From an uncultured Chlorobiaceae bacterium (GTDB lineage Bacteria; Bacteroidota; Chlorobiia; Chlorobiales; Chlorobiaceae): DNA of 64,000 nt. Positions 1 through 64,000 of this stretch are shown here, in pieces (the first letter of the stretch is position 1; the number at the start of each line of letters is the position of its first letter). Made by a program: the position numbers and the translations under genes. The stretch covers positions 32,217-96,216 of the forward strand of contig CAIRXW010000024.1 in NCBI GenBank assembly GCA_903882665.1. Direction: 5' to 3'. Below the pieces are notes generated by a model. It made no database searches, had not been told where the DNA came from, and was given only the letters and a program-made list of their open reading frames with translations.

Positions 1-756
1 CTCTTCCGAATCCTTGATATGACCCTTGCGAGGGCGCGGAATGGGGATTGGAATATCATCGAGTACATAAGCCGGACGAGCAGAAAAAATAATGACGCGA
101 TCGGAAAGCAACACCGCTTCATCAATCTGATGCGTGACCATCACGACGGTTTTGCCCACCTTTTCGCACAGCTCAAGAAGCTCGTTCTGCATCAGTTCAC
201 GGGTGATGGCGTCCAGCGCAGCAAACGGCTCATCCAGCAGCAGCACCTCCGGGTCGCAGGCCAGTGCGCGTGCGAGGTTCACTCGCTGCTGCATTCCGCC
301 CGACAACTGGTGAGGGTAATGGTTTTCAAATCCGTTGAGTCGGATCAAATTCACATAATAGCTGGCCTTTTCTCTTGCCTCTGCCAGCTTCATGCCGCTC
401 AGTTCCAGCCCATAGGTGATATTTCGCCCCACCTTGCGCCAAGGCAGGAGTGAAGCCTTCTGAAACACAACAGCCCGATCCGTTCCCGGTCCGTTTACAA
501 TTCGGTCATTGACCCTGATTTCACCATGCTGGTGTTTGACCAGACCGGCAATGGCATTGAGAAAGGTGGACTTGCCGCAACCCGACAGCCCCACAATAGT
601 CACAAATTCCCCTTCCCGAATGTCAAGACTCACCCTATCGACCGCTACCAGGGTATGGCCACTCTGCTTGTCAAGGTAACCCACAACAATATTCTTGATA
701 GACAGCTTTACCGGACGGTTATCGTTCGCCAAATAACCTTGTGCGATACCACTCAT
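1..756 (-). CDS. ABC transporter ATP-binding subunit (nitrate/sulfonate/taurine-type); C-terminus lies outside the window
   Basis: Hand translation of the minus strand; it is absent from the ORF track because it runs off the window. ATG at 754-756, Walker A VTIVGLSGCGKST (~570-600), ABC signature LSGGMQQR (~281-310), Walker B LLLDEP (~229-250). Confidence 0.85.
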   Translation of the reverse strand, partial: MSGIAQGYLANDNRPVKLSIKNIVVGYLDKQSGHTLVAVDRVSLDIREGEFVTIVGLSGCGKSTFLNAIAGLVKHQHGEIRVNDRIVNGPGTDRAVVFQKASLLPWRKVGRNITYGLELSGMKLAEAREKASYYVNLIRLNGFENHYPHQLSGGMQQRVNLARALACDPEVLLLDEPFAALDAITRELMQNELLELCEKVGKTVVMVTHQIDEAVLLSDRVIIFSARPAYVLDDIPIPIPRPRKGHIKDSEE

Positions 757-805
757 TATTTTTATACCCGCATTTACAATGTGATTTGAACCCTCAAAGA
801 AAAAA

Positions 806-839
806 GCCGATTCTCGGACAGCAAGAATCGGCTTTTTGA
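806..839. terminator. Bidirectional rho-independent-like hairpin
   Basis: agccgattct (806-815) pairs with agaatcggct (825-834). It is flanked by an A-run upstream and a T-run downstream, so it reads as hairpin plus U-run on either strand. Confidence 0.5.
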
Positions 840-1286
840 TTACATTTTTTTTATAACCAGGCACTACATGGTGCCAAAAACTTTTCTAACTGTATGCACT
901 TGCCGACAACAACAACAAAAAGTGAGATGTGACATACCAGGTGATTTCATGACAACGGTTATTCTTTAATGGTTATATCAAGGAAATATTAATTGATATG
1001 ACTTTATGTGTTTAAAATCGACAATAACAAGCACTTTGTAAATCCCGTTTAAGCGGCATATTGCGTACCATAAACCGGTTATTCTCCAAATCCCTGCATA
1101 ACGATCTATTGAAAACGAAGCCATCTGCCGAAGCAAAAAAGCTCTTTAACGGTAGCCTCTCTTGTTTAAGATCATGGTGTCTGCTTTTTCCAGACAACAA
1201 TATCCAACAGCGTTTACTCTCAGGAAATCCCGCAAATGCGGTATTCTGTATGCCCTAAAAAGAGGAGAACTTTTTTGCTCATACTT

Positions 1287-2168
1287 TCATGACTGCTGCC
1301 CGCGCAACCTTGCAATACGCTCATCCAGAGTTGGATGGGTGGAAAATAACCTCCTGAGCCCCCGGCTCTGTCTGCCTGAAATTCCAAAGGCGGCAATCTG
1401 CTTGGGCAGAGCGGAGGGAAGCTGCTGCGCCTGTAACTTTTCAAGAGCGGCAATCATCTTCTCTCTGCCAGCCAGCACCGCAGCTCCGGCATCAGCACGG
1501 AACTCCCGCTGGCGTGAGAACCACATCACCACAACAGAGGCCCCTATGCCAAGCAAGATCTCTGCAACGATGCGGATGACAAAAAATGCCGGACCGGTAC
1601 CCCGTCTGGTGTCGAAGAAAAATTTGTCGACCGCATAACCGATAACACGTGAGAGAAAGACAACGAAGGTGTTCAGGACGCCTTGAATCAAGGTCAGCGT
1701 CACCATGTCGCCGTTAGTGATGTGCGACATCTCATGCGCCAGCACCCCTTCGGCCTCATCCCGGGTCATGGCATTAAGCAAACCAGAAGAGACCGCCACC
1801 AGCGAACGGTTTTTTGTCATCCCGGTAGCAAAGGCGTTGACTTCCGGCGAGTTGAATATGGCAACTTCCGGCATGGTGATGCCAACCCTCTGAGCCTGAT
1901 TTCTCACGGTATTAATAAGCCATTGCTCCGTTGCCGTGGCGGGGGTTTTAATCACAATAGCACCCGACATGCGCTTGGCTGACCATTTTGAAAGAGCCAG
2001 TGAGATAAACGCGCCGCCAAAACCGATGATTAAGGAAAAAGCCAGCAAGTTGCCGAGATCAAGGCCAGAGGCATTCAGATAGGGCTGTACTCCAAGGAGG
2101 CTCATAGTGACCGAGAGCACCAGCATAATGGCAAGGTTGGTCACAAGAAAGTAAAAGATGCGCTTCAT
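1287..2168 (-). CDS. htpX: Zn-dependent membrane protease HtpX (peptidase M48)
   Basis: ORF 1287..2342. The start is trimmed to the internal ATG (MKRIFYFLVTNLAIMLV, TM helices). HEXXH motif HEMSHITNGD, then further TM segments and a C-terminal FSTHPTLDERIARL. Confidence 0.9.
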   Translation of the reverse strand: MKRIFYFLVTNLAIMLVLSVTMSLLGVQPYLNASGLDLGNLLAFSLIIGFGGAFISLALSKWSAKRMSGAIVIKTPATATEQWLINTVRNQAQRVGITMPEVAIFNSPEVNAFATGMTKNRSLVAVSSGLLNAMTRDEAEGVLAHEMSHITNGDMVTLTLIQGVLNTFVVFLSRVIGYAVDKFFFDTRRGTGPAFFVIRIVAEILLGIGASVVVMWFSRQREFRADAGAAVLAGREKMIAALEKLQAQQLPSALPKQIAAFGISGRQSRGLRRLFSTHPTLDERIARLRGQQS

Positions 2169-2340
2169 ATTTTTCTCCAGCAAGTTATGGGTATTGATTT
2201 TGGCGATGTGCTGCAACAGAAATTTCACAAAATTACCATAAAATTTGGCCGCAGCAAAGAGGAGGAGATGAATGACTCTTTTGTCATGATTATGTATATT
2301 GGTGCTATATGTTTTCATGACCTTTAACCCTGTAACAGCC

Positions 2341-2802
2341 ATGATCGCCAGAATTCAGACGCTTTACCTTTTTCTTGTCGCTCTGCTTGCTGCATTGAGC
2401 ATGATGTTCCCTTTCTGGAGTTTCAGTACCACAAAACTATATTTCATCACCGATTTCTCTTCCTTCCCCGATGCAGGAATCTTGCAAGTCACCAGCAACT
2501 ATGCTGCAGCTATCTTCTCTCCCCTCACCGCTATCGTCGCAATTGCAGCCATCTTTCTCTATAAAAAAAGAGAACTTCAGCAGAAACTTATTCTGCTTGG
2601 TATGCTTTTCTTCCTTGGCGACCTGCTTTCGGGCCTTGCCGCTGCACATTTCCTGAACCAGTATTTGTGCACCTGCATTGCGTTCACCCACAAACCTGAA
2701 GCAGGTTTATTCATCCTTCTGCCGGAGCCGGTACTCCTCTGGATGGCGCTGAAAGGGGTTAAAAAGGATGACAAGATTGCCAACGCATACAAACGGCTCT
2801 GA
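2341..2802 (+). CDS. Multi-pass membrane protein, DUF4293-like
   Basis: ORF 2299..2802, with the likely start at ATG 2341 (MIARIQTLYLFLVALLAAL...). There are about five hydrophobic helices. The N-terminal MIxRIQTLYL pattern recalls DUF4293 of Bacteroidota/Chlorobiota. Confidence 0.6.
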   Translation: MIARIQTLYLFLVALLAALSMMFPFWSFSTTKLYFITDFSSFPDAGILQVTSNYAAAIFSPLTAIVAIAAIFLYKKRELQQKLILLGMLFFLGDLLSGLAAAHFLNQYLCTCIAFTHKPEAGLFILLPEPVLLWMALKGVKKDDKIANAYKRL

Positions 2803-2805
2803 ACG

Positions 2806-3804
2806 ATGCGCATTGTCTGGTCAATCGGTGACCCTCACGGCATCGGGCCGGAAATTATACTGAAAAGCTTTCTGAAGCTTGAGGGCTCCGCCCACTCCTT
2901 TCTTGTCGCCGGATCATACCGCGTGATGGAGTATTACCGGAATGCGCTCGATCTTCCGGTAATACTGGAACTGGTCGAAAGCAAGACGACTCCGTCACGG
3001 CAAGGCGTTCTGCCTGTGCTAAGCATTGCGGAACCGGAGAGCATCATACCCGGTACCCTCTCGGCTGAGGCAGGAAGAATCGCCCTGGAGTCGCTCCGTG
3101 CGGCGGCTGAACTCTGCCGCGAAGGAGTTTGCGACGCACTCATCACCGCTCCGATCAACAAGGAGTCGATTACACTGGCAGGCTCCAGCGAAAAAGGGCA
3201 TACGGGATTTCTCGGACGGATGTTCGCGGTTCCCTCCCCCACCATGATGTTCTATGACCCGGTCACGGAGCTCAAAGTCGCCCTTGCCACAATTCATGAG
3301 CCACTTGCCGAGGTTCCCGACCTTATCCGAACAATGGATCTTGACGCATTTCTCTCGGCACTGGCCCTCTCACTGAAAAGCGATTTCGCCATAGCAGAGC
3401 CCCGCATTGCCCTGCTCGGCCTCAACCCTCACGCCTCCGACGGCGGGGTGATGGGCTCCGAAGAGCAGGAGATTATCCGCCCCTGCATCGAAAGGCTTTC
3501 AGAAAGGCTCAACGTAGAAGGGCCCTTCCCGGCCGACGGCTTTTTCGGCTCAAAAATGTACCGTAACTATGATATTGTTGTGGCAATGTATCACGACCAG
3601 GGGCTGCTCCCCTTCAAGGTGCTCGCCTTCGACACCGGAGTAAACGTCACCCTTGGCCTGCCGATTGTGCGAACATCACCCGACCACGGCACCGGCTTTG
3701 CCATTGCCGGAAAAGGAGTCGCCTCCGAAAGAAGTTGTTATGAAGCAACCCTGCTTGCCATAACCATCGCCCGGAACAGAAAAAAAATAGAACCAGAGCT
3801 ATGA
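2806..3804 (+). CDS. pdxA: 4-hydroxythreonine-4-phosphate dehydrogenase
   Basis: 332 aa. Motifs: GDPHGIGPEII, ITAPINKES, GHTGFL, LNPHASDGG, AMYHDQGL, RTSPDHGTGFAIAG. Confidence 0.9.
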   Translation: MRIVWSIGDPHGIGPEIILKSFLKLEGSAHSFLVAGSYRVMEYYRNALDLPVILELVESKTTPSRQGVLPVLSIAEPESIIPGTLSAEAGRIALESLRAAAELCREGVCDALITAPINKESITLAGSSEKGHTGFLGRMFAVPSPTMMFYDPVTELKVALATIHEPLAEVPDLIRTMDLDAFLSALALSLKSDFAIAEPRIALLGLNPHASDGGVMGSEEQEIIRPCIERLSERLNVEGPFPADGFFGSKMYRNYDIVVAMYHDQGLLPFKVLAFDTGVNVTLGLPIVRTSPDHGTGFAIAGKGVASERSCYEATLLAITIARNRKKIEPEL

Positions 3805-4505
3805 TCTCCTTCATCAACGTTGACCTTGAACTCGATAAAAAACCGGTTTTCAAAAACCTCAACCTGACCATCGAGCCCGGAGAGCTGCTCTATATTGTCG
3901 GCAAAAGCGGTAGCGGTAAATCAACACTGCTCAAGTCGCTCTACATGGATGTGCGCCCGAAAAAGGGGGAGATACGTATTGCCGGATACAGCTCACGCAC
4001 CATCAAAAAGCGGCAGATCCCCTACCTGCGCCGCAAGCTCGGGATTGTCTTCCAGGATTTCCGACTGCTCGAAGACCGCAACGTCTACGATAATCTCGCT
4101 TTTGTACTGAAGGTTACCGGCACAAAAGACGCACTCATCCCGGCAAAGGTAATGCACGCGCTCGAAAGCGTCGGCCTTGAACATGCTGCGAAACTGATGC
4201 CCCTCTGCGTGTCAGGAGGAGAGCAGCAGAGAATCTCCATCGCCCGAGCACTGGTGCGCGAACCCATCGTCATCCTTGCCGACGAACCAACCGGCAACCT
4301 CGACCCCGACACCTCGCTCGAAATTCTCGACTACCTGAAACGAATTCACCAAAAAGGGATCACCGTCATCATCGGCACCCACGACTACGAACTGGTGCGC
4401 CACTCCCCTGCCAGAACGTTGCAGATCAAGGATTTGAACCTGGTGGAGAGCACCATGGAGCACTCGGCTACAGGGTTCAGGCCAACGGTAGCATTACTGG
4501 CTTGA
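3801..4505 (+). CDS. ftsE: Cell-division-type ABC ATPase FtsE-like
   Basis: 234 aa. Walker [10 protein letters not shown], signature [15 protein letters not shown], Walker [13 protein letters not shown]. There is a 4-nt overlap with pdxA. No ftsX lies adjacent. Confidence 0.8.
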
Positions 4506-4525
4506 CACCTGGGGCGGTTGAGCGG

Positions 4526-4780
4526 TTATAGGTAACGTTCCAACCCGTCAGGAGCAAGGTCTTCTCCTTCTGGCCAGCATATACCGCCAATCGGGTCGAT
4601 ACTGACTTGACGAAAATACCTCTCCTGACGCAAGCGCCAATAGGCATCGCGACTTTGTATCAACGCTTCGAGATTCAGGGTTAGCTCCTGACCATTCGTA
4701 AGTCTGACTTTCAATCTCAGGCCTGAAAGTGGCAACACTTCTACAACCTGCACCCATGGTGTTTCAAGCAGTGAGTTCAT
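4526..4780 (-). CDS. DUF2442 family small protein
   Basis: 84 aa. The pattern ...LRLKVRLTNGQELTLNL...ICWPEGEDLAPDGLE is typical of DUF2442. Confidence 0.75.
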   Translation of the reverse strand: MNSLLETPWVQVVEVLPLSGLRLKVRLTNGQELTLNLEALIQSRDAYWRLRQERYFRQVSIDPIGGICWPEGEDLAPDGLERYL

Positions 4781-4865
4781 TCCACTTTATCATTAAATCC
4801 TCTTAATTACTCAAAATAAAGTTTTTTATTTTGCGCAGTTGTGCTGTCGGCATCTGGCCAGCGCA

Positions 4866-5168
4866 TAAGTCGCCACTCTCCAGACTGAACGAACCGGCAT
4901 AATCACCAGCAATTTCAGATTTGAAAATGCGAAATACAATTTTATCAATGTCAAAACGGGTTTCGATGTAACGGAGGCCGTTCAGGTTTCGGCCACTCTC
5001 AGCGATGCAAAAACGCGTCACCGGGAGCTTCGCGGCCTGACGGAGTGCTGCAACAAGTTCGGTTTACTCAGTGGCCTGATTATCACACTCAACGGATCGG
5101 AAGAGTTTGAGCATCATGGAATAGCCGTTACGGTCATGCCGCTCTACCGATGGCTGTTGCAAAAATAA
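4866..5168 (+). pseudogene. C-terminal remnant of an AAA+ ATPase with DUF4143 domain
   Basis: Hand translation gives ...FINVKTGFDVTEAVQVSATLSDAKTRHRELRGLTECCNKFGLLSGLIITLNGSEEFEHHGIAVTVMPLYRWLLQK*. This matches the conserved C-terminus of DUF4143 ATPases. No N-terminal ATPase part is present. Confidence 0.6.
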
Positions 5169-5244
5169 GCCGCGTTTATTGGTATACGTATCATTCCAAC
5201 CAGTCAGAAGTAAGGTGTTCACCTTCGGGCCAGCTTAATGTGGT

Positions 5245-5520
5245 TTATGCCTGTTCAGCCGTGACCTTTTCAGCGCCTTGTTCAACCATTTTTTCATACA
5301 GGTACTCTGGAGCGAGGTCTGCGTCATTTTCCCACCTGATGGTATGGACAACGTCAGATACTTCAAATTTCCTGAAGGTGTTGTAATCTTTCAGTTTTTC
5401 AAACATAGCGCCCCAAAGAGCCTCCTTCAGGTCGACCACCCCGCTTGCACCATTGTTAAAGGTAATATCTATCCGATACTCTTCGATGTATTCAGCCTTG
5501 GTAACTTCTAACATAATCAT
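5245..5520 (-). CDS. DUF2442 family small protein
   Basis: 91 aa. ...YRIDITFNNGASGVVDL...IRWENDADLAPEYLY. It lies immediately downstream of the DUF4160 gene. Confidence 0.8.
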   Translation of the reverse strand: MIMLEVTKAEYIEEYRIDITFNNGASGVVDLKEALWGAMFEKLKDYNTFRKFEVSDVVHTIRWENDADLAPEYLYEKMVEQGAEKVTAEQA

Positions 5521-5778
5521 TTACTCCAATGGCGGGATTTTATTTAAAGGTTCATGCCTTTCTGCCAGATTCCAGTCTTCAAGAAGATTGTCTTTGTAAA
5601 TCTCATACCATTCCATCAACGAGTGAAGGGCACGCTTTGGAAAACGGCCATCAACTATTCCTGAAAGAATTTCAACGATAACTTTGTAGTCGCCATATTG
5701 GGCGTGAAAATGAGGCGGGCTGTGATCATTGTATAGCATAGTGATGATTATTCCAAGAAATCTGCTCAGTTCCGGCAC
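5521..5778 (-). CDS. DUF4160 family small protein
   Basis: 85 aa. MPELSRFLGIIITMLYNDHSPPHFHAQYGDYKV is the canonical DUF4160 N-terminus. It abuts the DUF2442 gene, a two-gene TA-like cassette. Confidence 0.8.
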   Translation of the reverse strand: MPELSRFLGIIITMLYNDHSPPHFHAQYGDYKVIVEILSGIVDGRFPKRALHSLMEWYEIYKDNLLEDWNLAERHEPLNKIPPLE

Positions 5779-5893
5779 GTTTCTCCTTTTCTCTTTTCAT
5801 TTAAAACCAGCAATAATACCACAGATTACCCTCTCTCGACTGTTTGAACAACGTTACCGTTGACCTCTTGAACAGGGTTCGCTTTGTAAAAAA

Positions 5894-5940
5894 ACAGCTT
5901 TTCGAAGTATAATAAACAATTTCAGGCCATCAAAACAGAT
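5894..5940. repeat. 47-bp direct repeat, copy A (partner at 28388..28434)
   Basis: acagcttttcgaagtataataaacaatttcaggccatcaaaacagat versus actgcttttaggagtataacaaacaatttcaggccatcaaaacagat. There are 5 mismatches in 47 by hand alignment. Confidence 0.75.
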
Positions 5941-6190
5941 GACAACACGCTCTAACCCGGCATCAATCATTTGGTTCGTCGATCACTCTTCCCCTCCAAC
6001 TAAAAAACTTCCTCACAGGAAGGAAAACTTTTGATATTTCTTCCTTCCCGGAAAGACAGGAGCTTTACAGGCCGGGACGGGATGACAAAAAAAGGCAACA
6101 GAGAGAAAACCGCTGAAAAAGCTGTAACTTCACGCCCAAAACAGGCCCGCTTCCGGCGGCGCTTTTTCCTTTAAAATCAATCGTGCACTT

Positions 6191-7636
6191 TTGGCTCTCG
6201 ACTACACCACCCTGAACCTGCTCCGTCAGAACCATCCTGCGTGGCGACTCTTGTGCGCCCAGTACGCGCCGCTGGTGGCCGGGTTTCTGCACCGGGTCTT
6301 TATTGTGCCCAATGTGCGGATTCTCTCGCAGGCCGATCTGGTTGAGTCGCTGGAGGATGAGCTTTTTTCCCTGCGCCAGCAGCTCGGTGCCGACCAGTTT
6401 CCCGGTACGGCGCAAAGCTACCTGAACGATTGGGCCGACAACGACAAGGGGTGGCTGCGCAAATTCTATCCGGACGGGACGGATGAACCTCACTTTGATC
6501 TGACGGCCTCCACTGAAAAGGCGCTGGCCTGGCTGGAGGGGTTGGCCGAGCGTGCTTTTGTGGGCACGGAGTCGCGACTGCTCACCCTCTTTGAACTGTT
6601 GCGTCAGATGAGCATGGGAAGTCAGGCCGATCCTGAAGTACGGATTGCGGAGCTGCAAAAGCGGCGTGACGATATTGATGCCGAAATTGCCCGAATCCGC
6701 GACGGAGAGATATCGCTGCTTGACGATACCGGACTGAAAGATCGCTTTCAGCAATTTCTGCAATTGGCCCGTGAGTTGCTGACCGATTTCCGTGAGGTGG
6801 AGCACAACTTTCGCACCCTAGACCGCCGCGTGCGTGAGCGCATTGCCCTCTGGGAGGGGGCCAAGGGGGCGCTGCTGGAGCAGATCATGGGTGAGCGTGA
6901 TGCCATTGCGGATTCGGATCAGGGAAAAAGCTTCCGGGCATTCTGGGATTTTCTCATGTCGCAGTCACGCCAGGAGGAGCTGAGCCTGCTGCTCGAAGAG
7001 GTTCTCGCCTTGCCGCCGATAGTCTCGATGCGCCCCGACAGCCGCCTGCGGCGCGTTCACTACGACTGGCTGGAGGCTGGAGAGCATACCCAGCGCACGG
7101 TGGCACGCCTCTCAGAACAGTTGCGCCGCTTTCTTGATGACAAGGCGTGGCTTGAGAATCGGCGCATCATGGATATTCTGCACGGAATTGAAAGCCAGGC
7201 CCTTGAGTTGCGCGAAGGCTCCCCTTCTGGCGTCTTTCTCTCTCTTGACGGCTCTGCGGCGGCCATCGAGCTCCCTTTCGAAAGAGGCTTGTATCGCGCT
7301 CCCTTCAAGCCCTTGATTGCCGGTATCGCCCTTGATGAGGGGGATGCGGAGATTGATACCGCCGCGCTCTACGCCCAGATCGTGGTTGACCAGGCGGAGC
7401 TGCTGCGAAATATCCGTCTGGAACTTCAGATGCGCATCCAGGTCACCCTTGGGGAGGTGATTGCGCGTCACCCGCTGCGGAACGGTCTGGCCGAGCTGGT
7501 GGCCTATCTGCAACTTGCCGGGGAAAAGTTCAAGACGACGGTGGATGAAACAACTGAAGAAGAGGTGCAATGGGAGAGCGAAACGGGTGTCACCCGCCGC
7601 GCAACCTTGCAGCGTATTATTATTATGAGAAACTGA
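6191..7636 (+). CDS. jetA: Wadjet JetA (DUF3375, MksF-like kleisin subunit)
   Basis: 481 aa with a TTG start. Motifs: HPAWRLL, GTESRLLTLFELLRQM, DFREVEHNFRTLDRRVRERIALWEG, SDQGKSFRAFWDFLMSQSRQEEL, LSEQLRRFLDDKAWLENRRI. Confidence 0.9.
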   Translation: MALDYTTLNLLRQNHPAWRLLCAQYAPLVAGFLHRVFIVPNVRILSQADLVESLEDELFSLRQQLGADQFPGTAQSYLNDWADNDKGWLRKFYPDGTDEPHFDLTASTEKALAWLEGLAERAFVGTESRLLTLFELLRQMSMGSQADPEVRIAELQKRRDDIDAEIARIRDGEISLLDDTGLKDRFQQFLQLARELLTDFREVEHNFRTLDRRVRERIALWEGAKGALLEQIMGERDAIADSDQGKSFRAFWDFLMSQSRQEELSLLLEEVLALPPIVSMRPDSRLRRVHYDWLEAGEHTQRTVARLSEQLRRFLDDKAWLENRRIMDILHGIESQALELREGSPSGVFLSLDGSAAAIELPFERGLYRAPFKPLIAGIALDEGDAEIDTAALYAQIVVDQAELLRNIRLELQMRIQVTLGEVIARHPLRNGLAELVAYLQLAGEKFKTTVDETTEEEVQWESETGVTRRATLQRIIIMRN

Positions 7637-8271
7637 TGATGAACCATACCGAGATTGAAACCGGCCGTTTAAACTCTCCGGCCCAGGAGCTCTCCTCTCT
7701 CGTGATTCCCCTGTTGAAAGGGGTGATCTATCAGGAGCAGAGCCCGGCCTTGTGGGGCTCTTTGCTCAACCTGATGGCCGCCGTGCGCGATTACGTGGCG
7801 GTGCTTGGGCTGGAGTTGATCCTTGATGAGTCGGAAGGATATGCCTTTTTGCGTTCACGCAGTGAGGGCGAAACGGAGGGGACGAACAGCACACTCCGCC
7901 TGATGGCACGCCGCCAGCTCTCCTACCCGGTCAGCCTGCTGCTGGCACTGCTGCGCAAAAAGCTGGCCGAATTTGATGCGGGTGCTGGCGACACACGCCT
8001 GATTCTTTCACGGGATGAGGTGGTGGAGCTGATCCGCATTTTTCTCCCCCCCACCAGCAATGAGGTGAAGCTGATCGACCAGGTTGATGCCACGCTGAAT
8101 AAAATCGCCGATCTTGGTTTTATCCGCCGGTTGCGGGGAGAGCGGCAGATGATTGAAGTGCGCCGGATTATCAAAGCCTTTATCGACGCCCAGTGGCTGT
8201 CCGATTTTGATCAACGAATGGCCGAATACCGGCAGCAACTTTCGCAACCGTTGGAGAAAAGTGATGAGTGA
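7636..8271 (+). CDS. jetB: Wadjet JetB (DUF4194, MksE-like)
   Basis: ORF 7570..8271. The start ATG 7636 overlaps the jetA TGA (TGATG). Motifs: LLKGVIY, VLGLELILDESEGYAFLR, RRQLSYPVSLLLALLRKKL, EVRRIIKAFIDAQWL. Confidence 0.9.
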   Translation: MMNHTEIETGRLNSPAQELSSLVIPLLKGVIYQEQSPALWGSLLNLMAAVRDYVAVLGLELILDESEGYAFLRSRSEGETEGTNSTLRLMARRQLSYPVSLLLALLRKKLAEFDAGAGDTRLILSRDEVVELIRIFLPPTSNEVKLIDQVDATLNKIADLGFIRRLRGERQMIEVRRIIKAFIDAQWLSDFDQRMAEYRQQLSQPLEKSDE

Positions 8272-8370
8272 GGCGCTTGAAATGGGATTTATTGCCGATG
8301 ACCGTCTGGCCGGATTTCGCCTGCAACGGCTTGAGATATTCAACTGGGGCACCTTCGACGGGCGGGTCTG
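8185..8370. repeat. Left copy of the 186-bp duplicated jetB-3'/jetC-5' junction (partner at 10470..10655)
   Basis: Hand alignment. The 88-nt jetB-tail part has 19 mismatches. The 98-nt jetC-head part has only 4 mismatches. Confidence 0.85.
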
Positions 8371-8404
8371 CCAGTGTACGTATTTGTGGAAATATCACCA
8401 ATAA
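8264..8404 (+). pseudogene. Orphan 5' stub of jetC (first ~35 codons), truncated at the insertion junction
   Basis: [35 protein letters not shown] then runs into unrelated sequence (CQCTYLWKYHQ*). Compare the intact JetC N-terminus [36 protein letters not shown] at 10549. Confidence 0.85.
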
Positions 8405-8624
8405 AGCGCATTTTTTCTTTATTTAATGCGTAAACTTAAAGCTTATATCGACAATTTGAAGTAAAAGCGTTTTTTCACTGCACGAACATGTCAGGTTTAC
8501 AACTCAAACTCAGTCACGTTTTGTCTAGTGACCGAGAAACGCCTCACTTTTACGAAAGAATTAAATATATAATAAATTAGATTGAAGCTTTACCAAAATT
8601 GTTAGCCGAATAGGAATATTAATT

Positions 8625-9341
8625 ATGCCTTTAATTGCGTGCCCTGAATGCGGTAAAGAAATGTCACAAGTCGCACAGTCATGTCCAAACTGTGGCAAAC
8701 AGAACGCAAATGTTATGCAAAGAAAGCGATATGTAAGATTTTTTTGGCTTGGCACTGGAATTTTTTTATTTCCAATAATATTTTCATGGTTTACTCTACG
8801 TAAAGGTTATTCAATAACAGCAAGGGTTATTTCTATCTCATGGTTAGTACTTTTTTATTTGGTTTTTTTTAACACAAAAAATGTTCACACTCCAAAAGAA
8901 ATGCCAGATAATCAGCACGTTCAATTGGATTCTTCAGGTTACAAATACTTCGTTGAACAACCTAAAGCAACGGAACTTGCTAAAGCTCAGCTTAAAGAGA
9001 GTCCTGCTTACAAAGACTATTCGGCCGATGCAAATACAGCACTTCTGATTGAAGTTAAGGAACGACTGAAAGCTCCAAGTGGTGCTGATTTTCCTTGGGA
9101 TGATTTACCAAAAGAAGTAACAACGAAAGGAGTAAAGCTTTCTGATATGAGCCCTTATTTACATAAAGTCATAAAGGAAGCTCGAAAACTAAAAAAAGAA
9201 GATAATGTTCGAGTGTATCAAAAAAATTCTTATGTAGATGCTGAAAATTCATTTGGTGCTAAAATTCGTCAGCGCTATTTAGGAACTTTTATAATCTACA
9301 CTGAATTTGGATATACAAAATCGTTTATTGAGTTCTATTAG
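8625..9341 (+). CDS. Zinc-ribbon membrane protein, function unknown
   Basis: 238 aa. N-terminal CPECG...CPNCG zinc ribbon, two hydrophobic helices (FFWLGTGIFLFPIIFSWF, VISISWLVLFYLVFF), then a ~150-aa soluble domain. Strongly AT-rich. Confidence 0.6.
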   Translation: MPLIACPECGKEMSQVAQSCPNCGKQNANVMQRKRYVRFFWLGTGIFLFPIIFSWFTLRKGYSITARVISISWLVLFYLVFFNTKNVHTPKEMPDNQHVQLDSSGYKYFVEQPKATELAKAQLKESPAYKDYSADANTALLIEVKERLKAPSGADFPWDDLPKEVTTKGVKLSDMSPYLHKVIKEARKLKKEDNVRVYQKNSYVDAENSFGAKIRQRYLGTFIIYTEFGYTKSFIEFY

Positions 9342-9444
9342 GGACTTAGCAGGGTGACGTAAATAAAAATGCGGATTCTCGGGATTACGTCGCCGGGAAG
9401 CTGGACAAAAGAACTCATTTTGTCTTAAATTTGAATAAAATAAC

Positions 9445-9888
9445 ATGTCCAAAATTATTTTTTTGATTCCTGTACTGCTGATAGTAATAATGATTATACT
9501 ACTATTACCTTTTCATAATTATATTTCACAATTAAAGAATGACGAACTACAACAATGGATTGCATGTATTTATGCTTTTACAGCCATCTTAAGCTTTTGT
9601 TCTTTTATTGGTGTCATCTATACTGTTCACATTCAATTCAATGAACTACAATTATCCAGAAAAACCCAAGAGAAACAGACAGATTATGCTCGGTTGAATG
9701 CTTTAACTATATTAAACGAATATTATCGAACTGAATATAAGCGTCGAGAGATCATAATCGAATCATTACAAGGTATGGAGGGACAAAAAAATGCAATAAA
9801 CAATAACTTAGATACAGAAGATTTATACAAAGAAACTATAACGGAAATTAAAAAGTATCACTCTACACTTTGCAAATCTAAAACATAA
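9445..9888 (+). CDS. Membrane protein with C-terminal charged/coiled region, function unknown
   Basis: 147 aa. Two N-terminal TM helices (IIFLIPVLLIVIMIILLL; IYAFTAILSFCSFIGVIYTV) followed by a K/E/Q-rich tail. Confidence 0.5.
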   Translation: MSKIIFLIPVLLIVIMIILLLPFHNYISQLKNDELQQWIACIYAFTAILSFCSFIGVIYTVHIQFNELQLSRKTQEKQTDYARLNALTILNEYYRTEYKRREIIIESLQGMEGQKNAINNNLDTEDLYKETITEIKKYHSTLCKSKT

Positions 9889-9994
9889 TTTTTTATGTTG
9901 ACTATTATTTGAGGTCGCTTCAGAAAACGGATTTTAATACCTTATAAAATAATTTATGAATTGACATGATCAAATTTCATTAAATTTTTGCAAT

Positions 9995-10159
9995 ATGAGC
10001 TGGAAGAATGGACGATATATATCTGGAACAAGAGGCGTTGTCTTTCGTTTGGAACAGATGAAAAGACAAAAAGGAAAACGTAAAGCGAATGAATCCGCTT
10101 TATTAACTTTAGTAAAGTTAATTTTTTTAGTTTGGCTTCTTATTGTACTTATTTTTTGA
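9995..10159 (+). CDS. Possible 54-aa tail-anchored membrane peptide
   Basis: Found by hand, because it falls below the ORF-track length cutoff. MSWKNGRYISGTRGVVFRLEQMKRQKGKRKANESALLTLVKLIFLVWLLIVLIF*. It is on the same strand as the two preceding ORFs. Confidence 0.3.
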   Translation: MSWKNGRYISGTRGVVFRLEQMKRQKGKRKANESALLTLVKLIFLVWLLIVLIF

Positions 10160-10469
10160 TTGCAATAAGACAAATACTATTGACCTGTTTGTACGAACCA
10201 ATAGTTATTAGTTATCTTTGTGGGTTTACCTGAAGATAGAAAAAATATGAAGTAGGAACTAAAGGATATTGATGAATGAAGATAGGCTAAAACCTAACTT
10301 GATCGATTTACTATAAAAAAGCTTCGGCATTTTCAGTTAAAGCATAATACTTAAATGAGTAATAGGGAATTATCATTTGCAAAGTAACACAAGCCAAAAA
10401 GTATTGACGATCTACGGCAATAGATACAAAAAAGAGCCACAAAAAAGACCATCATATCAGTTCTGTCGG

Positions 10470-10655
10470 GACGCCCAGTGGCTGGCCGATTTTGATAAAC
10501 GACTTGACGAATACCTGCAGCGACCGGTAAAAGGAATGGAGAAAGATGATGAGTGAGTCGCTTGAAATGGGATTTGTTGCCGATGACCGTCTGGCCGGTT
10601 TTCGCCTGCAACGGCTTGAGATATTCAACTGGGGCACCTTCGACGGACGGGTCTG
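10470..10655. repeat. Right copy of the 186-bp jetB-3'/jetC-5' junction. It includes a 28-codon jetB-tail relic (10470..10556).
   Basis: It encodes ...[28 protein letters not shown], versus the resident JetB tail DAQWLSDFDQRMAEYRQQLSQPLEKSDE*. Confidence 0.85.
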
Positions 10656-13600
10656 GACACTCAAACTGGGAGGGAAAAACGGCCTGCTCACTGGAGATAT
10701 CGGTTCCGGAAAATCGACGCTGGTCGATGCTGTGACCACCCTTCTGGTGCCAAGCCAGCGCATTGCCTACAACAAGGCGGCAGGTGCCGACAACCGTGAA
10801 CGCACCTTGCGCTCCTACGTGCTCGGCTACTTCAAGTCGGAGCGGCATGAGAGCCTCGGAGGAGGCGCCAAGCCGGTTGCCCTGCGCGAACTCAATGGCT
10901 ATTCGGTCATTCTCGGCGTCTTTCAAAACGAAGGCTACGACAAGACCGTTACCCTCGCACAGATTTTCTGGATGAAGGATGCCACACAGCCCGCCCGCCT
11001 CTATGCCGCTTATGAGGGTGACTTGTCGATTGCTGTCGATTTTTCAGGCTTTGGTGCCGAAATCGGGGCACTGCGCAAGCGTCTGCGCGGAGCGGGAGTT
11101 GAGCTTTTCGAAACCTTTCCTCCCTACGGTGCCTGGTTCCGGCGGCGCTTCGGCATCGAAAATGAGCAGGCGCTCGACCTCTTTCATCAAACCGTCTCGC
11201 TCAAGTCGGTAGGCAACCTGACCGATTTTGTGCGTCTCCACATGCTTGAACCCTTCACGGTTGAGCCACGCATTGCCGCCCTTATCCAGCATTTCGAAGA
11301 TCTCAACCGGGCGCACGAAGCGGTTCTCAAGGCGAAACGGCAAATCGAGATGCTTGGCCCTCTGGTGGCTGATTGCGACACGCACCACACCTTGGCCGAG
11401 CGAGCCGAAGAGCTTCGCGGCTCCCGCGACACCCTGCGCCCCTGGTTCGCCTCACTCAAACTCGAACTGCTCGACAAACGCCACGCCTCTCTGAGTGAGG
11501 AGCTGAGCCGTTACCAGATCGCCATCGAACGCCTTGAGGCTGGGCGTCGCACCCAGCGGGATCGTGAACGGGAACTACACCGAACCATCGCCGAAAACGG
11601 GGGCGACCGGATTGAGAGTATCGCAGCAGAGATTCGCCAGCAAGAGGAGGAGCTCCAGCGGCGCAACCAGAAATCGGCCCGATATGGAAAACTTGCACGC
11701 CAACTGGGAGAGCATCCTGCCGCGACCGCCGAGGAGTTTCATCTCCAGCGTGCTGGCCACTCAACCATGCACGAAACAACCGCCAACGCTGAAGCGAGGG
11801 TTCAGAACGATCTCAATGAGGCGGGCGTCCTCTTTACCCAGGGGCGTCACGAGCATGAGCAACTGAGCGCCGAGATCAAGAGCCTCAAGGCCCGCATGAG
11901 CAATATCGACGAAAAACAGATTGCCATGCGCCGCTCACTCTGCCATGCGCTCGGTATCGCCGAAACGGAGATGCCCTTTGCCGGTGAACTGCTTCAGGTG
12001 CGTGAAGAGGAAAAAGTGTGGGAGGGAGCCATTGAGCGGGTGCTCCGCAACTTCGGCCTCTCGCTGCTGGTGCCCGACCATCACTACCCCAAGGTGGCCG
12101 AATGGGTGGAGCGCACCAATCTGAAAGGGCGGCTGGTCTATTTCCGTCTGCGCCCGCAAACTCGCAGCGAAGCGTTGCCCGATAACCCCGATTCACTGGC
12201 CCGCAAGCTCGCCATCAAGGCCGACTCCCCCTGTTTTGACTGGCTCGAACGGGAGGTGGCCCATCGTTTTGATCTGGTCTGCTGCAAAAGCCAAGAGGAG
12301 TTCCGGAGAGAGAAAAAAGCGATCACCCAGGCGGGCCAGATCAAGTCACCCGGTGAACGGCACGAAAAGGATGACCGCCACCGCCTTGACGACCGCAGCC
12401 GCTATGTGCTCGGGTGGAGCAATGCCGCCAAAATCGCCGCCCTTGAAAAGAAGGCTAAAGGGCAGCAACAGGAGCTGACCGAACTCGCTGGCCGCATCAG
12501 CTCACTGCAACAGGAGCAAAAATCGCTCAAGGAGCGGCTGACCATCCTCTCCAAGCTTGATGAATATCCTGATTTCCGCGACCTCGACTGGCAGCCGATA
12601 GCCTTTGCCATCGCCCGGCTCGAAACAGAAAAGCGTGACCTTGAAGCTGCCTCGGATCTCCTGAAAACCCTTACCGACCAACTGGCCGCGCTCGAAATCG
12701 AACTGCAGGAGACGGAGCGGCAACTTGACGACAAAAAGGATAAACGCTCAAAAATAGAGCAGAAAATCAGCGTCAACAATGAGCAGCAGCAACAGGCACA
12801 TGCGATACTCAATGAAGCAGTACCCGACGCTGCCAGCCGCTTCCCCACCCTCCAGCTCATGCGTCAGGAGGCTTTCGGCGACCAGTCGCTGACGGTAGAA
12901 TCGTGCGACAACCGCGAACGGGAGATGCGCGACTGGCTTCAGGCAAAAATCGACAGTGAAGACCGGAAGCTCTCCCGATTGGGCGAAAAGATCATCCGGG
13001 CGATGACCGAATACAAGGAGGAGTGGAAACTGGAGACCCGTGAGGTGGATGTCAACATCGCCGCTGGCTACGAGTATCGCTCAATGTTCGCCCAACTCCA
13101 GGCCGACGACCTGCCGCGCTTTGAGGATCGGTTCAAGGAGCTGCTCAACGAAAACACCATCCGGGAGGTGGCCAATTTTCAGTCGCAACTGGCCCGCGAA
13201 CGGGAGAGCATCAGGGAGCGCATTACGAAGCTCAACGAATCGCTCACGCAAATCGACTACAATCCGGGCCGATACATCACCCTTGAAGTACAGATCAGCC
13301 CCGACGCCGACATCCGTGACTTTCAGTCGGAGCTGCGAGCCTGCACCGAGGGAACGCTCACCGGCTCGGATGACGCGCAATACTCCGAAGCCAAATTCCT
13401 CCAGGTGCGCCGCATCATCGACCGCTTCCGTGGCCGTGAAGCATACTCCGACCTCGACCGGCGCTGGACCGCCAAAGTGACCGACGTGCGCAACTGGTTT
13501 GTTTTTGCCGCCAGCGAACGGTGGCGCGAAGACAACAGCGAACACGAACACTACGCCGACTCAGGCGGCAAATCCGGCGGGCAAAAGGAGAAGCTTGCCT

Positions 13601-13913
13601 ACACGGTGCTTGCCGCCAGCCTTGCCTACCAGTTCGGCCTTGAATGGGGGTCGTGCGCTCCCGCTCCTTCCGCTTCGTGGTCATCGACGAAGCCTTCGGA
13701 CGCGGCTCCGATGAATCGGCCCAGTACGGCCTGCAACTCTTTGCCCAGCTCAACCTGCAACTGCTCATCGTCACCCCCTTGCAGAAAATCCACATCATCG
13801 AGCCCTTCGTCTCCAGTGTCGGCTTTGTCCACAACAAGGAGGGACGCTGCTCGGAGCTGCGCAACCTCACCATCGAAGAGTATCGCACCGAAAAAGAGAG
13901 GTCGGTGGAATGA
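10546..13913 (+). pseudogene. jetC: Wadjet JetC (SMC/MksB-like ATPase) interrupted by a 1-nt frameshift in a G5 run (13646-13650)
   Basis: N-terminal [16 protein letters not shown] and Walker [21 protein letters not shown], followed by long coiled coils. After ...[10 protein letters not shown] the frame degenerates into S/P/A-rich nonsense (to 14037). The frame starting at 13644 encodes the expected tail [23 protein letters not shown]...[12 protein letters not shown] (Walker B / D-loop) and ends at 13913 with an ATGA overlap onto jetD. A sixth G would restore a single ~1120-aa ORF. Confidence 0.85.
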
Positions 13914-15085
13914 GCTGGACAACCCCCGCCGAACTCAAGGCCCAGGTGCAGAAGCTCTGGGATCGGGGCCTCATCCTCTCCTCCCTGATTGGCGGCGAAT
14001 CGGTTTTTCCCCGTCGCCTGACTCTGAAAGGGCCTGACTCCCGGCAATTGAGCGACTCTTTTGGGGAAGTGCGTGACTGGATAAAGCGACTCGACGACGC
14101 AGCAAAGCAGTATCGCATTGTGTGGCGCAGTGTCAACCACCGCATTGTGGGGAACAATGAGATTCCGGATGAAATCTGGATTGATTCACTCAACGACGCT
14201 CTCGGGTTGATTGGCAAGCGGCGTGATGCTGAGCGGTTTGCCGCCCTGGTTGCTCTGACCCGCAGCCGTCAGCCTGAACTGCTGCCGTGGCTGGCCAAAC
14301 GCCCCCTGCACGCCCTCGAACTGGCCGAAGAGTGGTCCCGCATCCTCGACATCGTCGCCTGGCTGCAAAACCATCCCCGGCCCGGTATCTACCTGCGCCA
14401 GATTGACCTGCCTGGAGTGCACAGCAAGTTCATAGAAGGGCATCGTGGAGTGCTTGGCGAACTCTTTGATATCGTCCTTCCACCGGAAAAGATTGACGCA
14501 ACGGCGGTTGGCGTTGGAGGATTCTGCCGCCGTTACGGCTTTCAGGACAAACCCCTGCGAGTACGCTTCCGCATCCTTGACCCGACACTGGCGCTGTTCA
14601 TGACGGAGAGTGATCACGATATCACGGTGACGCAGGCAATCTTTGCCCAACTGGAGCTGCCTGTTACCAGAGTCTTCATCACCGAAAACGAAATCAACTT
14701 TCTCGCCTTCCCCGATGTTCCCGAGGCAATGGTGATTTTTGGAGCCGGGTATGGGTTTGAGAATCTGGCGTCAGTCGAGTGGATGCGTAACCGCGTTATT
14801 CATTACTGGGGCGACATCGACACCCACGGCTTCGCCATTCTCAACCAGTTGCGCGGATTCTTTCCCCATGCGGCTTCCCTTTTGATGGATAGTGAGACAC
14901 TGATGGAGCATCAAGCGCTTTGGGGCGTTGAACCATCTCCCGAAACCGGTACACTCACTCGACTGACCGCTGAAGAGAACCCGCTTTACGATCAGTTGCG
15001 CCGGAATGAGCTGGGACATCAGATACGGCTGGAGCAGGAGAAGATCGGGTTTGAGTGGCTGGTTGAGGCGCTGGGGAGAGTTTGA
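13910..15085 (+). CDS. jetD: Wadjet JetD (DUF3322 + DUF2220/Toprim-like nuclease subunit)
   Basis: 391 aa. Motifs: [51 protein letters not shown]. Confidence 0.9.
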
Positions 15086-15189
15086 GCGAGGATTATTGTT
15101 TGCAAAGAACAACTCATACGACAAAAAAATAATACAGTTTTATTCCGCGATTTCTACTTATCATCTAAATGAAGTACCACGCAGTATAA

Positions 15190-15639
15190 TTGTGTTTTTA
15201 TTCCTTAGACATCAAATGTATGACAATGCGTTATTTCAATGTCAACACCAATAGGCGTCACAACCAAAAGGCTCAACAAGAAATGTTGTCCGAGAACAAG
15301 GCCGCCACACATTACCAAAAATTTTTAATGTATAATTTAGAGGAAGATGACGTTGTTTTCTTATACGAATCTAAGGTCGGAATTGTGGCATTAGGTGAAG
15401 TTGGTAAAGGAGAAGTGATGATAAAAAAATGTCGAAACGACGATCAGTATGAGGACGGTAATGAATATTACAGAAACTTGAACAATTTCAAGATATTAAG
15501 CCAGCCGTTGACGTTTGCTAAAATAAAAGAAATCACAAGAAAATATTATGGCTGCGTTCACGCAATGAATTGTGTTTCAGATGATTGTGGTACAGCCATC
15601 AAAAACTTCATTTACGACCCCACAAACAAGCTGTTATAA
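15190..15639 (+). CDS. Hypothetical protein
   Basis: 149-aa ORF with a TTG at 15190; more likely starts are ATG 15220 or 15226 (MTMRYFNVNTN...). AT-rich, convergent with the VRR-NUC gene. I recognise no motif. Confidence 0.45.
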   Translation: MCFYSLDIKCMTMRYFNVNTNRRHNQKAQQEMLSENKAATHYQKFLMYNLEEDDVVFLYESKVGIVALGEVGKGEVMIKKCRNDDQYEDGNEYYRNLNNFKILSQPLTFAKIKEITRKYYGCVHAMNCVSDDCGTAIKNFIYDPTNKLL

Positions 15640-15659
15640 TTGATTATTTCATTAGTTGG

Positions 15660-16355
15660 TTAATGTTTTTGTGGAAGTAGTTGAACTACACAACATACAA
15701 GCCCGAGCGGCTTTGCGATTTCTTTTGCAAATCTCAACTGCGATTCATGAAGACGATCGGTTGTCTTGACTTCAATAAATGACACCCCATTTTTATCTAT
15801 AACGGTTAAATCAGGCCAACCGGATCGATAATCATAGGGATTTGTCATAAATAATGCAGCAATTTTAGCAATCAAATTGGAATCAACTAAATAGGCAAGG
15901 GAGCTTAAAAAATTTTGAAGAATTCCTTGGTGAGAATATTCTTTTTGGTAAAAATATTGAGTTAAGGGATCAGTACAGATCTCAATGATGTGTTCTTGTA
16001 ATTGCTCGGGGCTAATGTTTTGGATACAAGTCAGTATTTCTGGTTGGTAAGCCTTGAGTATCGTACACTGGGCTTCAAAAAAACGACGGATTGCATCTTC
16101 TCTGTCGTTAAAAATATTTCGTTTTGTCAAAACATCCAAAGCCGCTGCCTTCATTAGAATACTTATTCCCATACCCTCACACCAACATGATTCTCTGTTT
16201 TCGGCAGCTAATCGAGTAACAACGACTTGTTCAGGTTTTAGGTCTGAAACCTGCCCTTCCTTCCATTTCCCTGCGCCTATTTTCAATGCATGCATGGTGT
16301 GAAGTGGCCAATTAATTTGCTCGCATTGAGCTTTTAATGTCAGGGTGGTCATCAT
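15660..16355 (-). CDS. FAN1-like VRR-NUC (PD-(D/E)xK) nuclease
   Basis: ORF 15660..16442, with the probable start at MMTTLTL (16355). C-terminal YRSGWPDLTVIDKNGVSFIEVKTTDRLHESQLRFAKEI fits the VRR-NUC pattern GxPDL...xEVK..D.L...Q. The upstream CWCEGMGISILMK resembles the H/W-x-EG helix that precedes VRR-NUC in FAN1. Confidence 0.75.
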   Translation of the reverse strand: MMTTLTLKAQCEQINWPLHTMHALKIGAGKWKEGQVSDLKPEQVVVTRLAAENRESCWCEGMGISILMKAAALDVLTKRNIFNDREDAIRRFFEAQCTILKAYQPEILTCIQNISPEQLQEHIIEICTDPLTQYFYQKEYSHQGILQNFLSSLAYLVDSNLIAKIAALFMTNPYDYRSGWPDLTVIDKNGVSFIEVKTTDRLHESQLRFAKEIAKPLGLVCCVVQLLPQKH

Positions 16356-16623
16356 AATGGAGTTGTGCTTGTAATGCAATAAAAACCGAAACACAAGAAA
16401 TATTGAAAAAGATTCTGGTCCGCTTGAAAAGAGCAAATACATCGAAATATGAACACAAATTACTTCAAATGAAATTAATTCAGAATAATGATCGGTACAT
16501 CATAGATGTTTGTTAAGAACAACAAATCAATACTATGTATTATATCTTGAAGTGAACAAACCAAACCGATTTTTTGCTGCTGATAAACATCGACCCGTGA
16601 TATTCATTCAGATAAATCATCAA

Positions 16624-17634
16624 TTAGTCTTCTGGTATGTCGTAATTATCATGAGGAAAAGAAACCCAGGAGAATTCGATAAAATTATTATCTCCTCTCC
16701 AATAATGCAGGTGATATTCTCCAATGACATCCCTTCTCATACCTATTGCCCCATCAAGTTTTCTCTTTAGGGCCGGGTTTCCTCCGCCAATTCCTGTTCT
16801 AAATCGGTGTTCTGCAGCTTTGTTTAGATTGAGTAACGAGTCAAGCATTGTCATTATTGTCTGTCGCAGAATAGATTGCTGTAATTTGAGTTCTTTGAGC
16901 CTGCTGATGAATTTGCTACCAATCTTATAAAGGGGGATCTCATCAGAAGGAGTCGTGGATTTATTATGAAGATCAAAAACGAATTGGATGGCAATTTTTA
17001 GGGTTTCTTCACTAAGCAAGGAATGAAAGAGTTGTCCGATATCCAGATGTTTGAGGATATCTTGGTAATCCATTGCCAAAAGAAAACGATTGTGAGATAT
17101 CTGAGGATTCAAGTCACGGGAGTTGAGGCTGGCTGTTGTGTCAATTACTGTACTATTGATAATGTGTTGTGCAAGAATAGATTGACGTTCGTTTGGCTGG
17201 TCAGCCTCTAAAATTAAGCACTGCAATGTCTTAATAAAAAGCGACTGTAAATTAGTACCTATGGCGTTTTCTGGGATAGCGGGAGTAACTGAATCTATTT
17301 TGACTTCCTTGTCGGTAATCTGCAAATTCTCATCTTCAAGATAAGAATGGAGGGACGTAAGTTTATAGAAATACGGAATTAGATCGTTGGCGCTATGTTC
17401 ATAAACATTGCATTGTTTAAGTTTTAGTGAAAGTTTTTTTGGATCAAGATATTCGCTGTCTATAAATAGTGCATTCAGGGAACCGCGACTCATTATCAGA
17501 CTCAAAAGGGGCTCTGACCTGAAGAAATCCAATGAAATCAATGCATCTATATATTGTAAAGCCTTTTCTTTCTTGTCCCCGATACTCGAAATAGCCAATA
17601 CACTGGGGTCAAGAATGACGCGTAAAGGGAGCAT
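16624..17634 (-). CDS. Hypothetical protein with a RelE/ParE-like C-terminal segment
   Basis: 336 aa. I see no N-terminal motif. The C-terminal GAIGMRRDVIGEYHLHYWRGDNNFIEFSWVSFPHDNYDI follows the RelE/ParE core pattern (G..W.R.VG.YRl.Y...d..i.i..v..H..Y). It starts 25 nt after the upstream ATPase stop. Confidence 0.6.
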   Translation of the reverse strand: MLPLRVILDPSVLAISSIGDKKEKALQYIDALISLDFFRSEPLLSLIMSRGSLNALFIDSEYLDPKKLSLKLKQCNVYEHSANDLIPYFYKLTSLHSYLEDENLQITDKEVKIDSVTPAIPENAIGTNLQSLFIKTLQCLILEADQPNERQSILAQHIINSTVIDTTASLNSRDLNPQISHNRFLLAMDYQDILKHLDIGQLFHSLLSEETLKIAIQFVFDLHNKSTTPSDEIPLYKIGSKFISRLKELKLQQSILRQTIMTMLDSLLNLNKAAEHRFRTGIGGGNPALKRKLDGAIGMRRDVIGEYHLHYWRGDNNFIEFSWVSFPHDNYDIPED

Positions 17635-17659
17635 AATTCGAAAGATTAGAAAGATTTAA

Positions 17660-19204
17660 TTAATTATTTTTCGGATTGCTTTTCCGCTTCTTGATGGCGG
17701 CTTTAGTGATTTTTTCGACGGCGGATTCATTTTCATCAAAAAAGCCTTCAGGCCAATCCAGAATGCTGCCACATTCGTCAATCTTGATTTCGCGAAATGT
17801 AGAGCTATCATTTTTGTTTTCGACGAAATACACTTTTGCAGCATCATGCCAGGGAGAACCCTCGAAGCCCTCAGCAATCCGAAGACGAATGCGGTTAATA
17901 ATGTGTTCACTATGCGTTTCAACAAGGCACTGCTTGCCGAGCTGCGTCAGAGAAAGGAAAAAGTCAGCCAATCGAGACTGAACTTTCGGATGAAGATGCA
18001 ATTCCGGCTGCTCAAATATCAATGTTGTGTCCGGCTCCGCAAGTAAGCCAGAAACAAGAATAGGTAAAACCTGACTAACACCTACGCCTACTTGAGTTAT
18101 ATCATTAATTTGATTGCCATTACCTATCTTAACCCCAAGTTCAAGGCCGTACTTGCCCTTGTCAGTCACTTCAATTTTTTCAGCTATACCAAGATACCCA
18201 AGCCAGTCATCAATAGCATTTTCGAGTAAACATTCAATAGGCTCTGGAATATTTCCTGATTTATCGAAAGATAAAGAAGGAATGTATCGAATGATTTTGC
18301 GCTTATGCGTTTCAAAAACCTCCGGAGTGTTTTCGCCTTTCAGACCGATAGTGTTTTCATTTAAGTTAGAAAATCGGGCATATAAAGACTTGGAGGAGGC
18401 TCGCAAAGGTCCGAGATAGTGTAATGACTTTGAAAAGTATTCCTTGATATATTGCGTAGCCTCTTTAGCTTGTGGCGGTAGTGACCCCCTCCACATGTTA
18501 AAATAGTTATTTTTGCCCTTATCTGTCCATTCATCACCAATTAACAACTGTGCAGGTAAGAAATTTTGAAATATACAACCGATTGCAGAGCATTTATACT
18601 CTTCCTCAACTGTGTTACAAGGAAGCTTAGAAAAATCGTCTTTGTGAAAAACATGGGATTCACGATCTTCGATATTATAGCTTAAAGCATTACGAATATC
18701 CTTGTCCGAAGTGTTTTGTATCCATTTCTCTTTCCAGCCAATTGTAAGAATGTCAGGGCGCTTTACATTCAAAGAGTATTGGTTCCCCAGACCAAAATGA
18801 GAACGACATAAATCTATGTCACTGTTATCCCCTGTTGGCAAATACAATTCTGAATCACTTGGTGCAACGGCTATCTCGCAATATATTTTCTTCTTTAAAA
18901 TCTCATCGAACGGAAGCAAGGTGTCGCTTAAAGTTAAACACTCCCAGCCGATTACCAAGGTCTTTGATGTACTGTTATCACTTATGTTGTCATTGAAATT
19001 TCCCAGCTTAATGAGATCACCGTTCAATACTAATGGACGAGAAGGATCCTTATGTGAAAGTGTCTGAACAATAAGCAGTATAGACTTTAGAATGGTACTC
19101 TTCCCGCTACTATTTGCTCCTGCGAAAAGAGTCAAAGGGAAAAAATCAAGCTCTGTGTAATCACGTATAGACCTAAAATTAGCTAACTTCCATTTTGTAA
19201 TCAT
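17660..19204 (-). CDS. ABC/OLD-type ATPase (AAA_15/AAA_21-like) with DUF3696-type C-terminus, short paralogue
   Basis: ORF 17660..19246, with the start taken at MITKWKLANF (19204). Walker A GANSSGKST, Walker B-like LIFEQPELHLHP, H-loop ETHSEHIINR, C-terminal DWPEGFFDE. Confidence 0.85.
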   Translation of the reverse strand: MITKWKLANFRSIRDYTELDFFPLTLFAGANSSGKSTILKSILLIVQTLSHKDPSRPLVLNGDLIKLGNFNDNISDNSTSKTLVIGWECLTLSDTLLPFDEILKKKIYCEIAVAPSDSELYLPTGDNSDIDLCRSHFGLGNQYSLNVKRPDILTIGWKEKWIQNTSDKDIRNALSYNIEDRESHVFHKDDFSKLPCNTVEEEYKCSAIGCIFQNFLPAQLLIGDEWTDKGKNNYFNMWRGSLPPQAKEATQYIKEYFSKSLHYLGPLRASSKSLYARFSNLNENTIGLKGENTPEVFETHKRKIIRYIPSLSFDKSGNIPEPIECLLENAIDDWLGYLGIAEKIEVTDKGKYGLELGVKIGNGNQINDITQVGVGVSQVLPILVSGLLAEPDTTLIFEQPELHLHPKVQSRLADFFLSLTQLGKQCLVETHSEHIINRIRLRIAEGFEGSPWHDAAKVYFVENKNDSSTFREIKIDECGSILDWPEGFFDENESAVEKITKAAIKKRKSNPKNN

Positions 19205-19298
19205 ATCTATTCTGGTTTTACAACACCCGAGATGCTGATTGATCAATGAGTAAAGATATCACGTTTGAGAAACGCCGTTACTGTAGCAGCTTACGGTG

Positions 19299-21383
19299 TC
19301 AATTAAATCGCCCCTTAACATGTTGTTTTAGAGCCATCGCCCGTATTCTTTTTTCAGTTTCCAAAAGACCTTCTTCAAAAAATCCCTCAGGCCAATCCGG
19401 AATAGCTCCATATTCATTTATGCTCACTTCCCTGAATGATGAACAACTCTCTTTTTTTTCTACGAAATATACTTTTGTGGCCTCTGGCCAAGGTGAGCTT
19501 TTAGAACCTTCAGCAATTCGAAGACGTATACGATTAATAATGTGCTCACTGTGCGTCTCAATCAGGCACTGCTTGCCGAGCTGCGTCAGAGAAAGGAAAA
19601 AATCAGCCAAACGAGACTGAACTTTTGGATGAAGATGCAATTCCGGTTGCTCAATAATTAACGTTGTATCAGATTTTGCAAGCAAACCAGCCACAATAAT
19701 AGGAAGAACCTGACTGACACCCACACCCACTTGAGTCAGGTCATGATTTTTATTCCTGTTGCTCATGCAAACCTGAAGCTCATGGCCAAACTGAGCAGAA
19801 TCTTTGCTCTCAATATTTTGAGCCACGCCAAGGTAGTTCAACCAGTCAACAACAGCATCCTGGAGTGAACACGTAACCGGAACGGGAATATTTGCCGAGT
19901 TGTTAAACTCAGAGGTCGGTAAATATTGAATGTCATGTATTTTTTGACTTTCAAAAACAGCGGCTGTGTTTTCCCCCTCCAATCCAACATCTTCAAGATA
20001 AGATGTTGAGGAAATCGGATATGACGGTTCAGGATCAATCCTTAATGGACCTATATAGCGAACAGAATTGGTAAAGAAAGACTTAAAGTAGCCTGCATCT
20101 TCGCTGATATGACGTCTCACGAGTTCTCGTTTTACTTCTCCATTCCGTCTTATCTCCTGTATCATCTCATCAAGAAGTGCCTGAAATTTCTGACTTTTAT
20201 TAAGCTTTATCACAACCACATCCCTAAAACAAAATGAGGATGTAAAATCTCCTTCCGTTAAAAAATCAAATAAATCATTAAAGTCCTCACTTTCATCATC
20301 AAGTAATTTCATGAGTTCATCAACAAGATCGTCCAATGAGGCAAGAATTAATGTTTTTCCCTTTTCATCCGAACTTTCACGATCTTTTTTTACAAGTTTT
20401 TCATAAGTATCATAATCATCTTGATCCATATTACTTACAATCTCTTTGATACATAACCTTATCTTTGATTGAAGAAAAATGGGGGCATCAGAAAGGAAAT
20501 CAAAGGGGCATACTCCCTTATATAAACAGAAAACGTTTCTAATTGCTTCAATTTTTTCAACTTCAGTCTCAACTAAAGATGTTATTAAATCGGGCAAAAA
20601 GTGCCAGAAAGAACACCCGATCGTCTTTGATCTATACAACACATCTTTTTCATGTATTTGACCATAAGAGAATTCATAATCATCTCCATGATTCGATTTG
20701 TGATTATAAGAATAATTTGTTATCCAATTGCCGACAAGTTCTGAGCTATATAATGTTTCCCTATCATTTATATTCCCAGAATCACCACTACCCAGATAAC
20801 TAGCCCGTTCAAGTTTCACATCATAATCCAATGTACTCAGAACCGCTTCACTATATGGATTATCTATTACCTTTTGTTTAGAACACTTAGCCTCCTCTGT
20901 TGCTCGAACTGCCACCAACGAACATTCATACGCATTATTATCAGTAATATTTTTTTGCACTGTAAGCGCTATCGAAGATAAAGTTGGGCTTGAAGAAAAA
21001 GTCGATAGATTAGCGCTTGTTTTTGAATCATCCATCCCAAATACTATTTCGCAGGATATTAACGATATCTGCTCAACATCAGCTCGTTCATCAAGTATTT
21101 TTTCTTTTGGTGGTTTCAGCTCCCAACCAATGACGATTTGATCTGAAACACCATCGGTACTTTTTATATCGCTGAATTCACCCAATTGTATAAACTGACC
21201 ATTCAATACGACCTGGCGGGAAGGATCCTTATCGGAAAGAGTCTGTGAAATAAGCAGGATAGACTGCAGAAGCGTACTTTTACCGCTACTGTTTGTACCA
21301 GCAAAAATAGTCAGGGGAGCAAAGTCCAGTGTAGTTTCATCCTTGACAGACTTGAAATTAGCCAATTTCCATTTTGTAATCAT
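19299..21383 (-). CDS. ABC/OLD-type ATPase (AAA_15/AAA_21-like) with DUF3696-type C-terminus, long paralogue
   Basis: 694 aa. MITKWKLANFKSVKD..., Walker A GTNSSGKST, LIIEQPELHLHP, ETHSEHIINR, DWPEGFFEE. The central insertion between the ATPase lobes is about 170 aa longer than in the 17660..19204 paralogue. Confidence 0.85.
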   Translation of the reverse strand: MITKWKLANFKSVKDETTLDFAPLTIFAGTNSSGKSTLLQSILLISQTLSDKDPSRQVVLNGQFIQLGEFSDIKSTDGVSDQIVIGWELKPPKEKILDERADVEQISLISCEIVFGMDDSKTSANLSTFSSSPTLSSIALTVQKNITDNNAYECSLVAVRATEEAKCSKQKVIDNPYSEAVLSTLDYDVKLERASYLGSGDSGNINDRETLYSSELVGNWITNYSYNHKSNHGDDYEFSYGQIHEKDVLYRSKTIGCSFWHFLPDLITSLVETEVEKIEAIRNVFCLYKGVCPFDFLSDAPIFLQSKIRLCIKEIVSNMDQDDYDTYEKLVKKDRESSDEKGKTLILASLDDLVDELMKLLDDESEDFNDLFDFLTEGDFTSSFCFRDVVVIKLNKSQKFQALLDEMIQEIRRNGEVKRELVRRHISEDAGYFKSFFTNSVRYIGPLRIDPEPSYPISSTSYLEDVGLEGENTAAVFESQKIHDIQYLPTSEFNNSANIPVPVTCSLQDAVVDWLNYLGVAQNIESKDSAQFGHELQVCMSNRNKNHDLTQVGVGVSQVLPIIVAGLLAKSDTTLIIEQPELHLHPKVQSRLADFFLSLTQLGKQCLIETHSEHIINRIRLRIAEGSKSSPWPEATKVYFVEKKESCSSFREVSINEYGAIPDWPEGFFEEGLLETEKRIRAMALKQHVKGRFN

Positions 21384-21454
21384 AAGCTATGGTAAATTTA
21401 AAACCGATACATTGTGACTATATGCTATGTTCTCACGAGTCCCACTACTAATGT

Positions 21455-22306
21455 TTACCTGCAAATTCCTAAATGCTCGTGAATGATTTTAATTGAGGGA
21501 ACAACCGTATTTTGCAAATATTCTGTTGGTTCATTTCCACCCCAATTGTAAGGGAAATGAGCACTTGGGTGTGAAAAAGCAGCTATAAATGACTCATGGG
21601 AACCAAGTTTTGCCTTATACACGAAATCTGACACTTGACTTACCGAGTCAAACGATTTTCTGATTGATTTCTTCCAAAAACCTTTTCCCTGAACAATTAT
21701 CACCGACGGTTCAAGAATATTCATAACCTTACGAAAATGCCCACCACAGTTACTCATCATCGTCGGTGTAGCCTTTCCGTTACATGTCCCGTCAGGAACG
21801 GCTGAACAGAGCAAATAGTTGACAAGAGCAAATGCATCGAAAATATGAACGCGCTTGCCTTCAATCGACAGAAATTCAGAATGGTGATCGGTACCGAGTG
21901 GAATGCCGAAAATCAACCGAAGAACGCTTGTTGTGCCTTTCATGTGAGGATTCCGGCCCTTATAACCTTGTCCAGCAGCAAACCGGCAGTCAAGAGCAGA
22001 AAACTTGAACATTTGAGATCGCGCCTGACAATCAACACGGGCTGGAGGATGCCCATATTCTTGCCCAACGACAACGACACGTAATGGCCTCCCATCGAAT
22101 GAAACGCCGTAATATTTCCCTACGTGGTGAAGTTGCCCCTCGTAAAATGTATCAGCGTGCGATGATTTGCACGAATTATAGTGTGAACAGATAAAATCAT
22201 CACCCAAGACATTATCGGTCAAATACTGTTCAACCGCCTGTATTCGGGCCTCAGACTTTTGCTTCTCGTATGTTGCAACAATAGAATCCGCTAACGGAAG
22301 GCTCAT
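21455..22306 (-). CDS. Uracil-DNA-glycosylase-superfamily-like protein (divergent)
   Basis: 283 aa. Three collinear motifs match family-1 UDG: RVVVVGQEYGHP (res. 76-87, cf. GQDPYH), FALVNYLL (res. 159-166, cf. LLLN) and AAFSHPSAHF (res. 242-251, cf. HPSPLS). Assigned by motif reading only. Confidence 0.6.
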   Translation of the reverse strand: MSLPLADSIVATYEKQKSEARIQAVEQYLTDNVLGDDFICSHYNSCKSSHADTFYEGQLHHVGKYYGVSFDGRPLRVVVVGQEYGHPPARVDCQARSQMFKFSALDCRFAAGQGYKGRNPHMKGTTSVLRLIFGIPLGTDHHSEFLSIEGKRVHIFDAFALVNYLLCSAVPDGTCNGKATPTMMSNCGGHFRKVMNILEPSVIIVQGKGFWKKSIRKSFDSVSQVSDFVYKAKLGSHESFIAAFSHPSAHFPYNWGGNEPTEYLQNTVVPSIKIIHEHLGICR

Positions 22307-22726
22307 AACAACTTTGTAAAAAATTCACAACTGTCTGCCGAATTTAGTGAAATAAACGAATAAAACACCTCATCTTGTGCGGCAAAAGATCTTTTTACGG
22401 AGCAGGAGCATTTCATATCATATCATCAAAACACACATCAATAACCTCACTCACTCCGCTTCAGGCAAGTCTCTTTGCTTTGAGTTTTACCCCCTTCAAA
22501 AATCGCATCGACAACCTGTACAGGAAATCCCGCAATTGGCTGCTGCGGTCCATAAACACGCTGAAGTTTTTTACATGCCACTCTATGGATCAAAAGAGTA
22601 AAAAAGCTACCTGCAATCGAAAGAATGGTTTACCAACAAGTAAAGCAGGATCCATGGCACCCGGATGGGCAATTTTCGGACGATTATCGAACATTTATCG
22701 GACGATTAACGGACGATTATCAAACA

Positions 22727-23155
22727 TTATGTTTTGAGGATATAATGCCGTCCTCGCCCTTGACCCTTGGGTACAATCAAGCCATAGACAACAAGCTCCT
22801 TGATATCCCTGGCAGCGGTATCTTTCACAATACCAAGGGTTTTCGTGATCCATCCGGTAGAAACAGCACCATTTTTAACAATTTCGGCAAGTATCACCTT
22901 TTGTCGTTCATTTAACTTTGCAGCAACTGAAGGACTGAGACCAGCAGTAATGTTTTCCGGAAACCGTATTCGATTCATATCTTCCCCCGGGCCTCTCAAT
23001 ACCACCACAACCTCGTTATCGGCTATCGTGATCAGCGGTTCATCAAGTCCGTGGTTCAGCATGGTACCCGCGCATACGCATAATCCCTGTACCGCGTTCC
23101 TCCATGCGACCAAGAAAGACCAAACCCTGAGAGATATTGGGATTCCTGGATCGTG
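22727..23155 (-). pseudogene. C-terminal remnant of an ATP-dependent DNA-binding regulator (AlbA_2/HATPase_c_4-type), copy 1, internally frameshifted
   Basis: One frame reads SRSRNPNISQGLVFLGRMEERGTGIMRMRG. The next frame continues MLNHGLDEPLITIADNEVVVVL...LNERQKVILAEIVKNGAVSTGWITKTLGIVKDTAARDIKELV...GRGRHYILK. This is the typical RNP..E..GTGI..M...GL.eP.f plus wHTH tail. No N-terminal part is present. Confidence 0.6.
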
Positions 23156-23197
23156 AGCGAGCTTTACCTGACCGAAGTTTTGTGAGAATGAGGAAAC

Positions 23198-23605
23198 TCA
23201 GATCGGCATGATTTCTTTCTCAAATTGACTGGCCGAAATGATTCTGGTCGTAACCAACGATTGCGCTTCAGAAAAATCACTGTCGCCAGTGATAAAGTAA
23301 TCAGCGCCGACTGACTCAGCACATTCGAGAAATGGAGCATCCTTCCTGTCACGAGGAAACTCAATATGAATATCAGTGTGGACCATTTGTGTGTCTGCTA
23401 TAAGAAGCTCTGTCCAGCATGTAATTGTTGCAGCGGATAACGCAAATTTTGGACGACGGATAACTTCAAGATATTCATCAAGTACAGACCGGGTAACATA
23501 CCAATCTACATCCACCGCCCCTATACACCACAGCAATACACGCTCGGGTAACCGATCACGGATAACAGCAGACACAACAATATTGGTATCAATAACCACC
23601 TTCAT
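23198..23605 (-). CDS. vapC: PIN-domain toxin (VapC-like)
   Basis: 135 aa. MKVVIDTNIVVSA..., ...DRKDAPFLECA..., YFITGDSDF. There is a 4-nt overlap with the upstream antitoxin ORF. Confidence 0.85.
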   Translation of the reverse strand: MKVVIDTNIVVSAVIRDRLPERVLLWCIGAVDVDWYVTRSVLDEYLEVIRRPKFALSAATITCWTELLIADTQMVHTDIHIEFPRDRKDAPFLECAESVGADYFITGDSDFSEAQSLVTTRIISASQFEKEIMPI

Positions 23606-23841
23606 CGGGTATTCCTGACATCATTAATTTCAGCAGCAATATCTTCGTCAGTAATAGTCGCTGATTGAGGCAAGTTTTGAACATGACGCATGAGTGCCTG
23701 CCAGGATGATACTTTCTCATCACTCAGCATGCTTTGATCAACAATCAAAACTTCAAGGAGTACACCTTTCTGAAAAGGTAACCGGTCAAGCACCAATCGG
23801 CCTGACGAATCAACTTCAGCGTATGTCTTGTAAGCTTTCAT
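23602..23841 (-). CDS. Putative antitoxin of the PIN toxin
   Basis: ORF 23602..23895, with the likely start at MKAYKTYAEVDSSGRLVLDRLPF (23841). It is small and acidic at the C-terminus, and translationally coupled to vapC. Confidence 0.6.
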   Translation of the reverse strand: MKAYKTYAEVDSSGRLVLDRLPFQKGVLLEVLIVDQSMLSDEKVSSWQALMRHVQNLPQSATITDEDIAAEINDVRNTR

Positions 23842-23980
23842 AGCACAGCACCTCCTGTAACGTAAAATTCGGCCAATATAGTAAGGCAAGAACATCGCGT
23901 CTACTATCCAAAACCTTTATCAAGTTAACATATCCCACAAAACAAAGCGAGGTTTTATTCCCGGAGATCATGAGTGAATG

Positions 23981-24193
23981 TCAAGCGGATTTCGCCAACT
24001 TTTCAGCCCTCTGATCCAGAGTGAACAAGACTTCTTGAATGGCTTCAACTTCGGGTTCATCAAAATAGACTTCGCCACACTGGGCGCATACCCAGGCAGG
24101 AATTCTGTCTAACGTAATGTGATAGCCTTTCCTGTCGGTATGAAAAGGCGCAATCCCCCGTTCCATATTCCCGCTACAATACATGCAGTTCAT
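23981..24193 (-). CDS. YgiT-type zinc-finger antitoxin-like protein
   Basis: MNCMYCSGNMERG...IPAWVCAQCGEVYFD, a double CxxC that fits the YgiT/MqsA N-terminal zinc-finger pattern. Confidence 0.75.
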   Translation of the reverse strand: MNCMYCSGNMERGIAPFHTDRKGYHITLDRIPAWVCAQCGEVYFDEPEVEAIQEVLFTLDQRAEKLAKSA

Positions 24194-24324
24194 CGTCTCC
24201 TCCTTCGTTTGTAATCGTACTCCCACTCGTCAAGGTTAGGAATATACGCAGTGATGACTGCCTGATAATCCCCCTTCGGTGAGCAAACTACATGAATTGG
24301 TGTATCATCAAGCCCTGCAACTTC
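24190..24324 (-). pseudogene. Truncated DUF4258-like toxin (C-terminal 44 codons only)
   Basis: *EVAGLDDTPIHVVCSPKGDYQAVITAYIPNLDEWEYDYKRRRRR* with an ATGA overlap onto the YgiT gene. An in-frame TAG sits directly upstream, and no N-terminal half is found in any frame. Confidence 0.5.
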
Positions 24325-24583
24325 CTATCGTAGAACCGAGGTGGAAATCTGATACGGACATTATCCGGCCATATTCCTGCGCCGATTAATTGCTGGGTAC
24401 AACTTGCATAAATACAGCTAATAGTATGCAAATATGATAGTTACAAAGCAGCAAGAATACTATGGGTGGTTGCGGAATTTACCTATCCGGACATTATCCG
24501 GACATAAATCAAGAGCGAATTCTTCCCACGAGCGCGAAGAGAGCATAACTTAAATTTCACCAAATTCACACCATCAACTTTTA

Positions 24584-24859
24584 CTATCGGTACACATCCT
24601 TCCGGTGAGCGATACGAACCACAAGAACGGAAACCTTCTCATCGTACAGTTCACAAATCACGCGGTAATCTCCGACCCGGTACCTCCAGAGTCCGGAGAG
24701 TTCTCCACGCAACGACTTACCCGAACTGCGAGGATCAACGGAGACTCGTTCCCACAAATACCTGATAATCCTCTTTGCGGCAGGCTTGTCGATCCGGGCC
24801 AACTCTTTTTCAGCCTCACCCGTTATTTCAATTTTCCAGACCAAGGCGCTGCTCCACAT
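24584..24859 (-). CDS. relE: RelE/ParE-family toxin
   Basis: 91 aa. ...[13 protein letters not shown]..., [37 protein letters not shown]. Confidence 0.85.
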
Positions 24860-25079
24860 CTTCTAAACTGGAAACAGACTCCTCGCCTCGTCTTACGCGT
24901 TCCAACACCTGCTCAGCCAGATAAACATCTTCAAGATCATCAAGATGCTCAACTATGGCTTCGCGAATATAATACGTCTTGCTGCGTCCGGTTCTAAAAG
25001 CAAGGCTTTCAAGCCGTTGCCCAATGCTCCTCGGAATACGGATACCGATCATCTGATCTGCTTTCTCTTTTTCCATCAT
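24828..25079 (-). CDS. Ribbon-helix-helix antitoxin (RelB/CopG-like)
   Basis: 83 aa. [36 protein letters not shown] (RHH). It overlaps the relE start. Confidence 0.75.
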
Positions 25080-25287
25080 AGTCTTCAGTACATGTTATAC
25101 AATGCAATACATGTTACACAATAACAACAGGATTCACAAATTCAAGTCATGAAAGAAGTCCCCATGTACACAAAATGAATTGAAATGCCACTCCTATGCT
25201 CGTGCAGTAAAGACCGATCACAACATGACCATAGGAGTGGCACAAAGGAGTAAAAAGGCTACCTGCTATCGAAAGAATGGGTTACCG

Positions 25288-25623
25288 TCAATTTATGCAG
25301 ATCCATAGCACAAGCTCCTTGATATCCCTAGCAGCGGTATCTTTCACAATACCAAGGGTTTTCGTGATCCATCCGGTGGAAACAGTGCCGTTTTTAACAA
25401 TTTCGGCAAGTACCGCCTTTTGTCGTTCATTCAACTTTGCAGCAACCGAAAGACTGAGACCAGCAGTTATGTTTTCCGGAATCCTTATTCGATTCATATC
25501 TTCCCCCGGACCTCTCAATACCACCACAACCTCGTTATCGGCTATCGTGATCAGCGGTTCATCAAGTCCGTGGTTCAGCATGGCACCCGCGCATACGCAT
25601 AATCCCTGTACCGCGTTCCTCCA
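25288..25623 (-). pseudogene. Copy 2 of the regulator C-terminal remnant (see 22727..23155), further deleted at its 3' end
   Basis: Near-identical nucleotides to 22800..23110. It carries the same internal frameshift and lacks ~140 bp that are present in copy 1 (about 22660-22800). Confidence 0.6.
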
Positions 25624-25800
25624 TTCAACTACTCAATTTGCTCAGCAAGCTGCTGACTAAATTGCCCGGTTGGACAATAGTTTTCCAGTGAATCCTGAAA
25701 AGCATATTATACAATTTTCTAAAAAAGCTATACATTTCAGGCAACATCACCTCAGTTTGGGCGGGGTTGCATTACGTGCATTAACAATGAAGAAACCATT

Positions 25801-26019
25801 ATGACAACACTCCTTGAACAAGCAGTCAATCGAGTCAAGACATTGTCCGATAATGAGCAAAATGCCATTGCGGCATTGATTCTTGAAGAAATTAATGATG
25901 ATTTCCGTTGGGATAAAAGTTTTGCATCCAGCCAGGACACCTTGGCAATGCTTTCCAAAGAGGCTGATGAAGAGATTTGTGCAGGCAAGTGTGAAGTACT
26001 TGATCCCGATAAACTTTGA
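25801..26019 (+). CDS. Antitoxin-like small protein (same family as 28078..28278)
   Basis: 72 aa. It shares ...RWDK.F..S...L..L..EA..E...G... with the antitoxin at 28078..28278. Confidence 0.6.
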   Translation: MTTLLEQAVNRVKTLSDNEQNAIAALILEEINDDFRWDKSFASSQDTLAMLSKEADEEICAGKCEVLDPDKL

Positions 26020-26285
26020 AATCACGTATTACTTCAAAATTCCGCAAGTAATTTGACGAGTTGCTGCAAAGTGTCCAACAACAAGCGAAGGAGGTATACC
26101 GACAATTTATGCTGTATCCATGGCATCCAGGTTTGCGCTTCAAGCGAATTCACAACAGCCTTCCGATTTACTCTGTTCGAATTGGCAAAGGCTGTCGTGC
26201 AGTTGGTAAACTTGATGAAAATGGAGTCGTCTGGTTTTGGATTGGCTAACATGCCAATTACGACAAATTTTTATCTCAACGGTAA
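26016..26285 (+). pseudogene. ParE/RelE-like toxin with two in-frame stop codons
   Basis: The reading frame gives LKSRITSKFRK*FDELLQSVQQQAKEVYRQFMLYPWHPGLRFKRIH...SVRIGKGCRAVGKLDENGVVWFWIG*HANYDKFLSQR*. It is collinear with the intact paralogue at 27827..28081 (HPSLQFKKV...SARVGSHYRAV...WVWIGTHADYDRLL). The stops are at 26049-26051 and 26247-26249. Confidence 0.65.
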
Positions 26286-26424
26286 CAAGCGGGAACCTCC
26301 TATCGCACAGCAATAGTGTGCGGACAAATCAGCGCCACACTCCCATTCGATAAAGTATCCGCCATTGCGAACCTTCGTAAATTCTTCAAGGTTCCGAAGC
26401 TTTTCAAACGCTTCATAGTCCAGT
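26271..26424 (-). pseudogene. DUF2442 C-terminal fragment
   Basis: ...YEAFEKLRNLEEFTKVRNGGYFIEWECGADLSAHY... The fragment stops being DUF2442-like exactly where the jetC-derived sequence begins (26425). Confidence 0.45.
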
Positions 26425-26594
26425 CCGACGACCTGCCGCGCTTTGAGGATCGGTTCAAGGAGCTGCTCAACGAAAACACCATCCGGGAGGTGGCCAATAT
26501 TCAGTCGCAACTGGCCCGCGAACGGGAGACTATCAGAGAGCGCATCACGCGGCTCAACGAATCGCTCACGCAAATCGACTGCAATCCGGGCCGA
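26425..26594 (+). pseudogene. 170-bp internal jetC fragment (homologous to 13103..13272)
   Basis: Hand alignment shows 8 mismatches in 170 nt. It encodes [56 protein letters not shown]. Confidence 0.85.
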
Positions 26595-26603
26595 ATCAAG
26601 CGA

Positions 26604-26799
26604 TTATGTCTTGAATACAGGTGGAACTCCAAGATCTTTACAAATTTTCTTGATCAATAAATCGTTTATCTCATTATGTCTCGGAATAGATGAGCGTTTT
26701 ATTTAATGCAGGATTTATCCACCACGAATGACATCCGCCTTCTCTGGAAAATTCACACCCTTGTGACCGCAGGTATTTGAGAAATTCTTGTCGCTTCAT
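26604..26799 (-). pseudogene. hicA: HicA toxin with a +1 frameshift in an A-run
   Basis: MKRQEFLKYLRSQGCEFSREGGCHSWWINPALNK then a stop after 9 further codons. The shifted frame gives RSSIPRHNEINDLLIKKICKDLGVPP, the conserved HicA tail. The extra base lies in the T4 run at 26697-26700 (plus strand). ATGA overlap with hicB. Confidence 0.7.
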
Positions 26800-27011
26800 A
26801 CACAGACAAGTTCCTCTTGATAATTTTGACCGGCAAAGCCAATAGCATCTTCCCTGTTCAATTCAAGAAGTTCTCCCAATGTAATTTTAAGGCTTATTAA
26901 CAAATCTTCTTTGGTGTACTCCTGACAATTGACTCCAGGCACTTCTTCTATCCAGCCTATCCAGCAGCCATTATCTTGTTTGATTATGGCCGTATAGTTG
27001 TTTTGATACAT
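26796..27011 (-). CDS. hicB: HicB-family antitoxin (UPF0150)
   Basis: 71 aa. YTAIIKQDNGCWIGWIEEVPGVNCQEYTKEDLL. Confidence 0.75.
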   Translation of the reverse strand: MYQNNYTAIIKQDNGCWIGWIEEVPGVNCQEYTKEDLLISLKITLGELLELNREDAIGFAGQNYQEELVCV

Positions 27012-27037
27012 AGCTTTCTCCAGAGGAAATAGGACGT

Positions 27038-27250
27038 TTAATTTAACATTCCGGGCTCTTTGCGGAGTATGGGAATCGGGCGACTTTCGCTATGCTCAAG
27101 CCGTTCAACAATAACGCGAAGGGCGAGAACCTCCGCCTTGGACATTGCTTCCAGCGATGACGCACCGTAAGCGAGAACTCCCGGTAACTCGGGGACTTCC
27201 GCCAACCAACACCCATCAGATTCTTGTTCCTGCTCTATAGTGAAATTCAT
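27038..27250 (-). CDS. HicB-like (UPF0150) protein with no adjacent HicA
   Basis: ORF 27038..27307, start taken at MNFTIEQEQESDGCWLAEVPELPGVLAYGASSLEAM. Confidence 0.65.
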   Translation of the reverse strand: MNFTIEQEQESDGCWLAEVPELPGVLAYGASSLEAMSKAEVLALRVIVERLEHSESRPIPILRKEPGMLN

Positions 27251-27273
27251 TTTGCTATCCAGTTCAAGTGAAT

Positions 27274-27486
27274 TTAATAATTTTGTTTGACCGATTTTTT
27301 TATGCATTTATCGTAAACAAACTCAGGATCAAGATCGACTCCAGACTCCCATTCTATGGTGTCAAAAGCAACGGCAACTTTTTTAAAAGAGTTGCAATCT
27401 TTAAGCAGATTAAAAACTCCGAAACAAAGATATGGCTTCATATCCAACACTCCACTCTCGCCATTACTAAAGATGATATCAAGCAT
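27274..27486 (-). CDS. DUF2442 family small protein
   Basis: ...LDIIFSNGESGVLDM...IEWESGVDLDPEFVY. The in-frame upstream residues (YPSVIDVVPRDNF) also look DUF2442-like but lack a canonical start codon. Confidence 0.7.
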   Translation of the reverse strand: MLDIIFSNGESGVLDMKPYLCFGVFNLLKDCNSFKKVAVAFDTIEWESGVDLDPEFVYDKCIKKSVKQNY

Positions 27487-27539
27487 AAAATTATCTCGTG
27501 GAACAACATCTATTACTGATGGATAAATGGTATTTTCTC

Positions 27540-27807
27540 CTATTGTAATGGTTGGATTTTAAATGGCTCCTCACCATTCATAACCAGATTCCAGTCACTC
27601 AAAAGTTCTTCCTGATGTAATTCAGCCCACGCCAAAACAAGTTTTATTTGCTTCCTCGGCAAATTCCCTTCGATCATCTCACAAGTGCCGATATCTACCT
27701 TACCTGAATATTCTGCATGATAGACATGAAAATGCGGCGGAGGATGTTCACCTGGAGCAAAGTTACATCCGAATGATAATTCCGTAAAACGTCGATATTG
27801 TCGGCAA
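27540..27807 (-). pseudogene. DUF4160 gene with a frameshift/premature stop
   Basis: An AGGAGG box followed by a TTG start. LPTISTFYGIIIRM* (stop at 27763-27765), then the next frame reads NFAPGEHPPPHFHVYHAEYSGKVDI...LSDWNLVMNGEEPFKIQPLQ*. Confidence 0.65.
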
Positions 27808-27826
27808 AGCTACCTCCTGTAGTCTT

Positions 27827-28081
27827 TTAAGCAAGCAACCTGTCATAGTCAGCATGAGTGCCAATCCAGACCCAAAGAAAACCCCCATCAATCGACGTGG
27901 CGACTGCGCGATAATGAGAGCCGACACGAGCAGACCAGACTTTGCCCACTTTCTTGAATTGCAAAGAAGGGTGGGAGTGATCTTCTTTTATCATTTGAAA
28001 GTTCTTCTTGGCGAGACTACGAATCTCCACAGGAAGGCGTTCATAGCATGTCCAGAAGCTGGAAGCCGTTTTGTGTTTCAA
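27827..28081 (-). CDS. ParE/RelE-like toxin (intact paralogue of 26016..26285)
   Basis: 84 aa. HPSLQFKKVGKVWSARVGSHYRAVATSIDGGFLWVWIGTHADYD. There is a 4-nt overlap with the upstream antitoxin. Confidence 0.65.
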   Translation of the reverse strand: MKHKTASSFWTCYERLPVEIRSLAKKNFQMIKEDHSHPSLQFKKVGKVWSARVGSHYRAVATSIDGGFLWVWIGTHADYDRLLA

Positions 28082-28278
28082 AGGTCTCTCGTCAGTCCTG
28101 CTTCATGTTCAGCAAGCGCCGCGTTGATAAGGAAATCGAGCTTTCCCGCATTGGAATCAGCTTCCAGTTGTTTATCCCAACGTGCCTGCTCGAATTCGAT
28201 AAACCATTCACGGAGTTTTGAAAAAGAATCGTCATCCAATTCTGCAATATGTTGTTCCAATAGCTCCACTTGAGTCAT
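28078..28278 (-). CDS. Antitoxin-like small protein
   Basis: 66 aa, acidic, translationally coupled to the toxin at 27827..28081. Confidence 0.6.
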   Translation of the reverse strand: MTQVELLEQHIAELDDDSFSKLREWFIEFEQARWDKQLEADSNAGKLDFLINAALAEHEAGLTRDL

Positions 28279-28387
28279 ATTACCCTCAATTTTTTAAAAT
28301 TTTTGGCACCTTTAAAGTGGTTGTCCACATCAGCTTTCTTTAGAATTTTACCAAACTCTTCTAAACAGTACTTGCTGTGTCGAAATA

Positions 28388-28434
28388 ACTGCTTTTAGGA
28401 GTATAACAAACAATTTCAGGCCATCAAAACAGAT
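28388..28434. repeat. 47-bp direct repeat, copy B (partner at 5894..5940)
   Basis: See copy A. Both copies lie 110-116 nt upstream of the start of a minus-strand TA-like operon. Confidence 0.75.
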
Positions 28435-28744
28435 CTGCGCAGAACAAACAACAACGAAATCACTTCCTCCGTTTTAAACAGGCGCCTTTGCATTGAGTCC
28501 TGCTCCTTCAAAACCCGCAGCCCCGATTTGCCCAATAATACCAATCTTCAACCGCTTCCCGGGTCGCTTCATCCGCCTCAACGACGGAGTACCATCCCAT
28601 CGCCAGTTCTTCCGGGCTATAAGCATCAAAAATGATTTCATAATCAATGCGTTGTTCTCGAATTTCATCGTATTCAACTCTGCTCATACAATCTCCGTTG
28701 GCTTACGTTGACGCAATACATGTACGTCTGAAGCTCATGTTCTT

Positions 28745-29256
28745 TCAACGGTCTGCGGGGATATAGGGAATCAATCCTTTTTCATAGGCAATAACCTGAA
28801 ATTCACGCGACATCTGGCGAATATCGACAATCATACCATCGACTTGCAACATCCAGATCATTGGATTGTTATCGACATGGCATGGCAAGCACCAGTTCGG
28901 GTCAAGTGGATACATTTTCAGCAGGTCACGAATAAGTTTGGCCTTGTTTTCCCCCGTACTTTTACTGACGCCACATGCTGCGCACAGCTCATCCACCCGC
29001 AGGTGTGGAGATTGTGTTTTGTCGAACAGGAAATTGACGGTACCAAGCGCATAGAGAATACCACATGCCCAGATTTCCGGTTTTCCCCGCATGAGGGGGA
29101 TGGACGCTTGCGCGCAAGCGTTGCCGCCAACTGACGGGCAAGCGCGGCATATTCGTCGTTCAGGTGCTGTTGGCAAATACTCTCTGTCAGATTGACAATT
29201 GCCGCGTATGCAGGTTCTAAAGCGACTGGAACGGATTCAGATTTTTTCCTGGTCAT
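28745..29256 (-). pseudogene. DUF6398-like protein, frameshifted in a homopolymer
   Basis: The N-terminal frame (ORF 28918..29256) reads ...LNDEYAALARQLAATLARKRPSP. The next frame (ORF 28745..29176) continues LMRGKPEIWACGILYALGTVNFLFDKTQSPHLRVDELCAACGVSKSTG. The switch occurs at the G5 run 29095-29099, and one extra G/C would fuse the two frames. Confidence 0.55.
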
Positions 29257-29386
29257 TTAATAATATCTTCAAGATCATAAAGATGGTCAACAATAGCCAA
29301 GCTCGTATCAATATAGTCTACGAAATCGAGAAATTGCTTGAGCAGATGTATGCACTGCTTCACAGGTTTGGATTTTATCGGGAAAA

Positions 29387-30802
29387 TCACGCCAGAAAAA
29401 GGTACCTCATCGCATTCCCGTGGCACAACATCTCTTTCTCCTCCAGCGTGAGCGCACTTGTTTCAGCAAAATATTGCAGGTATGTACCATAGGTTGCAAT
29501 ATCCTGAAGATTGATCATAAAATCGGAGCCGAAAATGATCTTCTCCAGTAACCGCTGCCTGTCGGCACCTTTACTATCGAGAAAGAGCTTCAGCTTGGCA
29601 TAAATTTTCTTGTCAACACCCTGGTACGAAATATCCGTGTAAACATTCTCGTATTGCAGCACGAGATCGGCAATCTGGTCTCGCCAGTCATCCCTCTCTG
29701 CACCGCCGAAATGAGCGAGATTGAGTCGCAGTTGCTTGTTCTCTTTTTGTGCCAAAACCTTCGCCCATTTAGCCGGACTGGCAAATTCCTTGTATTTTTT
29801 ATCAACAAGGAATCCGCCGGCGTTGCAATGCGCTGTAAGGGGAATGTTATGCCGTATACAAAAAGCATACAGGTAGTGAACCTTCTCCAACTCTCTTTCC
29901 ATTTCCTCGTCGTCCGTATACCCATCTGTATCCTCGGGCCAGGGATTGAAGCCCAGCGGAGGATAAACTTTGATGCCAGCAAAGGCATGAGAACCGATCG
30001 ATTCGATATTGCCGTTGAATGTACTCCAATCCTGCTCAAAGAGCTTGCTGTGCCGCATTTCGGGGGTCGCGTCATGTTCAAATTCACGGAAATTCTTTTC
30101 GAGAAGCTCTTGGAGGGAGCTCGAAAGACCATCAGATTTCAACTTGTAATTCCGGGTATTGATACCGAGGAAAGGATGAATCTCAAAAAGGGGTGGAATC
30201 GGACTGCCTGCATAATTGATGTAGGCTTCCCTGTGGAGGTAATAGTCCCTTATTCCAAGGCACAGATCCTCGACCTGTGCAACAACCGGCTTCCAGCGGA
30301 CTTTGTAGGGGGAGTTCGAGTTCTGGTAATTTTTGAGGCCGAAATCCATGATAAGGGGAGTCATCACGATTTTGTCATAGACTTGCTTCCCACTGTCGCC
30401 ATAGAGGGTCAGTCCACCCTCCGTTTCATACTTTTTTCTCAGCTCCTCCTCCAGTTGGATCAAGCAATCGCCGATGTCCGTCTCCATAAAGGCCAGGAGG
30501 TTCATCACATTGGCAATTTTTTCCTTAAACTTCCCTGAAAGAGAGCTGCTGGTAAACGGAATGATCAGGAGCAGTACCACGATCAATCCAATCAGGACAA
30601 CCAGCGTCAGAATAACCAACAGGGGCAGAAACAGCAAAAGCCACAAAAAGATTTTTAGAACCGGAGGCCATGCGTTCACCAGCGCGAAAGAGTGAACAAG
30701 CTTTATTGGCATTGCCTCCTTGAATACCCTCTTGATCATCGCCGTAAGATTGGGATGACTCAGGTTCATCATGTGGCAATGGGAATCATAGAAAACAGGC
30801 AT
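29387..30802 (-). CDS. Amidohydrolase-superfamily metal-dependent hydrolase with an inserted hydrophobic hairpin
   Basis: 471 aa. N-terminal FYDSHCHMMNL (HxH), later TAHCNAGGF, LNLAHFGG and IIFGSDF, which are the TIM-barrel amidohydrolase ligand pattern. Residues ~45-85 are strongly hydrophobic (WPPVLKIFLWLLLFLPLLVILTLVVLIGLIVVLLLIIPF). Confidence 0.65.
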   Translation of the reverse strand: MPVFYDSHCHMMNLSHPNLTAMIKRVFKEAMPIKLVHSFALVNAWPPVLKIFLWLLLFLPLLVILTLVVLIGLIVVLLLIIPFTSSSLSGKFKEKIANVMNLLAFMETDIGDCLIQLEEELRKKYETEGGLTLYGDSGKQVYDKIVMTPLIMDFGLKNYQNSNSPYKVRWKPVVAQVEDLCLGIRDYYLHREAYINYAGSPIPPLFEIHPFLGINTRNYKLKSDGLSSSLQELLEKNFREFEHDATPEMRHSKLFEQDWSTFNGNIESIGSHAFAGIKVYPPLGFNPWPEDTDGYTDDEEMERELEKVHYLYAFCIRHNIPLTAHCNAGGFLVDKKYKEFASPAKWAKVLAQKENKQLRLNLAHFGGAERDDWRDQIADLVLQYENVYTDISYQGVDKKIYAKLKLFLDSKGADRQRLLEKIIFGSDFMINLQDIATYGTYLQYFAETSALTLEEKEMLCHGNAMRYLFLA

Positions 30803-31071
30803 AGCGCTTCTCCCGATTAGATTCGCAGGAATGGAAGCTCTTTTACGCCCACCCCTGCACCGCAGATAACGTTATTGAAACTCACAGGCGAACACTCCTT
30901 GTTATTTGTACGAATAATACCATTGATTTACAAGGAACGAGAAACAAAAGGGAGTAAACTTGCTCCATTTTCGTGGAGAGTGCAAAAAAATGTATCTTCA
31001 ACGTGATGGCACGATGACTTTTTACCCGAAACTAAAAAAAAGCAAGTCAAAAACCACTCCACAACACGACA

Positions 31072-31698
31072 ATGAATACTCCTGTGAACATCCTTGCGAT
31101 TGTCGGCAGCTACCGCAAAGAGGGCATTATTGAACGGGCGGTCGATGAAATTCTTGCCTCTGCAAGAGAGAGGGGTGCTGTAACCCGGAAGATCACCCTG
31201 CTCGACAAGCGTCTTGCATTCTGCACCAACTGCCGCAGTTGCACCCAGGTTGCCGGGGAGAACTACGGAGTCTGTATCCTTGATGATGATATGGCTGCTC
31301 TCCTCCAGGAGATTGAAGTGGCTGATGCCCTTGTTCTCGCGTCGCCGATGAATGCCGGAACAGTCACGGCTATCATGAAAACCTTTATTGAACGTCTTGT
31401 CTGCACGGCCTATTGGCCCTGGGGATCCCCTGCTCCAAAAGCCCGTCGCCCGGGGAAATCAAAACGAGCGGTACTCGTGGCCTCTTCCGCTGCACCAGGC
31501 ATTCTTGCAAGGGTAACCGGAGATGTGACCAAGCGACTTAAATCTGCCGCAACGATGCTTGGCGCAGAAACGGTCGGGACGCTCTTTATCGGGCTTGCAG
31601 CGCAACAACAGCATCAGGAACTGAGCAAAGGAACAATCCATAAGGCGCATAAACTCGGTCACAAACTCGCTGCCGGAAAATCCGCAAAGGCATCCTGA
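31072..31698 (+). CDS. Flavodoxin-like NAD(P)H-dependent FMN reductase family protein
   Basis: 208 aa. ILAIVGSYRKEG, FCTNCRSC, LVLASPMNAGTVTA. Confidence 0.75.
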   Translation: MNTPVNILAIVGSYRKEGIIERAVDEILASARERGAVTRKITLLDKRLAFCTNCRSCTQVAGENYGVCILDDDMAALLQEIEVADALVLASPMNAGTVTAIMKTFIERLVCTAYWPWGSPAPKARRPGKSKRAVLVASSAAPGILARVTGDVTKRLKSAATMLGAETVGTLFIGLAAQQQHQELSKGTIHKAHKLGHKLAAGKSAKAS

Positions 31699-31812
31699 TG
31701 TTTTGTTGAGTTATCCATTGCGATGTGTATATTCAGCGTATGCGCCGCATAATACAAAAACTTGTTGTTGTTCCAAACTTAAGAGCTTTTATCAACACAT
31801 AATCCACTCATC

Positions 31813-33021
31813 ATGGAACCTATCATCATTAATGAGTACTGTTTCAAAAGGGTCTACTTCTGGATGCAGTATACGCCTCAAGATCTGATTTTCACGGAAA
31901 TAGCCATGGATGTCTATTATCCAAAAGATCGAAAAGCAAATGGTCTGGTTATGTTCAATCATGGGTTCATGATCGGTCCCGATCTCCTCTATCTTCCAAA
32001 ACGACTGCTTTCAGGCCTTTTCAGCAACGAGCAGCCTCCGCTGTTTGGCAACTATCCCTCCTATTTCTACAACTATACCTCTGCCATTGTAGACAACAAC
32101 TGGGCAATGGCTTTCGTAACCTCGACGCACAAGCAAAACGAATTCACTCCAACGACTGATTTTGGCGGGAACCCAAGGGTTGGACAGGAGGCGTACCTGG
32201 CGGCCTCCTATCTTATCTGTTTCGGTGCCACCAGCACCTTCTACAATGCAAGCCGATCAAACCAGTTTCGGTTCATGAACTCCAACAATGTCATTTTTGC
32301 GGGCCATTCTGTCGGGGGAGCACATGCACAGGTAGCTGCAACCGGATTTGACAACCTCCATGATATCGGAGAAGATTCAAAACAGAGGTTTGACCCCATT
32401 GTGTACGACAGGGTTGCCTTTCCAAGAGTGACCGACAAGCTCTCGAAATGGGGAGAGGAGAACCAGGCCAAACCCGTCGGCCTTGTCCAGCTCTCGCCCG
32501 TCGATATGAACAATCCGATTTTTGGCGGCATGAAATTATACCGTGAAAAACTGGCGACCATACCGATACCGAACCTGATGATTATCGGGCAGTGCGATTG
32601 TGCCTGCCTTGATACATCGCAACCACCGGCATGGTCCCCCAAAACTTCGGATGACTCCGAGTACAAAGAGATGGCTCCAGCGGGGAGTGGTTCGTGGGCA
32701 ACTGTCGCAAATGTTGAAAAAGGCAGCCATTGCGGATACCTGACTGCGCAAAGTGAACTCTGCTCTACGGCCGACAGCAGCGCGTCATGCAAACGCTGTC
32801 CGGGTGTTGATAAATACAAGCCAGTCGGCAAAGAGACCGACTTCACCGCAGAGCTTTTCAAGCGCTTTATCAACATCTATCCTGACAATTCAGGATTTGC
32901 AGGTACACGCCAAAATTGGTTAGACAGCAGTTGCCTGAAGTGGCTCAACAACAAACAACCGGATGGCACAGCCATCAACCTTGTTCCGTTCAGCGACGGG
33001 CAATACGTTTCTCACGTGTAG
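31813..33021 (+). CDS. Alpha/beta hydrolase (chlorophyllase/dienelactone-hydrolase-like)
   Basis: 402 aa. Nucleophile elbow FAGHSVGGAH. The start codon is uncertain. Confidence 0.65.
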   Translation: MEPIIINEYCFKRVYFWMQYTPQDLIFTEIAMDVYYPKDRKANGLVMFNHGFMIGPDLLYLPKRLLSGLFSNEQPPLFGNYPSYFYNYTSAIVDNNWAMAFVTSTHKQNEFTPTTDFGGNPRVGQEAYLAASYLICFGATSTFYNASRSNQFRFMNSNNVIFAGHSVGGAHAQVAATGFDNLHDIGEDSKQRFDPIVYDRVAFPRVTDKLSKWGEENQAKPVGLVQLSPVDMNNPIFGGMKLYREKLATIPIPNLMIIGQCDCACLDTSQPPAWSPKTSDDSEYKEMAPAGSGSWATVANVEKGSHCGYLTAQSELCSTADSSASCKRCPGVDKYKPVGKETDFTAELFKRFINIYPDNSGFAGTRQNWLDSSCLKWLNNKQPDGTAINLVPFSDGQYVSHV

Positions 33022-33054
33022 CGGCAGCAAGAAGAAAAGCAGTGTAAAACGAAA

Positions 33055-33091
33055 AGACCCGGGCTTCAGAAGAATGTCCGGGTCTTTTTTT
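33055..33091. terminator. Bidirectional terminator between the hydrolase gene and nrdJ
   Basis: agacccgg (33055-33062) pairs with ccgggtct (33078-33085), followed by T7. An A4 run precedes it for the opposite strand. Confidence 0.75.
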
Positions 33092-33110
33092 CGTGATTGT
33101 TCTCGGGCTT

Positions 33111-36100
33111 TTACGAACACCCCGTGGTCATACCGCAATCGTCGCACACCTTGCAGGTTCCGTTTTGCTTGACACGCATGGAGCCGCAATTTTCGCACTG
33201 CTCGCCGGTATAACCCTGTACCTTGGCCTGATAGACCTGGCTTTTGCGAGTTGCGGAGCGCTCCGGCTCGACGTGCAGGGAGAGTGATGGCTCGGCAACC
33301 TGTGCGTGACCGTTCTCGCCATTGCTTTCCAGCACTTCGTCAACGGCCTTGACATGCACAAAATCCTTCCGGCCCAGATAGTCGTAACCGATTGAGCGGA
33401 AAACATAGTCAAGAATGGAGGTGGAATTCTTGATGACATTGTGCCCCTGAACCGCGCCCGCAGGCTCAAAGCGGGTAAAGGTGAAGCTGTCGACCAGCTC
33501 TTCGAGCGGCATACCATATTGCAGCGCCTTGGAGGCGAGCACGGCAAAACAGTTCAGCAGCCCCTTGAATGAGGCGCCCTCCTTGTACATGTCGATAAAG
33601 ACTTCGCCAAGAGAGCCATCGTCGTACTCCCCTGTTCGAAGAAAAACCTTGTGGCCGCCTACATGAGCTTCGCGGATATAACCCTTCCGCCGTTTAGGCA
33701 GCATCCTGCGCTCGGAGCGGTGGTAGACCCGCTCAACTATGCGCTCCTGAACCTCGCGTGGCCCCCTGGTTTCATCAAGGTTCTCCTCTGTTCCAAGCAT
33801 GATGATCTCATCGAGATCCTGAAAGCTCGAACTATTGAGCGGCTGGGAAAGCTTTGAGCCGTCACGGTAGATGGTGATCGCCTTGACCATTTGCAGCCAT
33901 GCCGCCTGAAAAACTTCACCGATTTCAACGGTGGTAGCAGAACCCGGCATGTTGACCGTTTTGGATATCGCACCTGAAATAAAGGGCTGCACGGAGGACA
34001 TCATGCGAACATGGGCCATGTGCTTGATGTAGCGAAGCCCTTTGCGACCGCAGCGGCTGGCGCAATCGAAGACCGGCAGATGCTCATGCTTCAGGTGGGG
34101 AGCCCCCTCGATGGTCATGGTACCGCAGACATAGTCATTGGCCAGCTCGGCATCCTGCGCCGTTGCTCCAAGCGCCTGCAGCATGTCAAAATCGGGGTCG
34201 CTGAGCTGCTCTTCGGTGAAGCCGAGCGCAGCACAGAAATCCTCGCCCAGAATCCACTTGTTAAAGACAAATCGGATATCAAAGACCGTTTCCAACTGCG
34301 ACTCAACAATTTCAATCTTGTCGTCCGGAAACCCACGGCTCTTGAGCCACGAGCGGTTGATTGAGGGTGAACCGGCAAGGGTGCCGTGGCCTTTGCAATA
34401 GTGCTCGATATCGTCAATCTGCGCAGCGCTGTAACCGAGCCGCTCAAGCGCTTTATGCACCGACTGGTTGACAATCTTGAAATAACCTCCACCCGCCAGT
34501 TTCTTGAACTTGACAATGGCAAACTCCGGCTCAATACCGGTGGTATCGCAATCCATCACCAAGCCAATGGTGCCGGTAGGAGCAATAACGCTTACCTGGG
34601 CATTGCGGAATCCGTACTGAATGCCCTTCTCCAGCGCCTCATCCCACACCTTGCCAGCCGCCTCAAAGAGCTCACCGGGGCAATACTCCGAATCAATACC
34701 ACGCGGCTTGACCGACAACCCCTCGTACTCCTCTTCCGACATATTCCTCGCTGCCCGGCGATGGTTGCGGATAACACGGAGCATCTCCTCACGGTTTGCC
34801 TCATGGCCGGTGAAGGTGCCGAGATCGCGGGCCATCTCCGCCGAGGTTACATAAGCCTGACCGGTCATCACGGCCGAGATTGCTCCCGCCAAAGCAAGCG
34901 CCCTGGGCGAATCGTAGGGAATGCCAAAGACCATCAACACCGTGCCGAGATTGGCAAAGCCGAGGCCGAGGGTTCTGAACTCATAACTGAGCCGCGCAAT
35001 CTCCTTTGAAGGGAAATGAGCCATCAGGACTGAAATTTCAAGCACAATAGTCCAAAGGCTCGAAGCGTGCTGCAACTCACTGACCTTCATCTTGCCCGAA
35101 GCCTCATCGATAAAATGGATCAGGTTGAGGCTGGCCAGATTGCATGCGGTATCGTCGAGGAACATGTATTCAGAACAGGGGTTGCTCGCGTTGATGCGTC
35201 CGCTCTTCGGGCAGGTGTGCCATTCGTTGATGGTGGTATCGAACTGCAAACCGGGATCGGCGCACTTCCAGGCACTGAGCAAAATTTTCTCCCACAAATC
35301 GCGCGCCTTGACCGCCCTTGCAATCTTGCCGGTTGTACGCTCACGGAGTTCCCATATATCGTCATTTTCAACCGCCTTCATAAACTCGTTGGTCATCCGG
35401 ACGGTATTGTTCGAATTCTGCCCGCCAACGGTCTGATAGGCTTCCGACTCGTAGTTGGAGTTGTACTCTTCAAAATCAAGCGAAGTATAGCCCTGTTCAA
35501 CAAGTGCCAGCACACGAACGATATAGCTCATCGGCACGGCACGGCTGAGCGCATTCTGGATCAGGCGGTGCAGACGAGGGTTCGTCTTGCGGTCAGCGCC
35601 ATTGGCGAGGGCCTCTTCAACAATTGCCTGGAGAAAACGGGAGCAGATTCTCGAACCGGCCACCAGCGAGGCCACCTTGTCCTCCTCCTTCGCCTTCCAC
35701 TCAATAAATTTTTCAACATCGGGATGATCGATATCGACAATCACCATCTTGGCGGCACGACGTGTTGTTCCACCCGACTTGATGGCACCCGCTGCCGAAT
35801 CAAAAATTTTCAGAAAACTCATCAGGCCCGACGAACTTCCACCGCCGCTCAGCTTCTCCCCGCCCGAACGGAGGTTGGAGTAGTTGGTGCCCGAGCCACT
35901 GCCAAACTTGAAGACCCTCGCCTCACGAATCGCCAGATCAAAAATCCCCCCTTCATTGACCAGATCGTCACTGACCGACTGAATAAAACAGGCATGGGCC
36001 TGGGGACGACCGTAGGCATCCTCCGACTCTTTTACCTCACCGCTCTCGGGATCAACATAAAAATGGCCCTGGGCCGGGCCAGTCGTACCGTAGGCAAAAT

Positions 36101-36536
36101 TAAGCCCCGTATTGAACCACTGCGGCGAGTTGGGAGCGGCCATCTGCTTGAGGATCATGAAAGCCACTTCATCATAAAAGGCAGCAGCATCATCCGGCGT
36201 ATCAAAATAACGATTCTTCTCTCCCCAATCCCTCCAGCAACCCGCCATGCGATGCACAACCTGGCGGATCGAATGCTCACTGCCGGTTACCGGATTGCCC
36301 TCGCTGTCGGTCACGGCAGCTCCCTCTGCATCATAAAGGGGAATGCCTGTTTTGCGAAAATACTTCTGGGCCAGAATATCGGCCGCCACCTGCGACCACT
36401 GCTTCGGCACCTCGATATTGTTCATTTCAAAGACCTTCGAGCCATCAGGATTCCTCAAAACAGAGCTCCTGAAGGTGTATTCGAAACGGTCATAAACATT
36501 TTCACCGGGGCTGGTGAACAAGCGGGAAATTTTCAT
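33111..36536 (-). CDS. nrdJ: Class II (adenosylcobalamin-dependent) ribonucleoside reductase
   Basis: 1141 aa. ...VPKQWSQVAADILAQKYFRK..., NPCSEYMFLDDTACNLASLNL, TISGAISKTVNMP, and a C-terminal CxxC...CxxC zinc ribbon. Confidence 0.92.
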   Translation of the reverse strand: MKISRLFTSPGENVYDRFEYTFRSSVLRNPDGSKVFEMNNIEVPKQWSQVAADILAQKYFRKTGIPLYDAEGAAVTDSEGNPVTGSEHSIRQVVHRMAGCWRDWGEKNRYFDTPDDAAAFYDEVAFMILKQMAAPNSPQWFNTGLNFAYGTTGPAQGHFYVDPESGEVKESEDAYGRPQAHACFIQSVSDDLVNEGGIFDLAIREARVFKFGSGSGTNYSNLRSGGEKLSGGGSSSGLMSFLKIFDSAAGAIKSGGTTRRAAKMVIVDIDHPDVEKFIEWKAKEEDKVASLVAGSRICSRFLQAIVEEALANGADRKTNPRLHRLIQNALSRAVPMSYIVRVLALVEQGYTSLDFEEYNSNYESEAYQTVGGQNSNNTVRMTNEFMKAVENDDIWELRERTTGKIARAVKARDLWEKILLSAWKCADPGLQFDTTINEWHTCPKSGRINASNPCSEYMFLDDTACNLASLNLIHFIDEASGKMKVSELQHASSLWTIVLEISVLMAHFPSKEIARLSYEFRTLGLGFANLGTVLMVFGIPYDSPRALALAGAISAVMTGQAYVTSAEMARDLGTFTGHEANREEMLRVIRNHRRAARNMSEEEYEGLSVKPRGIDSEYCPGELFEAAGKVWDEALEKGIQYGFRNAQVSVIAPTGTIGLVMDCDTTGIEPEFAIVKFKKLAGGGYFKIVNQSVHKALERLGYSAAQIDDIEHYCKGHGTLAGSPSINRSWLKSRGFPDDKIEIVESQLETVFDIRFVFNKWILGEDFCAALGFTEEQLSDPDFDMLQALGATAQDAELANDYVCGTMTIEGAPHLKHEHLPVFDCASRCGRKGLRYIKHMAHVRMMSSVQPFISGAISKTVNMPGSATTVEIGEVFQAAWLQMVKAITIYRDGSKLSQPLNSSSFQDLDEIIMLGTEENLDETRGPREVQERIVERVYHRSERRMLPKRRKGYIREAHVGGHKVFLRTGEYDDGSLGEVFIDMYKEGASFKGLLNCFAVLASKALQYGMPLEELVDSFTFTRFEPAGAVQGHNVIKNSTSILDYVFRSIGYDYLGRKDFVHVKAVDEVLESNGENGHAQVAEPSLSLHVEPERSATRKSQVYQAKVQGYTGEQCENCGSMRVKQNGTCKVCDDCGMTTGCS

Positions 36537-36746
36537 GAGAGCTCTCCTGAATCAAATATGGAAACGAAAGGGCAACTCTTTTTTTATTATAGAGTTACCC
36601 CTTCAAAAGGCAGTAAATTTGATGGTCAATTAATCATTGACATAGGCGACAATATAACCTCACGAAGGTATCCGGCAATGGATAAATGACAATTTTTTTG
36701 CTTCAGAGAAGGGATTTTATCGACCATATCCCAAGGCGCTGGCAGC

Positions 36747-37178
36747 TCACGCCAAAAAGAGTTCACGCTCACTCTCACGACGTGCAGTCAGCCCCGCAAG
36801 CACCTTCCCCATTGCCTTGTTCCACCTCAAAAACTCATTCGCTGCCGCCTCCCGGTCATCAGAATTAAGCTTTTTCAGCAAGGTCGAGTTCTTCAGTGAG
36901 CCAGCCCCGAGATTAAAGGAAAAGCTGATCAGGGCATCAAACATTCCCTGTGTCATCGGCACCGTCACCAGCTCATTGACCGCACGCTCAAAACGCTGGA
37001 CATCATGCTCGAGGAGTGCATTTGCCTCTTCAGCGTCAATTTTCCGGCCTTTTGTTACATCAGGCCCGGTATGGCCATACCCGATTGTAAGCTTTCCCCC
37101 CGGGCAAACATAGGCCGCAAGCTGCAACCCCTCATACTTGCGGATAAGATCAAACCCCTTTTCACTGGTCTGCATCAT
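36747..37178 (-). CDS. Phage-type lysozyme (glycoside hydrolase family 24)
   Basis: 143 aa. GFDLIRKYEGLQLAAYVCPGGKLTIGYGHT..., FDALISFSFNLG, NKAMGKVLAGLTARRESERELF. Confidence 0.85.
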   Translation of the reverse strand: MMQTSEKGFDLIRKYEGLQLAAYVCPGGKLTIGYGHTGPDVTKGRKIDAEEANALLEHDVQRFERAVNELVTVPMTQGMFDALISFSFNLGAGSLKNSTLLKKLNSDDREAAANEFLRWNKAMGKVLAGLTARRESERELFLA

Positions 37179-37279
37179 GATATATCTTGTTTAGAAATTG
37201 CACGGCCGCGCGATAAAAAGTGCATGGTAAAAGTTACGCAATATCAGCACAATCAAAAAGAGTTGCAGAAAAACGGTTA

Positions 37280-38773
37280 TTATCCGCCTGATTCACCTCG
37301 CAGGTTAAAATCATCAACGACGGGGATGTTCCTGAGCGTTTCAACAAGGAACTCCCAGAATTTCCGGACGGAGGGGATGTTGACCTTTTCGTCCGGAGAG
37401 TGGGGAAAACGAATGGTCGGGCCAAAAGAGATCATCTCCCAATCGGGATAGGCGCGACCAAGAATTCCGCACTCAAGACCGGCATGAACCGCACTTGTCT
37501 CGGCAATTTTGTGAAATTTTCGGTGATAAACATCCTGCATGATCTTCAGAATTGACGATGCGGGATCGGGCTTCCAGCCGGGATAGCGACCCTCAAAAAG
37601 CGAATCAGCCCCGGCCAGGTCAAAGATGCTTTTAATCATCACCTCAAGATCCTCTTTGGCAGAATCAACCGAACTTCGGAGGAGCATCTCAATGGTGATC
37701 TTGCCATGACAGGATTGCACCATGGCAAGATTATTGGAGGTTTCAACCAGTCCCGCCATCTCACTGCTCATGCGCACTACCCCATTCGGACAGCCGTAGA
37801 GCGCACACATGAGCCGCACAAAAACAGACTCTTCAATGACAGAGCCGGGGAGAGTGGCTGCAATAGCCTCGATGGTCAAGGTCGGCTCAACTGCCGAAAG
37901 CTCCTCTTTGATGGTGGCAGTAATAGTGAAGAGGCTCATGAGAAAAGGCTGCACCATTGGGCCCGGAAGAGCCACAAGGGCAACCGATTCACGAGGAATG
38001 GCGTTGCGGAGGCTCCCTCCATCAATGGAAGCGAGACGCAATCCATGGTAAGCATATCCATGATAGAGGATACGGTTCATGATCTTGTTGGCATTGCCAC
38101 GGCCCAACTGAATATCCAGACCACTATGGCCACCCCTCAAACCGGTCACCCTGACCATGAAAGCCTTCCAGTCGCCCTGCAGCGCCTCTTCGCGACAGGC
38201 GAAGCTCACCCTCCCGTTGCTGCCACCGGCACATCCAATACAAAGCTCCCCCTCATCTTCCGAATCGAGGTTCAAAAGAATCTCTCCCCTGAGCAAGCCT
38301 GGCTTGAGCCCGAAGGCGCCCGTCATGCCGCTCTCCTCATTACTGGTGAAGAGCGCTTCGAGAGGGCCGTGCTGCAACTCCCGCGATTCAAGCACCGCCA
38401 TCGCCGCAGCAACACCCATACCGTTATCGGCACCAAGGGTTGTTCCATTGGCCCGCACCCAGTCGCCATCCAGAACGGTTTCGATCGGATCGGTGGCAAA
38501 ATCGTGGAGCTTGTCGAGATTCTTTTGCGGCACCATATCAAGATGGCTCTGCAAAATCACCCCTTGCCGTTCTTCCATACCCGGCGAAGCAGGCTTGCGG
38601 ATAATCACATTGCCAACCTCATCCACCATGCTCTCCAGCCCAAGCTTTTTCCCAAAATCAGCAAGAAACTCCCTGATCCTCTCCTCATTTCCGGAGGGGC
38701 GGGGAATCTGTGTCAAAAGATAAAAATTGCGCCATACCTCACGGGGGGAGAGCTGCGAAATATCGTTGTTCAT
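37280..38773 (-). CDS. pepD: Xaa-His dipeptidase (peptidase M20C)
   Basis: ORF 37280..38797, with the start placed at MNNDISQLSPREVW. Motifs: IPRPSGNEE, LQSHLDMVPQKN, GADNGMG, NEESGMTGA. Confidence 0.88.
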   Translation of the reverse strand: MNNDISQLSPREVWRNFYLLTQIPRPSGNEERIREFLADFGKKLGLESMVDEVGNVIIRKPASPGMEERQGVILQSHLDMVPQKNLDKLHDFATDPIETVLDGDWVRANGTTLGADNGMGVAAAMAVLESRELQHGPLEALFTSNEESGMTGAFGLKPGLLRGEILLNLDSEDEGELCIGCAGGSNGRVSFACREEALQGDWKAFMVRVTGLRGGHSGLDIQLGRGNANKIMNRILYHGYAYHGLRLASIDGGSLRNAIPRESVALVALPGPMVQPFLMSLFTITATIKEELSAVEPTLTIEAIAATLPGSVIEESVFVRLMCALYGCPNGVVRMSSEMAGLVETSNNLAMVQSCHGKITIEMLLRSSVDSAKEDLEVMIKSIFDLAGADSLFEGRYPGWKPDPASSILKIMQDVYHRKFHKIAETSAVHAGLECGILGRAYPDWEMISFGPTIRFPHSPDEKVNIPSVRKFWEFLVETLRNIPVVDDFNLRGESGG

Positions 38774-38830
38774 AGTAAAGAAATATCGTTTCGTCATGAA
38801 TTGGTAAACGCTCTTGATGTCAGGGGCAAA

Positions 38831-39826
38831 TCAATAGGTCATAACCAGCCCGCCAATCGAGAGCCCGGCACCGGTGCCGACGAGCAGGAACTTCTGCCCT
38901 CGCTGGAGGGTAGTGCTGCGCACAGCTTGGTAGAGAGTGGCGGGAATGGAGGCGGCCACGCAGTTACCGAGCCATTCGAGAGTGTGTATAATTTTCGCCT
39001 CCGGCCACCCGTAGCGCTGGAGAAGGAGCAAACCCACCTTGCTCGACTGGTGCGGAACAACAAGATCAATATCTCGCAGGCTTGTTGAAAGGCCCGCATA
39101 AAGCTCCTCAAGAAAGGCTTCATCAAAGCTCCGCACCATACGAAGCACTGCAGGACCATCCATCCGGAAGAGATCGTCATCAGAATTGTGGTCAGGTTTT
39201 GCAGGATGGTGTGCCGACCCCCCTCCCCTGATGGCGGTAAAAGAGGCTCCATCCCCATAAGTTTTGAAGTGGGCGTGGTGAATGGCCGAGGCATCCTCCA
39301 TGCCAGAACGGGAGACAACCACCGCAGCCGCAGCATCACCCACCAACGTAGCCGATTCAGGCTCTTTCGGGTTGATACCACATGAAGAGATATCGGAACT
39401 GACAATGAGAATCGTGGTGTAGCGCCCGGTACTGAGAAAATTTGCAGCCACATCAAGAGCAGTGAGAAAACTGAGGCAGGTAGTGTGCACGCTCATGGCA
39501 GGAATTCCCGATCGACCAAGACCAAGCTGACGCTGAATCAATGCACCGGTATCAGGAATCGCCTGTTCAGCCGTACCCGAAGCATTAATAATAAGGCTGA
39601 GCTGGTCGGGCCTGAGCCCCGCCTCATCAAGCGCCTCACGCGCAGCCTCCGCAGCCATAAATGAGGCCGTTTCGGTAGTAACCCACCGCCGTTCACGCAC
39701 ACCGTTGCGCCGCTCCACCCATCCGGCAGACAGGGCGTAGATACGCTCAAGCTCGGAGTTTTGAACAATGCGAGGCGGAAGATATCGGCCAAGGCCGATA
39801 ATTTTAAGGGGCAAATTGACGTCCAT
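38831..39826 (-). CDS. 3-oxoacyl-ACP synthase III family (FabH-like) condensing enzyme
   Basis: 331 aa. ...GLGRYLPPRIVQNSELE..., active-site Cys context HTTCLSF, HQSSK, GNCVAASIP. Confidence 0.8.
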   Translation of the reverse strand: MDVNLPLKIIGLGRYLPPRIVQNSELERIYALSAGWVERRNGVRERRWVTTETASFMAAEAAREALDEAGLRPDQLSLIINASGTAEQAIPDTGALIQRQLGLGRSGIPAMSVHTTCLSFLTALDVAANFLSTGRYTTILIVSSDISSCGINPKEPESATLVGDAAAAVVVSRSGMEDASAIHHAHFKTYGDGASFTAIRGGGSAHHPAKPDHNSDDDLFRMDGPAVLRMVRSFDEAFLEELYAGLSTSLRDIDLVVPHQSSKVGLLLLQRYGWPEAKIIHTLEWLGNCVAASIPATLYQAVRSTTLQRGQKFLLVGTGAGLSIGGLVMTY

Positions 39827-39832
39827 ACAGCG

Positions 39833-40006
39833 TTACTGATAATTCCCTGCGACCATGCAAACAAAGAGGTACAATAAGGAATGTACCATAAGTTCAACCA
39901 TTTCAGCCAACCCCATCCTCAGGCTGTACTGCACCGAAAAACCATAGTCTTCAAAAATTTTATCGATTTTCGTCTTGCGCCGGTCGGTTTCGATATTGCA
40001 GGTCAC
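39833..40006 (-). CDS. Small ORF with a Cas2/VapD-like N-terminal pattern (very tentative)
   Basis: Hand translation with a GTG start: VTCNIETDRRKTKIDKIFEDYGFSVQYSLRMGLAEMVEL... Compare Cas2 YD...DRRR....K.L..FG...QYSVFE. It ends 7 nt before the FabH-like ATG. There is no CRISPR array in the window. Confidence 0.25.
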   Translation of the reverse strand: MTCNIETDRRKTKIDKIFEDYGFSVQYSLRMGLAEMVELMVHSLLYLFVCMVAGNYQ

Positions 40007-40225
40007 AAATATGCATTGTATCTCTCTTCCTCCCCCTTTTTTCAGCCCTGCTCCAACTTATTTTTTCCGGGCAAACGTATTACAACTCCTGATCTTCGTT
40101 GATATTTATTTTGTAACTGTTATGACCTAAATCATGTAGCGAACACAGGATTCTTTGGACAATCGAGCCTTGGTTTGACTTTTTATTCTGGTCCACCGGG
40201 GGCGATAGCCGAGGTAAGGGGGTTG

Positions 40226-40402
40226 TTATAACAGCCGGTTGTCCAGTTTTTTATAACCTGTGAATTTTCGATCGGAGGACATTAAACTTGCGTCATGCGC
40301 AAGGGCAGATGCAATGATGATTCTGTCCTGGGGATCACTGTGATGTTCTGGTAATTCAATTGCAAGAGATGCAATTTCGGGAATAACTGGCTTACTTTGA
40401 AA
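40226..40402 (-). pseudogene. PIN-domain (VapC) C-terminal remnant
   Basis: FQSKPVIPEIASLAIELPEHHSDPQDRIIIASALAHDASLMSSDRKFTGYKKL..., which fits the PIN C-terminus LP.HH.DPFDR.IIA.A......T.D..F..Y. It is preceded by an in-frame TGA and has no N-terminal half. Confidence 0.5.
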
Positions 40403-40596
40403 TCACCAGAAAAATGGCCTCGGCACGCTTTTTTTTGGGTGATTTTTGGACAAATTGACAAGAGGGAACTTGAGTGGAAATATGAAATTGTCTTGGCATA
40501 ATTGATAAAAATACTCTAAATTAAACAAAGAGCAGTTTTGATAACTGCATCAGGTTTTGACGATTATTTTTCAATAACCTTTCAATAATAAACATC

Positions 40597-40821
40597 ATGG
40601 CAAACGAAACAAATGATCTCGCGGGCGCTTTGACCAACTTGCTGAATACTGGCGGCACGCTGCTTCAGCAGTCCATCGAACTGTTGAACAGTGGACTGAA
40701 AAGCACCTCGCAGGCGATCGAGCCTCTGGGTAAGTCAGCAATTGACCTGGCTGGAAATGCAACAAACGCATTAAATCAGACATTGCAGAGTGTCTCAGCC
40801 GCTATTGCTCCGAAAAAGTAA
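40597..40821 (+). CDS. Small Ala/Asn/Leu-rich protein, CsmB/CsmF-like chlorosome envelope protein (tentative)
   Basis: 74 aa. MANETNDLAGALTNLLNTGGTLLQQSIELLNSG...SVSAAIAPKK. The size and composition fit the CsmB/F family from memory, and a strong terminator follows. Confidence 0.45.
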   Translation: MANETNDLAGALTNLLNTGGTLLQQSIELLNSGLKSTSQAIEPLGKSAIDLAGNATNALNQTLQSVSAAIAPKK

Positions 40822-40851
40822 ATCAGGATTTTGATTACTGCTTTAAAAAAG

Positions 40852-40884
40852 CACCCTGTACTGTCTGGAGCAGGGTGTTTTTTT
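40852..40884 (+). terminator. Rho-independent terminator
   Basis: caccctg (40852-40858) pairs with cagggtg (40871-40877), followed by T7. Confidence 0.8.
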
Positions 40885-41027
40885 ATGAATGAAGGACGTT
40901 TCATGCAATAATTCCATCTCATCATTGGCATGAAGAAGTGCCTGACTGCATTTATTGATTGCCTGAAGTGCACGGTTCAACGTATGGAGTTCAGCCGCCT
41001 GTTGCTTTTGCCCGGCACGATCCATCA

Positions 41028-42161
41028 TCACCCTTCCCTTTTGCGCATGAGTTCAACGAGCTCGGCTGTTCGAGACGCCTGTTTTTCTACGGCTTCAGCG
41101 AGGCGCTCCATGTCGGTTTGGCGTCCGCGTTCAGTTTCGGTATCAAAAAGAATCGGTTTCTGAAACCCTTCAGAAAGCCGGAAAATGTGGCGGCAGAGCA
41201 TGATGAGGATAACATAGAATACCGGAAGCAGATACTCTGCGAAAATAACGGTCATCTCCTGATAGTGCAGCATGATGCCTTCCCAGTCGCCGATGAAAAG
41301 CAGATCCCATTTCAGAAAAAAATAGAGATAGATGACTGGATGAAAAACCAGAAAAAAGCGCATGACTTTCGACTGCCGCCGGTTGGCCGCTTCACTTTCG
41401 TACTTTGAGAGAAGCCATGGAAAGTGGCCGACAAGCATGGCGGATCTGCGATCGTTGAGATAGTGTGCCCCCTGGAGTGCAGAGTCGATAAACGAGGATA
41501 CCTGACTCAATAGAAAGGTGGAGAGGATCATGGCCAGAAAGGCGTAGCTGATGTCGTCGAACTTGAACGATCCGGAAAGGTAGGGCAGCGTAATGGTTTT
41601 TGGTTTAATGACGATAAAGAGCATGGCTATCCCTGCAAGCAGGAGAGAGAAGGTGTGGAGCTTGCGGGCATGGCGGAGGCTTTCGATGACGGCATCGGCG
41701 TTTGCCCCCTGCATGGAGTTGCCTGGCGGGTCGATTCTGAGCAGGGCAGCCGAGTCGGTGATGGGCGAGTAGAGGCCATTGACGCCAATATCACACCCCT
41801 CAATGTCGCGATAGATGGTGTAAATGTCGATGGTGCTTTTACTGAAATTAACTCCGGTGAGGTTGCTTCTGCTTAAGTCAGCTCCCCGAAGATCGGCACC
41901 ACGAAGATCCGCTTCTGCGAGATTTGCCCCGACAAGATTGGCTTTCGCGAGGTTTGCGCCGCCAAGATCAGCTTCCGAGAGGTTTGCACCCCGCAAATCA
42001 AGTGTGGCAAGCAAGGCCTCGTGCAGATCCGGTCGGCTCTCCGGATGTTCCTGGCGCCAGAGGTTCCAGGTGCTGACGCCCTCTTTGAGGCGTTTCAAGT
42101 GTTCAGTGTCAGCCATTTTTATAATAATATTAGAGAGCTCAGCCGGGGGTTTTGGCGGCAT
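41028..42161 (-). CDS. Pentapeptide-repeat protein with a C-terminal multi-pass membrane domain
   Basis: 377 aa. [51 protein letters not shown], then about four hydrophobic helices. Confidence 0.8.
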
Positions 42162-42852
42162 ACTTCAGCACAGCTTTCAACAGTGACGCGCTCCGGATGA
42201 CCTGGGTATAGACCTCGTTCTGGGTCATATCCCTCTTCTCTTCCCGTATTTTAATCCCAAGATCGCGGGCGCTGTTGGCGACTTTTGCGATTTCACGGGC
42301 AAGGTCAGCTTCGTTCAGGATGGTAATATCCTCAATGTTGCGCTGAATATAACCGATGTTGTTTCTGACGCTGCTTTCGATGATGCCGTCATTGATGCTG
42401 TGGCGGCTTTTGTTGAAGTCATCATAGGGGGTGTTGTGCAGCGGCATGGAGAGATCGGCAATATAGTGCGCACAGAAGACAAGCGGATATTCGGCATATT
42501 TACCGGTATCTTTCTCTGCCTTGTAGGCCCTTACCGCACCGATGATTGCGCCATAGAGGTGCCCTTCCACGTCGTCCGGTTTATTATAGCGTTCAATCTG
42601 ACTCATGACCAGTGCGGCGTCCACCTCTTTGCCTGCGTTGTTGTTGAAGTAATGATTTTTTTCTTCTGCTGCCCTGAATTCGCTCTTCGATTTTGCGACA
42701 TCGGGTGCGGCCGCGCTGTACCAGAGGTCAAAGGCAGCGGCCTCGGCAACCGAAAGGTGGGTCTTGTCGTGCCAGGCTAACGCAGGCAATGAAGAGACCG
42801 TAAGGGAGAGAGCTGTTGATAGGGCAGCAATGCTTCGTGACAGGATACGCAT
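42139..42852 (-). CDS. Secreted phospholipase C / P1-nuclease-superfamily-like protein (tentative)
   Basis: 237 aa. Signal peptide ...SLPALA, then [29 protein letters not shown] and SRHSINDG. This His/Asp spacing resembles the Zn-dependent PLC/S1-P1 fold. Confidence 0.45.
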
Positions 42853-42965
42853 GAGAGCCTCGTTGTTTTTGTTTTATCATAAGTACGCCTGATGACGGCT
42901 AAATTCCAGGCAAAAGAGAGATGCATTTCAGCCGATAACCTTGCAGCCCTCTGAGTGCCCGCTCC

Positions 42966-43940
42966 TCAGGCTGGGGACATTTCGAGCATTCTCTGTATGG
43001 AACCAAGTGAGGCTGTACGAAGCGCTTCGTCAACCAGAATCTCCGGCTTACGGGTAAACATGCATTGGTAGAGCTTTTCAAGGGTATTCTGCTTCATCTG
43101 CGTGCAGAGAGTTCGGGGATTGCCGGGCTCCTTGGGAGCTGGAATGAAGGTTTTCAATGGGGAGCGTCGCTGCATTTCATAGATAATTCCGGGCTCGGTC
43201 GCAACAACAAATATTTGGGCGGAACTGTTGACGGTATACTCAAGCAGAGCCTTCGTTGAACCGATAAATGCTGCATGGCGAAGCACCTCTTCGCGGCATT
43301 CGGGATGGGCTATGAGTTCCGCATCTGGATTCTCCCTGCAGGCGTTGAGTACACTTGATTCGGAAAACTCTTCGTGTACATAGCAGTAGCCCTGCCAGAG
43401 AATCAACTCCCGACCCAGTTTTTTTGCCAGGTAGCCGCCAAGGTTTCTGTCAGGGCCGAAAATAATCTGCTGACTTTGGGGAATCTGGCGAATGATCTCT
43501 TCGGCATTGGAGGAGGTACAGGTGATATCGGAGAGCGCCTTGATTTCAGCCGTCGAGTTGATATAGGTAATAACGAGGGCGCCGGGGTGCTCTGACTTGA
43601 ATTTTTTGAACTCATCTGCCGGGCAACTGTCGGCAAGCGGGCATCCTGCGCGAGCATCCGGCATCAGCACCAGTTTTCCGGGATTGAGGATTTTGGCTGT
43701 TTCGGCCATGAAATAGACTCCTGCAAAGACGATCACGTCAGCATCGGTTTTTTCGGCTGCCCGTGCAAGGGCAAGGCTGTCACCAACAATATCGGCGATC
43801 TGCTGTATCTCAGGAACCGTATAGTAGTGGGCAAGGACAAGGGCGTTCATCTCTTTTTTCAGCGCATTGATCCGCCTGAAAAGCTCTTCATGCGAAAGGG
43901 CGGCAGCAGCAACGCTGGTTGAAGCATAATCTCTGGTCAT
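42966..43940 (-). CDS. nadA: Quinolinate synthase
   Basis: 324 aa. [54 protein letters not shown]. Confidence 0.9.
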
Positions 43941-43987
43941 GGTCTTATTTTCACTGTGATTGCAAACAAGTCGTTGAGGTGGGGCTC

Positions 43988-44377
43988 TTATTTGAGATAG
44001 TAGTCAAGATCGTCATCTTCCCTGATGAGCAGGAGAATGGCCGAATTTGGTACAATAATATATCGTTCATCTTCATACTCAATTTCATAGGAGCTGCTCT
44101 GGATAAAAATAGCCATATCACCCACTTTCGCCTGAAGCGGAATGTACTGTGCGGCTGAAACCCGCTCTTTCCATGGTTCGTCGGACTCAGGCGGTGGGCC
44201 CACGGGATAACCCGGCCCGGTTTTTATAATATAGCCTGTCTGAATTTTCTCCTTTTCCTGAACGCCTGGAGGAAGATATATACCTGATTTTGTTCTTTCG
44301 CCAAGAGATTTTGGTTTGATTAATACTCTGTCACCGACAACAATAAATTTATCTGTTATATTCACGTTCTGAGTCAT
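43988..44377 (-). CDS. GroES (Cpn10)-family protein, long form
   Basis: 129 aa. GDRVLIKP...[10 protein letters not shown]...G.IIKTGPG. Confidence 0.6.
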
Positions 44378-44456
44378 GTTTTTGCTCTTGACCTATTGAC
44401 TTCGTCACCCTTGCGCTTGATGAGGAAAATGTAATAAAAAAACCGGAATATGAACC

Positions 44457-45326
44457 GTGAGGAAGTTTTTTACTCTTTTTGTGGAATACAATACATGGCT
44501 GCTTTTTGTGCTGTACTGCAGCATAGCTTTTCTTTTTATACGACTTCAGCAGAATGATGTACAGGCCTCGCTGCACAACGAAGGTATTGAGTTCAGCGCA
44601 GCAGTTAACGAACAGTTAATGAAATTTAACTCCCTGTTTACCCTGAAAAATGAAAACGAGCGGCTGATGCGGGTCAATACTGATCTGCTTTCGAGGGTGC
44701 TCAACCTTGAAACCGCCACTGTTGATGAGCGAAATCAGAATAAAATACTTGCCGATACGACACGTAACGCTTCAGGTTTTATTATGGCAAGAGTTGTTGA
44801 CCGAAAATTCAGCGATCGGGAAAACATGCTGGTGATTGATGCGGGATGGAGAAAAGGAATCAAAAAAGAGATGACTGTTCTTGTCCCGGAAGGGCTGGTG
44901 GGAAGAGTGACCTCGGTCTCCGAGAACTATGCAAGGGTTATGCCTGTTATCCACCCTGATTTCAAGGTGATTGTGGTAGCAGACTCATGCAGCAGTATGG
45001 GTATTCTTTCCTGGAGTGGGGGCAAGGAGTTCATCGCCCAGGTTGAACATATTCCCATCAGCAGCCATCTTAAACTGAATGAACGGTTAGTCACCTCAGA
45101 TTTCAGTACATTCTCAATACGAGGCATTCCTGTCGGGCGGGTGGTACGAATAAAACCCGACAACCTTTTTTATGATGTTGATGTCAGGCTTGCCGTTGAC
45201 TTTTCAACCTTGACACAGGTACTTGTCGCACCGCTGAAAATTGAACCGGAAAAAATCAGAATCATGAGCAATGATACCACAACAATAAAAAAAAGAGCCC
45301 ATAATTTTCAGACACCTGCCTTGTGA
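44457..45326 (+). CDS. mreC: Rod shape-determining protein MreC
   Basis: 289 aa with a GTG start. N-terminal TM, a coiled region LKNENERL, GLVGRVTSVSENYARVMPV, TSDFSTFSIRGIPVGRV. Confidence 0.85.
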   Translation: MRKFFTLFVEYNTWLLFVLYCSIAFLFIRLQQNDVQASLHNEGIEFSAAVNEQLMKFNSLFTLKNENERLMRVNTDLLSRVLNLETATVDERNQNKILADTTRNASGFIMARVVDRKFSDRENMLVIDAGWRKGIKKEMTVLVPEGLVGRVTSVSENYARVMPVIHPDFKVIVVADSCSSMGILSWSGGKEFIAQVEHIPISSHLKLNERLVTSDFSTFSIRGIPVGRVVRIKPDNLFYDVDVRLAVDFSTLTQVLVAPLKIEPEKIRIMSNDTTTIKKRAHNFQTPAL

Positions 45327-45814
45327 CAAAAAAAATTTATATCTCTATCATTTTCCTCTGCATCATCTCCCTGTTGCAGGTGTTCGGCATGTCACGCATA
45401 ACGTTGTTCAATGTCTCGGCGGATGCGGTCACCATTTTCCTTGCGTATATTGCCGTAACAACCGAACAGAACACCAACACAAGTTTTGGATTTGCTGCCG
45501 GAGTGCTTGAAGGCCTCTTGACGGGAAATATGGGCTTGCACATGCTGGCAAGAACAGTCGGGAGTTTTATTGCTGGTTATTTTCATACCCCGAAAGAGAG
45601 CCATACAACAATCAAACAGAACAGCAAGCGTTTTTATGGAGCAGTTATCGTAGCCGGGCTCTGTGCCAATGCCATCCTCTCTGCTACAGGGAATCCTCTC
45701 GGCTTTTCGCCAGCCTACCGCATAGTGGTTTTCGGCCTTCTTGAATCGTTCTTCAACCTCATCCTTGCCATTATCGTGAACTGGCTGTTTTTGAGACAAT
45801 CACTTGCAAACTGA
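45323..45814 (+). CDS. mreD: Rod shape-determining protein MreD
   Basis: 163 aa, polytopic, overlaps mreC by 4 nt and precedes PBP2. Confidence 0.7.
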   Translation: MTKKIYISIIFLCIISLLQVFGMSRITLFNVSADAVTIFLAYIAVTTEQNTNTSFGFAAGVLEGLLTGNMGLHMLARTVGSFIAGYFHTPKESHTTIKQNSKRFYGAVIVAGLCANAILSATGNPLGFSPAYRIVVFGLLESFFNLILAIIVNWLFLRQSLAN

Positions 45815-45817
45815 ACG

Positions 45818-47713
45818 ATGGATAAAATTCTGCGAAGCACGTTGCTCGTATCGTATTTTGTGACAGCTCTTTTTGCTCTGCTGTTTGGCCGGCTTTTCTA
45901 TATGCAGGTACTTAATTATCAACAGCTTGGCTCAATTTCGGCCACGAACAGCATTCGCAGGATCTTTGTTAAGCCTCCGAGAGGACGCATGATTGACCGA
46001 AATGGCGTTTATATTGTCGATAATCAGCCACTCTATACGGTGAAGATTGTTCCTTCTGAATTCAAAAAAGAACGTACCGCTTTTCTTGCATGGCTGATGC
46101 AGAAGCCGGAAGAGGAGTTGAGGGAGATCATCAGGAAAGGATCGGCGTTCAACCGCTATTCAGCCGCCATTATAAGCCGTAACCTTGATGCTGTTGCGAT
46201 AGCGAGAGTGAGCGAAAATCTCTGGCAGCTTCCTGGCGTCCTTATAGAGACTGACAACAAGAGGCTCTATCCGGATTCTCTTTGCGGATCCCATCTCTTC
46301 GGCTATTTACGCTCCATCCCCAGGGAAAAACTTGAGGAACTGGCTGATCAGGGTTACACCCAGGATGATAAAATCGGGTTCAGCGGACTGGAAAAATTTT
46401 ATGAGGAGGAGCTGAAAGGGCAGAAAGGAATGCGGTTTGAAATGGTTACTCCTCTCGGCAAATACGCTGGACGATATGATAATGGAAAAAACGATATTCC
46501 CTCCGTAAAAGGGAGTGATCTCTATCTTTCTATTGATGCGGGCCTGCAGGAACTTGCAGAAAAACTTTTGAGGAAAACCGGAAAATCCGGAGCTGTCGTA
46601 GCCATCGACCCTGCCACTGGCGGTGTTCTTGCCCTTGCCAGTGCTCCCGACTACAATCTTGATATCTTCAATGGCTCAACCGATCGGAAAGGATGGAACG
46701 ATATTGTTACCTCTCCCCAGAAACCACTTTTTAACCGCGCTGTTCAGGCAGTCTATCCGCCCGGTTCCGTCTACAAGATGATTCTTGCCATGGCGGCGCT
46801 GGAGGAGGGAAAAATGGATCCAGCAAAAAAAATACTGGACAACGGCGCATTTGTCTTCGGGCATAGACGCTTTCTCAGTAACGAAGGCAAAGGACACGGA
46901 TGGGTGGATATGAGAGAGGCTATTACGGTCTCCTCAAATGTCTATTTTTATAACCTGATTTTTAATGTCGGCTTTGAAGATTGGACAAAGTATGGGGCGA
47001 TGTTCGGTTTTGGAGAAAAAACCGGCATTGATCTGCCTGGCGAGCGAAATGGACTCCTGCCATCAACCGAGTACTACAATAAAAGGTATGGCGAGAACAA
47101 GTGGACAAAGGGATATCTGGTCAGCCTAGCGATTGGTCAGGGAGAACTTGGCACGACTCCTTTGCAGCTTGCGGCCTATGCTGCGGCTCTTGCAAACAAT
47201 GGTACTCTCTTTCAGCCCCATATCGTCACCGGTTACCGCGATACGGCGACCGGTGAATATTTCTCGTACGAATATGACAAGCAGCAACTTCCTGTTTCAA
47301 AAGCAACATTTAACCTTATCCATGATGGGATGGTGGGCGTGGTAGAGAGAGGTACGGGGACACTGGCAAAAGTAGAGGGTGTAACCGTTGCAGGAAAAAC
47401 CGGTACCGCACAAAATCCTCATGGAAAAGATCATGCGTGGTTTATTGCTTATGCGCCCGTTGAGAACCCAAAAATCGCCATGGCTGTCCTTGTTGAAAAT
47501 GCTGGTTTCGGTGGAGCCATTTCGGCTCCGATTGCCCGTGAACTGATCCGTTATTATGTCAAGGGAGAGAAGCCGGCTGTTGTAGCGCCCCAAAAAGGGA
47601 TAAAACCTTCGGCGACAGCCTTACCGCAGCCAGACAGTACAAAAAACAGCACTCCCTCCGAGCCTCTCATGAAGAGTAATAACGGGAACAATACCGGAAA
47701 AACAGCAGAATGA
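45818..47713 (+). CDS. mrdA: Penicillin-binding protein 2 (elongasome transpeptidase)
   Basis: 631 aa. PPGSVYKM (SxxK), SSNVYF (SxN), KTGTAQ (KTG). Confidence 0.9.
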   Translation: MDKILRSTLLVSYFVTALFALLFGRLFYMQVLNYQQLGSISATNSIRRIFVKPPRGRMIDRNGVYIVDNQPLYTVKIVPSEFKKERTAFLAWLMQKPEEELREIIRKGSAFNRYSAAIISRNLDAVAIARVSENLWQLPGVLIETDNKRLYPDSLCGSHLFGYLRSIPREKLEELADQGYTQDDKIGFSGLEKFYEEELKGQKGMRFEMVTPLGKYAGRYDNGKNDIPSVKGSDLYLSIDAGLQELAEKLLRKTGKSGAVVAIDPATGGVLALASAPDYNLDIFNGSTDRKGWNDIVTSPQKPLFNRAVQAVYPPGSVYKMILAMAALEEGKMDPAKKILDNGAFVFGHRRFLSNEGKGHGWVDMREAITVSSNVYFYNLIFNVGFEDWTKYGAMFGFGEKTGIDLPGERNGLLPSTEYYNKRYGENKWTKGYLVSLAIGQGELGTTPLQLAAYAAALANNGTLFQPHIVTGYRDTATGEYFSYEYDKQQLPVSKATFNLIHDGMVGVVERGTGTLAKVEGVTVAGKTGTAQNPHGKDHAWFIAYAPVENPKIAMAVLVENAGFGGAISAPIARELIRYYVKGEKPAVVAPQKGIKPSATALPQPDSTKNSTPSEPLMKSNNGNNTGKTAE

Positions 47714-49197
47714 TATACAAGGATGATCCTGATTCCATAAGGGGGTTTCTCGAGGATACGAGTAACCTGAAGAGCGGTCATACGCCGGGGGTTTTTTTCC
47801 CGGAGAGCGTGGATGAACTTTCCGGACTCCTCAAAAGTGCAATTGAGGAGCACCGCCGCTTCACCATTGCCGGAAATGGAACCGGAACAACCGGCGGAAG
47901 AATTCCCCAGGGAGAGTATGTCATTTCGATGCAAAAGCTTGACCGGATCGGCGAACCGGTAGCGCTTTCCCCCGACAGGGCGTCTATAACTGTGCAGGCG
48001 GGAGTACTCCTCGAAACGATCCAGAAAAAAGTGGAGCAGTCCGGCTGGTTTTATCCACCAGATCCGACTGAAAAGCTCTGTTTTATCGGCAGCACCATCG
48101 CGAACAACTCTTCAGGTGCACGAAGCTTCAAATACGGAGCGACACGAAACCATGTTGCAAGAATCCTTCTCATCCTGGCCCAGGGCGAGCGACTCAACCT
48201 TTCGCGCGGGGTGTGCCGGGCTGACAAGGATGGCCTCTTCCGCTTCAGCCTGCCTTCTGGCAGGGAGATGATCTTCAAGAGACCAGGGTACCGGATGCCT
48301 GAAACCTCAAAACACAATGCGGGCTACTTTTCAGAGGAGGGAATGGATCTTGTTGACCTCTTCATCGGATCTGAAGGAACGCTTGCGGTTATTGCGGAAG
48401 CCGATCTTCTGCTCACTCCCCTTCCGCCAACCATCATCTCCTGCCTGGTTTACTTCAGAAAGATTGATGAGTTGTTCAGCTTTGTCAGCTTGCTTAAAGA
48501 ACCGGCAAACGGCATCTCGCCAAGGGCGATAGAGTTTTTTGATGGCCATTCGCTTGAGTTTCTTGCTGCAAGGTATCCCGAAGTGCCCGACAAGAGCGAG
48601 GGAGCCATTTTTTTGGAGCTGGAAACAACTCCTGAGAGGGAGGAAAACGACCTTGACACACTCTTCGGGTTGATGGAGTCATGCAATGCCATGAGCGATG
48701 AGTCGTGGATGGCGCTTGACCGTGATGAACAGGAGCGGTTGCGGGAGTTTCGACACGCATTGCCGCTTATCGTCAACGACTGGCTCAGCCGGCAGCATGA
48801 AAGCAAAATCAGCACAGACATGGCCGTACCGGAGAGTGCATTCCGCGAACTGTTTGATTTTTATTGCAGTTCTTGCGAACAGCGGGGCTTTGTCTATATT
48901 ATTTTTGGTCATATAGGAGATGCGCATCTGCACCTGAACATCCTGCCGCGCAACCGCGAAGAGTTTATAGAGGCAAAGGCCCTCTACCGCAAGTTTGTTG
49001 ACAAGGCTCTTGAGTTGGGGGGAACGCTTTCAGCAGAGCATGGGATTGGCAAGCTCAAGGCAGAGTATCTTGTCGGGATGTATCATGAATGCGGCATAAG
49101 GGAGATGGCTCGGGTAAAAAAATACCTGGATCCTTTTCTGCTGCTCAACAGGGGAAATCTTATCCCTGCCGCATATTTGGAAACTGAAACCCATTGA
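47710..49197 (+). CDS. FAD-linked oxidase (GlcD / D-lactate dehydrogenase family)
   Basis: 495 aa. An FAD_binding_4-like N-terminus (AGNGTGTTGG) and C-terminal FGHIGDAHLHLNI, SAEHGIGKLK. Confidence 0.8.
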   Translation: MIYKDDPDSIRGFLEDTSNLKSGHTPGVFFPESVDELSGLLKSAIEEHRRFTIAGNGTGTTGGRIPQGEYVISMQKLDRIGEPVALSPDRASITVQAGVLLETIQKKVEQSGWFYPPDPTEKLCFIGSTIANNSSGARSFKYGATRNHVARILLILAQGERLNLSRGVCRADKDGLFRFSLPSGREMIFKRPGYRMPETSKHNAGYFSEEGMDLVDLFIGSEGTLAVIAEADLLLTPLPPTIISCLVYFRKIDELFSFVSLLKEPANGISPRAIEFFDGHSLEFLAARYPEVPDKSEGAIFLELETTPEREENDLDTLFGLMESCNAMSDESWMALDRDEQERLREFRHALPLIVNDWLSRQHESKISTDMAVPESAFRELFDFYCSSCEQRGFVYIIFGHIGDAHLHLNILPRNREEFIEAKALYRKFVDKALELGGTLSAEHGIGKLKAEYLVGMYHECGIREMARVKKYLDPFLLLNRGNLIPAAYLETETH

Positions 49198-49209
49198 ACC
49201 CAGGTCACG

Positions 49210-49683
49210 GTGGCAAAAAAGCAAAACATTCAGCAGTATGTCCAGGCCATTCAGAACAGAAAGGCCCGTTACGAATTTGAAATTCTCGATACCATCGTTG
49301 TCGGTATCCAGCTTTTCGGCAGCGAAGTCAAATCGGTGCGGCTTGGAAAAGCGAGCCTGAGCGAGAGTTTTGCCATCATTCTTCGTAATGAGGTTTGGCT
49401 TGAAAACATGCAGATCACCCCTTACGAGCACTGCCATACGGATCAGCCAGAGGCGAAACGGAGCCGGAAATTGCTGCTGCATAAAGCGGAGATCCGCAAA
49501 ATCCAGACAAAAATCAGTGAAAAGGGGCTCACGCTGGTACCGCTGAAGGCGTTTTTCAACTCGAAAGGGCTATTGAAAATTGAGCTTGCCATAGCCAAAG
49601 GCAAAAAGCTCTACGACAAGCGAGAAACGATAAAAGCGCGGGAAAACCAGCGACAGATGGAGCAAATCAAAAAGCAATACTAA
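49210..49683 (+). CDS. smpB: SsrA-binding protein
   Basis: 157 aa with a GTG start. [47 protein letters not shown]. Confidence 0.9.
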
Positions 49684-49709
49684 ACAAAAAAATCAAAGAG
49701 AAAATCCAG

Positions 49710-50999
49710 ATGCTTTTTCCAGGTGTACAGGAACAGCTTGATATTATTGAGCGTAATACCGTCGAAATACTCAGCAATAAAGAGGAGCTTGAAAAAAAAC
49801 TGACGTTTAGCTTTCAGTCAGGCAAGCCACTCAAAATAAAGTTTGGAGCCGACCCGTCAAGGCCTGACCTCCATCTCGGTCACTCGGTCGTGCTGCGCAA
49901 ACTCAGGGAGTTTCAGGATCTCGGCCATGAAGCCATTCTGATCATCGGCGACTTTACCGCCATGATCGGCGATCCTTCCGGAAAAAGCAAGACAAGGCCA
50001 CAACTCTCGGCAGAAGAGGCCAAGGAGAACGGTTTAAGCTACTTTGAGCAGGCTGCAAAAATTCTTGATGCTGAAAAAACCACCATCTGTTATAACTCCG
50101 ACTGGCTTGGGAAGATGAGTTTTGCTGATGTCATCAAACTTTCAAGCCACTATACGGTAGCACGGATGCTTGAGCGTGACGACTTTGAGCGCCGCTATCG
50201 TGGACAGGAACCGATTTCGGTTCACGAGTTTCTCTATCCCCTTGCCCAGGGAATGGATTCCGTTCACCTGAAAAACGATGTCGAACTTGGGGGTACTGAC
50301 CAGAAATTCAACCTTCTTGTCGGCCGGGATCTGCAACGGGAATACGGAATTGCTCCGCAGGTCTGCATAACCATGCCCATCCTTGCTGGTACCGAAGGCA
50401 AGGAGAAGATGTCGAAATCGCTCGGTAATGCCATCTGTTTCAATGACACTCCTGCCGATATGTACGGCAAGGTGCTCTCCATTCCCGACACACTCATTAA
50501 AGATTATTTCAATTTTCTTGTCATAGAAAAGAAAAAGCCGGATATCCTTGGGAATATCAATCCCTCTCCCACTCCCGGGAATCACATAGAGATGACGACC
50601 ACGTCAACGGATAACGCGCTCGACGAATTCATCAAGAATAGTCCAAGAGAGACGAAAAGAGCTCTTGCAAAAGGAATTGTTGCTCAATACCACTCCCCCG
50701 AAAAGGCCGAAGAGGCTGAACTTCAATTTGATCAGCTCTTTATTCACAAAAAAGCGCCTGAGCATATTGAACTTTTTGAATTTGACGGCCCTTCGATGCC
50801 GATCATCGACCTTTTGATGACCCTTGGTGCTGCCGCTTCAAAAAGTGAGGCACGACGGATGATCCAGCAGAAATCGGTTCTCGTTGATGAAAGAAAGATT
50901 GTGGACATTGCCGAGTGCATTGAGCTGGGCTTTGAACCGAAAATCATCAAGGCTGGAAAAAGAAGGTTTTTTAAAGTGGCCACAAGAAAATCATTTTGA
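49710..50999 (+). CDS. tyrS: Tyrosine--tRNA ligase
   Basis: 429 aa. HLGH (HIGH) motif, KMSKSLGN (KMSKS), and a C-terminal S4-like domain. Confidence 0.92.
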
Positions 51000-51080
51000 A
51001 TGCGACTGCTTTTTCCTATAATTCGTCAATTTCGGTAGTATAACTGCTTCAAACAACAATATCAATCCGGAGGTACGGCA

Positions 51081-51626
51081 TTGTCATTTGTCCCATCAAA
51101 AGTATTTTTCACCAAAGGTGTGGGAAGACACAAGGAATATCTCTCCTCGTTCGAGCTTGCCCTGAGAGAGGCTAAAATCGAAAAATGCAATCTGGTCACG
51201 GTATCAAGTATTTTTCCTCCTCATTGTGAGCGCATCAGCGTAGAAGAAGGTATAAAACTCCTGTCTCCGGGACAGATAACCTTTGCGGTCATGGCACGCA
51301 ATTCAACAAATGAATTCAACCGCCTGATTGCCGCTTCGGTAGGAGTCGCCATTCCTGCTGACGATACCCAGTACGGTTATCTGTCGGAACATCATCCGTT
51401 CGGGGAGTCGGCCGAACAGTCTGGTGAATATGCTGAAGACCTGGCGGCAACAATGCTTGCGACCACCCTTGGCATTGAGTTTGATCCCAACAAGGACTGG
51501 GATGAGCGTGAGGGTATTTACAAAATGAGTGGAAAAATCATCAATTCATACAACATCACTGAAACCGCAGAGGGTGACAATGGCCTGTGGACAACGGTCA
51601 TTTCGTGTGCCGTTCTGCTGCCGTAG
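51081..51626 (+). CDS. pdaD: Pyruvoyl-dependent arginine decarboxylase
   Basis: 181 aa with a TTG start. [24 protein letters not shown]...NLV.VSSI.PP. Confidence 0.85.
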
Positions 51627-51793
51627 TGGCGATTGATCCGATTCGGGGAAAATGAGCGCGATCAATTTTTCGCCCCAAAAAGTATCTCCTGTTTGAAAAA
51701 TGTTGCCAGACGGGGAGTAGCGCATCGTATTGCCTGCTCCCCGTTTCTTTTTGCAAACACTCCAGGCACAACCCATTATTTCAGTGACCACTC

Positions 51794-52414
51794 ATGATTT
51801 TTCTTACATCCTTCCAGAATATCCGTTCACTTGAGGAGTTGATTCTCTGGGGTGGGTACCTGCTGCTTTTCGTCATTATTTTTGCTGAAACAGGCCTGTT
51901 TGCCGGTTTTTTTCTTCCGGGCGACTCTCTGCTCATTACCGCCGGGCTCATTGCGGCTTCAGGAAGCCTCAACATTTTTCTCGTTCTTGCAATCCTTGTT
52001 TCTGGAGCGGTTCTGGGTGACGCCACTGGCTATTTTATTGGCAAAAAACTTAAAAACTCAATCTTTGCAAAAAAGGATTCCCGATTCTTTCATCGCGAAC
52101 ACTTGCAGAAAGCAGAGGCTTTTTATAAAAAACATGGATCAAAAACCGTTTTTCTTGCGCGCTTTGTACCAATTGTACGAAGCTTTACAGCAACCCTCGC
52201 TGGTGTAACGGCCATGCCTTTCAAGGTATTTTTGTTTTTCAGCCTCTGCGGCTCTTTCATCTGGGTTCTCTGTTTTACGCTGATCGGCTATTTTATTGCG
52301 CGGCTCTTTCCTGATATTGTTCAATATCTGCACACCATCATCCTTACGGGGATAATCCTTATCGTAGCCAGCGCCCTGAAAAGCCTGAAACAGCAGAAAA
52401 GAGCCAATAACTGA
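51794..52414 (+). CDS. DedA-family membrane protein
   Basis: 206 aa. ...[18 protein letters not shown]..., [12 protein letters not shown]. Confidence 0.85.
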
Positions 52415-52513
52415 AGATTTATATCATTTTACGCGCAAACACTGACGGATATTTATCCCTGCTATGGTATTTTCCAGCACAATATCGTTTAACAAACTGT
52501 GCATTCAACTGTT

Positions 52514-54109
52514 ATGACTGAATCGATCAAAACTGATGTTCTGGTGATCGGCAGCGGCATAGGCGGACTCTATTTTGCCATTCACATGGCCGATCATGCC
52601 AAGGTAACGATTATCACAAAAAAGGAGAGTTCCACCTCCAATACCAACTGGGCTCAGGGTGGTATTGCCGCCACCATAGACAGCAATGACAGTGCCGAGT
52701 TGCATATTGCCGACACCCTTGATGCCGGTGCCGGGCTATGCAACCTCGAAATGGTCTCACTCATGGTGGAGGAGGGCCCCCGGCATATAGAGCGTCTTAT
52801 GGAGCTTGGTGTCAACTTTACAACCTCCGACAACGAGCACCTCCATCTTGGCAAGGAGGGCGGTCATTCCAGAAGCCGCATTGTCCATGCACAGGATCTG
52901 ACCGGGCGGGAGATTGAAACGGCTCTTCTCAATCGTATCAACAGCCATCCCAATATCACCCTCCTTGAGCACCATTTTGCCATCGAGTTGCTGACAGAGC
53001 ATCATCTTGGCATCAAGACAAACGATATCAACTGTTACGGAGCCTACGTACTTGATTCAAGGCAGCGGCAGCCAAAAAAGATTCTTGCAAAAATCACCAT
53101 GCTCGCCTCCGGCGGACTCGGTCATATCTATCCCTATACGACCAATCCGGAGATTGCTACCGGAGACGGTGTGGCAATGGCATACCGGGCAGGAGCTGAA
53201 ATTGCCAATATGGAGTTTATCCAGTTTCATCCGACCGCTCTTTACCACCCAAAGGCAAAATCATTTTTGATTTCTGAAGCTGTCCGGGGATTCGGAGGAG
53301 TCCTGAGACTGAAAAACGGTCAGGAGTTCATGCACAAGTATGATAAACGACTGAACCTGGCACCTCGCGATATTGTGGCCCGCGCCATCGACTCGGAGAT
53401 TAAAAAAAGCGGTGAAGAGTGCGTCTTCCTTGATGTGACACATATTGATCCTGAAAAAACAAGGGCGCATTTTCCCAATATCTACGAAACCTGTCTCCGC
53501 TTTGGCATTGATATGACGAGGGAGATGATCCCCGTGGTTCCTGCGGCACACTATTCATGCGGCGGTGTACGTACCGATAAGCGGGGACGAAGCACCATCG
53601 CAAGGCTCTATGCCTGCGGAGAGACAAGTTGTACCGGTGTTCACGGAGCAAATCGCCTTGCAAGCAACTCTCTGCTCGAAGCTCTTGTCTTCGCATGGAG
53701 GTCATATCTTGATATCAGCGAAGAGTTGCACAAGCGTGACAACAGCATCGATTTTCCGGACTGGGATGATACGGGTACCGTCAATTCAGAGGAGTGGATT
53801 TTGGTATCCCACAACAAAAGGGAGGCACAGCAGGTTATGAACGATTATGTTGGTATTGTGCGCAGCGACCTTCGCCTGCAGCGAGCAAACCGACGAATTG
53901 ATTTTCTCAAGGAGGAGACCGAGTCCTATTACAAAAAAACCAAGATCACAACACAGATCCTTGAGCTGAGAAATATCATCAAGGTGGCCAGCCTTATCAT
54001 CGAATGCGCCATCAAACGCCGCGAATCGAGAGGACTGCATTATACAACCGATTATCCAGGCAGAGATGATGCCCATTTTTTGATCGACACGGTACTGAGA
54101 TCGTTTTAA
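52514..54109 (+). CDS. nadB: L-aspartate oxidase
   Basis: The ORF begins at 52499 (GTG); ATG 52514 is preferred. [62 protein letters not shown]. Confidence 0.9.
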
Positions 54110-54161
54110 CAACCGTGTTGCCAGGACACGGATAATTATTAGGGCACGCCCTGGCGTGCCC

Positions 54162-54995
54162 CTACTTTACCTCCTGCCAATCCCTCGCATAGCGAAAATC
54201 GATACCGGGTGTCCGTGCGGATATTTTGGCGATGACGGGCATCATTCTTTTGTACTGGTTCCGCACAACCATCGTCCGCACACGGTCATAAAATGGTTCC
54301 GGAACCCCTTCGCCAAGAATGGCGGTTTTATCCATCCGCTTTTCAAGCATCATGTAGAGGAGTAGATCAACCGATTCATAACTGAAGCCGAGCTCCTCCT
54401 CATCGCTTTGTCCTTCCCAGAGATCCGCCGAAGGTGCTTTGAGAATAAGGGGCTCCGGAATTTGGAGGTGACGGGCAAGACCCCTTAACTGGGTTTTATA
54501 GAGATCACCGACCGGGTTGATGGCTGAAGCCATATCGCCAAACATGGTACCATAACCAAGAAGCAGCTCTGTTTTGTTGCTCGTTCCCGTCACGAGACGA
54601 CCATCTCTTGCAGAAACATCATAGAGAAAAATCATCCTGGTTCGAGCCATGATATTACCCCGTCTCAACAACTGCCCTTCGGGCACAGAGGAAAAAAAAG
54701 CGTCAACAACCGGCGTAATCGGCATCTCTTCAGCCTTTATACCAAGTTTGCGGATCATGAGCTCAGCATGTCCCAGACTTTCCGGGCTGCTTGAAGCATA
54801 GGGCATCATGAGCCCCAGCACATTCTCCCGGCCAAGTGCACGGACGGCAAGTTCACAGACAACCGCTGAATCAATGCCTCCTGAAAGGCCAAGAACAACG
54901 GAACGAAATTTGAATTTGCGAATCTCATTGAAAATAAATGCCTTGAGAATATCCTCGACCATAGGGTAATCGAGGTGGAGATCATGAACCTTCAT
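54162..54995 (-). CDS. nadE: NH3-dependent NAD+ synthetase
   Basis: ORF 54162..55043, start trimmed to MKVHDL. PP-loop [27 protein letters not shown]. Confidence 0.88.
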
Positions 54996-55072
54996 AACGG
55001 AGCCACATAAACGTTGAAATATCAAAATAGCCGGGCTGATCACCCGAACTTCCCTTTTTGCAGATTACTCCC

Positions 55073-56548
55073 CTATCGCAACCATTTTGCCGGATTCTGC
55101 TTGATACGCCCCTTCCATATCTCAAAATGGACGACTGAGCCGCCTTCTGCCATTTTGCCTGACACGCCCAACAGTTGCTGTGATTTTACAAGTTCGTCCT
55201 TGACAACACGCAATTGGGCAAGATTGGCATAGACGGTAAGGTAGGATTTTGGATGGCGGATAATGACAATATTTCCGAAGGTTGGAAGAAAAGCGATCTG
55301 GACCACTTTACCGCCGGAAACCGCCCTTACCTGGGTGCTGGCAGGAACAGAAATATCGATCCCGTTATTGGTCGTAACTATTTTAAGATCCTTGTCTTCA
55401 ACCGATCCAAACCGGTGAGAGACAACGCCATTCCGCACAGGCCACGGCAGGGAGCCTGAAGCGCTTTCAAAATCGGCAGAAACCCTTTCCAGTTCAGCAG
55501 AATCCATACTGGAAGGCGGAGCGATAACCTCTTTTTCCTGGCTCTGCACAGCGGGTTTTTGCGTCTCTTCAACCTCTTTTTTAGCGATAAGCGGCTCCTG
55601 TTTCTGCCGGAAAGATTTTTTCTTGTTCAGACGCGACTGTTCAGCTTCAAGACGAGCAGCTTCAAGACGTTGTGCTTTAAGACGATTTGCTTCAAGGCGT
55701 TGTAACTCAAGGCGCTTTGCCTGAAGACGCTTTGCCTCCAGGCGTTTTGCTTCAAAAATTTTTTTCTGACGCTCACGCTCTGCCTCCAGCGCACGCTGCT
55801 CGGCAAGAATCAGCGATTCTATCCTTGATTGCAGTTGGCTACGCTTTTTCTGGACAGAGTCGAGCTGCAAGAGGTATTCCTGCTTGTTTTTCCTTAACCG
55901 TTCAAGCGCCACCTCTTTTTCTTTTTGACTCTCCGACCAGCTTTTCAACTGCCGTTCCTGCTCCCTGACTATTTCAGCTTTTTGCTGATAGCTATGCTCA
56001 AGCGCCAGCTTGCTGTTCTCAAGCTTGAGGGCGACCTGCTGCAGATTATCAATATGACGACCGACTGCCCTGCTAAAAAAGCCGATGTATTGAGCACTTA
56101 CCAAGGCTTTGGAAACCGAACCCGCAGCAAAAAAATGCTCTACCTCCCTGTTTTTATCGTATTTGTAAGCTGAAACCGCTATCCTGCGAAAATCATCGGA
56201 AACCCGACCATACAGGCGTCGATTTCCCTGAAATTCATTGTGCAAGTGGTCAATATCCCTGTCAAGCTTTTTAAGATAGTTCTGATTTTCGCCGATCATC
56301 TTTTCAAGCACCAGAATCTGGGTGCGGATATTTTCGAGCACACTGAAGGAGCGCGTCTCCTTGCGGGTTGTTATGCGCAGTTTTGACTGGTACTGCTGAA
56401 GTTGCAGTTTCAGGCTCGCAAGGTTCTGCTCGACCAATGCACGCTCTTTTGTAATCCTCGATATCTCGCTGTTTTTCGGTAAAGCCACTACTGCTGAGGG
56501 CGACATACCCGTCAAAAGCAAAAACAGGAGTGCTGCGATCCGCAACAT
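55073..56548 (-). CDS. M23 peptidase / EnvC-like murein hydrolase activator with a long coiled coil
   Basis: ORF 55073..56701. The start is placed at the signal-peptide-like MLRIAALLFLLLTG (56548). Extensive coiled coil, and a C-terminal LytM domain (GIDISVPASTQVRAVSGGKVV...GNIVIIRH...YANL). Confidence 0.8.
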   Translation of the reverse strand: MLRIAALLFLLLTGMSPSAVVALPKNSEISRITKERALVEQNLASLKLQLQQYQSKLRITTRKETRSFSVLENIRTQILVLEKMIGENQNYLKKLDRDIDHLHNEFQGNRRLYGRVSDDFRRIAVSAYKYDKNREVEHFFAAGSVSKALVSAQYIGFFSRAVGRHIDNLQQVALKLENSKLALEHSYQQKAEIVREQERQLKSWSESQKEKEVALERLRKNKQEYLLQLDSVQKKRSQLQSRIESLILAEQRALEAERERQKKIFEAKRLEAKRLQAKRLELQRLEANRLKAQRLEAARLEAEQSRLNKKKSFRQKQEPLIAKKEVEETQKPAVQSQEKEVIAPPSSMDSAELERVSADFESASGSLPWPVRNGVVSHRFGSVEDKDLKIVTTNNGIDISVPASTQVRAVSGGKVVQIAFLPTFGNIVIIRHPKSYLTVYANLAQLRVVKDELVKSQQLLGVSGKMAEGGSVVHFEIWKGRIKQNPAKWLR

Positions 56549-56781
56549 CCTTGAAAAAAGAGCTGGTGAGGCAATAAAGATCATAAAAAATCCCGGAGCA
56601 TTAAAATTCAACTCTTTTACAAGAAAACAGTAACAAGAAGCCATTGCAAAACACGACAAGAACATCAGCTCAAGGTAAAGGATAAAATCTTTTCTTCGCA
56701 AACGGACAGAGAAAAAAAATTTGTTTTTCCTGAGCTTAAATAATGGTAACTATCCGTTTTTCATCAGCGTTATCAATACAC

Positions 56782-58053
56782 ATGGACAAGCTTGTCATAA
56801 GAGGTGGTCGCCGGATTTCTGGAACCATAACCGCTTCGGGATCAAAAAATACCTCCCTGCCGATCATTGCCGCAACTCTGCTTACCGGGAACGGAACCTT
56901 TACCCTTCATCAGATTCCTGATCTGGTTGATATAAAAACTTTTACCCAGCTCCTGCACCACCTGGGCGCAGAAACAACTTTTGAGGGAAACACCCTGAAA
57001 GTCTCGTCCCGCAACGTGGAAAATGTTCAGGCACCATACGAGCTGGTAAAAAAAATGAGGGCATCAATCTATGTGCTCGGACCGATGCTTGCACGATTTG
57101 GCCATGCAAGGGTATCTCTTCCAGGAGGGTGTGCTTTCGGGCCTCGCCCCATCGATCTTCATTTAATGGCAATGGAAAAACTCGGTGCAACGATTACCAT
57201 TGAAACCGGATTTATTGACGCCACAGTTCCGGGCGGAAAACTGAGGGGCTCTCACATCGAGTTCCCGATCTCTTCTGTCGGAGCGACCGGAAATGCTCTT
57301 ATGGCTGCCGTACTTGCCGAGGGCACCACAACCATCAGCAATGCTGCTGCGGAACCGGAAATTGAGACCCTCTGCAATTTTCTTGTCGCCATGGGTGCAA
57401 CGATCAGAGGAACAGGAACAACCGAACTTGAAATTGAGGGTACGAACACGCTCAAAGCAATTGAATTTCATAATGTTTTTGATCGCATCGAAACGGGAAC
57501 CCTGCTTGCTGCTGCGGCCATAACCGGAGGTGAGATTACCATCAACGGTGTTGAACCCGAGCAGATGAAAGCGGTGTTGAAAAAATTTGTCCATGCGGGT
57601 TGCTCCATAGAGACTACTGAAAACAGTATAACCCTGAAAAGCCCGGAAAAGCTTGTTCCGACTGATGTCACAGCAAAACCTTACCCATCCTTTCCAACCG
57701 ACATGCAGGCACAATGGATTGCTCTGATGACCCAGGCAGAAGGAATAAGTCATATTACCGACAAGGTCTATCATGAACGGTTCAACCATATTCCGGAACT
57801 GAACCGGCTCGGTGCCCATATTGAAATTCACAAAAATCAGGCTCTTGTTCACGGGCCCCAACTTCTTTCAGGCACCAAAGTCATGTCGACCGATCTTAGA
57901 GCATCAGCAAGCCTTGTTCTTGCGGGACTTGTCGCTGAAGGCACGACAGAAGTCCTCAGAGTCTACCACCTCGACCGGGGATATGAGAGGATCGAAATAA
58001 AACTGAACAGCCTTGGAGCCGATATCAGCCGGGAAAAGTATAGCGAATTTTAA
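56782..58053 (+). CDS. murA: UDP-N-acetylglucosamine 1-carboxyvinyltransferase
   Basis: ORF 56743..58053, start trimmed to [41 protein letters not shown], and the C-terminal [13 protein letters not shown]. Confidence 0.92.
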
Positions 58054-58133
58054 AAATCATGAAAAAAGATAATTATTTGTTTGGATATTATTGGTGAAGC
58101 ATTATATTAACTGCCTCTAAAGCCAAGCATTGA

Positions 58134-58207
58134 GGGCCCTTAGCTCAGTTGGTCAGAGCAAGCGACTCATAATCGCTGGGTCGTAGGTTCAAGTCCTACA
58201 GGGCCCA
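58134..58207 (+). tRNA. tRNA with anticodon CAT, most like tRNA-Ile2 (lysidine-modified); formally tRNA-Met(CAT)
   Basis: Cloverleaf by hand: acceptor GGGCCCT/AGGGCCC, D-arm GCTCAGTTGGTCAGAGC, anticodon arm GCGAC-TCATAAT-CGC.., T-arm GTAGGTTCAAGTCCTAC. The anticodon stem and T-arm resemble E. coli ileX more than elongator tRNA-Met, judged from memory. Confidence 0.85.
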
Positions 58208-58240
58208 CCGAATTGTGAATGACTGAAAAAGATATTACCT

Positions 58241-58317
58241 GGCGTGTTCGTCTAGTGGCCCAGGACATCGCCCTCTCAAGGCGAAGATCACGGGTTCGAA
58301 TCCCGTACACGCTACCA
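58241..58317 (+). tRNA. tRNA-Glu (anticodon CTC), CCA encoded
   Basis: GGCGTGT-TC-GTCTAGTGGCCCAGGAC-A-TCGCC-CTCTCAA-GGCGA-AGATC-ACGGGTTCGAATCCCGT-ACACGCT-A-CCA. The D-arm is typical of tRNA-Glu. Confidence 0.9.
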
Positions 58318-58324
58318 TTACCAT

Positions 58325-58398
58325 GCACCCGTAGCTCAATTGGATAGAGCATCTGACTACGAATCAGAAGGTTAGAGGTTCGACTCCTCTCGGGTGCA
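58325..58398 (+). tRNA. tRNA-Arg (anticodon ACG)
   Basis: GCACCCG-TA-GCTCAATTGGATAGAGC-A-TCTGA-CTACGAA-TCAGA-AGGTT-AGAGGTTCGACTCCTCT-CGGGTGC-A. Confidence 0.9.
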
Positions 58399-58445
58399 CA
58401 ACTCTCACCTCTTTAAGGCTTAACAGCTTTTCTCTTTCTCTGGCA

Positions 58446-59339
58446 ATGTTTGACCTTGCGTTTCTTCTTGCACCAGCCTATACGATATTTTTTCTTGGAA
58501 TGCTGTTGCGTAAAACATCAGTTTTTGATGATTATGCAGCAGATGTTCTTTTTCGACTTGTTCACCAGTTGACGCTTCCCGCACTCCTGCTTTCTGTTCT
58601 TCCCTATGTGGCCATCAGCCGCACAATGTATTTACTTCCTCTCATCTCGATCATCCTTATCCTTGCAACAATTGCTGCCGCAACGCTCGCCGCAAAAGCT
58701 TCCGGGATGAATAATAAGAGTTGGGCCGTGCTTGTGAGTGGATCATCCATCATGAATCTTGGCTTTGTCATGCCCTTTATCCAGTCATTTTACGGTGACG
58801 ACGGTCTTGCCCGACTCTTTCTCTTTGGTATTCCGAATGGCTTGTCGGCCTGTGCGATCGCATACACTTTTGCCGGAAAAGAGGGTGGCGCTTGTAAAAA
58901 AGAGCTGAATAAAAAACTCATGGTCTCTCCTCCCCTTCTGACCCTGATCGCTGCTCTCCTGATGAATGCTTTCGGCCTGCATCCCGCACCCATTGCAGTC
59001 GCAGTACTGCACTCTATAGGCGGACTGACCATACCTCTCATACTTCTCGGACTCGGTGCATCGTTCAGGATTTCGAAAGTCAACCCATTCCATCTTGCTG
59101 CCGCCATCACCTTGCGCATGTTGCTCGGACTCGCTCTCGGAGTGTGGCTGGCCAACTTGTTTCATCTTGAGGGGCTTGACCGGGCCATTGCCGTGCTTTC
59201 GGCTTCCGCTCCGGCAGGGTTCGATATCATGCGTCTTGCCTCCAAGGAAAAACTTGACCTTGAATATGCTGCAACATTTGCAACTTCATGCATGATCGCC
59301 TCAATGCTTCTCGTCCCGCTTCTTCTCACTATTCTCTAA
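58446..59339 (+). CDS. AEC (auxin efflux carrier) family permease
   Basis: 297 aa, about 8-10 TM helices, with an N-terminal MFDLAFLLAPAYTIFFLGMLLRK pattern. Confidence 0.75.
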   Translation: MFDLAFLLAPAYTIFFLGMLLRKTSVFDDYAADVLFRLVHQLTLPALLLSVLPYVAISRTMYLLPLISIILILATIAAATLAAKASGMNNKSWAVLVSGSSIMNLGFVMPFIQSFYGDDGLARLFLFGIPNGLSACAIAYTFAGKEGGACKKELNKKLMVSPPLLTLIAALLMNAFGLHPAPIAVAVLHSIGGLTIPLILLGLGASFRISKVNPFHLAAAITLRMLLGLALGVWLANLFHLEGLDRAIAVLSASAPAGFDIMRLASKEKLDLEYAATFATSCMIASMLLVPLLLTIL

Positions 59340-59394
59340 AAAAAGAAAAAAGGAAATTGAAATAAATTATTTTTTTATATATTCAGCTCACCAT

Positions 59395-59468
59395 TGAGGA
59401 GTGGCCAAATTGGTAAGGCTCCTGATTCTGGATCAGGCAATTTGCAGGTTCGAGTCCTGCCTCCTCAG
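59395..59468 (+). tRNA. tRNA-Gln (anticodon CTG)
   Basis: TGAGGAG..GCCAAATTGGTAAGGC..CCTGA-TTCTGGA-TCAGG..GCAGGTTCGAGTCCTGC-CTCCTCA-G. The layout parallels E. coli tRNA-Gln. Confidence 0.88.
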
Positions 59469-59479
59469 CAAAAAAAAGT

Positions 59480-59506
59480 CAGAACAAGCGTTCTGTCTTT
59501 TTTTTT
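59480..59506 (+). terminator. Terminator-like hairpin after tRNA-Gln
   Basis: cagaac-aagc-gttctg followed by tcT9. Confidence 0.6.
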
Positions 59507-59858
59507 GTCTGAAATTCAGTTGATCCCGTTTACTCCATTTCCCTTTTTTCAAGCCAGCCACCTTCCGTCTGCGGATGCGCACTTCAGCCCAATCAGGCGT
59601 CGCCACCAAAAGATATCAATCCCTTTCAAGCATAATCGGGACAAGATCGGCGAGAAAATAACCTGGCCTGCCCACACTAACAAGGCATGCAGTTCCGCAC
59701 CGGGCGAGTAGTTGAAATAATAAGTGGCGTGAAAGCGGGCAAAAGCCCATAAGGCGGACTATTGCTAACCGTCTGGTATACCTGCAGCAGCTTGATTCGG
59801 AGAATGCAGAATCAAACAAAATGGTTGCAAGAGTTGCAACCGGGCTTGTTGGACGCAC

Positions 59859-59890
59859 AAAAAAAAGAGACAGAACTCTCGTTCTGTCTC
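59859..59890 (-). terminator. Rho-independent terminator of the lipoprotein gene
   Basis: gagacagaac (59867-59876) pairs with gttctgtctc (59881-59890). The A8 run on the plus strand becomes a U-run after the hairpin on the minus strand. Confidence 0.75.
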
Positions 59891-59920
59891 TTTGTCATAA
59901 GAGACCGGATAACCGGAAAC

Positions 59921-60133
59921 TTATTTTGCTGCTGGTGCTGCTGGTGCCTCTGCTGCAGGTGCTGCTGGTGCGGCAGGTGCTTCTGCTGCTGGTGCGGCAG
60001 GTGCTGCTGGTGCGGCAGGTGCTGCTGCTGGAGCTTCTACAGGTGCTTCTACAGGTGCTTCAGTTTTTTTTGCGCAACCGCTTACGGCAGCAACTGAGCT
60101 TAAAAGAAAGAGGAAAATGAAAAGTTTTTTCAT
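59921..60133 (-). CDS. Small lipoprotein with an Ala/Pro-rich repeat tail
   Basis: 70 aa. Signal peptide plus lipobox MKKLFIFLFLLSSVAAVSGC, then (APVE)2 and repeated AAPAAPAAE units. Confidence 0.7.
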   Translation of the reverse strand: MKKLFIFLFLLSSVAAVSGCAKKTEAPVEAPVEAPAAAPAAPAAPAAPAAEAPAAPAAPAAEAPAAPAAK

Positions 60134-60274
60134 TGCTATTATTATTTTTGTTGTTTGATAATTGACAGCTTCATCAGCTCTCGAATAATAAAAAAAAACA
60201 GCGACTTTTCAAAAGCCTACTGTAGGGCGGAATATGCAAAAAAATTTCACATCCCGCTTTAATAAATGTTTTTT

Positions 60275-62845
60275 TTACTCAACAAGCAACTCTAATTCTG
60301 ATTTTTCAAGCTTGTGAAAGTTAAGATATCGATAAATGTTCTCTTCTTTTCCACCTGAAAGATGCCGATTAAATATCTCCATATATTCATCTTTGTTCGG
60401 CAAATGACCAAGAAGCGCGCATACTGCGGCAAGCTCTGCAGAACCGAGATAGACTTGAGCGCCAGTACCCATGCGATTATCGAAGTTCCTGGTGCTGGTA
60501 GAAAAAACTACTGCGTTATCAGCTACCCTTGCCTGGTTGCCCATGCAGAGTGAACATCCTGGACGCTCAATACGCGCGCCGGATGCACCAAATACCGAGT
60601 AATAGCCCTCCTCAACCAGTTTTATCATGTCCATCTTTGTAGGCGGAACAATCCAAAGCTTTACGGGTGCAACACCCTTATTGCGCAAAATTTCGCCAAG
60701 AGCGCGGAAATGACCGATGTTGGTCATGCAGCTTCCGACAAAGACCTCATCAATGACTTTCGGCATAGTATCAGAAAGCAACACCTCACTGAGCGTTTTG
60801 ACATCGTCAGGATCATTGGGACAGGCAAGAATCGGTTCGGTGACTTTGCTCATATCAATTTCGATCACTGCGGCATATTCTGCGTCAGCATCAGGCTCAA
60901 GAAGAACGGGGTTTTCAAGCCAGGCATTCATCTTGCCAATACGACGTTGCAGGGTCTCTGCATCGCCATAGCCCTGCTCAATCATTTCTTCGAGCAATTT
61001 GGCGTTCGAGCTGAGATATTCGATTACCGGCTCTTTATCGAGCTGGACAGTACATGCGGCAGCGCTCCGTTCAGCAGAAGCATCACTGAGCTCAAAAGCC
61101 TGTTCAACCTTGAGTTTCGGCAACCCTTCGATTTCAAGAATACGGCCAGCAAAAATATTTTTCTTGCCTTTCTTTTCGACCGTCAGCAAGCCTTGCTTGA
61201 TGGCCACATAGGGAATAGCGTTAACCAGATCGCGCAGCGTAATCCCTTTCTGCAGCTCACCGGTAAAACGCACAAGCACCGATTCAGGAACATTCAGTGG
61301 CATGCTTCCGGTAACACCGGCAAAAGCGACAAGTCCGGAGCCTGCAGGGAAGGAAATACCTATTGGAAAACGGGTATGGGAATCAGCACCGGTACCGAGC
61401 GTATCGGGCAGCACCATACGGTTCAGCCACGTGTGAATAACTCCGTCTCCGGGTTTAAGCGAAACGCCGCCCCTGCTCATAATAAAGTACGGGAGGCTTC
61501 TGTGCAACTTTACATCAGAAGGCTTTGGATAGGCTGATGTATGGCAAAAGCTTTGCATCAAAAGATCTGCGCTGAAACTCAGTGCCGCAAACTCTTTGAC
61601 CTCATCACGGGTCATGGCACCCGTTGTATCCTGTGAACCAACCGTCAGTGTCTCCGGTTCAACATACATACCCGGACGCACACCCGGCATGCCACAGGCC
61701 TTGCCAATCATTTTCTGGGCAAGCGTATACCCTTTACCGCTGTCTGCTGGCTGTTCCGGACGCAGGAAAATATTGTCTTCACCAAATCCCAGAGCTTTTC
61801 TTGCCTTTCTGGTCAGGGTTCTGCCAATAATCAGTGGAATGCGTCCTCCGGCACGCACCTCGTCAGCAATCGTATTCGGTGAAAGTTCGAAACGTGCAAT
61901 GACCTCCCCATTCTTCTCTATGGTACCGTTCGAAAGATAGAGATCAATAACATCACCCATCTCCATTGCCGTTACATCAGCCTCAATGGGCAATGCCCCG
62001 GAATCCTCTGCCGTATTAAAAAATATGGGAGCAATGATACTTCCTATCACCACACCGCCAGTCCGTTTATTCGGTACTGCCGCAATATCGTTACCAATGT
62101 GCCATTGAACCGAGTTTATACCCGACTTCCGGCTTGATCCGGTACCGACAACATCGCCCACATAAGCAAGCGGATGACCTTTTGTTTTCAGTTCGGCAAT
62201 GGTTTCTATCGGATCGGTTATTTTGGTACCAAGCATACAGCGGGCATGAAGGGGGATATCACTGCGGGTAAAGGCCTCGCTCGCCGGTGAGAGATCATCA
62301 GTATTAGTTTCTCCTGGCACTTTGAAAACCGTAAGGGTCAGTTTTTCCGGCAGGGTGGGCTTTGCGGTAAACCATTCGGCTTCTGCCCACGATTTGAGCA
62401 CCTCTTTGGCATAAGGGTTGGTTGTTGAGAGGTCAACCACAGCATCAAACAGGTCATAAACCAGAAGAGTATTTTTCAGCATCGCAGCAGCTTCGCTGCA
62501 TATTGAAGAGTCATCATGGCTGAGCGCATCAACAAGTGGCTTGACATTATAGCCGCCAAGCATGGTACCCAGAATTCTGACCGCCTCTACCTTATCGATC
62601 ACGGTACAGGATGCCTCACCTTTGAGAATGGCATCAAGAAAAGCGGCTTTTTCAAAAGCGGCCTCATCAACACCCGGACTGATATGCTCACGAAATAACT
62701 CAAGCAGATACTCTTTTTCCTCAACAACATCCTGCTTGAGCAGGCCAACAAGCAAACGAGCCTGTTCAACAGTCAACGGTAACGGTGGAATGCTGAGCTT
62801 GGCCCGCTCTTCGGTATGCGCGCGATATTGGTCTACAAGACTCAT
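60275..62845 (-). CDS. acnB: Aconitate hydratase B (bifunctional aconitase 2 / 2-methylisocitrate dehydratase)
   Basis: 856 aa. The N-terminal AcnB-specific HEAT/swivel region ([18 protein letters not shown]) and the Fe-S ligand regions GSCMTN and [11 protein letters not shown]. Confidence 0.92.
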
Positions 62846-63086
62846 AAGGTCAATCTCCCAGTGTTATGTGTGTTTGAAATAAATGCACTTCAAGAAAATG
62901 CCGGGAAGGCTTCTCTGCTGTCACGCAACAAGCGGACAACTTTAAAAATACCATACCTCCCTTTTATAAACAAGAACAGCTCTTTTCGATACCAGCGGAA
63001 ACAACTAATTTTTTCAGGACAGGGATTATTTCAGCCTCTCTCTTTAAGGCTGAGAGGGAAACGACGCGATTGTGTAAAACAAAATT

Positions 63087-64000
63087 CTAAGCAATAAACA
63101 TGCTGTCACCATAACTGAGAAAGCTGTACCCTTCGCCGAGCGCTTCGCAATAGGCATTGCGCAGGTTATCAGGGCCTGCAAATGCCGCGGTAAGCATCAG
63201 TACCGTTGATCGAGGCGCATGAAAGTTGGTCAGAAGGCAATCAACAATACGGAATCGATAACCGGGATAGATAAAAATATCGGCTTCGCCCGTCAGCGGT
63301 TCATCTCCTTCAAACCTCTCAATGCGCTGACCGGCATGTTCAAGTGCCCTGGTAACCGTAGTACCGACTGCAACAACCCTTCCGCCGACAGTTTTTACCT
63401 TGCGAATTTTTTCAGCACACTCCGGCGGTATTGAGTAATATTCTCGATGCATGACATGTTCCTCAAGCGCATCAACCCTGACAGGAAGAAAGGTCCCCAG
63501 GCCAACATGCAGGGTGAGGGTAACGACAGCAACGCCTTTGCTGCGAAGTTTTTCAAGCAGTTCGGATGTCATGTTCAGGGAAGCTGTCGGCGCAGCTACA
63601 GAGCCTGGCAATTCGGCAAATACGGTCTGGTAACGCTCACGGTCAACCTCCTCTGCCTCCCGTTTAAGATAGGGTGGAATGGGCACTCCCCCGAAACAAT
63701 CGAAAAGGTCATGAAGCGATCGCTCCCCGCAAAGGGCAATACGAGCAATTCCGTGATCGACAAGCTCTGTCACCAGCAGATCATGATCGTGCGCCATGAG
63801 TGTATCGCCTTTTTTCAGCTTCCCGCGATAAAGCACCAGATTTTGCTCCTCACCGTGCTTCTCAAGAAGCATCAGCTCAATCTTCGCGCCAGTCGGCTTG
63901 CAGGCAAAGAGCCTCGCCCGGATCACTCTGGTATTGTTCAGCACAAGCAGGTCTCCCTGCTGCAAAAAAGCATCCAGGCCGGCATAGGAGGCATGCTCAA
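63087..64000 (-). CDS. queA: S-adenosylmethionine:tRNA ribosyltransferase-isomerase; N-terminus lies outside the window
   Basis: ...[17 protein letters not shown]..., PLPPYL-like [61 protein letters not shown]. Confidence 0.9.

Follow-up and report, generated by a model that had tools for sequence, protein, structure and literature searches.

Phages and genomic islands that reside in tRNA or tmRNA genes are well-known integrative elements carrying a replacement for the gene end that they displace, and defence-island hotspots are characterized by a turnover of cargo between conserved flanks. Homology-facilitated illegitimate recombination (HFIR) was originally described in Acinetobacter and Streptococcus pneumoniae, and natural competence is known for Chlorobaculum tepidum. 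During HFIR, as outlined in PMC3240628, linear DNA integrates by homology at one end and by an illegitimate join at the other. Johnston et al. (2013) describe duplications triggered by transformation, in which donor DNA pairs in an alternative way: if a fragment taken up by the cell has partial repeats in the chromosome, recombination can give rise to duplications (PMC3784515). Type I Wadjet, in turn, cleaves small circular DNA by loop extrusion (10.1101/2022.10.04.510915, PMC10889018).

Here we report on a freshwater (lake) green sulfur bacterium of the Chlorobiaceae, in which a type I Wadjet operon (jetA-jetB-jetC-jetD) inside a variable defence island has been split between jetB and jetC. 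The probable cause is not a mobile element but ordinary recombination involving a stray fragment of Wadjet. All coordinates refer to the window, i.e. the whole stretch of 64,000 nt that was analysed, and the jet genes lie on its forward (+) strand. Using Pfam we found the domains of type I Wadjet in JetA, JetB and JetD: jetA (6191..7636; 481 aa) encodes DUF3375 (PF11855, E = 1.1e-155), jetB (7636..8271; 211 aa) DUF4194/MksE (PF13835, E = 1.2e-45; PF21980, E = 3e-20) and jetD (13910..15085; 391 aa) DUF3322 (PF11795, E = 1.6e-63) together with JetD_C (PF09983, E = 3.5e-61), the C-terminal domain of Toprim type. The 211-aa jetB gene call was found again in public contigs. Between jetB and the full jetC (10546..13913) lie 2,099 nt of inserted DNA (8371-10469) with a G/C content of 26-37%, compared to 55-62% for the jet genes and ~48% for the rest of the window. 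While jetC starts within ~50 nt of the jetB end in 72 of 80 related loci, and the two genes overlap by 4-7 nt in close Chlorobiaceae, the window genes are 2,285 nt apart and the operon is not contiguous. Directly behind jetB we find a dead 36-codon jetC stub (8261..8426), made up of ~36 native codons up to 8370, where its native jetC homology stops, and of insert read-through to a stop codon at 8424-8426; it lacks the Walker A motif. The remaining jetC-jetD part follows 2.3 kb downstream, behind co-oriented foreign genes. An assembly artefact as the source of this arrangement was ruled out, as the junctions are crossed by several independent assemblies: a 139-kb ENA contig matches the window at 100% identity, both inner junctions lie within Logan contig L002 (window 8332-10565), contig L003 spans the left one, and the order jetA-jetB-cargo-jetC recurs in a 6.3-kb contig of another sample (ERZ1426828). 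As a separate observation, the same island harbours a stray jetC fragment of 176 nt (26419..26594, forward strand; codons ~850-909) amid toxin-antitoxin genes, which is 94.9% identical to window 13097-13272 and 92% identical to contig L013 (see below).

The insert is flanked by a direct repeat. Repeat search and BLAST both yielded two ungapped copies of 186 nt (8185-8370 and 10470-10655) with a spacing of 2285 and an identity of 87.6% (self-BLAST E-value 1.7e-56). The left copy consists of the native jetB tail and the first 102 nt past the jetB end; the right copy consists of a foreign jetB-tail relic (10470-10556, 28 codons plus stop) and the start of the full jetC. The copies differ at 23 positions, 19 of them in the jetB-tail part and four in the jetC-head part (+5, +23, +46 and +94 relative to the jetB end), an unevenness that is significant (Fisher p = 2.9e-4). 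Their longest identical run comprises 47 nt (8315-8361 = 10600-10646), a run of the kind that jetC conservation predicts anyway. Beyond the junction 8370|8371 there is no Wadjet homology. The relic tail and the jetC head form a substitute for the displaced gene end, restoring the jetC 5' end and the GGAG ribosome-binding site upstream of it; the native arrangement of ribosome-binding site and overlap is kept by the relic only. The preliminary description of this DNA, made from the sequence alone, had given the same repeat coordinates, mismatch counts, insert size and encoded tails, all of which check out, as does its observation that jetC now lies 2.3 kb from jetB; the native stop/start overlap of the two genes is lost.

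Which of the two tails is foreign can be seen from the closest relative, a MAG contig (L013) that contains the same operon uninterrupted, with the resident jetB tail and with neither insert nor duplication. It is colinear with the window from ~6090 to 20261, with 91-100% identity per 100 nt on either side of the insert, and its JetA and JetB share 98.5% and 99% amino acid identity with those of the window. In a pairwise scan, jetA-jetB and jetC both turned out to be L013-like (~95-96% nucleotide identity to the left as well as to the right of the insert); a separate ancestry of jetAB and jetCD, as put forward in the preliminary description, must therefore be given up. The sole strongly divergent stretch is a patch within jetD (14052-14650, 73-86% identical), 3.4 kb away from the insert. 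A sister strain contig with the same chromosomal neighbours likewise has an intact uninterrupted jetABCD. The left repeat copy differs from the L013 junction at four of 186 nt. At each of the four head variants L013 has the base of the left copy, and state A at +46 is common to these two and occurs in none of the other compared loci. The resident tail (DFDQRMAEYRQQLSQPLEKSDE) that forms the end of the window jetB is likewise the end of the L013 jetB. The relic tail, compared with other loci as had also been suggested, is 75% identical to L013, 96.4% to L015 and 94% to L012, and its 28 residues exactly match the usual Chlorobiaceae JetB tail (P0027, P0029, P0030, P0034, P0042, P0045 and P0056). 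As L013 is uninterrupted, has the resident tail and is ~95-96% identical on both sides, the right-hand tail is the foreign piece. The opposite assignment (relic tail ancestral, resident tail foreign), suggested by JetB homologues of up to 93% identity, was overturned by the 99%-identical uninterrupted L013. Judging from these sequences, the ancestor of the window locus probably looked like L013, with a jetB of resident tail directly overlapping jetC. The foreign-type tract can be followed from -68 to +46. Mismatches to L013 in the jetC stretch adjoining the right copy cluster from +103 to +139 (six in 37 nt, then none in the next 80 nt), and from +140 the full jetC is L013-like again; one junction was hence resolved within homology, as is characteristic of HFIR.

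The inserted DNA itself is made up of two parts, a filler of unassigned origin at the left junction (8371..8562, 192 nt, no strand assigned) and an AT-rich cargo module (8563..10469, forward strand) with three ORFs on the forward strand: 8625-9341 (238 aa, Zn-ribbon and transmembrane segments), 9445-9888 (147 aa, transmembrane) and 9995-10159 (54 aa). Searches for a function of the cargo gave no PADLOC or NCBIfam family, PHROGs matches of unknown function only and, in Pfam, only a Zn-ribbon. In an alignment of homologues the cargo protein is modular, with a Zn-ribbon/transmembrane head and swappable C-terminal domains. Sigma-70-like sites number 11 in the insert vs 7.9 ± 3.0 in shuffles, a difference that is not informative about a promoter there. 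No recombinase, transposase or integrase was found in the insert ORFs or neighbouring ORFs (Pfam, PADLOC, PHROGs, NCBIfam), the repeat search revealed no terminal inverted repeats at the insert, and neither an Rfam family (7500-11000) nor a tRNA in the vicinity of the locus was detected. Megablast of 6000-15200 gave no match in E. coli genomes and, among plasmids, only a distant Thiodictyon Wadjet.

The same cargo (8563-10469) is carried by contigs L100-L102 and L108-L116 with 99.6% identity (7 mismatches in 1,907 nt). In these L102-type loci the cargo passes, at exactly the nucleotide seen in the window, into a jetB-tail relic followed by a jetC fragment that stops at +1095. Together they make up a dead Wadjet piece of 1.18 kb (1,178 nt of homology) comprising the last 84 nt of jetB and the first 1,095 nt of jetC, with a JetC head fragment of 196 aa; exceptions are L114, which stops before the end of the fragment, and L112, which has an internal deletion. 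None of these contigs contains jetA, the jetB body or the stub. The cargo-relic unit exists outside the window locus, and together with the uninterrupted L013 junction and the foreign relic tail this bears out one of the two scenarios first considered, namely that the insert brought its own jetB-3'/jetC-5' segment. In L102 the dead Wadjet fragment adjoins phage-like genes, including terminase and portal; a search of a viral collection found neither the L102 portal nor the 23-mer of the cargo border. The other end of the cargo is flanked by other AT-rich genes in L102, and is connected to jetC +102 via the filler in the window. This filler is absent from L102-type and L093 loci, and only 62 nt of it resemble L013 116-177. 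An apparent pair of cargo variants (146 aa vs 238 aa) proved to be a difference in gene calling only, as the L108 DNA is the same as that of L102 and its 238-aa frame is intact.

Taking these observations together, we favour with moderate confidence a one-sided homologous recombination in the jetC 5' end combined with a non-homologous join 102 nt into jetC, the donor being a stray Wadjet fragment; both the direction of transfer and the type of recombination are what we infer from the comparisons above. The locus would have gained a 2,285-nt piece 102 nt into jetC, consisting of the filler, the 1.9-kb AT-rich three-gene module and a second jetB-tail/jetC-head junction. The donor was probably a unit of the type carried by L102 and by nine or more further contigs, its dead Wadjet fragment serving as homology arm: the right end would have recombined with the host jetC, with a crossover between +46 and ~+140, and the left end would have been joined without homology to jetC position +102. 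The probable route is HFIR of incoming DNA; a break at +102 that was repaired by copying an ectopic template would lead to the same outcome. Neither transposase nor integrase would play a part. Between the window relic and head and the L102-type relic there are 18 differences in 186 positions, although the adjoining cargo is 99.6% identical; this calls for either another round of exchange or a donor that has not been sampled. Exchange with other Wadjet alleles may later have replaced the Wadjet-derived part of the insert as far as the heterology border; alternatively, this part may stem from an unsampled variant of the donor. The design is repeated at a second locus, L016, where the borders differ and the cargo is a toxin-antitoxin pair of genes, evidence that the process recurs.

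Since the right crossover can be placed no finer than +46 to ~+140, integration by a single crossover has to be weighed as well. A circle of 2,285 nt, composed of filler, cargo and one 186-nt junction fragment, might have integrated within the 186 nt in a Campbell-type event, and such a circle could have left another split allele by recombination between the repeats of that allele. Its topology directly yields a heterologous direct repeat, and the repeat fully contains the clearly foreign tract (-68 to +46). A single crossover somewhere right of +46 would moreover leave a left copy of host type and a right copy that is of foreign type up to +46 or further, which is what we see. We nevertheless regard the circle as unlikely: the mismatch cluster at +103 to +139 suggests that the foreign tract extends beyond the repeat end, the circular junction is found in no contig (L002, with 8332-10565, falls short of the full circle), and the known carrier of the cargo, the L102 type, has 1,178 nt of Wadjet homology instead of 186 nt and lacks 8371-8562.

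The one-sided recombination also presupposes a polarity, which could be reversed if the split were older, with L013 a revertant via repeat recombination and the L102-type unit captured from a window-type allele. The 186-nt repeats would permit such a deletion, Wadjet fragments are scattered across these islands, and the direction between L102 type and window type is suggested only indirectly, by relative abundance and by L013. We hold this to be quite improbable: as L013 equals the left copy at every head variant including +94, the deletion crossover would be confined to the last 8 nt of the repeat, the stub is free of decay, unlike those of old split alleles, and the distribution of the L102-type unit is much wider than that of the window type. 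It is a long shot that the widespread, sequence-invariant unit is a device of a phage-like element rather than debris. The conserved piece of host Wadjet would then provide an attachment site based on homology, or else a decoy or dominant-negative JetC head, and intact operons would be disabled by the insertion; the window and the older split alleles in six Chlorobiaceae species would be footprints of such an element. A cassette that targets jetB codon 184 by means of a recombinase encoded elsewhere, and that inserted independently beside two different jetB tails, would account for the identical cargo|relic border beside ~10% diverged relics and for the drop of identity right at this border; we consider it very improbable, as neither the insert nor its neighbourhood encodes a recombinase, jetB position -84 is in no case the partner of the other cargo end, the L016 border differs and terminal repeats were not found. 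Finally, a transposon-type target-site duplication or a two-strain assembly chimera, which the direct repeats around the insert and the metagenomic data might bring to mind, is scarcely credible, given a repeat of 186 nt that is 12% diverged in a lineage-specific manner (non-identical copies being the argument of the preliminary description against a simple target-site duplication), the lack of transposase and terminal inverted repeats at the insert and the independent assemblies across the junctions. Direct repeats around an insert thus need not be target-site duplications.

In addition to the split, jetC has suffered a 1-nt deletion near 13649, which the preliminary description had not mentioned. 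The called product of 1,163 aa ends at 14037 without Walker B and C-terminal head: the N-terminal AAA_29 is kept, while the last 86 residues are out of frame, and the Walker A and Walker B heads of this SMC-like ATPase no longer share one polypeptide. If repaired, jetC would comprise 1,122 codons with AAA_29 and SbcC_Walker_B (Pfam), and the jetD start overlaps its true stop codon (ATGA). At least three long contigs contain this frameshifted JetC product. As the deletion removes Walker B, and in view of the split, the Wadjet system is most likely inactive, a loss of function predicted from its genes. Annotation pipelines will count the locus as a complete Wadjet although jetC is displaced and frameshifted.

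The window is not the only case. We found an older break just past the jetC start in six other Chlorobiaceae species, and Chlorobiaceae Wadjet loci appear to break repeatedly at the jetB/jetC junction; this matters where the plasmid permissiveness of lake populations is inferred from gene presence. Short modules common to the other interrupted loci were considered as recombination sites and discarded, as each locus has them in a single copy and they represent leftovers of a common cargo, including a portal-gene fragment. More generally, a leftover fragment of a defence gene may act as a homology handle by which adjacent foreign genes enter an intact version of the same defence operon and split it without transposase or integrase. 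We regard the locus as an instructive but not exceptional example of a decaying defence locus.

Compared with the systems introduced above, the window matches type I Wadjet in gene order and domains of JetA, JetB, JetC and JetD, but differs in the split behind jetB and in the frameshift of jetC, which make its activity doubtful. It resembles defence-island hotspots in that the island lies between the same core genes in sister strains, differs in content and accumulates toxin-antitoxin and defence genes; here, however, the landing site is within a defence operon, whose own sequence supplies the flanking homology. The likeness to integrative elements, drawn in the preliminary description, holds in form: the incoming DNA carries a replacement gene end that restores the 5' end and ribosome-binding site, and relic and stub form imperfect direct repeats. 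It does not extend to the machinery, as the window has no recombinase such as an integrase and no defined att core, and the target is a protein-coding operon junction that took up 2.1 kb with three small genes. The duplications described by Johnston et al. span 100-900 kb between IS-derived repeats (PMC3784515), whereas in the window 186 nt are duplicated and one copy is foreign. A close parallel is HFIR in transformable bacteria, with homology at one end, a join without homology at the other and no need for an element-encoded enzyme. In contrast to laboratory HFIR, the window presents a natural case. A dead piece of the very same defence operon would serve as homology arm, and the illegitimate joint would lie just within the region covered by this arm, giving rise to the apparent duplication of the junction.

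A self-BLAST of the window returned an ungapped direct repeat of 186 nt (8185-8370, the left copy, and 10470-10655, the right copy; spacing 2,285 nt; E = 1.7e-56) with 23 mismatches, 19 of which fall in the 88 nt of jetB end and 4 in the 98 nt of jetC beginning, at +5, +23, +46 and +94 (positions counted from the jetB end; Fisher p = 2.9e-4 for the unevenness). The surrounding type I Wadjet operon was confirmed with Pfam: jetA at 6191-7636, jetB at 7636-8271 (211 aa; start as in public gene calls), jetC from 10546 and jetD at 13910-15085. Between the repeat copies, 2,099 nt have a GC content of 26-37%, compared with 55-62% in the jet genes and about 48% in the remaining window. The repeat, its mismatch split and the AT-rich insert reported in the preliminary description are real: all were recovered, and independent contigs cross the junctions. 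An assembly artefact is ruled out by a 139-kb ENA contig matching the window sequence, by Logan contig L002 (8332-10565), which spans both inner junctions, by contig L003, which spans the left one, and by a 6.3-kb contig of another sample with the same jetA-jetB-cargo-jetC order. Several independent assemblies break at 8332, inside the left repeat (contigs L006 and L007 end and L002 begins there); a k = 31 graph accounts for the L002 start, but not for the ends of L006 and L007 or the L002 end at 10565. Strain heterogeneity possibly lies behind the shared breaks at 8332.

JetB homologues assign the locus to Chlorobiaceae of stratified lakes. The Chlorobiaceae MAG contig CAIQGA010000127.1 (L013) encodes proteins with 98.5% (JetA), 99% (JetB), 97.5-98% (JetC) and 84.7% (JetD) identity to those of the window, and nucleotide identity per 100 nt is 91-100% from about 6090 across jetA, jetB and jetC and likewise downstream of jetD, the homology extending to 20261. 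In L013 jetB directly overlaps jetC, and nucleotide comparison with the window revealed no trace of the insert or the duplication. L013 has the resident tail (the jetB end of the left copy) and matches the left copy in each of the four head variants, including an A at +46 that is absent from the other compared loci. A contig of a sister strain (ERZ1426829) shares the chromosomal surroundings of the locus, and its jetABCD is intact, JetC being 1,122 aa long. These two comparisons point to an ancestor with an uninterrupted operon and the resident tail. It is unlikely that L013 is instead a revertant that lost the insert by deletion between the repeats, as this would place the crossover in the last 8 nt of the repeat.

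The operon lies in a defence island (4.5-28.7 kb) with an ABC-transporter gene and DUF6398/amidohydrolase genes as its borders; the sister strain has equal borders and a shorter island. Directly downstream of Wadjet are two paralogous NsnB/AriA-like ABC ATPase genes on the minus strand (17660-19246 and 19299-21383; PADLOC E = 6e-74 and 9e-80). Over 7 kb (22306-29387) all ORFs are shorter than 150 aa; this region is dense in small toxin-antitoxin-like genes (PIN, RelE/ParE, HicB-like, DUF2442/DUF4160 types) and contains a 324-nt repeat (22782-23105 and 25303-25624, 94.8%). At 11 kb downstream of the operon, an ORF surrounded by toxin-antitoxin genes harbours a stray 176-nt jetC fragment (26419-26594; 94.9% to window 13097-13272 and 92% to L013).

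The 28-codon relic jetB tail of the right copy (10470-10556) is 75% identical to L013, 94% to L012 and 96.4% to L015, and encodes the exact tail of many Chlorobiaceae JetB proteins, that of Pelodictyon phaeoclathratiforme included. All 3 differences from L015 are synonymous, so selection must have acted on the relic until a short time ago. Few close relatives have the resident tail type (P0001-P0003, P0028/L011 and L013). Between L013 and L015, identity is 74% for the tail but 92% for the head; the repeat's uneven divergence simply reflects the way Wadjet lineages differ. Past the repeat, the full jetC has 6 mismatches to L013 at +103 to +139, where the window copy is unlike every compared locus, and none in the next 80 nt; beyond the repeat it is L013-like again. 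This resumption past +139 indicates that the foreign tract runs from the border (-83) to a point between +46 and about +140. The further proposal that jetAB and jetCD are of different origin did not hold: the sole strongly divergent stretch (14052-14650, 73-86% to L013) lies in jetD, 3.4 kb away from the insert. A similarly low identity is seen at 15852-16136, in a surrounding region of 92-100%, and both stretches are recombination patches from unsampled lineages.

Scanning JGI metagenomes with the final 23 nt of the cargo, the AT-rich module at 8563-10469, yielded L100-L102, and exact matching of the 54-aa product of the cargo, present in 40 blocks of the collection, yielded L108-L116. In all these loci the cargo differs from that of the window at an identical set of 7 of 1,907 positions and joins the jetB-tail relic at the nucleotide equivalent to 10470, and none contains jetA, the jetB body or the stub (the truncated jetC head behind jetB). 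In L102 the relic is followed by jetC sequence ending at +1095; the other cargo loci open with the same relic and jetC sequence, with an internal deletion in L112. The L102 unit sits amid other AT-rich genes; a DUF6371/Zn-ribbon primase-like gene borders it at one end, and SPP1-type portal and terminase genes border it at the opposite end. The cargo-plus-relic unit exists without an intact operon and is far commoner than the window arrangement; such free-standing units directly support the earlier suggestion, which is right, that the insert carried its own jetB/jetC junction. The filler at 8371-8562 (192 nt) was not found in L102-type loci, and the 238-aa cargo gene by itself also occurs in another context (L093). 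Its product (window 8625-9341; homologues P0121-P0133) is modular: a conserved Zn-ribbon and two-transmembrane head with a FPIIFSWFTLRKG motif is paired among homologues with differing C-terminal domains (lipoprotein-like, OB-fold tRNA_anti-like). In Chlorobiaceae, a small phage-like cluster (scaffold, putative capsid, terminase, portal; L103-L107) lies beside ftsY, with a variable spot behind the portal gene that holds a TIR-domain gene. In L102 (1-11431), the matching spot is occupied by an acyltransferase together with the Wadjet fragment and the AT-rich cargo.

When the window is compared with the L102 type, identity is 99.6% up to the cargo-relic border and drops precisely there to about 90%, the first mismatch lying 9 nt beyond. 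We favour the explanation that the Wadjet-derived side was overwritten later, through exchange with the numerous Wadjet alleles that co-occur with it; exchange of this kind can reach the heterology border but not pass it; the window locus is visibly mosaic, and a hybrid tail is known (P0011). Equally possible is an unsampled donor variant. A site-specific cassette might also produce a shared border, but is unlikely because the other cargo end was never found at jetB -84 and no recombinase was seen.

Among 80 related loci from species-representative genomes (17 close Chlorobiaceae, 63 more distant), 72 have no more than about 50 nt between the end of jetB and the jetC start. Six of the 17 close loci (GTDB species representatives L016, L017, L018, L020, L022 and L023) are split just past the jetC start, while only 2 of the 63 distant ones are interrupted, e.g. 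the betaproteobacterial L064, with a small DUF2283-type toxin-antitoxin-like pair between jetB and jetC (10558-11144) and no junction duplication at the insertion; its jetC is seemingly fragmented. L008, L009 and the interrupted Chlorobiaceae loci all have a jetC head in decay (GGCGGTTGAAACGG...), cut back at +17, +33, +45 or +72, and common cargo remnants, followed by variable defence or toxin-antitoxin genes, and L008, L017, L020 and L023 carry a portal-gene C-terminal fragment homologous to the portal adjoining the L102 unit. These loci represent an older split Wadjet allele that is common to several Chlorobiaceae species. The event in the window is separate from it, with a stub free of decay and a cargo of another kind. 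The design of the window locus recurs in L016, where a stub, a toxin-antitoxin pair, a relic tail and a full jetC follow one another and the duplicated junction spans about 115 nt. The orientation of the portal relative to the Wadjet piece is opposite in L102 and the old split alleles. The variable genes of L017 are DUF4276 with AAA_21, ClpB-like, FHA-kinase and HD-CE/HATPase genes, and no jetC was found within 10 kb. L018 has a second, rearranged partial Wadjet upstream of the main locus (4930-6772), in which inverted jetD and jetC C-terminus adjoin a 63%-identical jetB and a 28-codon jetC head.

In the window, the stub comprises about 36 jetC codons and is dead, lacking Walker A, and jetC-jetD lie 2.3 kb further on, downstream of three co-oriented foreign genes. 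The relic keeps the native GGAG ribosome-binding site and stop/start overlap; a promoter scan of the insert did not discriminate for or against a jetCD promoter. Independent of the insert, a 1-nt deletion in jetC near 13649 (window 13640-13655; GAATGGGG-GTCGTG versus GAATGGGGCGCCGTG in L013) throws an 11-residue stretch and the last 86 residues out of frame, with loss of Walker B and the C-terminal head from the reading frame, and the frameshifted product of 1,163 aa occurs on at least three contigs. The L013 jetC has its own independent 1-nt insertion (window-equivalent position 11840). From these lesions, the Wadjet system of this clade is probably decaying.

The insert contains neither a transposase nor an integrase, and no terminal inverted repeats, tRNA or known RNA were found in it. 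Ordinary recombination, directed by a stray piece of the same defence operon, is the most likely mechanism, and its simplest path is one-sided homologous recombination: the cargo-linked Wadjet fragment would have aligned with jetC of the host, with resolution at some point from +46 to about +140, and the opposite end would have joined without homology at jetC +102, via the 192 nt of filler. Alternatively, a break at +102 might have been repaired by copying from an ectopic Wadjet fragment, with the same product. A single crossover of a 2.3-kb circle yields the same map, but fits less well, given the mismatches clustered at +103 to +139 and the far greater length of homology in the known carrier. 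Homology at one end combined with a non-homologous join at the other is what homology-facilitated illegitimate recombination is described to yield (PMC3240628), and duplications are also known to arise when partly repeated donor DNA recombines (PMC3784515). The kind of event is thus already known, and the locus is a fresh instance of it.

Follow-up and report, generated by a model that had tools for sequence, protein, structure and literature searches.

A probable Menshen- and HEC-03-related ATPase-effector cassette beside Wadjet in an uncultured Chlorobiaceae bacterium

Menshen, HEC-03 and the layout of the locus

Menshen was reportedly described by Millman et al. in 2022. It consists of NsnA, NsnB and NsnC, which have been dissected in a later study (PMC12065111). 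NsnA carries ParB-DUF262 and ParBDB domains and is encoded directly upstream of NsnB, while NsnC is encoded directly downstream of NsnB and has an inactive PIN-like N-domain and a C-terminal nuclease, most often of the BECR type (PMC12065111). The ATPase NsnB is of the OLD type (AAA_15) and ends in a DUF3696 helix. It has variant motifs: Walker B D-E is changed to E-N, the Q-loop Gln to Arg and SGG to GxG (PMC12065111). In AF3 models the DUF3696 tails of NsnB surround the N-domain of NsnC, the first gene of the system is polymorphic in its sensor domains and NsnC polymorphism has also been described (PMC12065111). Because the published Menshen survey was seeded on DUF262 (PMC12065111), loci without NsnA would have been undetectable in it. 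HEC-03, an ABC ATPase and a VapC-like PIN-domain protein embedded in Hma systems, protects E. coli, and both of its genes are needed (bioRxiv 10.1101/2024.01.29.577857). In the logic of the PARIS, Septu and Gabija type, a single effector sits asymmetrically on a dimer of ATPases (PMC12065111). Brig1 and Brig2 are UDG-family defence glycosylases (PMC11078745; bioRxiv 10.1101/2025.10.29.685425).

The window analyzed here, a 64,000-nt stretch of DNA from an uncultured Chlorobiaceae bacterium, carries Wadjet JetABCD at 6191-15085, directly upstream of a block (15086-22306) with 38.7% G+C, compared to 58% for jetA-B and jetC-D. A sequence-only reading had called this block AT-rich from hand counts, and both of its values were reproduced (36.7% G+C at 20281-20340 and 68.3% at 6241-6300). 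The five minus-strand ORFs that it listed were recovered with the same lengths and gaps (71, 94, 25 and 268 nt from the UDG-like gene to the VRR-NUC gene, the last having been noted as ~270 nt). An EVE-like ORF, absent from that reading, is separated by 20 nt from the stop codon of the VRR-NUC gene (Table 1). The short ATPase ORF runs on to a TTG at 19246 in a mechanical ORF list. The VRR-NUC gene has an alternative upstream ATG at 16442 that would give 260 aa, but the 231-aa start is favoured because alignments with homologues from plasmids start at residue 5-7 of that form.

Table 1. Predicted genes of the AT-rich block (coordinates are those of the window)
Feature	Coordinates	Strand	Length	Remarks
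UDG-superfamily glycosylase-like gene	21455-22306	minus	283 aa	
Long ABC ATPase gene, NsnB-type by profile	19299-21383	minus	694 aa	
Short ABC ATPase gene, NsnB-type by profile	17660-19204	minus	514 aa	from ATG (MITKWKL)
Putative NsnC-like effector gene	16624-17634	minus	336 aa	
Probable VRR-NUC nuclease gene	15660-16355	minus	231 aa	
EVE/PUA-like ORF	15190-15639	plus	149 aa	weak EVE/PUA match; convergent with VRR-NUC gene

The ATPase pair and its effector

Profile searches assign both ATPases to the NsnB type of ABC ATPases with a C-terminal DUF3696 tail. Pfam matches were found to AAA_15 (E-value: 1e-26), AAA_21 and DUF3696 (E-value: 1e-7) in the long protein and to AAA_15 (E-value: 1e-30) and DUF3696 (E-value: 2e-10) in the short one; AAA_15 and DUF3696 exceed the Pfam cut-offs in both, in agreement with the DUF3696-type assignment made earlier. 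PADLOC NsnB was the best of >110 models (E-value: 9e-80 for the long ATPase and 5e-74 for the short), the next-best being HEC-03 and PDC-M55. The HEC-03 ATPase model PDLC04148 was second to NsnB (E-values: 5e-56 and 3e-50, respectively), while the PARIS, Septu and Gabija ATPase subfamilies reached E-values of 1e-11 to 1e-34, as against 1e-74 to 1e-80 for NsnB. PADLOC-DB lists PDLC04148 as HEC-03B; in the preprint the ATPase is HEC-03A (bioRxiv 10.1101/2024.01.29.577857).

All motifs quoted previously for the two ATPases and the 283-aa protein are present in the translations. The ATPases have the Walker A sequences GTNSSGKST and GANSSGKST, the matching pair LIIEQPELHLHP and LIFEQPELHLHP, and ETHSEH and DWPEGFF in common. 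With positions assigned by eye, Walker B LI(I/F)EQ is E-Q and not E-N, and VGVGVSQ fits GxG; (I/L)GPLR could, again by eye, be an Arg-type Q-loop. The proteins share 58% identity in the C-terminal 267 aa and 35% in the N-terminal portion, which confirms that they are paralogues, and the long one has an extra insert of ~180 aa. It is 37-41% identical over its full length to ~630-aa DUF3696 ATPases of many phyla, and its middle (residues ~91-443) is least conserved among orthologues (0.27-0.65, compared to 0.85-0.97 at the ends).

The AF2 model of the 336-aa protein (pLDDT 93.5) supports a putative NsnC architecture, in which a Rossmann/PIN-like N-domain precedes an RNase domain of the YoeB/RelE-like (BECR) kind at the C-terminus. 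In Foldseek searches the C-domain matched YoeB (7v6w_F, probability 0.96, TMt 0.62) as well as HigB2 and ParE2, and the RelE-like tail recognized in the sequence-only reading is thereby upheld. The N-domain shows an alternating beta/alpha order that starts with a strand-Asp; Foldseek gave no confident PIN match (best PIN-like probability 0.07), and its PIN-likeness is one of topology only. Invariant or near-invariant residues of the effector are H276, R279, R291, R300, H308, H310, W312, E320 and H328. No match was found in Pfam, nor at E ≤ 0.1 in PADLOC, including the NsnC and HEC-03 partner models. At 50% identity the family forms 253 clusters, most of them within type 3 BREX loci. As no PADLOC 2.0.0 model among those searched matches it, such loci would be only half-recognized in that set.

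Eighty metagenome loci were fetched by effector motif. A DUF3696 ATPase is encoded immediately upstream of the effector in all but four; these four are contigs of 1.1-1.5 kb, with too little upstream DNA to show an ATPase. The norm for the family is two genes, one ~630-aa DUF3696 ATPase and then the effector, without a DUF262 NsnA, which shows that the Menshen/HEC-03 ATPase-effector core is widespread without NsnA. The type 3 BREX order BrxF-BrxC-PglXI-(ATPase-effector)-SNF2 helicase-PglZ-BrxA was found in 32 of the 39 long loci. None of the 80 loci carries a UDG, VRR-NUC or EVE homologue. The two-ATPase variant was observed in two lineages only; in the distant locus L076, two ATPases accompany an effector that is 36% identical, and neither UDG nor VRR-NUC is present.

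The long ATPase, short ATPase and effector genes (16624-21383, minus strand) travel together. In comparisons between loci, homology sets in 0-10 nt ahead of the long-ATPase ATG and is lost past the effector stop. For example, L160 is homologous to the window from 10 nt before this ATG to just past the effector stop, and L165 and L166 show 99.9% identity that starts with the first base of the ATG, as against 84% in the upstream UDG gene. Because homology begins too close to the ATG, the cassette is predicted to have no promoter of its own, and it is possibly co-transcribed, and perhaps cooperates, with the gene upstream. That gene is co-directional in each case: UDG-like here (71 nt upstream), an endonuclease-like 281-aa gene in L159 and L160 (15 nt) and a TPR gene in L076 (90 nt). 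Within the cassette, the effector of L001 and L003 has been swapped for a 21-29%-identical variant between flanks that are 84-90% identical, and the swapped segment starts inside the 3' end of the short-ATPase gene (window ~17731). In all nine loci compared, effector type goes with the sequence of the final ~24 residues of the short ATPase, while the long-ATPase tail is constant; the short-ATPase core is 74-86% identical within Chlorobiaceae-type loci and 47% identical in L076.

These features support classifying the locus as a variant of known Menshen/HEC-03 modules and not as a new five-gene system. The earlier interpretation is partly upheld; its statement that the locus matches no named system does not hold, given ATPases that best match NsnB and then HEC-03 and a protein of putative NsnC architecture (PMC12065111). 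Like Menshen, it combines predicted NsnB-type ATPases, whose non-canonical motifs may be of the same kind (Walker B Glu-x and a GxG signature, by eye), with an NsnC-like effector 25 nt downstream that is exchanged between close relatives, as in NsnC polymorphism, and the co-variation of tail and effector is in keeping with the AF3 model, in which DUF3696 tails clamp the N-domain of NsnC (PMC12065111). Unlike Menshen, it has two paralogous ATPases instead of one, an effector without a match to the PADLOC NsnC model, and a UDG fold upstream but no NsnA. The six proteins gave no DUF262 or NsnA match in Pfam or PADLOC, and a six-frame scan of the whole window for DGxQR gave one chance match, in a 150-aa ORF. 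The locus resembles HEC-03 in pairing a sensor-less ABC ATPase with an adjacent effector that is PIN-like by topology, and in having relatives that sit in a modification-based system (type 3 BREX). It differs in its added BECR RNase domain, in the lack of a match of its effector to the HEC-03 partner model, in its duplicated ATPase, which makes three genes where the relatives within BREX have two, and in lying beside Wadjet instead of being embedded. With PARIS, Septu and Gabija it shares an ATPase oligomer that would bind and restrain, or activate, a nuclease-type effector, although those systems use other, homo-oligomeric ATPase subfamilies and Toprim or HNH effectors; the general logic of an ABC-type ATPase plus effector, invoked in the sequence-only reading, is borne out.

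The UDG-like, VRR-NUC and EVE-like genes

The 283-aa protein contains GQEYGH, LVNYLL and HPSAH, the motif order from which a family-1 UDG had been proposed. Its AF2 model (pLDDT 89.7) matched the family-4 UDG 4zby, UdgX, MUG, SMUG1 and TDG in Foldseek (probability ~1.0, TM 0.4-0.59); the best structures, family 4 and UdgX, gave TM 0.4-0.56 at 11-17% identity. TIGR00758 matched residues 176-250 (E-value: 2e-4), and no Pfam match was found at E ≤ 0.1. The family has 368 homologues. Its invariant residues are G81, Y84 and G85 within GQEYG, the HPS-type H246-P247-S248, and C40, C46, C167 and C187, a four-Cys layout that may recall the Fe-S families. The superfamily fold therefore stands, while family 1 (UNG) is unsupported, given the lack of a PF03167/UNG match, the nearest structures and the four invariant Cys; the protein is a 4-Cys member of the UDG superfamily, closest to family 4 and UdgX.

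Among 70 genomes, linkage of the gene to the ATPases is confined to a single Chlorobiaceae lineage. No ATPase or effector neighbours were found at 66 non-syntenic genome loci with UDG-like homologues, and in other phyla the neighbours are unrelated and mostly housekeeping genes: in L032 the homologue overlaps mfd, and elsewhere it lies near Ham1-like and adenine deaminase genes. In L002 the UDG-like gene is a pseudogene (in-frame stop, HPS changed to HPA) while the cassette is intact, and in L001 an ISL3 transposase and a group II intron separate it from the ATPases. The UDG-like gene is probably an independent neighbour, outside the exchanged cassette.

The VRR-NUC protein, a putative PD-(D/E)xK nuclease, reads GWPDL...FIEVK...Q and matches Pfam VRR_NUC (PF08774) just below the cut-off (E-value: 1.7e-4, 22.1 bits; cut-off 23.8), a PHROG endonuclease (E-value: 3e-6) and a Holliday junction resolvase (E-value: 5e-5); a PDB sequence search reached only E 1.1, to the VRR-NUC entry 4qbn. 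Full-length plasmid homologues (34-38% identity) carry the RefSeq name VRR-NUC and lack ATPase neighbours. These matches favour the VRR-NUC assignment. In FAN1-like nucleases, which are large, SAP/TPR modules precede the VRR-NUC domain. As the N-terminal 150 residues of the 231-aa protein gave no domain match and its homologues are stand-alone proteins of ~210-226 aa, the label "FAN1-like" is unsupported beyond the nuclease core. The EVE-like ORF matches Pfam EVE below the cut-off (E-value: 8.6e-4) and is 98% identical in L002; its homologues are cargo of 2.9-kb enterobacterial plasmids. VRR-NUC is absent from L003, L160, L165 and L076, the last three also lacking EVE, and in L003 other genes take the place of the VRR-NUC/EVE segment. 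These two genes form a swappable segment, and the homologues of each are solo cargo on small plasmids.

Proposed function and alternative readings

We consider it likely (probability of roughly 0.7) that the locus is a three-gene, NsnA-less relative of Menshen and HEC-03 in which paired ATPases gate an RNase, and that the flanking genes are independent. The two paralogous ATPases would assemble into a hetero-oligomer, and the C-terminal tail of the short ATPase would dock the Rossmann/PIN-like N-domain of the effector, keeping its YoeB/RelE-like RNase domain inactive. The short-ATPase tail is predicted as the docking element because it co-varies with the effector while the long tail is constant. 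The variable insert regions of the ATPases, above all those of the long one, may sense an infection cue and link it to the binding or hydrolysis of ATP; the RNase would then be released or activated, cleaving RNA and stopping growth of the infected cell, an abortive form of defence. The long ATPase, first gene of the conserved cassette, is thus proposed as the sensing subunit and the short ATPase as the effector-docking subunit, and we predict that duplication split sensing from docking. The tail co-variation offers a cheap handle on how such ATPases hold toxins.

The gene upstream of the long ATPase might instead belong to the system as a swappable fourth member that replaces NsnA as a DNA-facing sensor or accessory enzyme, its action on or binding of phage DNA being relayed to the ATPase pair. 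This is consistent with the shared strand and short gaps, with homology starting so near the ATG that no private promoter travels along, with two of the three upstream genes being DNA-acting enzymes by fold or profile match, and with the similarly polymorphic first gene of Menshen (PMC12065111). We nevertheless find it unlikely: the BREX-embedded relatives lack such a gene and have PglXI directly upstream, the cassette outlasts a UDG pseudogene in L002, mobile elements and an extra gene intervene in L001 and L165, the UDG family keeps unrelated company in other phyla, and the three contexts are all in gene-dense islands. It is about as doubtful that Menshen-type NsnB-NsnC cores couple through an exchangeable slot to various DNA-acting enzymes in place of NsnA (the 4-Cys UDG fold here, the endonuclease-like gene in L159/L160 and the TPR gene in L076), duplication having resolved an asymmetric ATPase dimer into sensing and docking subunits. 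If true, this would be a new abortive-infection trigger, in which a glycosylase signals the presence of damaged or modified phage DNA to an RNase gated by ATPases.

That all five genes form one system, in which a glycosylase-like sensor of lesions or modifications signals through the heteromeric ATPase pair to a RelE-like toxin and VRR-NUC, was the original proposal, and we now hold it to be very improbable. The genes are co-directional with a shared low G+C, and all of them are found again in L002 and on an ENA contig; however, as these recurrences lie in the same syntenic Chlorobiaceae region (88.6% nucleotide identity over 10.9 kb including Wadjet), they represent a single evolutionary event. 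The co-occurrence on which the proposal depended fails in the 66 non-syntenic UDG-like loci, in the 80 effector-family loci and in L003 with its replaced segment, and a 268-nt gap precedes a VRR-NUC gene whose family is solo plasmid cargo. Tight co-directional spacing within a defence island is thus no evidence for a single system, and the supposed five-gene novelty becomes a defined three-gene unit. More remote still is a DNA-repair module of RecF/SMC/SbcC-related ATPases, glycosylase and nuclease: the weak RecF/SMC N-terminal profile matches of the ATPases and the mfd, Ham1-like and adenine deaminase neighbours of UDG-like homologues point that way, but most loci have the ATPase-effector pair inside BREX, the partner has a toxin-type RNase fold, defence genes typically show such swapping of cassette and effector with abrupt junctions and the nearest profiles are all defence ATPases.

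Under the three-gene reading, the UDG-like, VRR-NUC and EVE-like genes neighbour the cassette independently, within a defence hotspot of Chlorobiaceae beside Wadjet. The VRR-NUC and EVE-like genes are probably mobile-element cargo, nucleases or readers with single-gene functions, and the UDG-like gene probably also functions singly, in repair or in Brig-like defence. Brig1 and Brig2 are likened to it by description only, as single-gene UDG-fold proteins in A/T-rich, defence-rich regions; the 283-aa family differs in its four invariant Cys, its proximity to family 4 and UdgX and its mostly housekeeping neighbours elsewhere. A second UDG-like gene is present in L003, and Brig1 and Brig2 are a precedent for both it and the 283-aa gene acting alone on modified phage DNA.

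Gene content and limits of the exchanged unit

The sequence-only reading had described the genes directly downstream of Wadjet as one candidate undescribed five-gene defence operon. As sequence, this block is real: the ORF listing contains five co-directional minus-strand genes separated by 71, 94, 25 and 268 nt, every quoted motif was found in the translations, and the two hand-counted G+C values were exact (36.7% and 68.3%). The two ATPases are paralogous (their C-terminal 267 residues are 58% identical, their N-terminal part 35%), and PADLOC places a type I JetABCD locus directly upstream. The G+C content of the block (15086-22306) is 38.7%, compared with 58% for the Wadjet genes. As a defence system, the block had been over-assembled, as the unit exchanged between loci comprises only the ATPases and the effector. 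A promoter and terminator scan of 15.0-22.8 kb gave counts no higher than shuffle expectation and yielded no operon boundaries; two of the "terminators", located within the ATPase genes, are one and the same paralogous sequence.

Coordinates of the block and of other features in the window
Feature	Position	Strand	Basis or remark
UDG-superfamily protein, 283 aa	21455-22306	-	ORF listing
Long ATPase, 694 aa	19299-21383	-	ORF listing
Short ATPase, 514 aa	17660-19204	-	ORF listing
Effector, 336 aa	16624-17634	-	ORF listing
VRR-NUC protein, 231 aa	15660-16355	-	ORF listing
EVE-like ORF, 149 aa	15190-15639	+	Weak EVE/PUA match; convergent; overlooked by the sequence-only reading
jetC, long ORF and 89-aa ORF	10546-14037, 13644-13913
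AT-rich stretch between jetB and jetC	8272-10545		2.3 kb, 33.9% G+C
238-aa ORF in this stretch	8625-9341		No PADLOC match
Near-identical small ORFs	22727-23113, 25288-25581		Duplicated segment
Interval bracketed by the small ORFs	23198-25079		Several toxin-antitoxin-sized genes

The limits of the exchanged unit can be seen where the cassette lies among other genes. Homology between the window and the compared locus L160 extends from 10 nt ahead of the long-ATPase start to just past the effector stop; the L160 cassette is preceded by an endonuclease-like gene (281 aa) and, before that, an SNF2-Mrr gene, and is followed by a methyltransferase. From the initial base of the long-ATPase ATG, L165 and L166 share 99.9% identity, against only 84% for their UDG-like genes. 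In L165, an additional 362-aa gene separates the UDG-like gene from the ATPases; in L001, the separating stretch carries a 281-aa ORF, an ISL3 transposase and the reverse transcriptase of a group II intron. On the opposite flank, the EVE-like and VRR-NUC genes of the window (15080-16410) give way in a related Chlorobiaceae MAG (L003, 7404-8900) to a second, unrelated UDG-superfamily gene (283 aa, PF03167, E-value: 1e-5) and a gene for an octameric membrane protein of the 8xMP type (PF24838, E-value: 6e-23). Based on these junctions and on the separability of the UDG-like and VRR-NUC/EVE genes, sequence comparison indicates that the exchanged unit is the long ATPase, the short ATPase and the effector.

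Several features of these loci were recorded separately. The intervening ORFs of L001 (5428-6273, 281 aa) and L165 (506-1594, 362 aa) are 94% identical over 270 residues and are absent from the window. In L003, the ATPase cassette is flanked on either side by UDG-fold genes. The further cassette home represented by L159 (273-4347) and L160 (143-988) has a downstream N6/N4 methyltransferase and an upstream 1060-aa SNF2 helicase with Mrr_cat; the 281-aa protein of this locus ends 15 nt before the long ATPase, and its sole match is PHROG 1111 "endonuclease" (E-value: 3e-14). A GIY-YIG assignment for this protein was rejected, as Pfam returned nothing.

The ATPases and the effector family

Both ATPases score above the Pfam thresholds for AAA_15, AAA_21 and DUF3696, and for both the best PADLOC model is NsnB, the ABC ATPase of Menshen (E-values: 9e-80 and 5e-74), followed by HEC-03 and PDC-M55 (more than 110 models). 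The long ATPase carries an extra insert of approximately 180 aa relative to its short paralogue. Among seven Chlorobiaceae-type orthologues, the nucleotide-binding ends are conserved in both proteins (mean pairwise identity 0.85-0.97) and the middle insert varies in both, reaching its lowest identities (0.27-0.31) in the long paralogue. Besides Chlorobiaceae-type contigs, the two-ATPase form occurs in one remote lineage (L076/L077), which has ATPases of 629 and 496 aa and an effector of 36% identity, with a TPR protein encoded upstream and neither a UDG nor a VRR-NUC gene. A single ancient duplication was rejected on similarity scores. Each window ATPase scores 445-460 bits against the single ATPase embedded in BREX loci and 442 bits against its own partner, and the scores against either L076 paralogue are lower (313-332 bits), i.e. 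more distant. Because the window paralogues are as close to the single BREX ATPase as to each other, these scores imply that the pair either arose by independent duplications on more than one occasion or has been homogenised by gene conversion.

The 336-aa effector has no match in Pfam, NCBIfam, PADLOC or PHROGs, and a profile of 47 family members returned only noise against PDB sequences. As a word-indexed protein search found only six close homologues, an exhaustive representative search was required; with HMMER, this search defined a family of 253 clusters (proteins of 330-365 aa) with a signature conserved towards the C-terminus, H-x-LR ... R ... AWRRDID ... HLHYW ... E ... H. In an AlphaFold model built from 60 family members (pLDDT 93.5), the C-terminal helix-helix-four-strand unit matches YoeB (probability 0.96, TM 0.62 on target), HigB2 and ParE2 using Foldseek. 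A full-length Foldseek search gave nothing below an E-value of 0.01, with informative matches limited to this small domain. The N-terminal 230 or so residues are modelled as an alternating strand/helix domain whose opening strand ends in Asp, an order that is PIN-like but has no confident structural match. The Menshen effector NsnC consists of an inactive PIN-like N-domain and a BECR RNase (PMC12065111). The predicted architecture of the 336-aa effector resembles that of NsnC.

Using a motif built from 28 sequences of the family, we retrieved 80 metagenome loci. A DUF3696 ATPase of approximately 630 aa lies immediately upstream of the effector in all of these except four short contigs (1.1-1.5 kb), and homologues of the UDG-like, VRR-NUC and EVE-like genes are absent from all 80. 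Among the metagenome and genome loci (L071-L075 and L081-L157), 39 are at least 9 kb long, and in 32 of these the pair is built into type 3 BREX, with pglXI on one side and the SNF2 helicase/pglZ genes on the other (order BrxF-BrxC-PglXI-[ATPase-effector]-SNF2 helicase-PglZ-BrxA). No PADLOC model matched the BREX-embedded effector.

Tail-effector co-variation and comparison with known systems

Two effector types, only 21-29% identical, occur within flanking DNA of 84-90% identity. The swapped segment begins within the 3' end of the short-ATPase gene. The last ~24 residues of this protein (residues ~490-514) are of two types (type A: …EKITKAAIKKRKSNPKNN; type B: …ERILRAASQKDVKNWKDN), and in nine loci tail type agrees with effector type without exception. 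The short-ATPase core is 74-86% identical within the Chlorobiaceae-type loci, and the long-ATPase tail is unchanged with either effector. In the distant L076, a type-A tail is kept together with a type-A effector. This co-variation fits published AF3 models in which NsnB DUF3696 tails are placed asymmetrically around the NsnC N-domain (PMC12065111). We infer a division of labour in which the short ATPase would dock the effector and the long ATPase, having the larger variable insert, would more likely be the sensor. The gene that precedes the long ATPase lies close by and on the same strand in every case, and there is no room in the cassette for a promoter of its own, so this upstream slot could be an exchangeable sensor position, a novel reading to which we give little credence. 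Of these results the tail-effector co-variation is the most useful and is directly testable.

The cassette would work in the manner of Menshen and HEC-03, with PARIS, Septu and Gabija as looser parallels: an ABC ATPase oligomer would gate a toxic nuclease. The cassette differs from Menshen in lacking the defining NsnA: no DUF262 protein or NsnA was found in the effector-family loci or in the window. In E. coli, HEC-03 confers protection, for which both of its genes are needed (bioRxiv 10.1101/2024.01.29.577857). The window effector does not match the HEC-03 partner model in PADLOC and has an extra BECR domain. Set against these systems, the core is a variant marked by the absence of NsnA, a duplicated ATPase and an effector family that matched no PADLOC 2.0.0 model.

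Genes flanking the cassette

The 283-aa protein had been described as having the motif order of a family-1 UDG; membership of that family was not supported. It has no Pfam UDG match, and its model (pLDDT 89.7) matches family-4 UDG, UdgX, MUG, SMUG1 and TDG with a probability of ~1.0 at low TM (0.4-0.59) and 11-17% identity. Invariant over 22 homologues are G81, Y84, G85, H246-P247-S248 and four cysteines (C40, C46, C167 and C187). Based on these matches and residues, the protein represents a divergent clade of the UDG superfamily and not family 1. In 70 genome loci retrieved with a UDG-like homologue, ATPase/effector homologues adjoin it only in four Chlorobiaceae MAG contigs, which are syntenic with the window, Wadjet included (L002 is 88.6% identical over 10.9 kb). 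Neighbour clustering of the remaining 66 gave no conserved partner; sampled neighbours are mostly housekeeping genes (mfd, malate synthase, Ham1-like, adenine deaminase and carboxypeptidase), with one TIR protein. The L002 copy of the UDG-like gene is interrupted by an in-frame stop and no longer encodes the invariant Ser of HPS, although its ATPase and effector genes are intact. Defence enzymes of UDG fold are documented in A/T-rich islands (PMC11078745; bioRxiv 10.1101/2025.10.29.685425), and the product of the UDG-like gene could either serve in repair or act alone as a defence glycosylase of the Brig type.

In an Ignavibacteriaceae MAG (L032, 9944-13267), the gene for a UDG-like homologue overlaps the final part of mfd, which encodes the transcription-repair coupling factor, and converges on genes for another kind of AAA_15 ATPase (518 aa, without DUF3696) and a 293-aa protein. 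That a UDG and an ABC-ATPase gene adjoin here a second time, independently, is probably coincidental.

The 231-aa protein scores 22.1 bits against Pfam VRR_NUC, just under the cut-off of 23.8, and matches a PHROG endonuclease family (E-value: 3e-6); its full-length homologues (34-38% identical) are named VRR-NUC by RefSeq. Its sequence gave only noise against the PDB (IRE1, E-value: 0.24), and no support was found for the FAN1-like architecture proposed earlier. The VRR-NUC and EVE-like families occur as solo plasmid cargo with no ATPase-like genes, including on plasmids of 3.7 kb and 2.9 kb (loci L162-L164), and both genes look like self-contained mobile-element cargo. VRR-NUC homologues are the main cargo of mobilizable 3.7-kb E. 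coli plasmids, and homologues of the EVE-like ORF are carried on 2.9-kb enterobacterial plasmids. The EVE-like ORF was compared with the DUF6530 neighbour of a plasmid VRR-NUC and found to be unrelated.

Within Wadjet, a frameshift near 13.63 kb divides jetC into two ORFs: the long one covers JetC profile positions 4-1031, and the 89-aa one, in another frame, covers 1036-1120 and with them the Walker B region (FVVIDEAF). The split reflects either pseudogenisation or a fault in the assembly. Based on the AT-rich stretch between jetB and jetC and its 238-aa ORF, something appears to have been inserted within the Wadjet operon. On the other side of the block, the paired small ORFs (MLNHGLDEPLITIADNEVVVVLRGPGEDMNRIR...) are nearly identical, and one of them gives a weak match of the Csa3 type (E-value: 2e-6).

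Follow-up and report, generated by a model that had tools for sequence, protein, structure and literature searches.

The window, by which we mean the whole 64,000-nucleotide stretch of DNA that was analysed, carries on its minus strand a gene cluster headed by a gene for a protein resembling uracil-DNA glycosylases (UDGs), here called UDGL. The features of this cluster are as follows.

22306..21455, minus strand: UDGL gene, 283 aa, an open reading frame with an ATG start.
22169..22189, minus strand: C40-x5-C46 of UDGL, proposed first two [4Fe-4S] ligands, picked out by conservation (family 4 has C-x2-C).
22052..22066, minus strand: motif A of UDGL, G81-Q-E83-Y-G85, from conservation and from hhalign, which pairs E83 with Ung D64.
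21929..21955, minus strand: R118-N-P-H121-M-(K/R)-G-T-T126 of UDGL, proposed counterpart of the family-4 RPFVGxAG, the equivalence being set by hand.
21806..21820, minus strand: N163-Y-L-L-C167 of UDGL, putative base-recognition Asn and third Cys, from conservation and pattern comparison.
21746..21748, minus strand: C187 of UDGL, proposed fourth Fe-S ligand, which hmmsearch and hhalign both pair with the fourth family-4 Cys.
21563..21571, minus strand: motif B of UDGL, H246-P-S248, which aligns with the family-4 HPS/HPA.
21384..21454, minus strand: spacer of 71 bp between the UDGL gene and ATPase 1, its length kept in relatives.
19299..21383, minus strand: ATPase 1, 694 aa, an NsnB-type ABC ATPase (AAA_15 with a DUF3696 tail; Pfam, PADLOC).
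17660..19246, minus strand: ATPase 2, 528 aa, a paralogue of ATPase 1 (Pfam, PADLOC, BLASTP).
16624..17634, minus strand: polymorphic protein, 336 aa, candidate NsnC-type effector (from position and Foldseek).
15660..16442, minus strand: 260-aa protein, weakly matching VRR-NUC (Pfam VRR_NUC, PHROG).

The initial annotation described UDGL as a divergent UDG-superfamily protein, and the three elements on which it relied lie exactly where it had placed them and in the order it gave: VVVVGQEYGHP at residues 77-87, FALVNYLL at 159-166 and SHPSAHF at 245-251. It had also noted a Glu at the position of the catalytic Asp and spacings about 20 residues longer than in E. coli Ung. In hhalign, E83 is set against Ung D64, and the distances are 80 residues from E83 to N163 and 83 from N163 to H246, against 59 (D64 to N123) and 64 (N123 to H187) in Ung, whose sequence was checked against 1lqg. 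Conservation was counted over 225 near-full-length UDGL homologues. Within motif A, G81 is present in 203 of them, E83 in 188 (with Asp in another 11) and G85 in 215; N163 is kept in 213, the other 12 having Asp, and motif B has H246 and P247 in 222 each and S248 in 175. Q82 (167/225) and H86 (100/225) are less conserved, and about 11% of the homologues have no acidic residue at position 83 (Ser, Ala or Gln). Altogether G81/E83/G85, N163 and H246-P247, in the order of the UDG superfamily, are 84-99% conserved, and the motifs are not due to chance. Conservation of these residues, on which the initial annotation had made its reading depend, was found across the 225 homologues.

The AlphaFold2 model of UDGL has a pLDDT of 93.8 and a pTM of 0.92. 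When it was compared with the PDB by Foldseek, as the initial annotation had proposed, the top 50 matches were all UDG-fold enzymes (probability 0.95-1.00), led by 4zby with the best E of 4e-5 and followed by UdgX, 1ui0/1l9g, MUG/TDG and SMUG1, with TM-scores of only 0.45-0.6. Additionally, the Foldseek matches in BFVD were phage COG1573 UDGs and UDG-like domains of phage PolA. Judging from the predicted structure, UDGL almost certainly adopts the UDG-superfamily fold. In sequence comparisons, the NCBIfam model UDG_fam4 (TIGR00758) matched residues 176-250 only, with E 2e-4 and 21 bits, below its cut-off of 125.3, and hhalign against a family-4 alignment gave E 1.4e-4 over residues 178-279. 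The sole PDB profile match was 4zbx, and phmmer against PDB sequences returned only noise (FEN1, E 0.02). Pfam UDG (PF03167) scored 13.1 bits (E 0.1), below its gathering score of 24.3, the homology being remote, and there is no model for the UDGL family in Pfam, PADLOC or PHROG. UDGL is a real, very divergent member of the UDG fold whose nearest relatives are the iron-sulfur family 4 and UdgX, not family 1. The assignment to family 1 (UNG) made in the initial annotation has to be given up: no family-1 structure occurs in the Foldseek top 50, and hhalign against Ung, with a probability of 0.9%, aligns only a 17-residue motif-A stretch, the motifs of UDGL reading GQEYGH and HPSAH.

The best structural matches of UDGL are family 4 and UdgX (T. 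maritima TM0511, 1L9G; T. thermophilus UDGA, 1UI0; S. tokodaii, 4ZBY; M. smegmatis UdgX, 6AIL), which also gave its only sequence or profile matches. Like family 4, UDGL has two N-terminal Cys ahead of motif A, then N-x3-C and then C-x2-(F/H)-(L/F); its N163-Y-L-L-C167 corresponds to the family-4 N-V-V-K-C, its strand ILEP-x-V-x-V-V-Q-G to IINPDVIVALG, and the HPS of motif B is common to both. UDGL differs from family 4 in motif A, which is G-Q-E-Y-G instead of G-E-(G/A/Q)-P-G, in its first Cys pair, which is C-x5-C instead of C-x2-C, and in PHMxG, where an invariant His stands for the stacking Phe of PFVG; in addition, about 30 aa are inserted behind motif A and about 15-20 aa ahead of the Asn strand, and the N-terminus carries one more helix. 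With family 1 (E. coli Ung, 1LQG) it shares a local likeness at motif A (VVVVGQEYGH against VVILGQDPYH), the HPS of motif B and the order of the three elements, whereas the spacings are about 20 residues shorter in family 1. Family 1 UDGs have no Fe-S cluster.

Among the 225 homologues, C40 is present in 224, C46 in 221, C167 in all 225 and C187 in 224; H121 is found in 220, M122 in 216 and G124 in 224. These four near-invariant Cys and His121 had been overlooked in the initial annotation. In a comparison made by hand with 1l9g, 1ui0 and 4zbx, the order of the Cys resembled that of the family-4 [4Fe-4S] ligands, a pattern suggesting that UDGL may bind an Fe-S cluster. Likewise, PHMxG would be the equivalent of the family-4 PFVG, with His121 taking the place of the base-stacking Phe. 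The invariant His in place of this Phe suggests a non-uracil substrate, and the substrate base may be a hypermodified pyrimidine. We regard UDGL as a folded, probably catalytically competent, putative DNA glycosylase, and have good though not full confidence that it is an active enzyme that binds an Fe-S cluster.

The UDGL family comprises about 817 clusters at 50% identity among 1.84 billion clusters, and at least 55 loci were found among 185,579 species genomes in a pattern-limited search. The family is rare and patchy, and forms a sparse branch of the UDG superfamily that had not been characterised before. Most of its members (62% identity or lower) have no ATPase neighbour, and other genes found beside them code for Mfd, DnaE, GlmU/GlmS, malate synthase, transposases and phage terminases, the mobile contexts including resolvase, transposases and terminases. 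Among distant members, neighbours include an Lhr-like helicase and a WYL regulator, and a fusion with a UvrD-type helicase also occurs; one locus has a canonical UDG right next to the UDGL gene. An all-against-all BLAST of 540 flanking ORFs and Pfam/PADLOC searches of 144 immediate neighbours found no universally conserved neighbour and only clade-specific partners. Furthermore, a pattern-limited scan of viral contigs found no UDGL relative, and megablast of the operon against E. coli genomes gave no match.

In the window, the first ATPase gene follows the UDGL ORF after 71 bp with no terminator-like site between them, and this gap is 72-75 bp in three related loci (L002-L004; L numbers denote loci). 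The gene order UDGL, two NsnB-type ATPases and polymorphic gene recurs in L002-L004, L064 and L067-70, and is also kept in L060/L072, where UDGL is 64% and the ATPases 51% identical and the gap is 32 bp. All the ATPase-linked UDGL genes form one clade in an NJ tree; a weak ATPase match in L030 lies on the opposite strand and was excluded from the linkage. In addition, one metatranscriptome contig covers 20809-22446 unbroken, across the 71-bp spacer between UDGL and ATPase 1; this spanning contig from an RNA run carries no strand information and may include DNA carry-over. A sigma-70 promoter scan found fewer sites than in shuffles and so is uninformative for this organism, and Rfam found nothing on 15-31 kb. 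The cluster has a GC content of 39%, against 48% for the window, and is flanked by Wadjet JetC/JetD and by a PIN toxin-antitoxin pair. The initial annotation placed UDGL at the head of an operon in a defence context, and the PADLOC NsnB matches, the Wadjet flanks and the RNA-run contig support it as the leading gene of an operon-like cluster within a defence island. Its proposed link to the ATPases and to a VRR-NUC gene stands in part: the ATPases accompany UDGL in one clade and most family members stand alone, and the VRR-NUC gene occurs only in the window and L002, whereas in L001, L003, L064 and L060 it does not follow the fourth gene. In L079/L080 a single replacement event has removed the 3' part of the UDGL gene together with the whole operon. 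The UDGL copies of L065/L066, which are 82-83% identical, are followed by a type IV REase-like gene and not by ATPases, and this different downstream gene implies that the UDGL protein can work without the ATPases.

ATPase 1 matches Pfam AAA_15 (1e-26) and DUF3696 (1e-7) and PADLOC NsnB (9e-80), ATPase 2 matches AAA_15 and DUF3696 (Pfam) and PADLOC NsnB (6e-74), and their C-terminal halves are 59% identical by BLASTP. The Walker B of both reads EQ (IEQPE), that of NsnB reading EN (PMC12065111), and the E-Q form suggests a slow-hydrolysing switch. The 336-aa protein has only 15 homologues, some of them 24-30% identical and at the same operon position. Its model, built with database homologues, has a pLDDT of 59.9 and finds RelE, YoeB, ParE and HigB as top Foldseek matches (E 0.04-0.3), from which a RelE/ParE/YoeB-like C-terminus is tentatively assigned; a PIN-like N-terminal signature was seen by eye only. 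The 260-aa protein matches Pfam VRR_NUC with E 1.7e-4, below the gathering score, and a PHROG endonuclease with 4e-6. PADLOC has no matching model for UDGL, nor for the 336-aa and VRR-NUC proteins.

This arrangement resembles Menshen (NsnABC, PMC12065111) in that both ATPases are NsnB-type, with a GxG signature and an amide where Walker B would have its catalytic Glu, and in that the gene directly after them is hyper-polymorphic with a putative RelE/BECR-like C-terminus, as in many NsnC. Unlike Menshen, it has not one ATPase but two paralogues, a VRR-NUC gene in addition and, in the position of the ParB-DUF262/ParBDB NsnA, a UDG-fold protein; at this upstream position neither DUF262 nor a PADLOC NsnA match was found. 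The proposed sensor of Menshen is always a ParB-DUF262 protein, and neither UDG nor VRR-NUC is mentioned in the Menshen survey (PMC12065111).

The precedent for glycosylases in defence invoked by the initial annotation is set by Brig1, Brig2 and Brig3, UDG-fold defence proteins which, like UDGL, belong to the UDG superfamily and lie in defence islands and mobile regions. Brig1, too, is found near Wadjet and has S. tokodaii UDG as its best structural match (PMC11078745). Unlike UDGL with its G-Q-E-Y-G, Brig1 has G-L-N-P-G as motif A and a single Cys, and Brig3, which works with an operon partner, has N50-P51-S52 (10.64898/2026.02.25.707755). No Fe-S cluster and no ABC ATPases are reported for any of Brig1-3, Brig2 and Brig3 being set apart from UDGL by their descriptions only (bioRxiv 10.1101/2025.10.29.685425; 10.64898/2026.02.25.707755). 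The defence glycosylases Brig1-3 and Dag are recent finds, so far solo or with a base-trimming helper. Membership of UDGL in the Brig1 family was rejected, hhalign with the Brig1 sequence from the paper supplement (PMC11078745) giving a probability of 0.25%.

We propose that UDGL could be the base-flipping, Fe-S UDG-fold nucleic-acid sensor of a Menshen-type system, in which recognising or excising a modified phage base would act through a heteromeric NsnB-like switch on a RelE-like RNase, with VRR-NUC added in some loci; we give this reading a probability of about 0.35. In the window's clade, UDGL would have been captured as first gene of a Menshen-like cassette, at the NsnA position. The protein would scan DNA and flip a non-canonical base of invading DNA, probably a 5-substituted pyrimidine, into its pocket, and would then either excise it or stay bound to the product. 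The ATPase pair would sense the UDGL-DNA complex and release or activate the effector or effectors. As part of this same tentative reading, UDGL might represent a UDG family of a new, seventh type, its active site being G-Q-E-Y-G / P-H-M / HPS. For the composite explanation, in which UDGL heads a Menshen-like cassette in place of the NsnA sensor, the chances are about even; taken separately, they are slightly better than even that it is a functional part of the ATPase system. We lean somewhat more towards an anti-phage role, and UDGL probably acts on phage DNA by recognising or excising an unusual base.

UDGL could instead be a defence glycosylase like Brig1, Brig2 and Brig3 that excises a modified phage base by itself and is only adjacent to, and possibly co-transcribed with, an independent NsnB/NsnC-like module in a defence island. 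In favour of this explanation, most family members are solitary genes whose surroundings vary and are mobile, closely related copies have another gene downstream, and Brig1-3 are a precedent for defence by a single UDG-fold gene. However, UDGL and the two ATPases keep their order and spacing in loci as far apart as 64%/51% identity, and this arrangement marks out one clade, the NsnB/NsnC-like module here has no other candidate sensor at the NsnA position, one RNA-run contig spans the UDGL-ATPase junction, and UDGL has no sequence relation to Brig1 according to the hhalign probability. We consider a lone defence enzyme an unlikely explanation, roughly a one-in-four proposition in our judgement, and prefer the sensor of a Menshen-type system.

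An accessory role in base excision repair (BER), in which UDGL would be a back-up uracil/hypoxanthine/hmU glycosylase of a new Fe-S UDG family with its adjacency to the ATPases incidental, appears improbable. It would agree with the nearness to family-4 repair enzymes, with the conserved catalytic-type residues and with the setting of distant members, whose neighbours include Mfd, DnaE, the Lhr-like helicase and the WYL regulator and among which the UvrD-type fusion occurs. It would not agree with a gene that is very rare and patchy, that lies in low-GC islands alongside Wadjet, mobile elements and a toxin-antitoxin pair, that close relatives have in truncated form with nothing in its stead, and that in one locus sits next to a canonical UDG; the invariant His replacing the stacking Phe also points to a non-uracil substrate. 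More improbable still is a catalytically dead UDG-fold subunit, a pure sensor or adaptor binding DNA, an AP site or a lesion with no base excision. Motif A of UDGL is unlike that of any characterised family, and Ser, Ala or Gln stands at position 83 in about 11% of homologues. Also in its favour, family 5 enzymes lack a polar catalytic residue, and from UdgX it is clear that the fold is able to act by tight or covalent DNA capture. Against this, the frequencies of E83/D83 (88%), H246 (99%), N163 (95%) and H121 (98%) form a pattern typical of an active pocket.

UDGL defines an uncharacterised, putative Fe-S branch of the superfamily with Glu at the family-1 Asp position and His for the stacking Phe. 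If UDGL is indeed the sensor of a Menshen-type system, NsnB/NsnC modules would accept interchangeable sensors, and base-excision chemistry would be linked to ATPase-gated effectors with an abortive-infection style output. This would also provide a handle on what Menshen-type ATPases sense, whether the bound glycosylase, AP sites or both. On the effector side, the same population also has an alternative cassette.

The gene at the centre of this analysis is:

22306..21455, minus strand: UDG-like ORF, 283 aa, ATG start

The three motifs behind the uracil-DNA glycosylase (UDG) reading of the initial annotation are present in its product, the UDG-like protein, as VVVVGQEYGHP (residues 77-87), FALVNYLL (159-166) and SHPSAHF (245-251), and their spacings are indeed about 20 residues above those of E. 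coli Ung: 80 residues from E83 to N163 and 83 from N163 to H246, against 59 (D64 to N123) and 64 (N123 to H187) in the Ung sequence checked against PDB 1lqg. The longer spacings are due to two insertions, at residues ~87-117 and ~133-158. A homologue search with this protein returned 368 proteins, and an exhaustive profile search delimited a family of 817 clusters at 50% identity (E <= 1e-3), 504 of which reach E <= 1e-10. Conservation across homologues, on which the earlier reading had been made to depend, was evident when 225 near-full-length members were aligned: G81 (203/225) and G85 (215/225) in motif A, Glu at position 83 in 188/225 with Asp in a further 11, N163 in 213/225 with Asp in 12 more, and H246 and P247 of motif B in 222/225 each. 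This resemblance to UDG motifs goes beyond chance.

Membership of the UDG superfamily was also borne out by structure. An AlphaFold2 model (pLDDT 93.8, pTM 0.92; 50-sequence alignment) retrieved from the PDB with Foldseek a top 50 made up entirely of UDG-fold enzymes (probabilities 0.95-1.00; TM-scores normalised to target 0.45-0.61), including family 4 (4zby, E 4e-5; 1ui0; 1l9g), UdgX, MUG/TDG and SMUG1, and its matches in the viral structure library were phage COG1573 UDGs and UDG-like N-terminal domains of phage PolA. Sequence profiles gave fainter signals: E 0.1 and 13 bits with Pfam UDG (cut-off 24.3), E 2e-4 and 21 bits over residues 176-250 with NCBIfam UDG_fam4 (TIGR00758; cut-off 125.3), and a sole match, the S. 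tokodaii family-4 UDG 4zbx (E 0.36), when the family profile was run against all PDB sequences. Additionally, hhalign against a four-sequence family-4/UdgX alignment reached E 1.4e-4 and 52% probability over residues 178-279. Taken together, the Foldseek, profile and hhalign results make the model-based assignment to the UDG superfamily sound, and the protein is closest to the Fe-S families (family 4 and UdgX). The family-1 reading did not survive, since family-1 enzymes were absent from the Foldseek PDB top 50 and hhalign against E. coli Ung (probability 0.9%) aligned a single short stretch, 17 residues around motif A with E83 paired to D64.

Four near-invariant cysteines that the initial annotation had missed (C40, 224/225; C46, 221/225; C167, 225/225; C187, 224/225) occur in the same order as the family-4 [4Fe-4S] ligands, and Fe-S binding is predicted. 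As in family 4, two Cys precede motif A, although as C-x5-C instead of C-x2-C; the third lies four residues past the recognition Asn (N163-Y-L-L-C167, against N85-V-V-K-C89 in T. maritima) and the fourth opens the next helix (C187-G-G-H-F, against C105-G-H-F-L), C187 being aligned to the family-4 Cys by both hmmsearch and hhalign. Also missed was a nearly invariant block, R118-N-P-H121-M-(K/R)-G-T-T, which by manual comparison would be the positional counterpart of the family-4 'RPFVGxAG', with the invariant His121 (220/225) probably occupying the position of the Phe against which the flipped base stacks. Motif A, G-Q-E-Y-G, appears unlike that of any characterised family, its acidic residue standing at the family-1 Asp position and not at the family-4 Glu position.

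Defence glycosylases, Menshen systems (NsnABC) and the UDG fold are already known separately. Brig1, a UDG-superfamily protein encoded near Wadjet, has the S. tokodaii UDG as its best structural match (PMC11078745), but its motif A is G-L-N-P-G and it has a single Cys, whereas the UDG-like family has G-Q-E-Y-G and four; identity with Brig1 was rejected at an hhalign probability of 0.25%, using the sequence in the PMC11078745 supplement. Brig2 is reported from integrons, and its >500 homologues span Proteobacteria, Bacteroidetes and Firmicutes (bioRxiv 10.1101/2025.10.29.685425); Brig3 uses N50-P51-S52, D127 and N225 (10.64898/2026.02.25.707755). The family has no PADLOC model and no PHROG match, and no homologue of the 368-protein search carries a precomputed Pfam domain. 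In the Menshen survey, the DUF3696 literature and the defence-glycosylase papers we found neither this particular, putatively Fe-S-binding UDG branch with its G-Q-E-Y-G, P-H-M and HPS active site nor a UDG-like gene heading an NsnB/NsnC-type cassette with duplicated ATPases.

Four genes follow downstream on the same strand:

19299..21383, minus strand: ATPase 1, 694 aa
17660..19246, minus strand: ATPase 2, 528 aa
16624..17634, minus strand: candidate effector, 336 aa
15660..16442, minus strand: VRR-NUC-like protein, 260 aa

Both ATPases carry AAA_15 and a DUF3696 tail in Pfam and match PADLOC NsnB, the Menshen ATPase (9e-80 and 6e-74). Judged by sequence they are paralogues, with 59% identity between their C-terminal halves and Walker A G-x-N-S-S-G-K-S-T and Walker B I-E-Q-P-E in common; the NsnB Walker B is E-N, an amide replacing the catalytic Glu (PMC12065111). 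The 336-aa protein has no family match and belongs to a tiny, hyper-variable family (15 database homologues) whose counterparts from the equivalent place in relatives' operons share only 24-30% identity. Its N-terminus bears a V-x-L-D-x-S-x-L-A signature, PIN-like by eye, and its C-terminus a conserved block, RRD...HHLHYW...PHD. The best Foldseek matches of its low-confidence model (pLDDT 59.9) were exclusively RelE, YoeB, ParE and HigB toxins (probability up to 1.0, TM-target 0.58-0.72, E 0.04-0.3), and many NsnC effector domains belong to this fold class (PMC12065111). In the window-matching DNA run (X1), a minority contig (depth 24 vs 164) departs from the window at 16653 and rejoins it at 17731, which indicates an alternative allele of the effector gene within the same population. 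The VRR-NUC match of the 260-aa protein is below threshold (Pfam E 1.7e-4; PHROG endonuclease 4e-6).

The proposed position of the UDG-like gene as first gene of an ATPase operon held within one clade. An arrangement with the UDG-like gene first, then ATPase 1, ATPase 2 and a 336-aa-like gene, recurs in the Chlorobiaceae MAG loci L002-L004 (first spacer 72-75 bp) and the metagenome loci L064 and L067-L070, and is retained in L060/L072 at 64% (UDG-like) and 51% (ATPases) identity with a 32-bp spacer; L096 has this order as well, and in L001 only an ISL3-family transposase and the reverse transcriptase/maturase of a group II intron (5428-9918) part the UDG-like gene from the first ATPase. In an NJ tree of 109 members the ATPase-linked copies form one contiguous clade. 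Furthermore, a metatranscriptome contig of 1,685 nt (depth 20; unstranded, with DNA carry-over possible) spans 20809-22446 unbroken, running from 140 nt upstream through the complete UDG-like gene and the spacer to 575 nt into ATPase 1, and no terminator-like hairpin was found in this spacer. In L079/L080, 99% identical to the window over the 5' part of the gene, one replacement took everything from residue 158 through the last operon gene, leaving an opposite-strand 463-aa plus 231-aa cassette adjoining JetD (10474-12962, corresponding to window 21834-15085), which marks this locus as a defence-cassette swap hot spot. Counting against linkage, L065/L066, whose UDG-like proteins are 82-83% identical to that of the window, have in place of the ATPases a 361-aa gene (1652-2737 in L065, 9555-10640 in L066; PADLOC mREase_IV 9e-18) and an unknown gene, the 361-aa product resembling type IV methyl-directed restriction enzymes, and no ATPases adjoin the gene among members at <=62% identity. 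The suggested link to VRR-NUC held in the window and L002 and failed in L001, L003, L064 and L060; this gene is optional.

The best-supported reading is a three-part system of Menshen-like type, where a UDG-fold, putatively Fe-S-binding protein would replace the NsnA ParB-DUF262 sensor. The glycosylase would flip a non-canonical base of invading DNA and then excise it or clamp onto it; because of the Asn/His pocket residues and the Phe-to-His change, the evidence points to a substituted pyrimidine. The NsnB-like hetero-ATPase would sense the glycosylase once engaged, or else its AP product, the DUF3696 tails would free or activate the RelE-like effector, and in the window the VRR-NUC nuclease may also be engaged. 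The structural and comparative lines of evidence are solid; the function, the substrate and the coupling are predictions.

A Brig-like stand-alone defence glycosylase, merely adjacent to the ATPases, is unlikely yet deserves real weight: L065/L066 speak for such independence, and the gene order kept down to 51% ATPase identity speaks for coupling. Distant members have assorted neighbours (malate synthase, GlmU/GlmS, Mfd, DnaE, a histidine kinase, a WYL regulator, an Lhr-like helicase, transposases, conjugation-like genes, luciferase-like oxidoreductases), and fusions join the family to a UvrD-type helicase, to Ank repeats plus DUF4357 and to DUF4268. Repair genes do occur in this array; an accessory BER enzyme is improbable. 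Least probable of all is a DNA-binding subunit without catalytic activity; position 83 is Ser, Ala or Gln in ~11% of members, and the acidic residue prevails in the others. These heterogeneous contexts, together with linkage in one clade, lead us to regard the family as a mobile, self-sufficient module that has become coupled to an NsnB/NsnC-like module in one clade. The family also includes a ~445-aa form, whose conserved C-terminal extension is without a Pfam match, and a subclade ~40% identical to the query (L130, L138, L139, L140, L142) directly adjoins the gene for a phage terminase large subunit and a shared ORF of ~135 aa, which suggests prophage or satellite carriage; a pattern scan of IMG/VR found no relative.

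Lastly, the UDG-like/ATPase cluster has a GC content of 39%, against 48% window-wide, and is flanked on either side by:

10546-15085, plus strand: Wadjet JetC-like protein (1163 aa, AAA_29 and SbcC Walker B) and JetD (391 aa, DUF3322 and JetD_C)
23198-23895, minus strand: PIN-domain toxin (135 aa, PIN_3 2e-14) and overlapping preceding 97-aa ORF

The JetC-like gene overlaps JetD, the pair is convergent with the ATPase operon, and ORFs at 6191-8271 may be JetA/JetB. Immediately upstream of the UDG-like gene, the PIN gene and the 97-aa ORF are likely a toxin-antitoxin pair. A group of four tRNA genes (Met-CAT, Glu-CTC, Arg-ACG, Gln-CTG; 58134-59469, plus strand) lies far from the island and is not an obvious integration site for it. 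The stretch 24000-29300 has few ORFs, a persistently negative GC skew and no Rfam match, and is 90-95% conserved in L079/L080; within it, 26419-26594 is similar to an inner part of jetC (13097-13272), a likeness suggestive of the decayed remains of defence genes.
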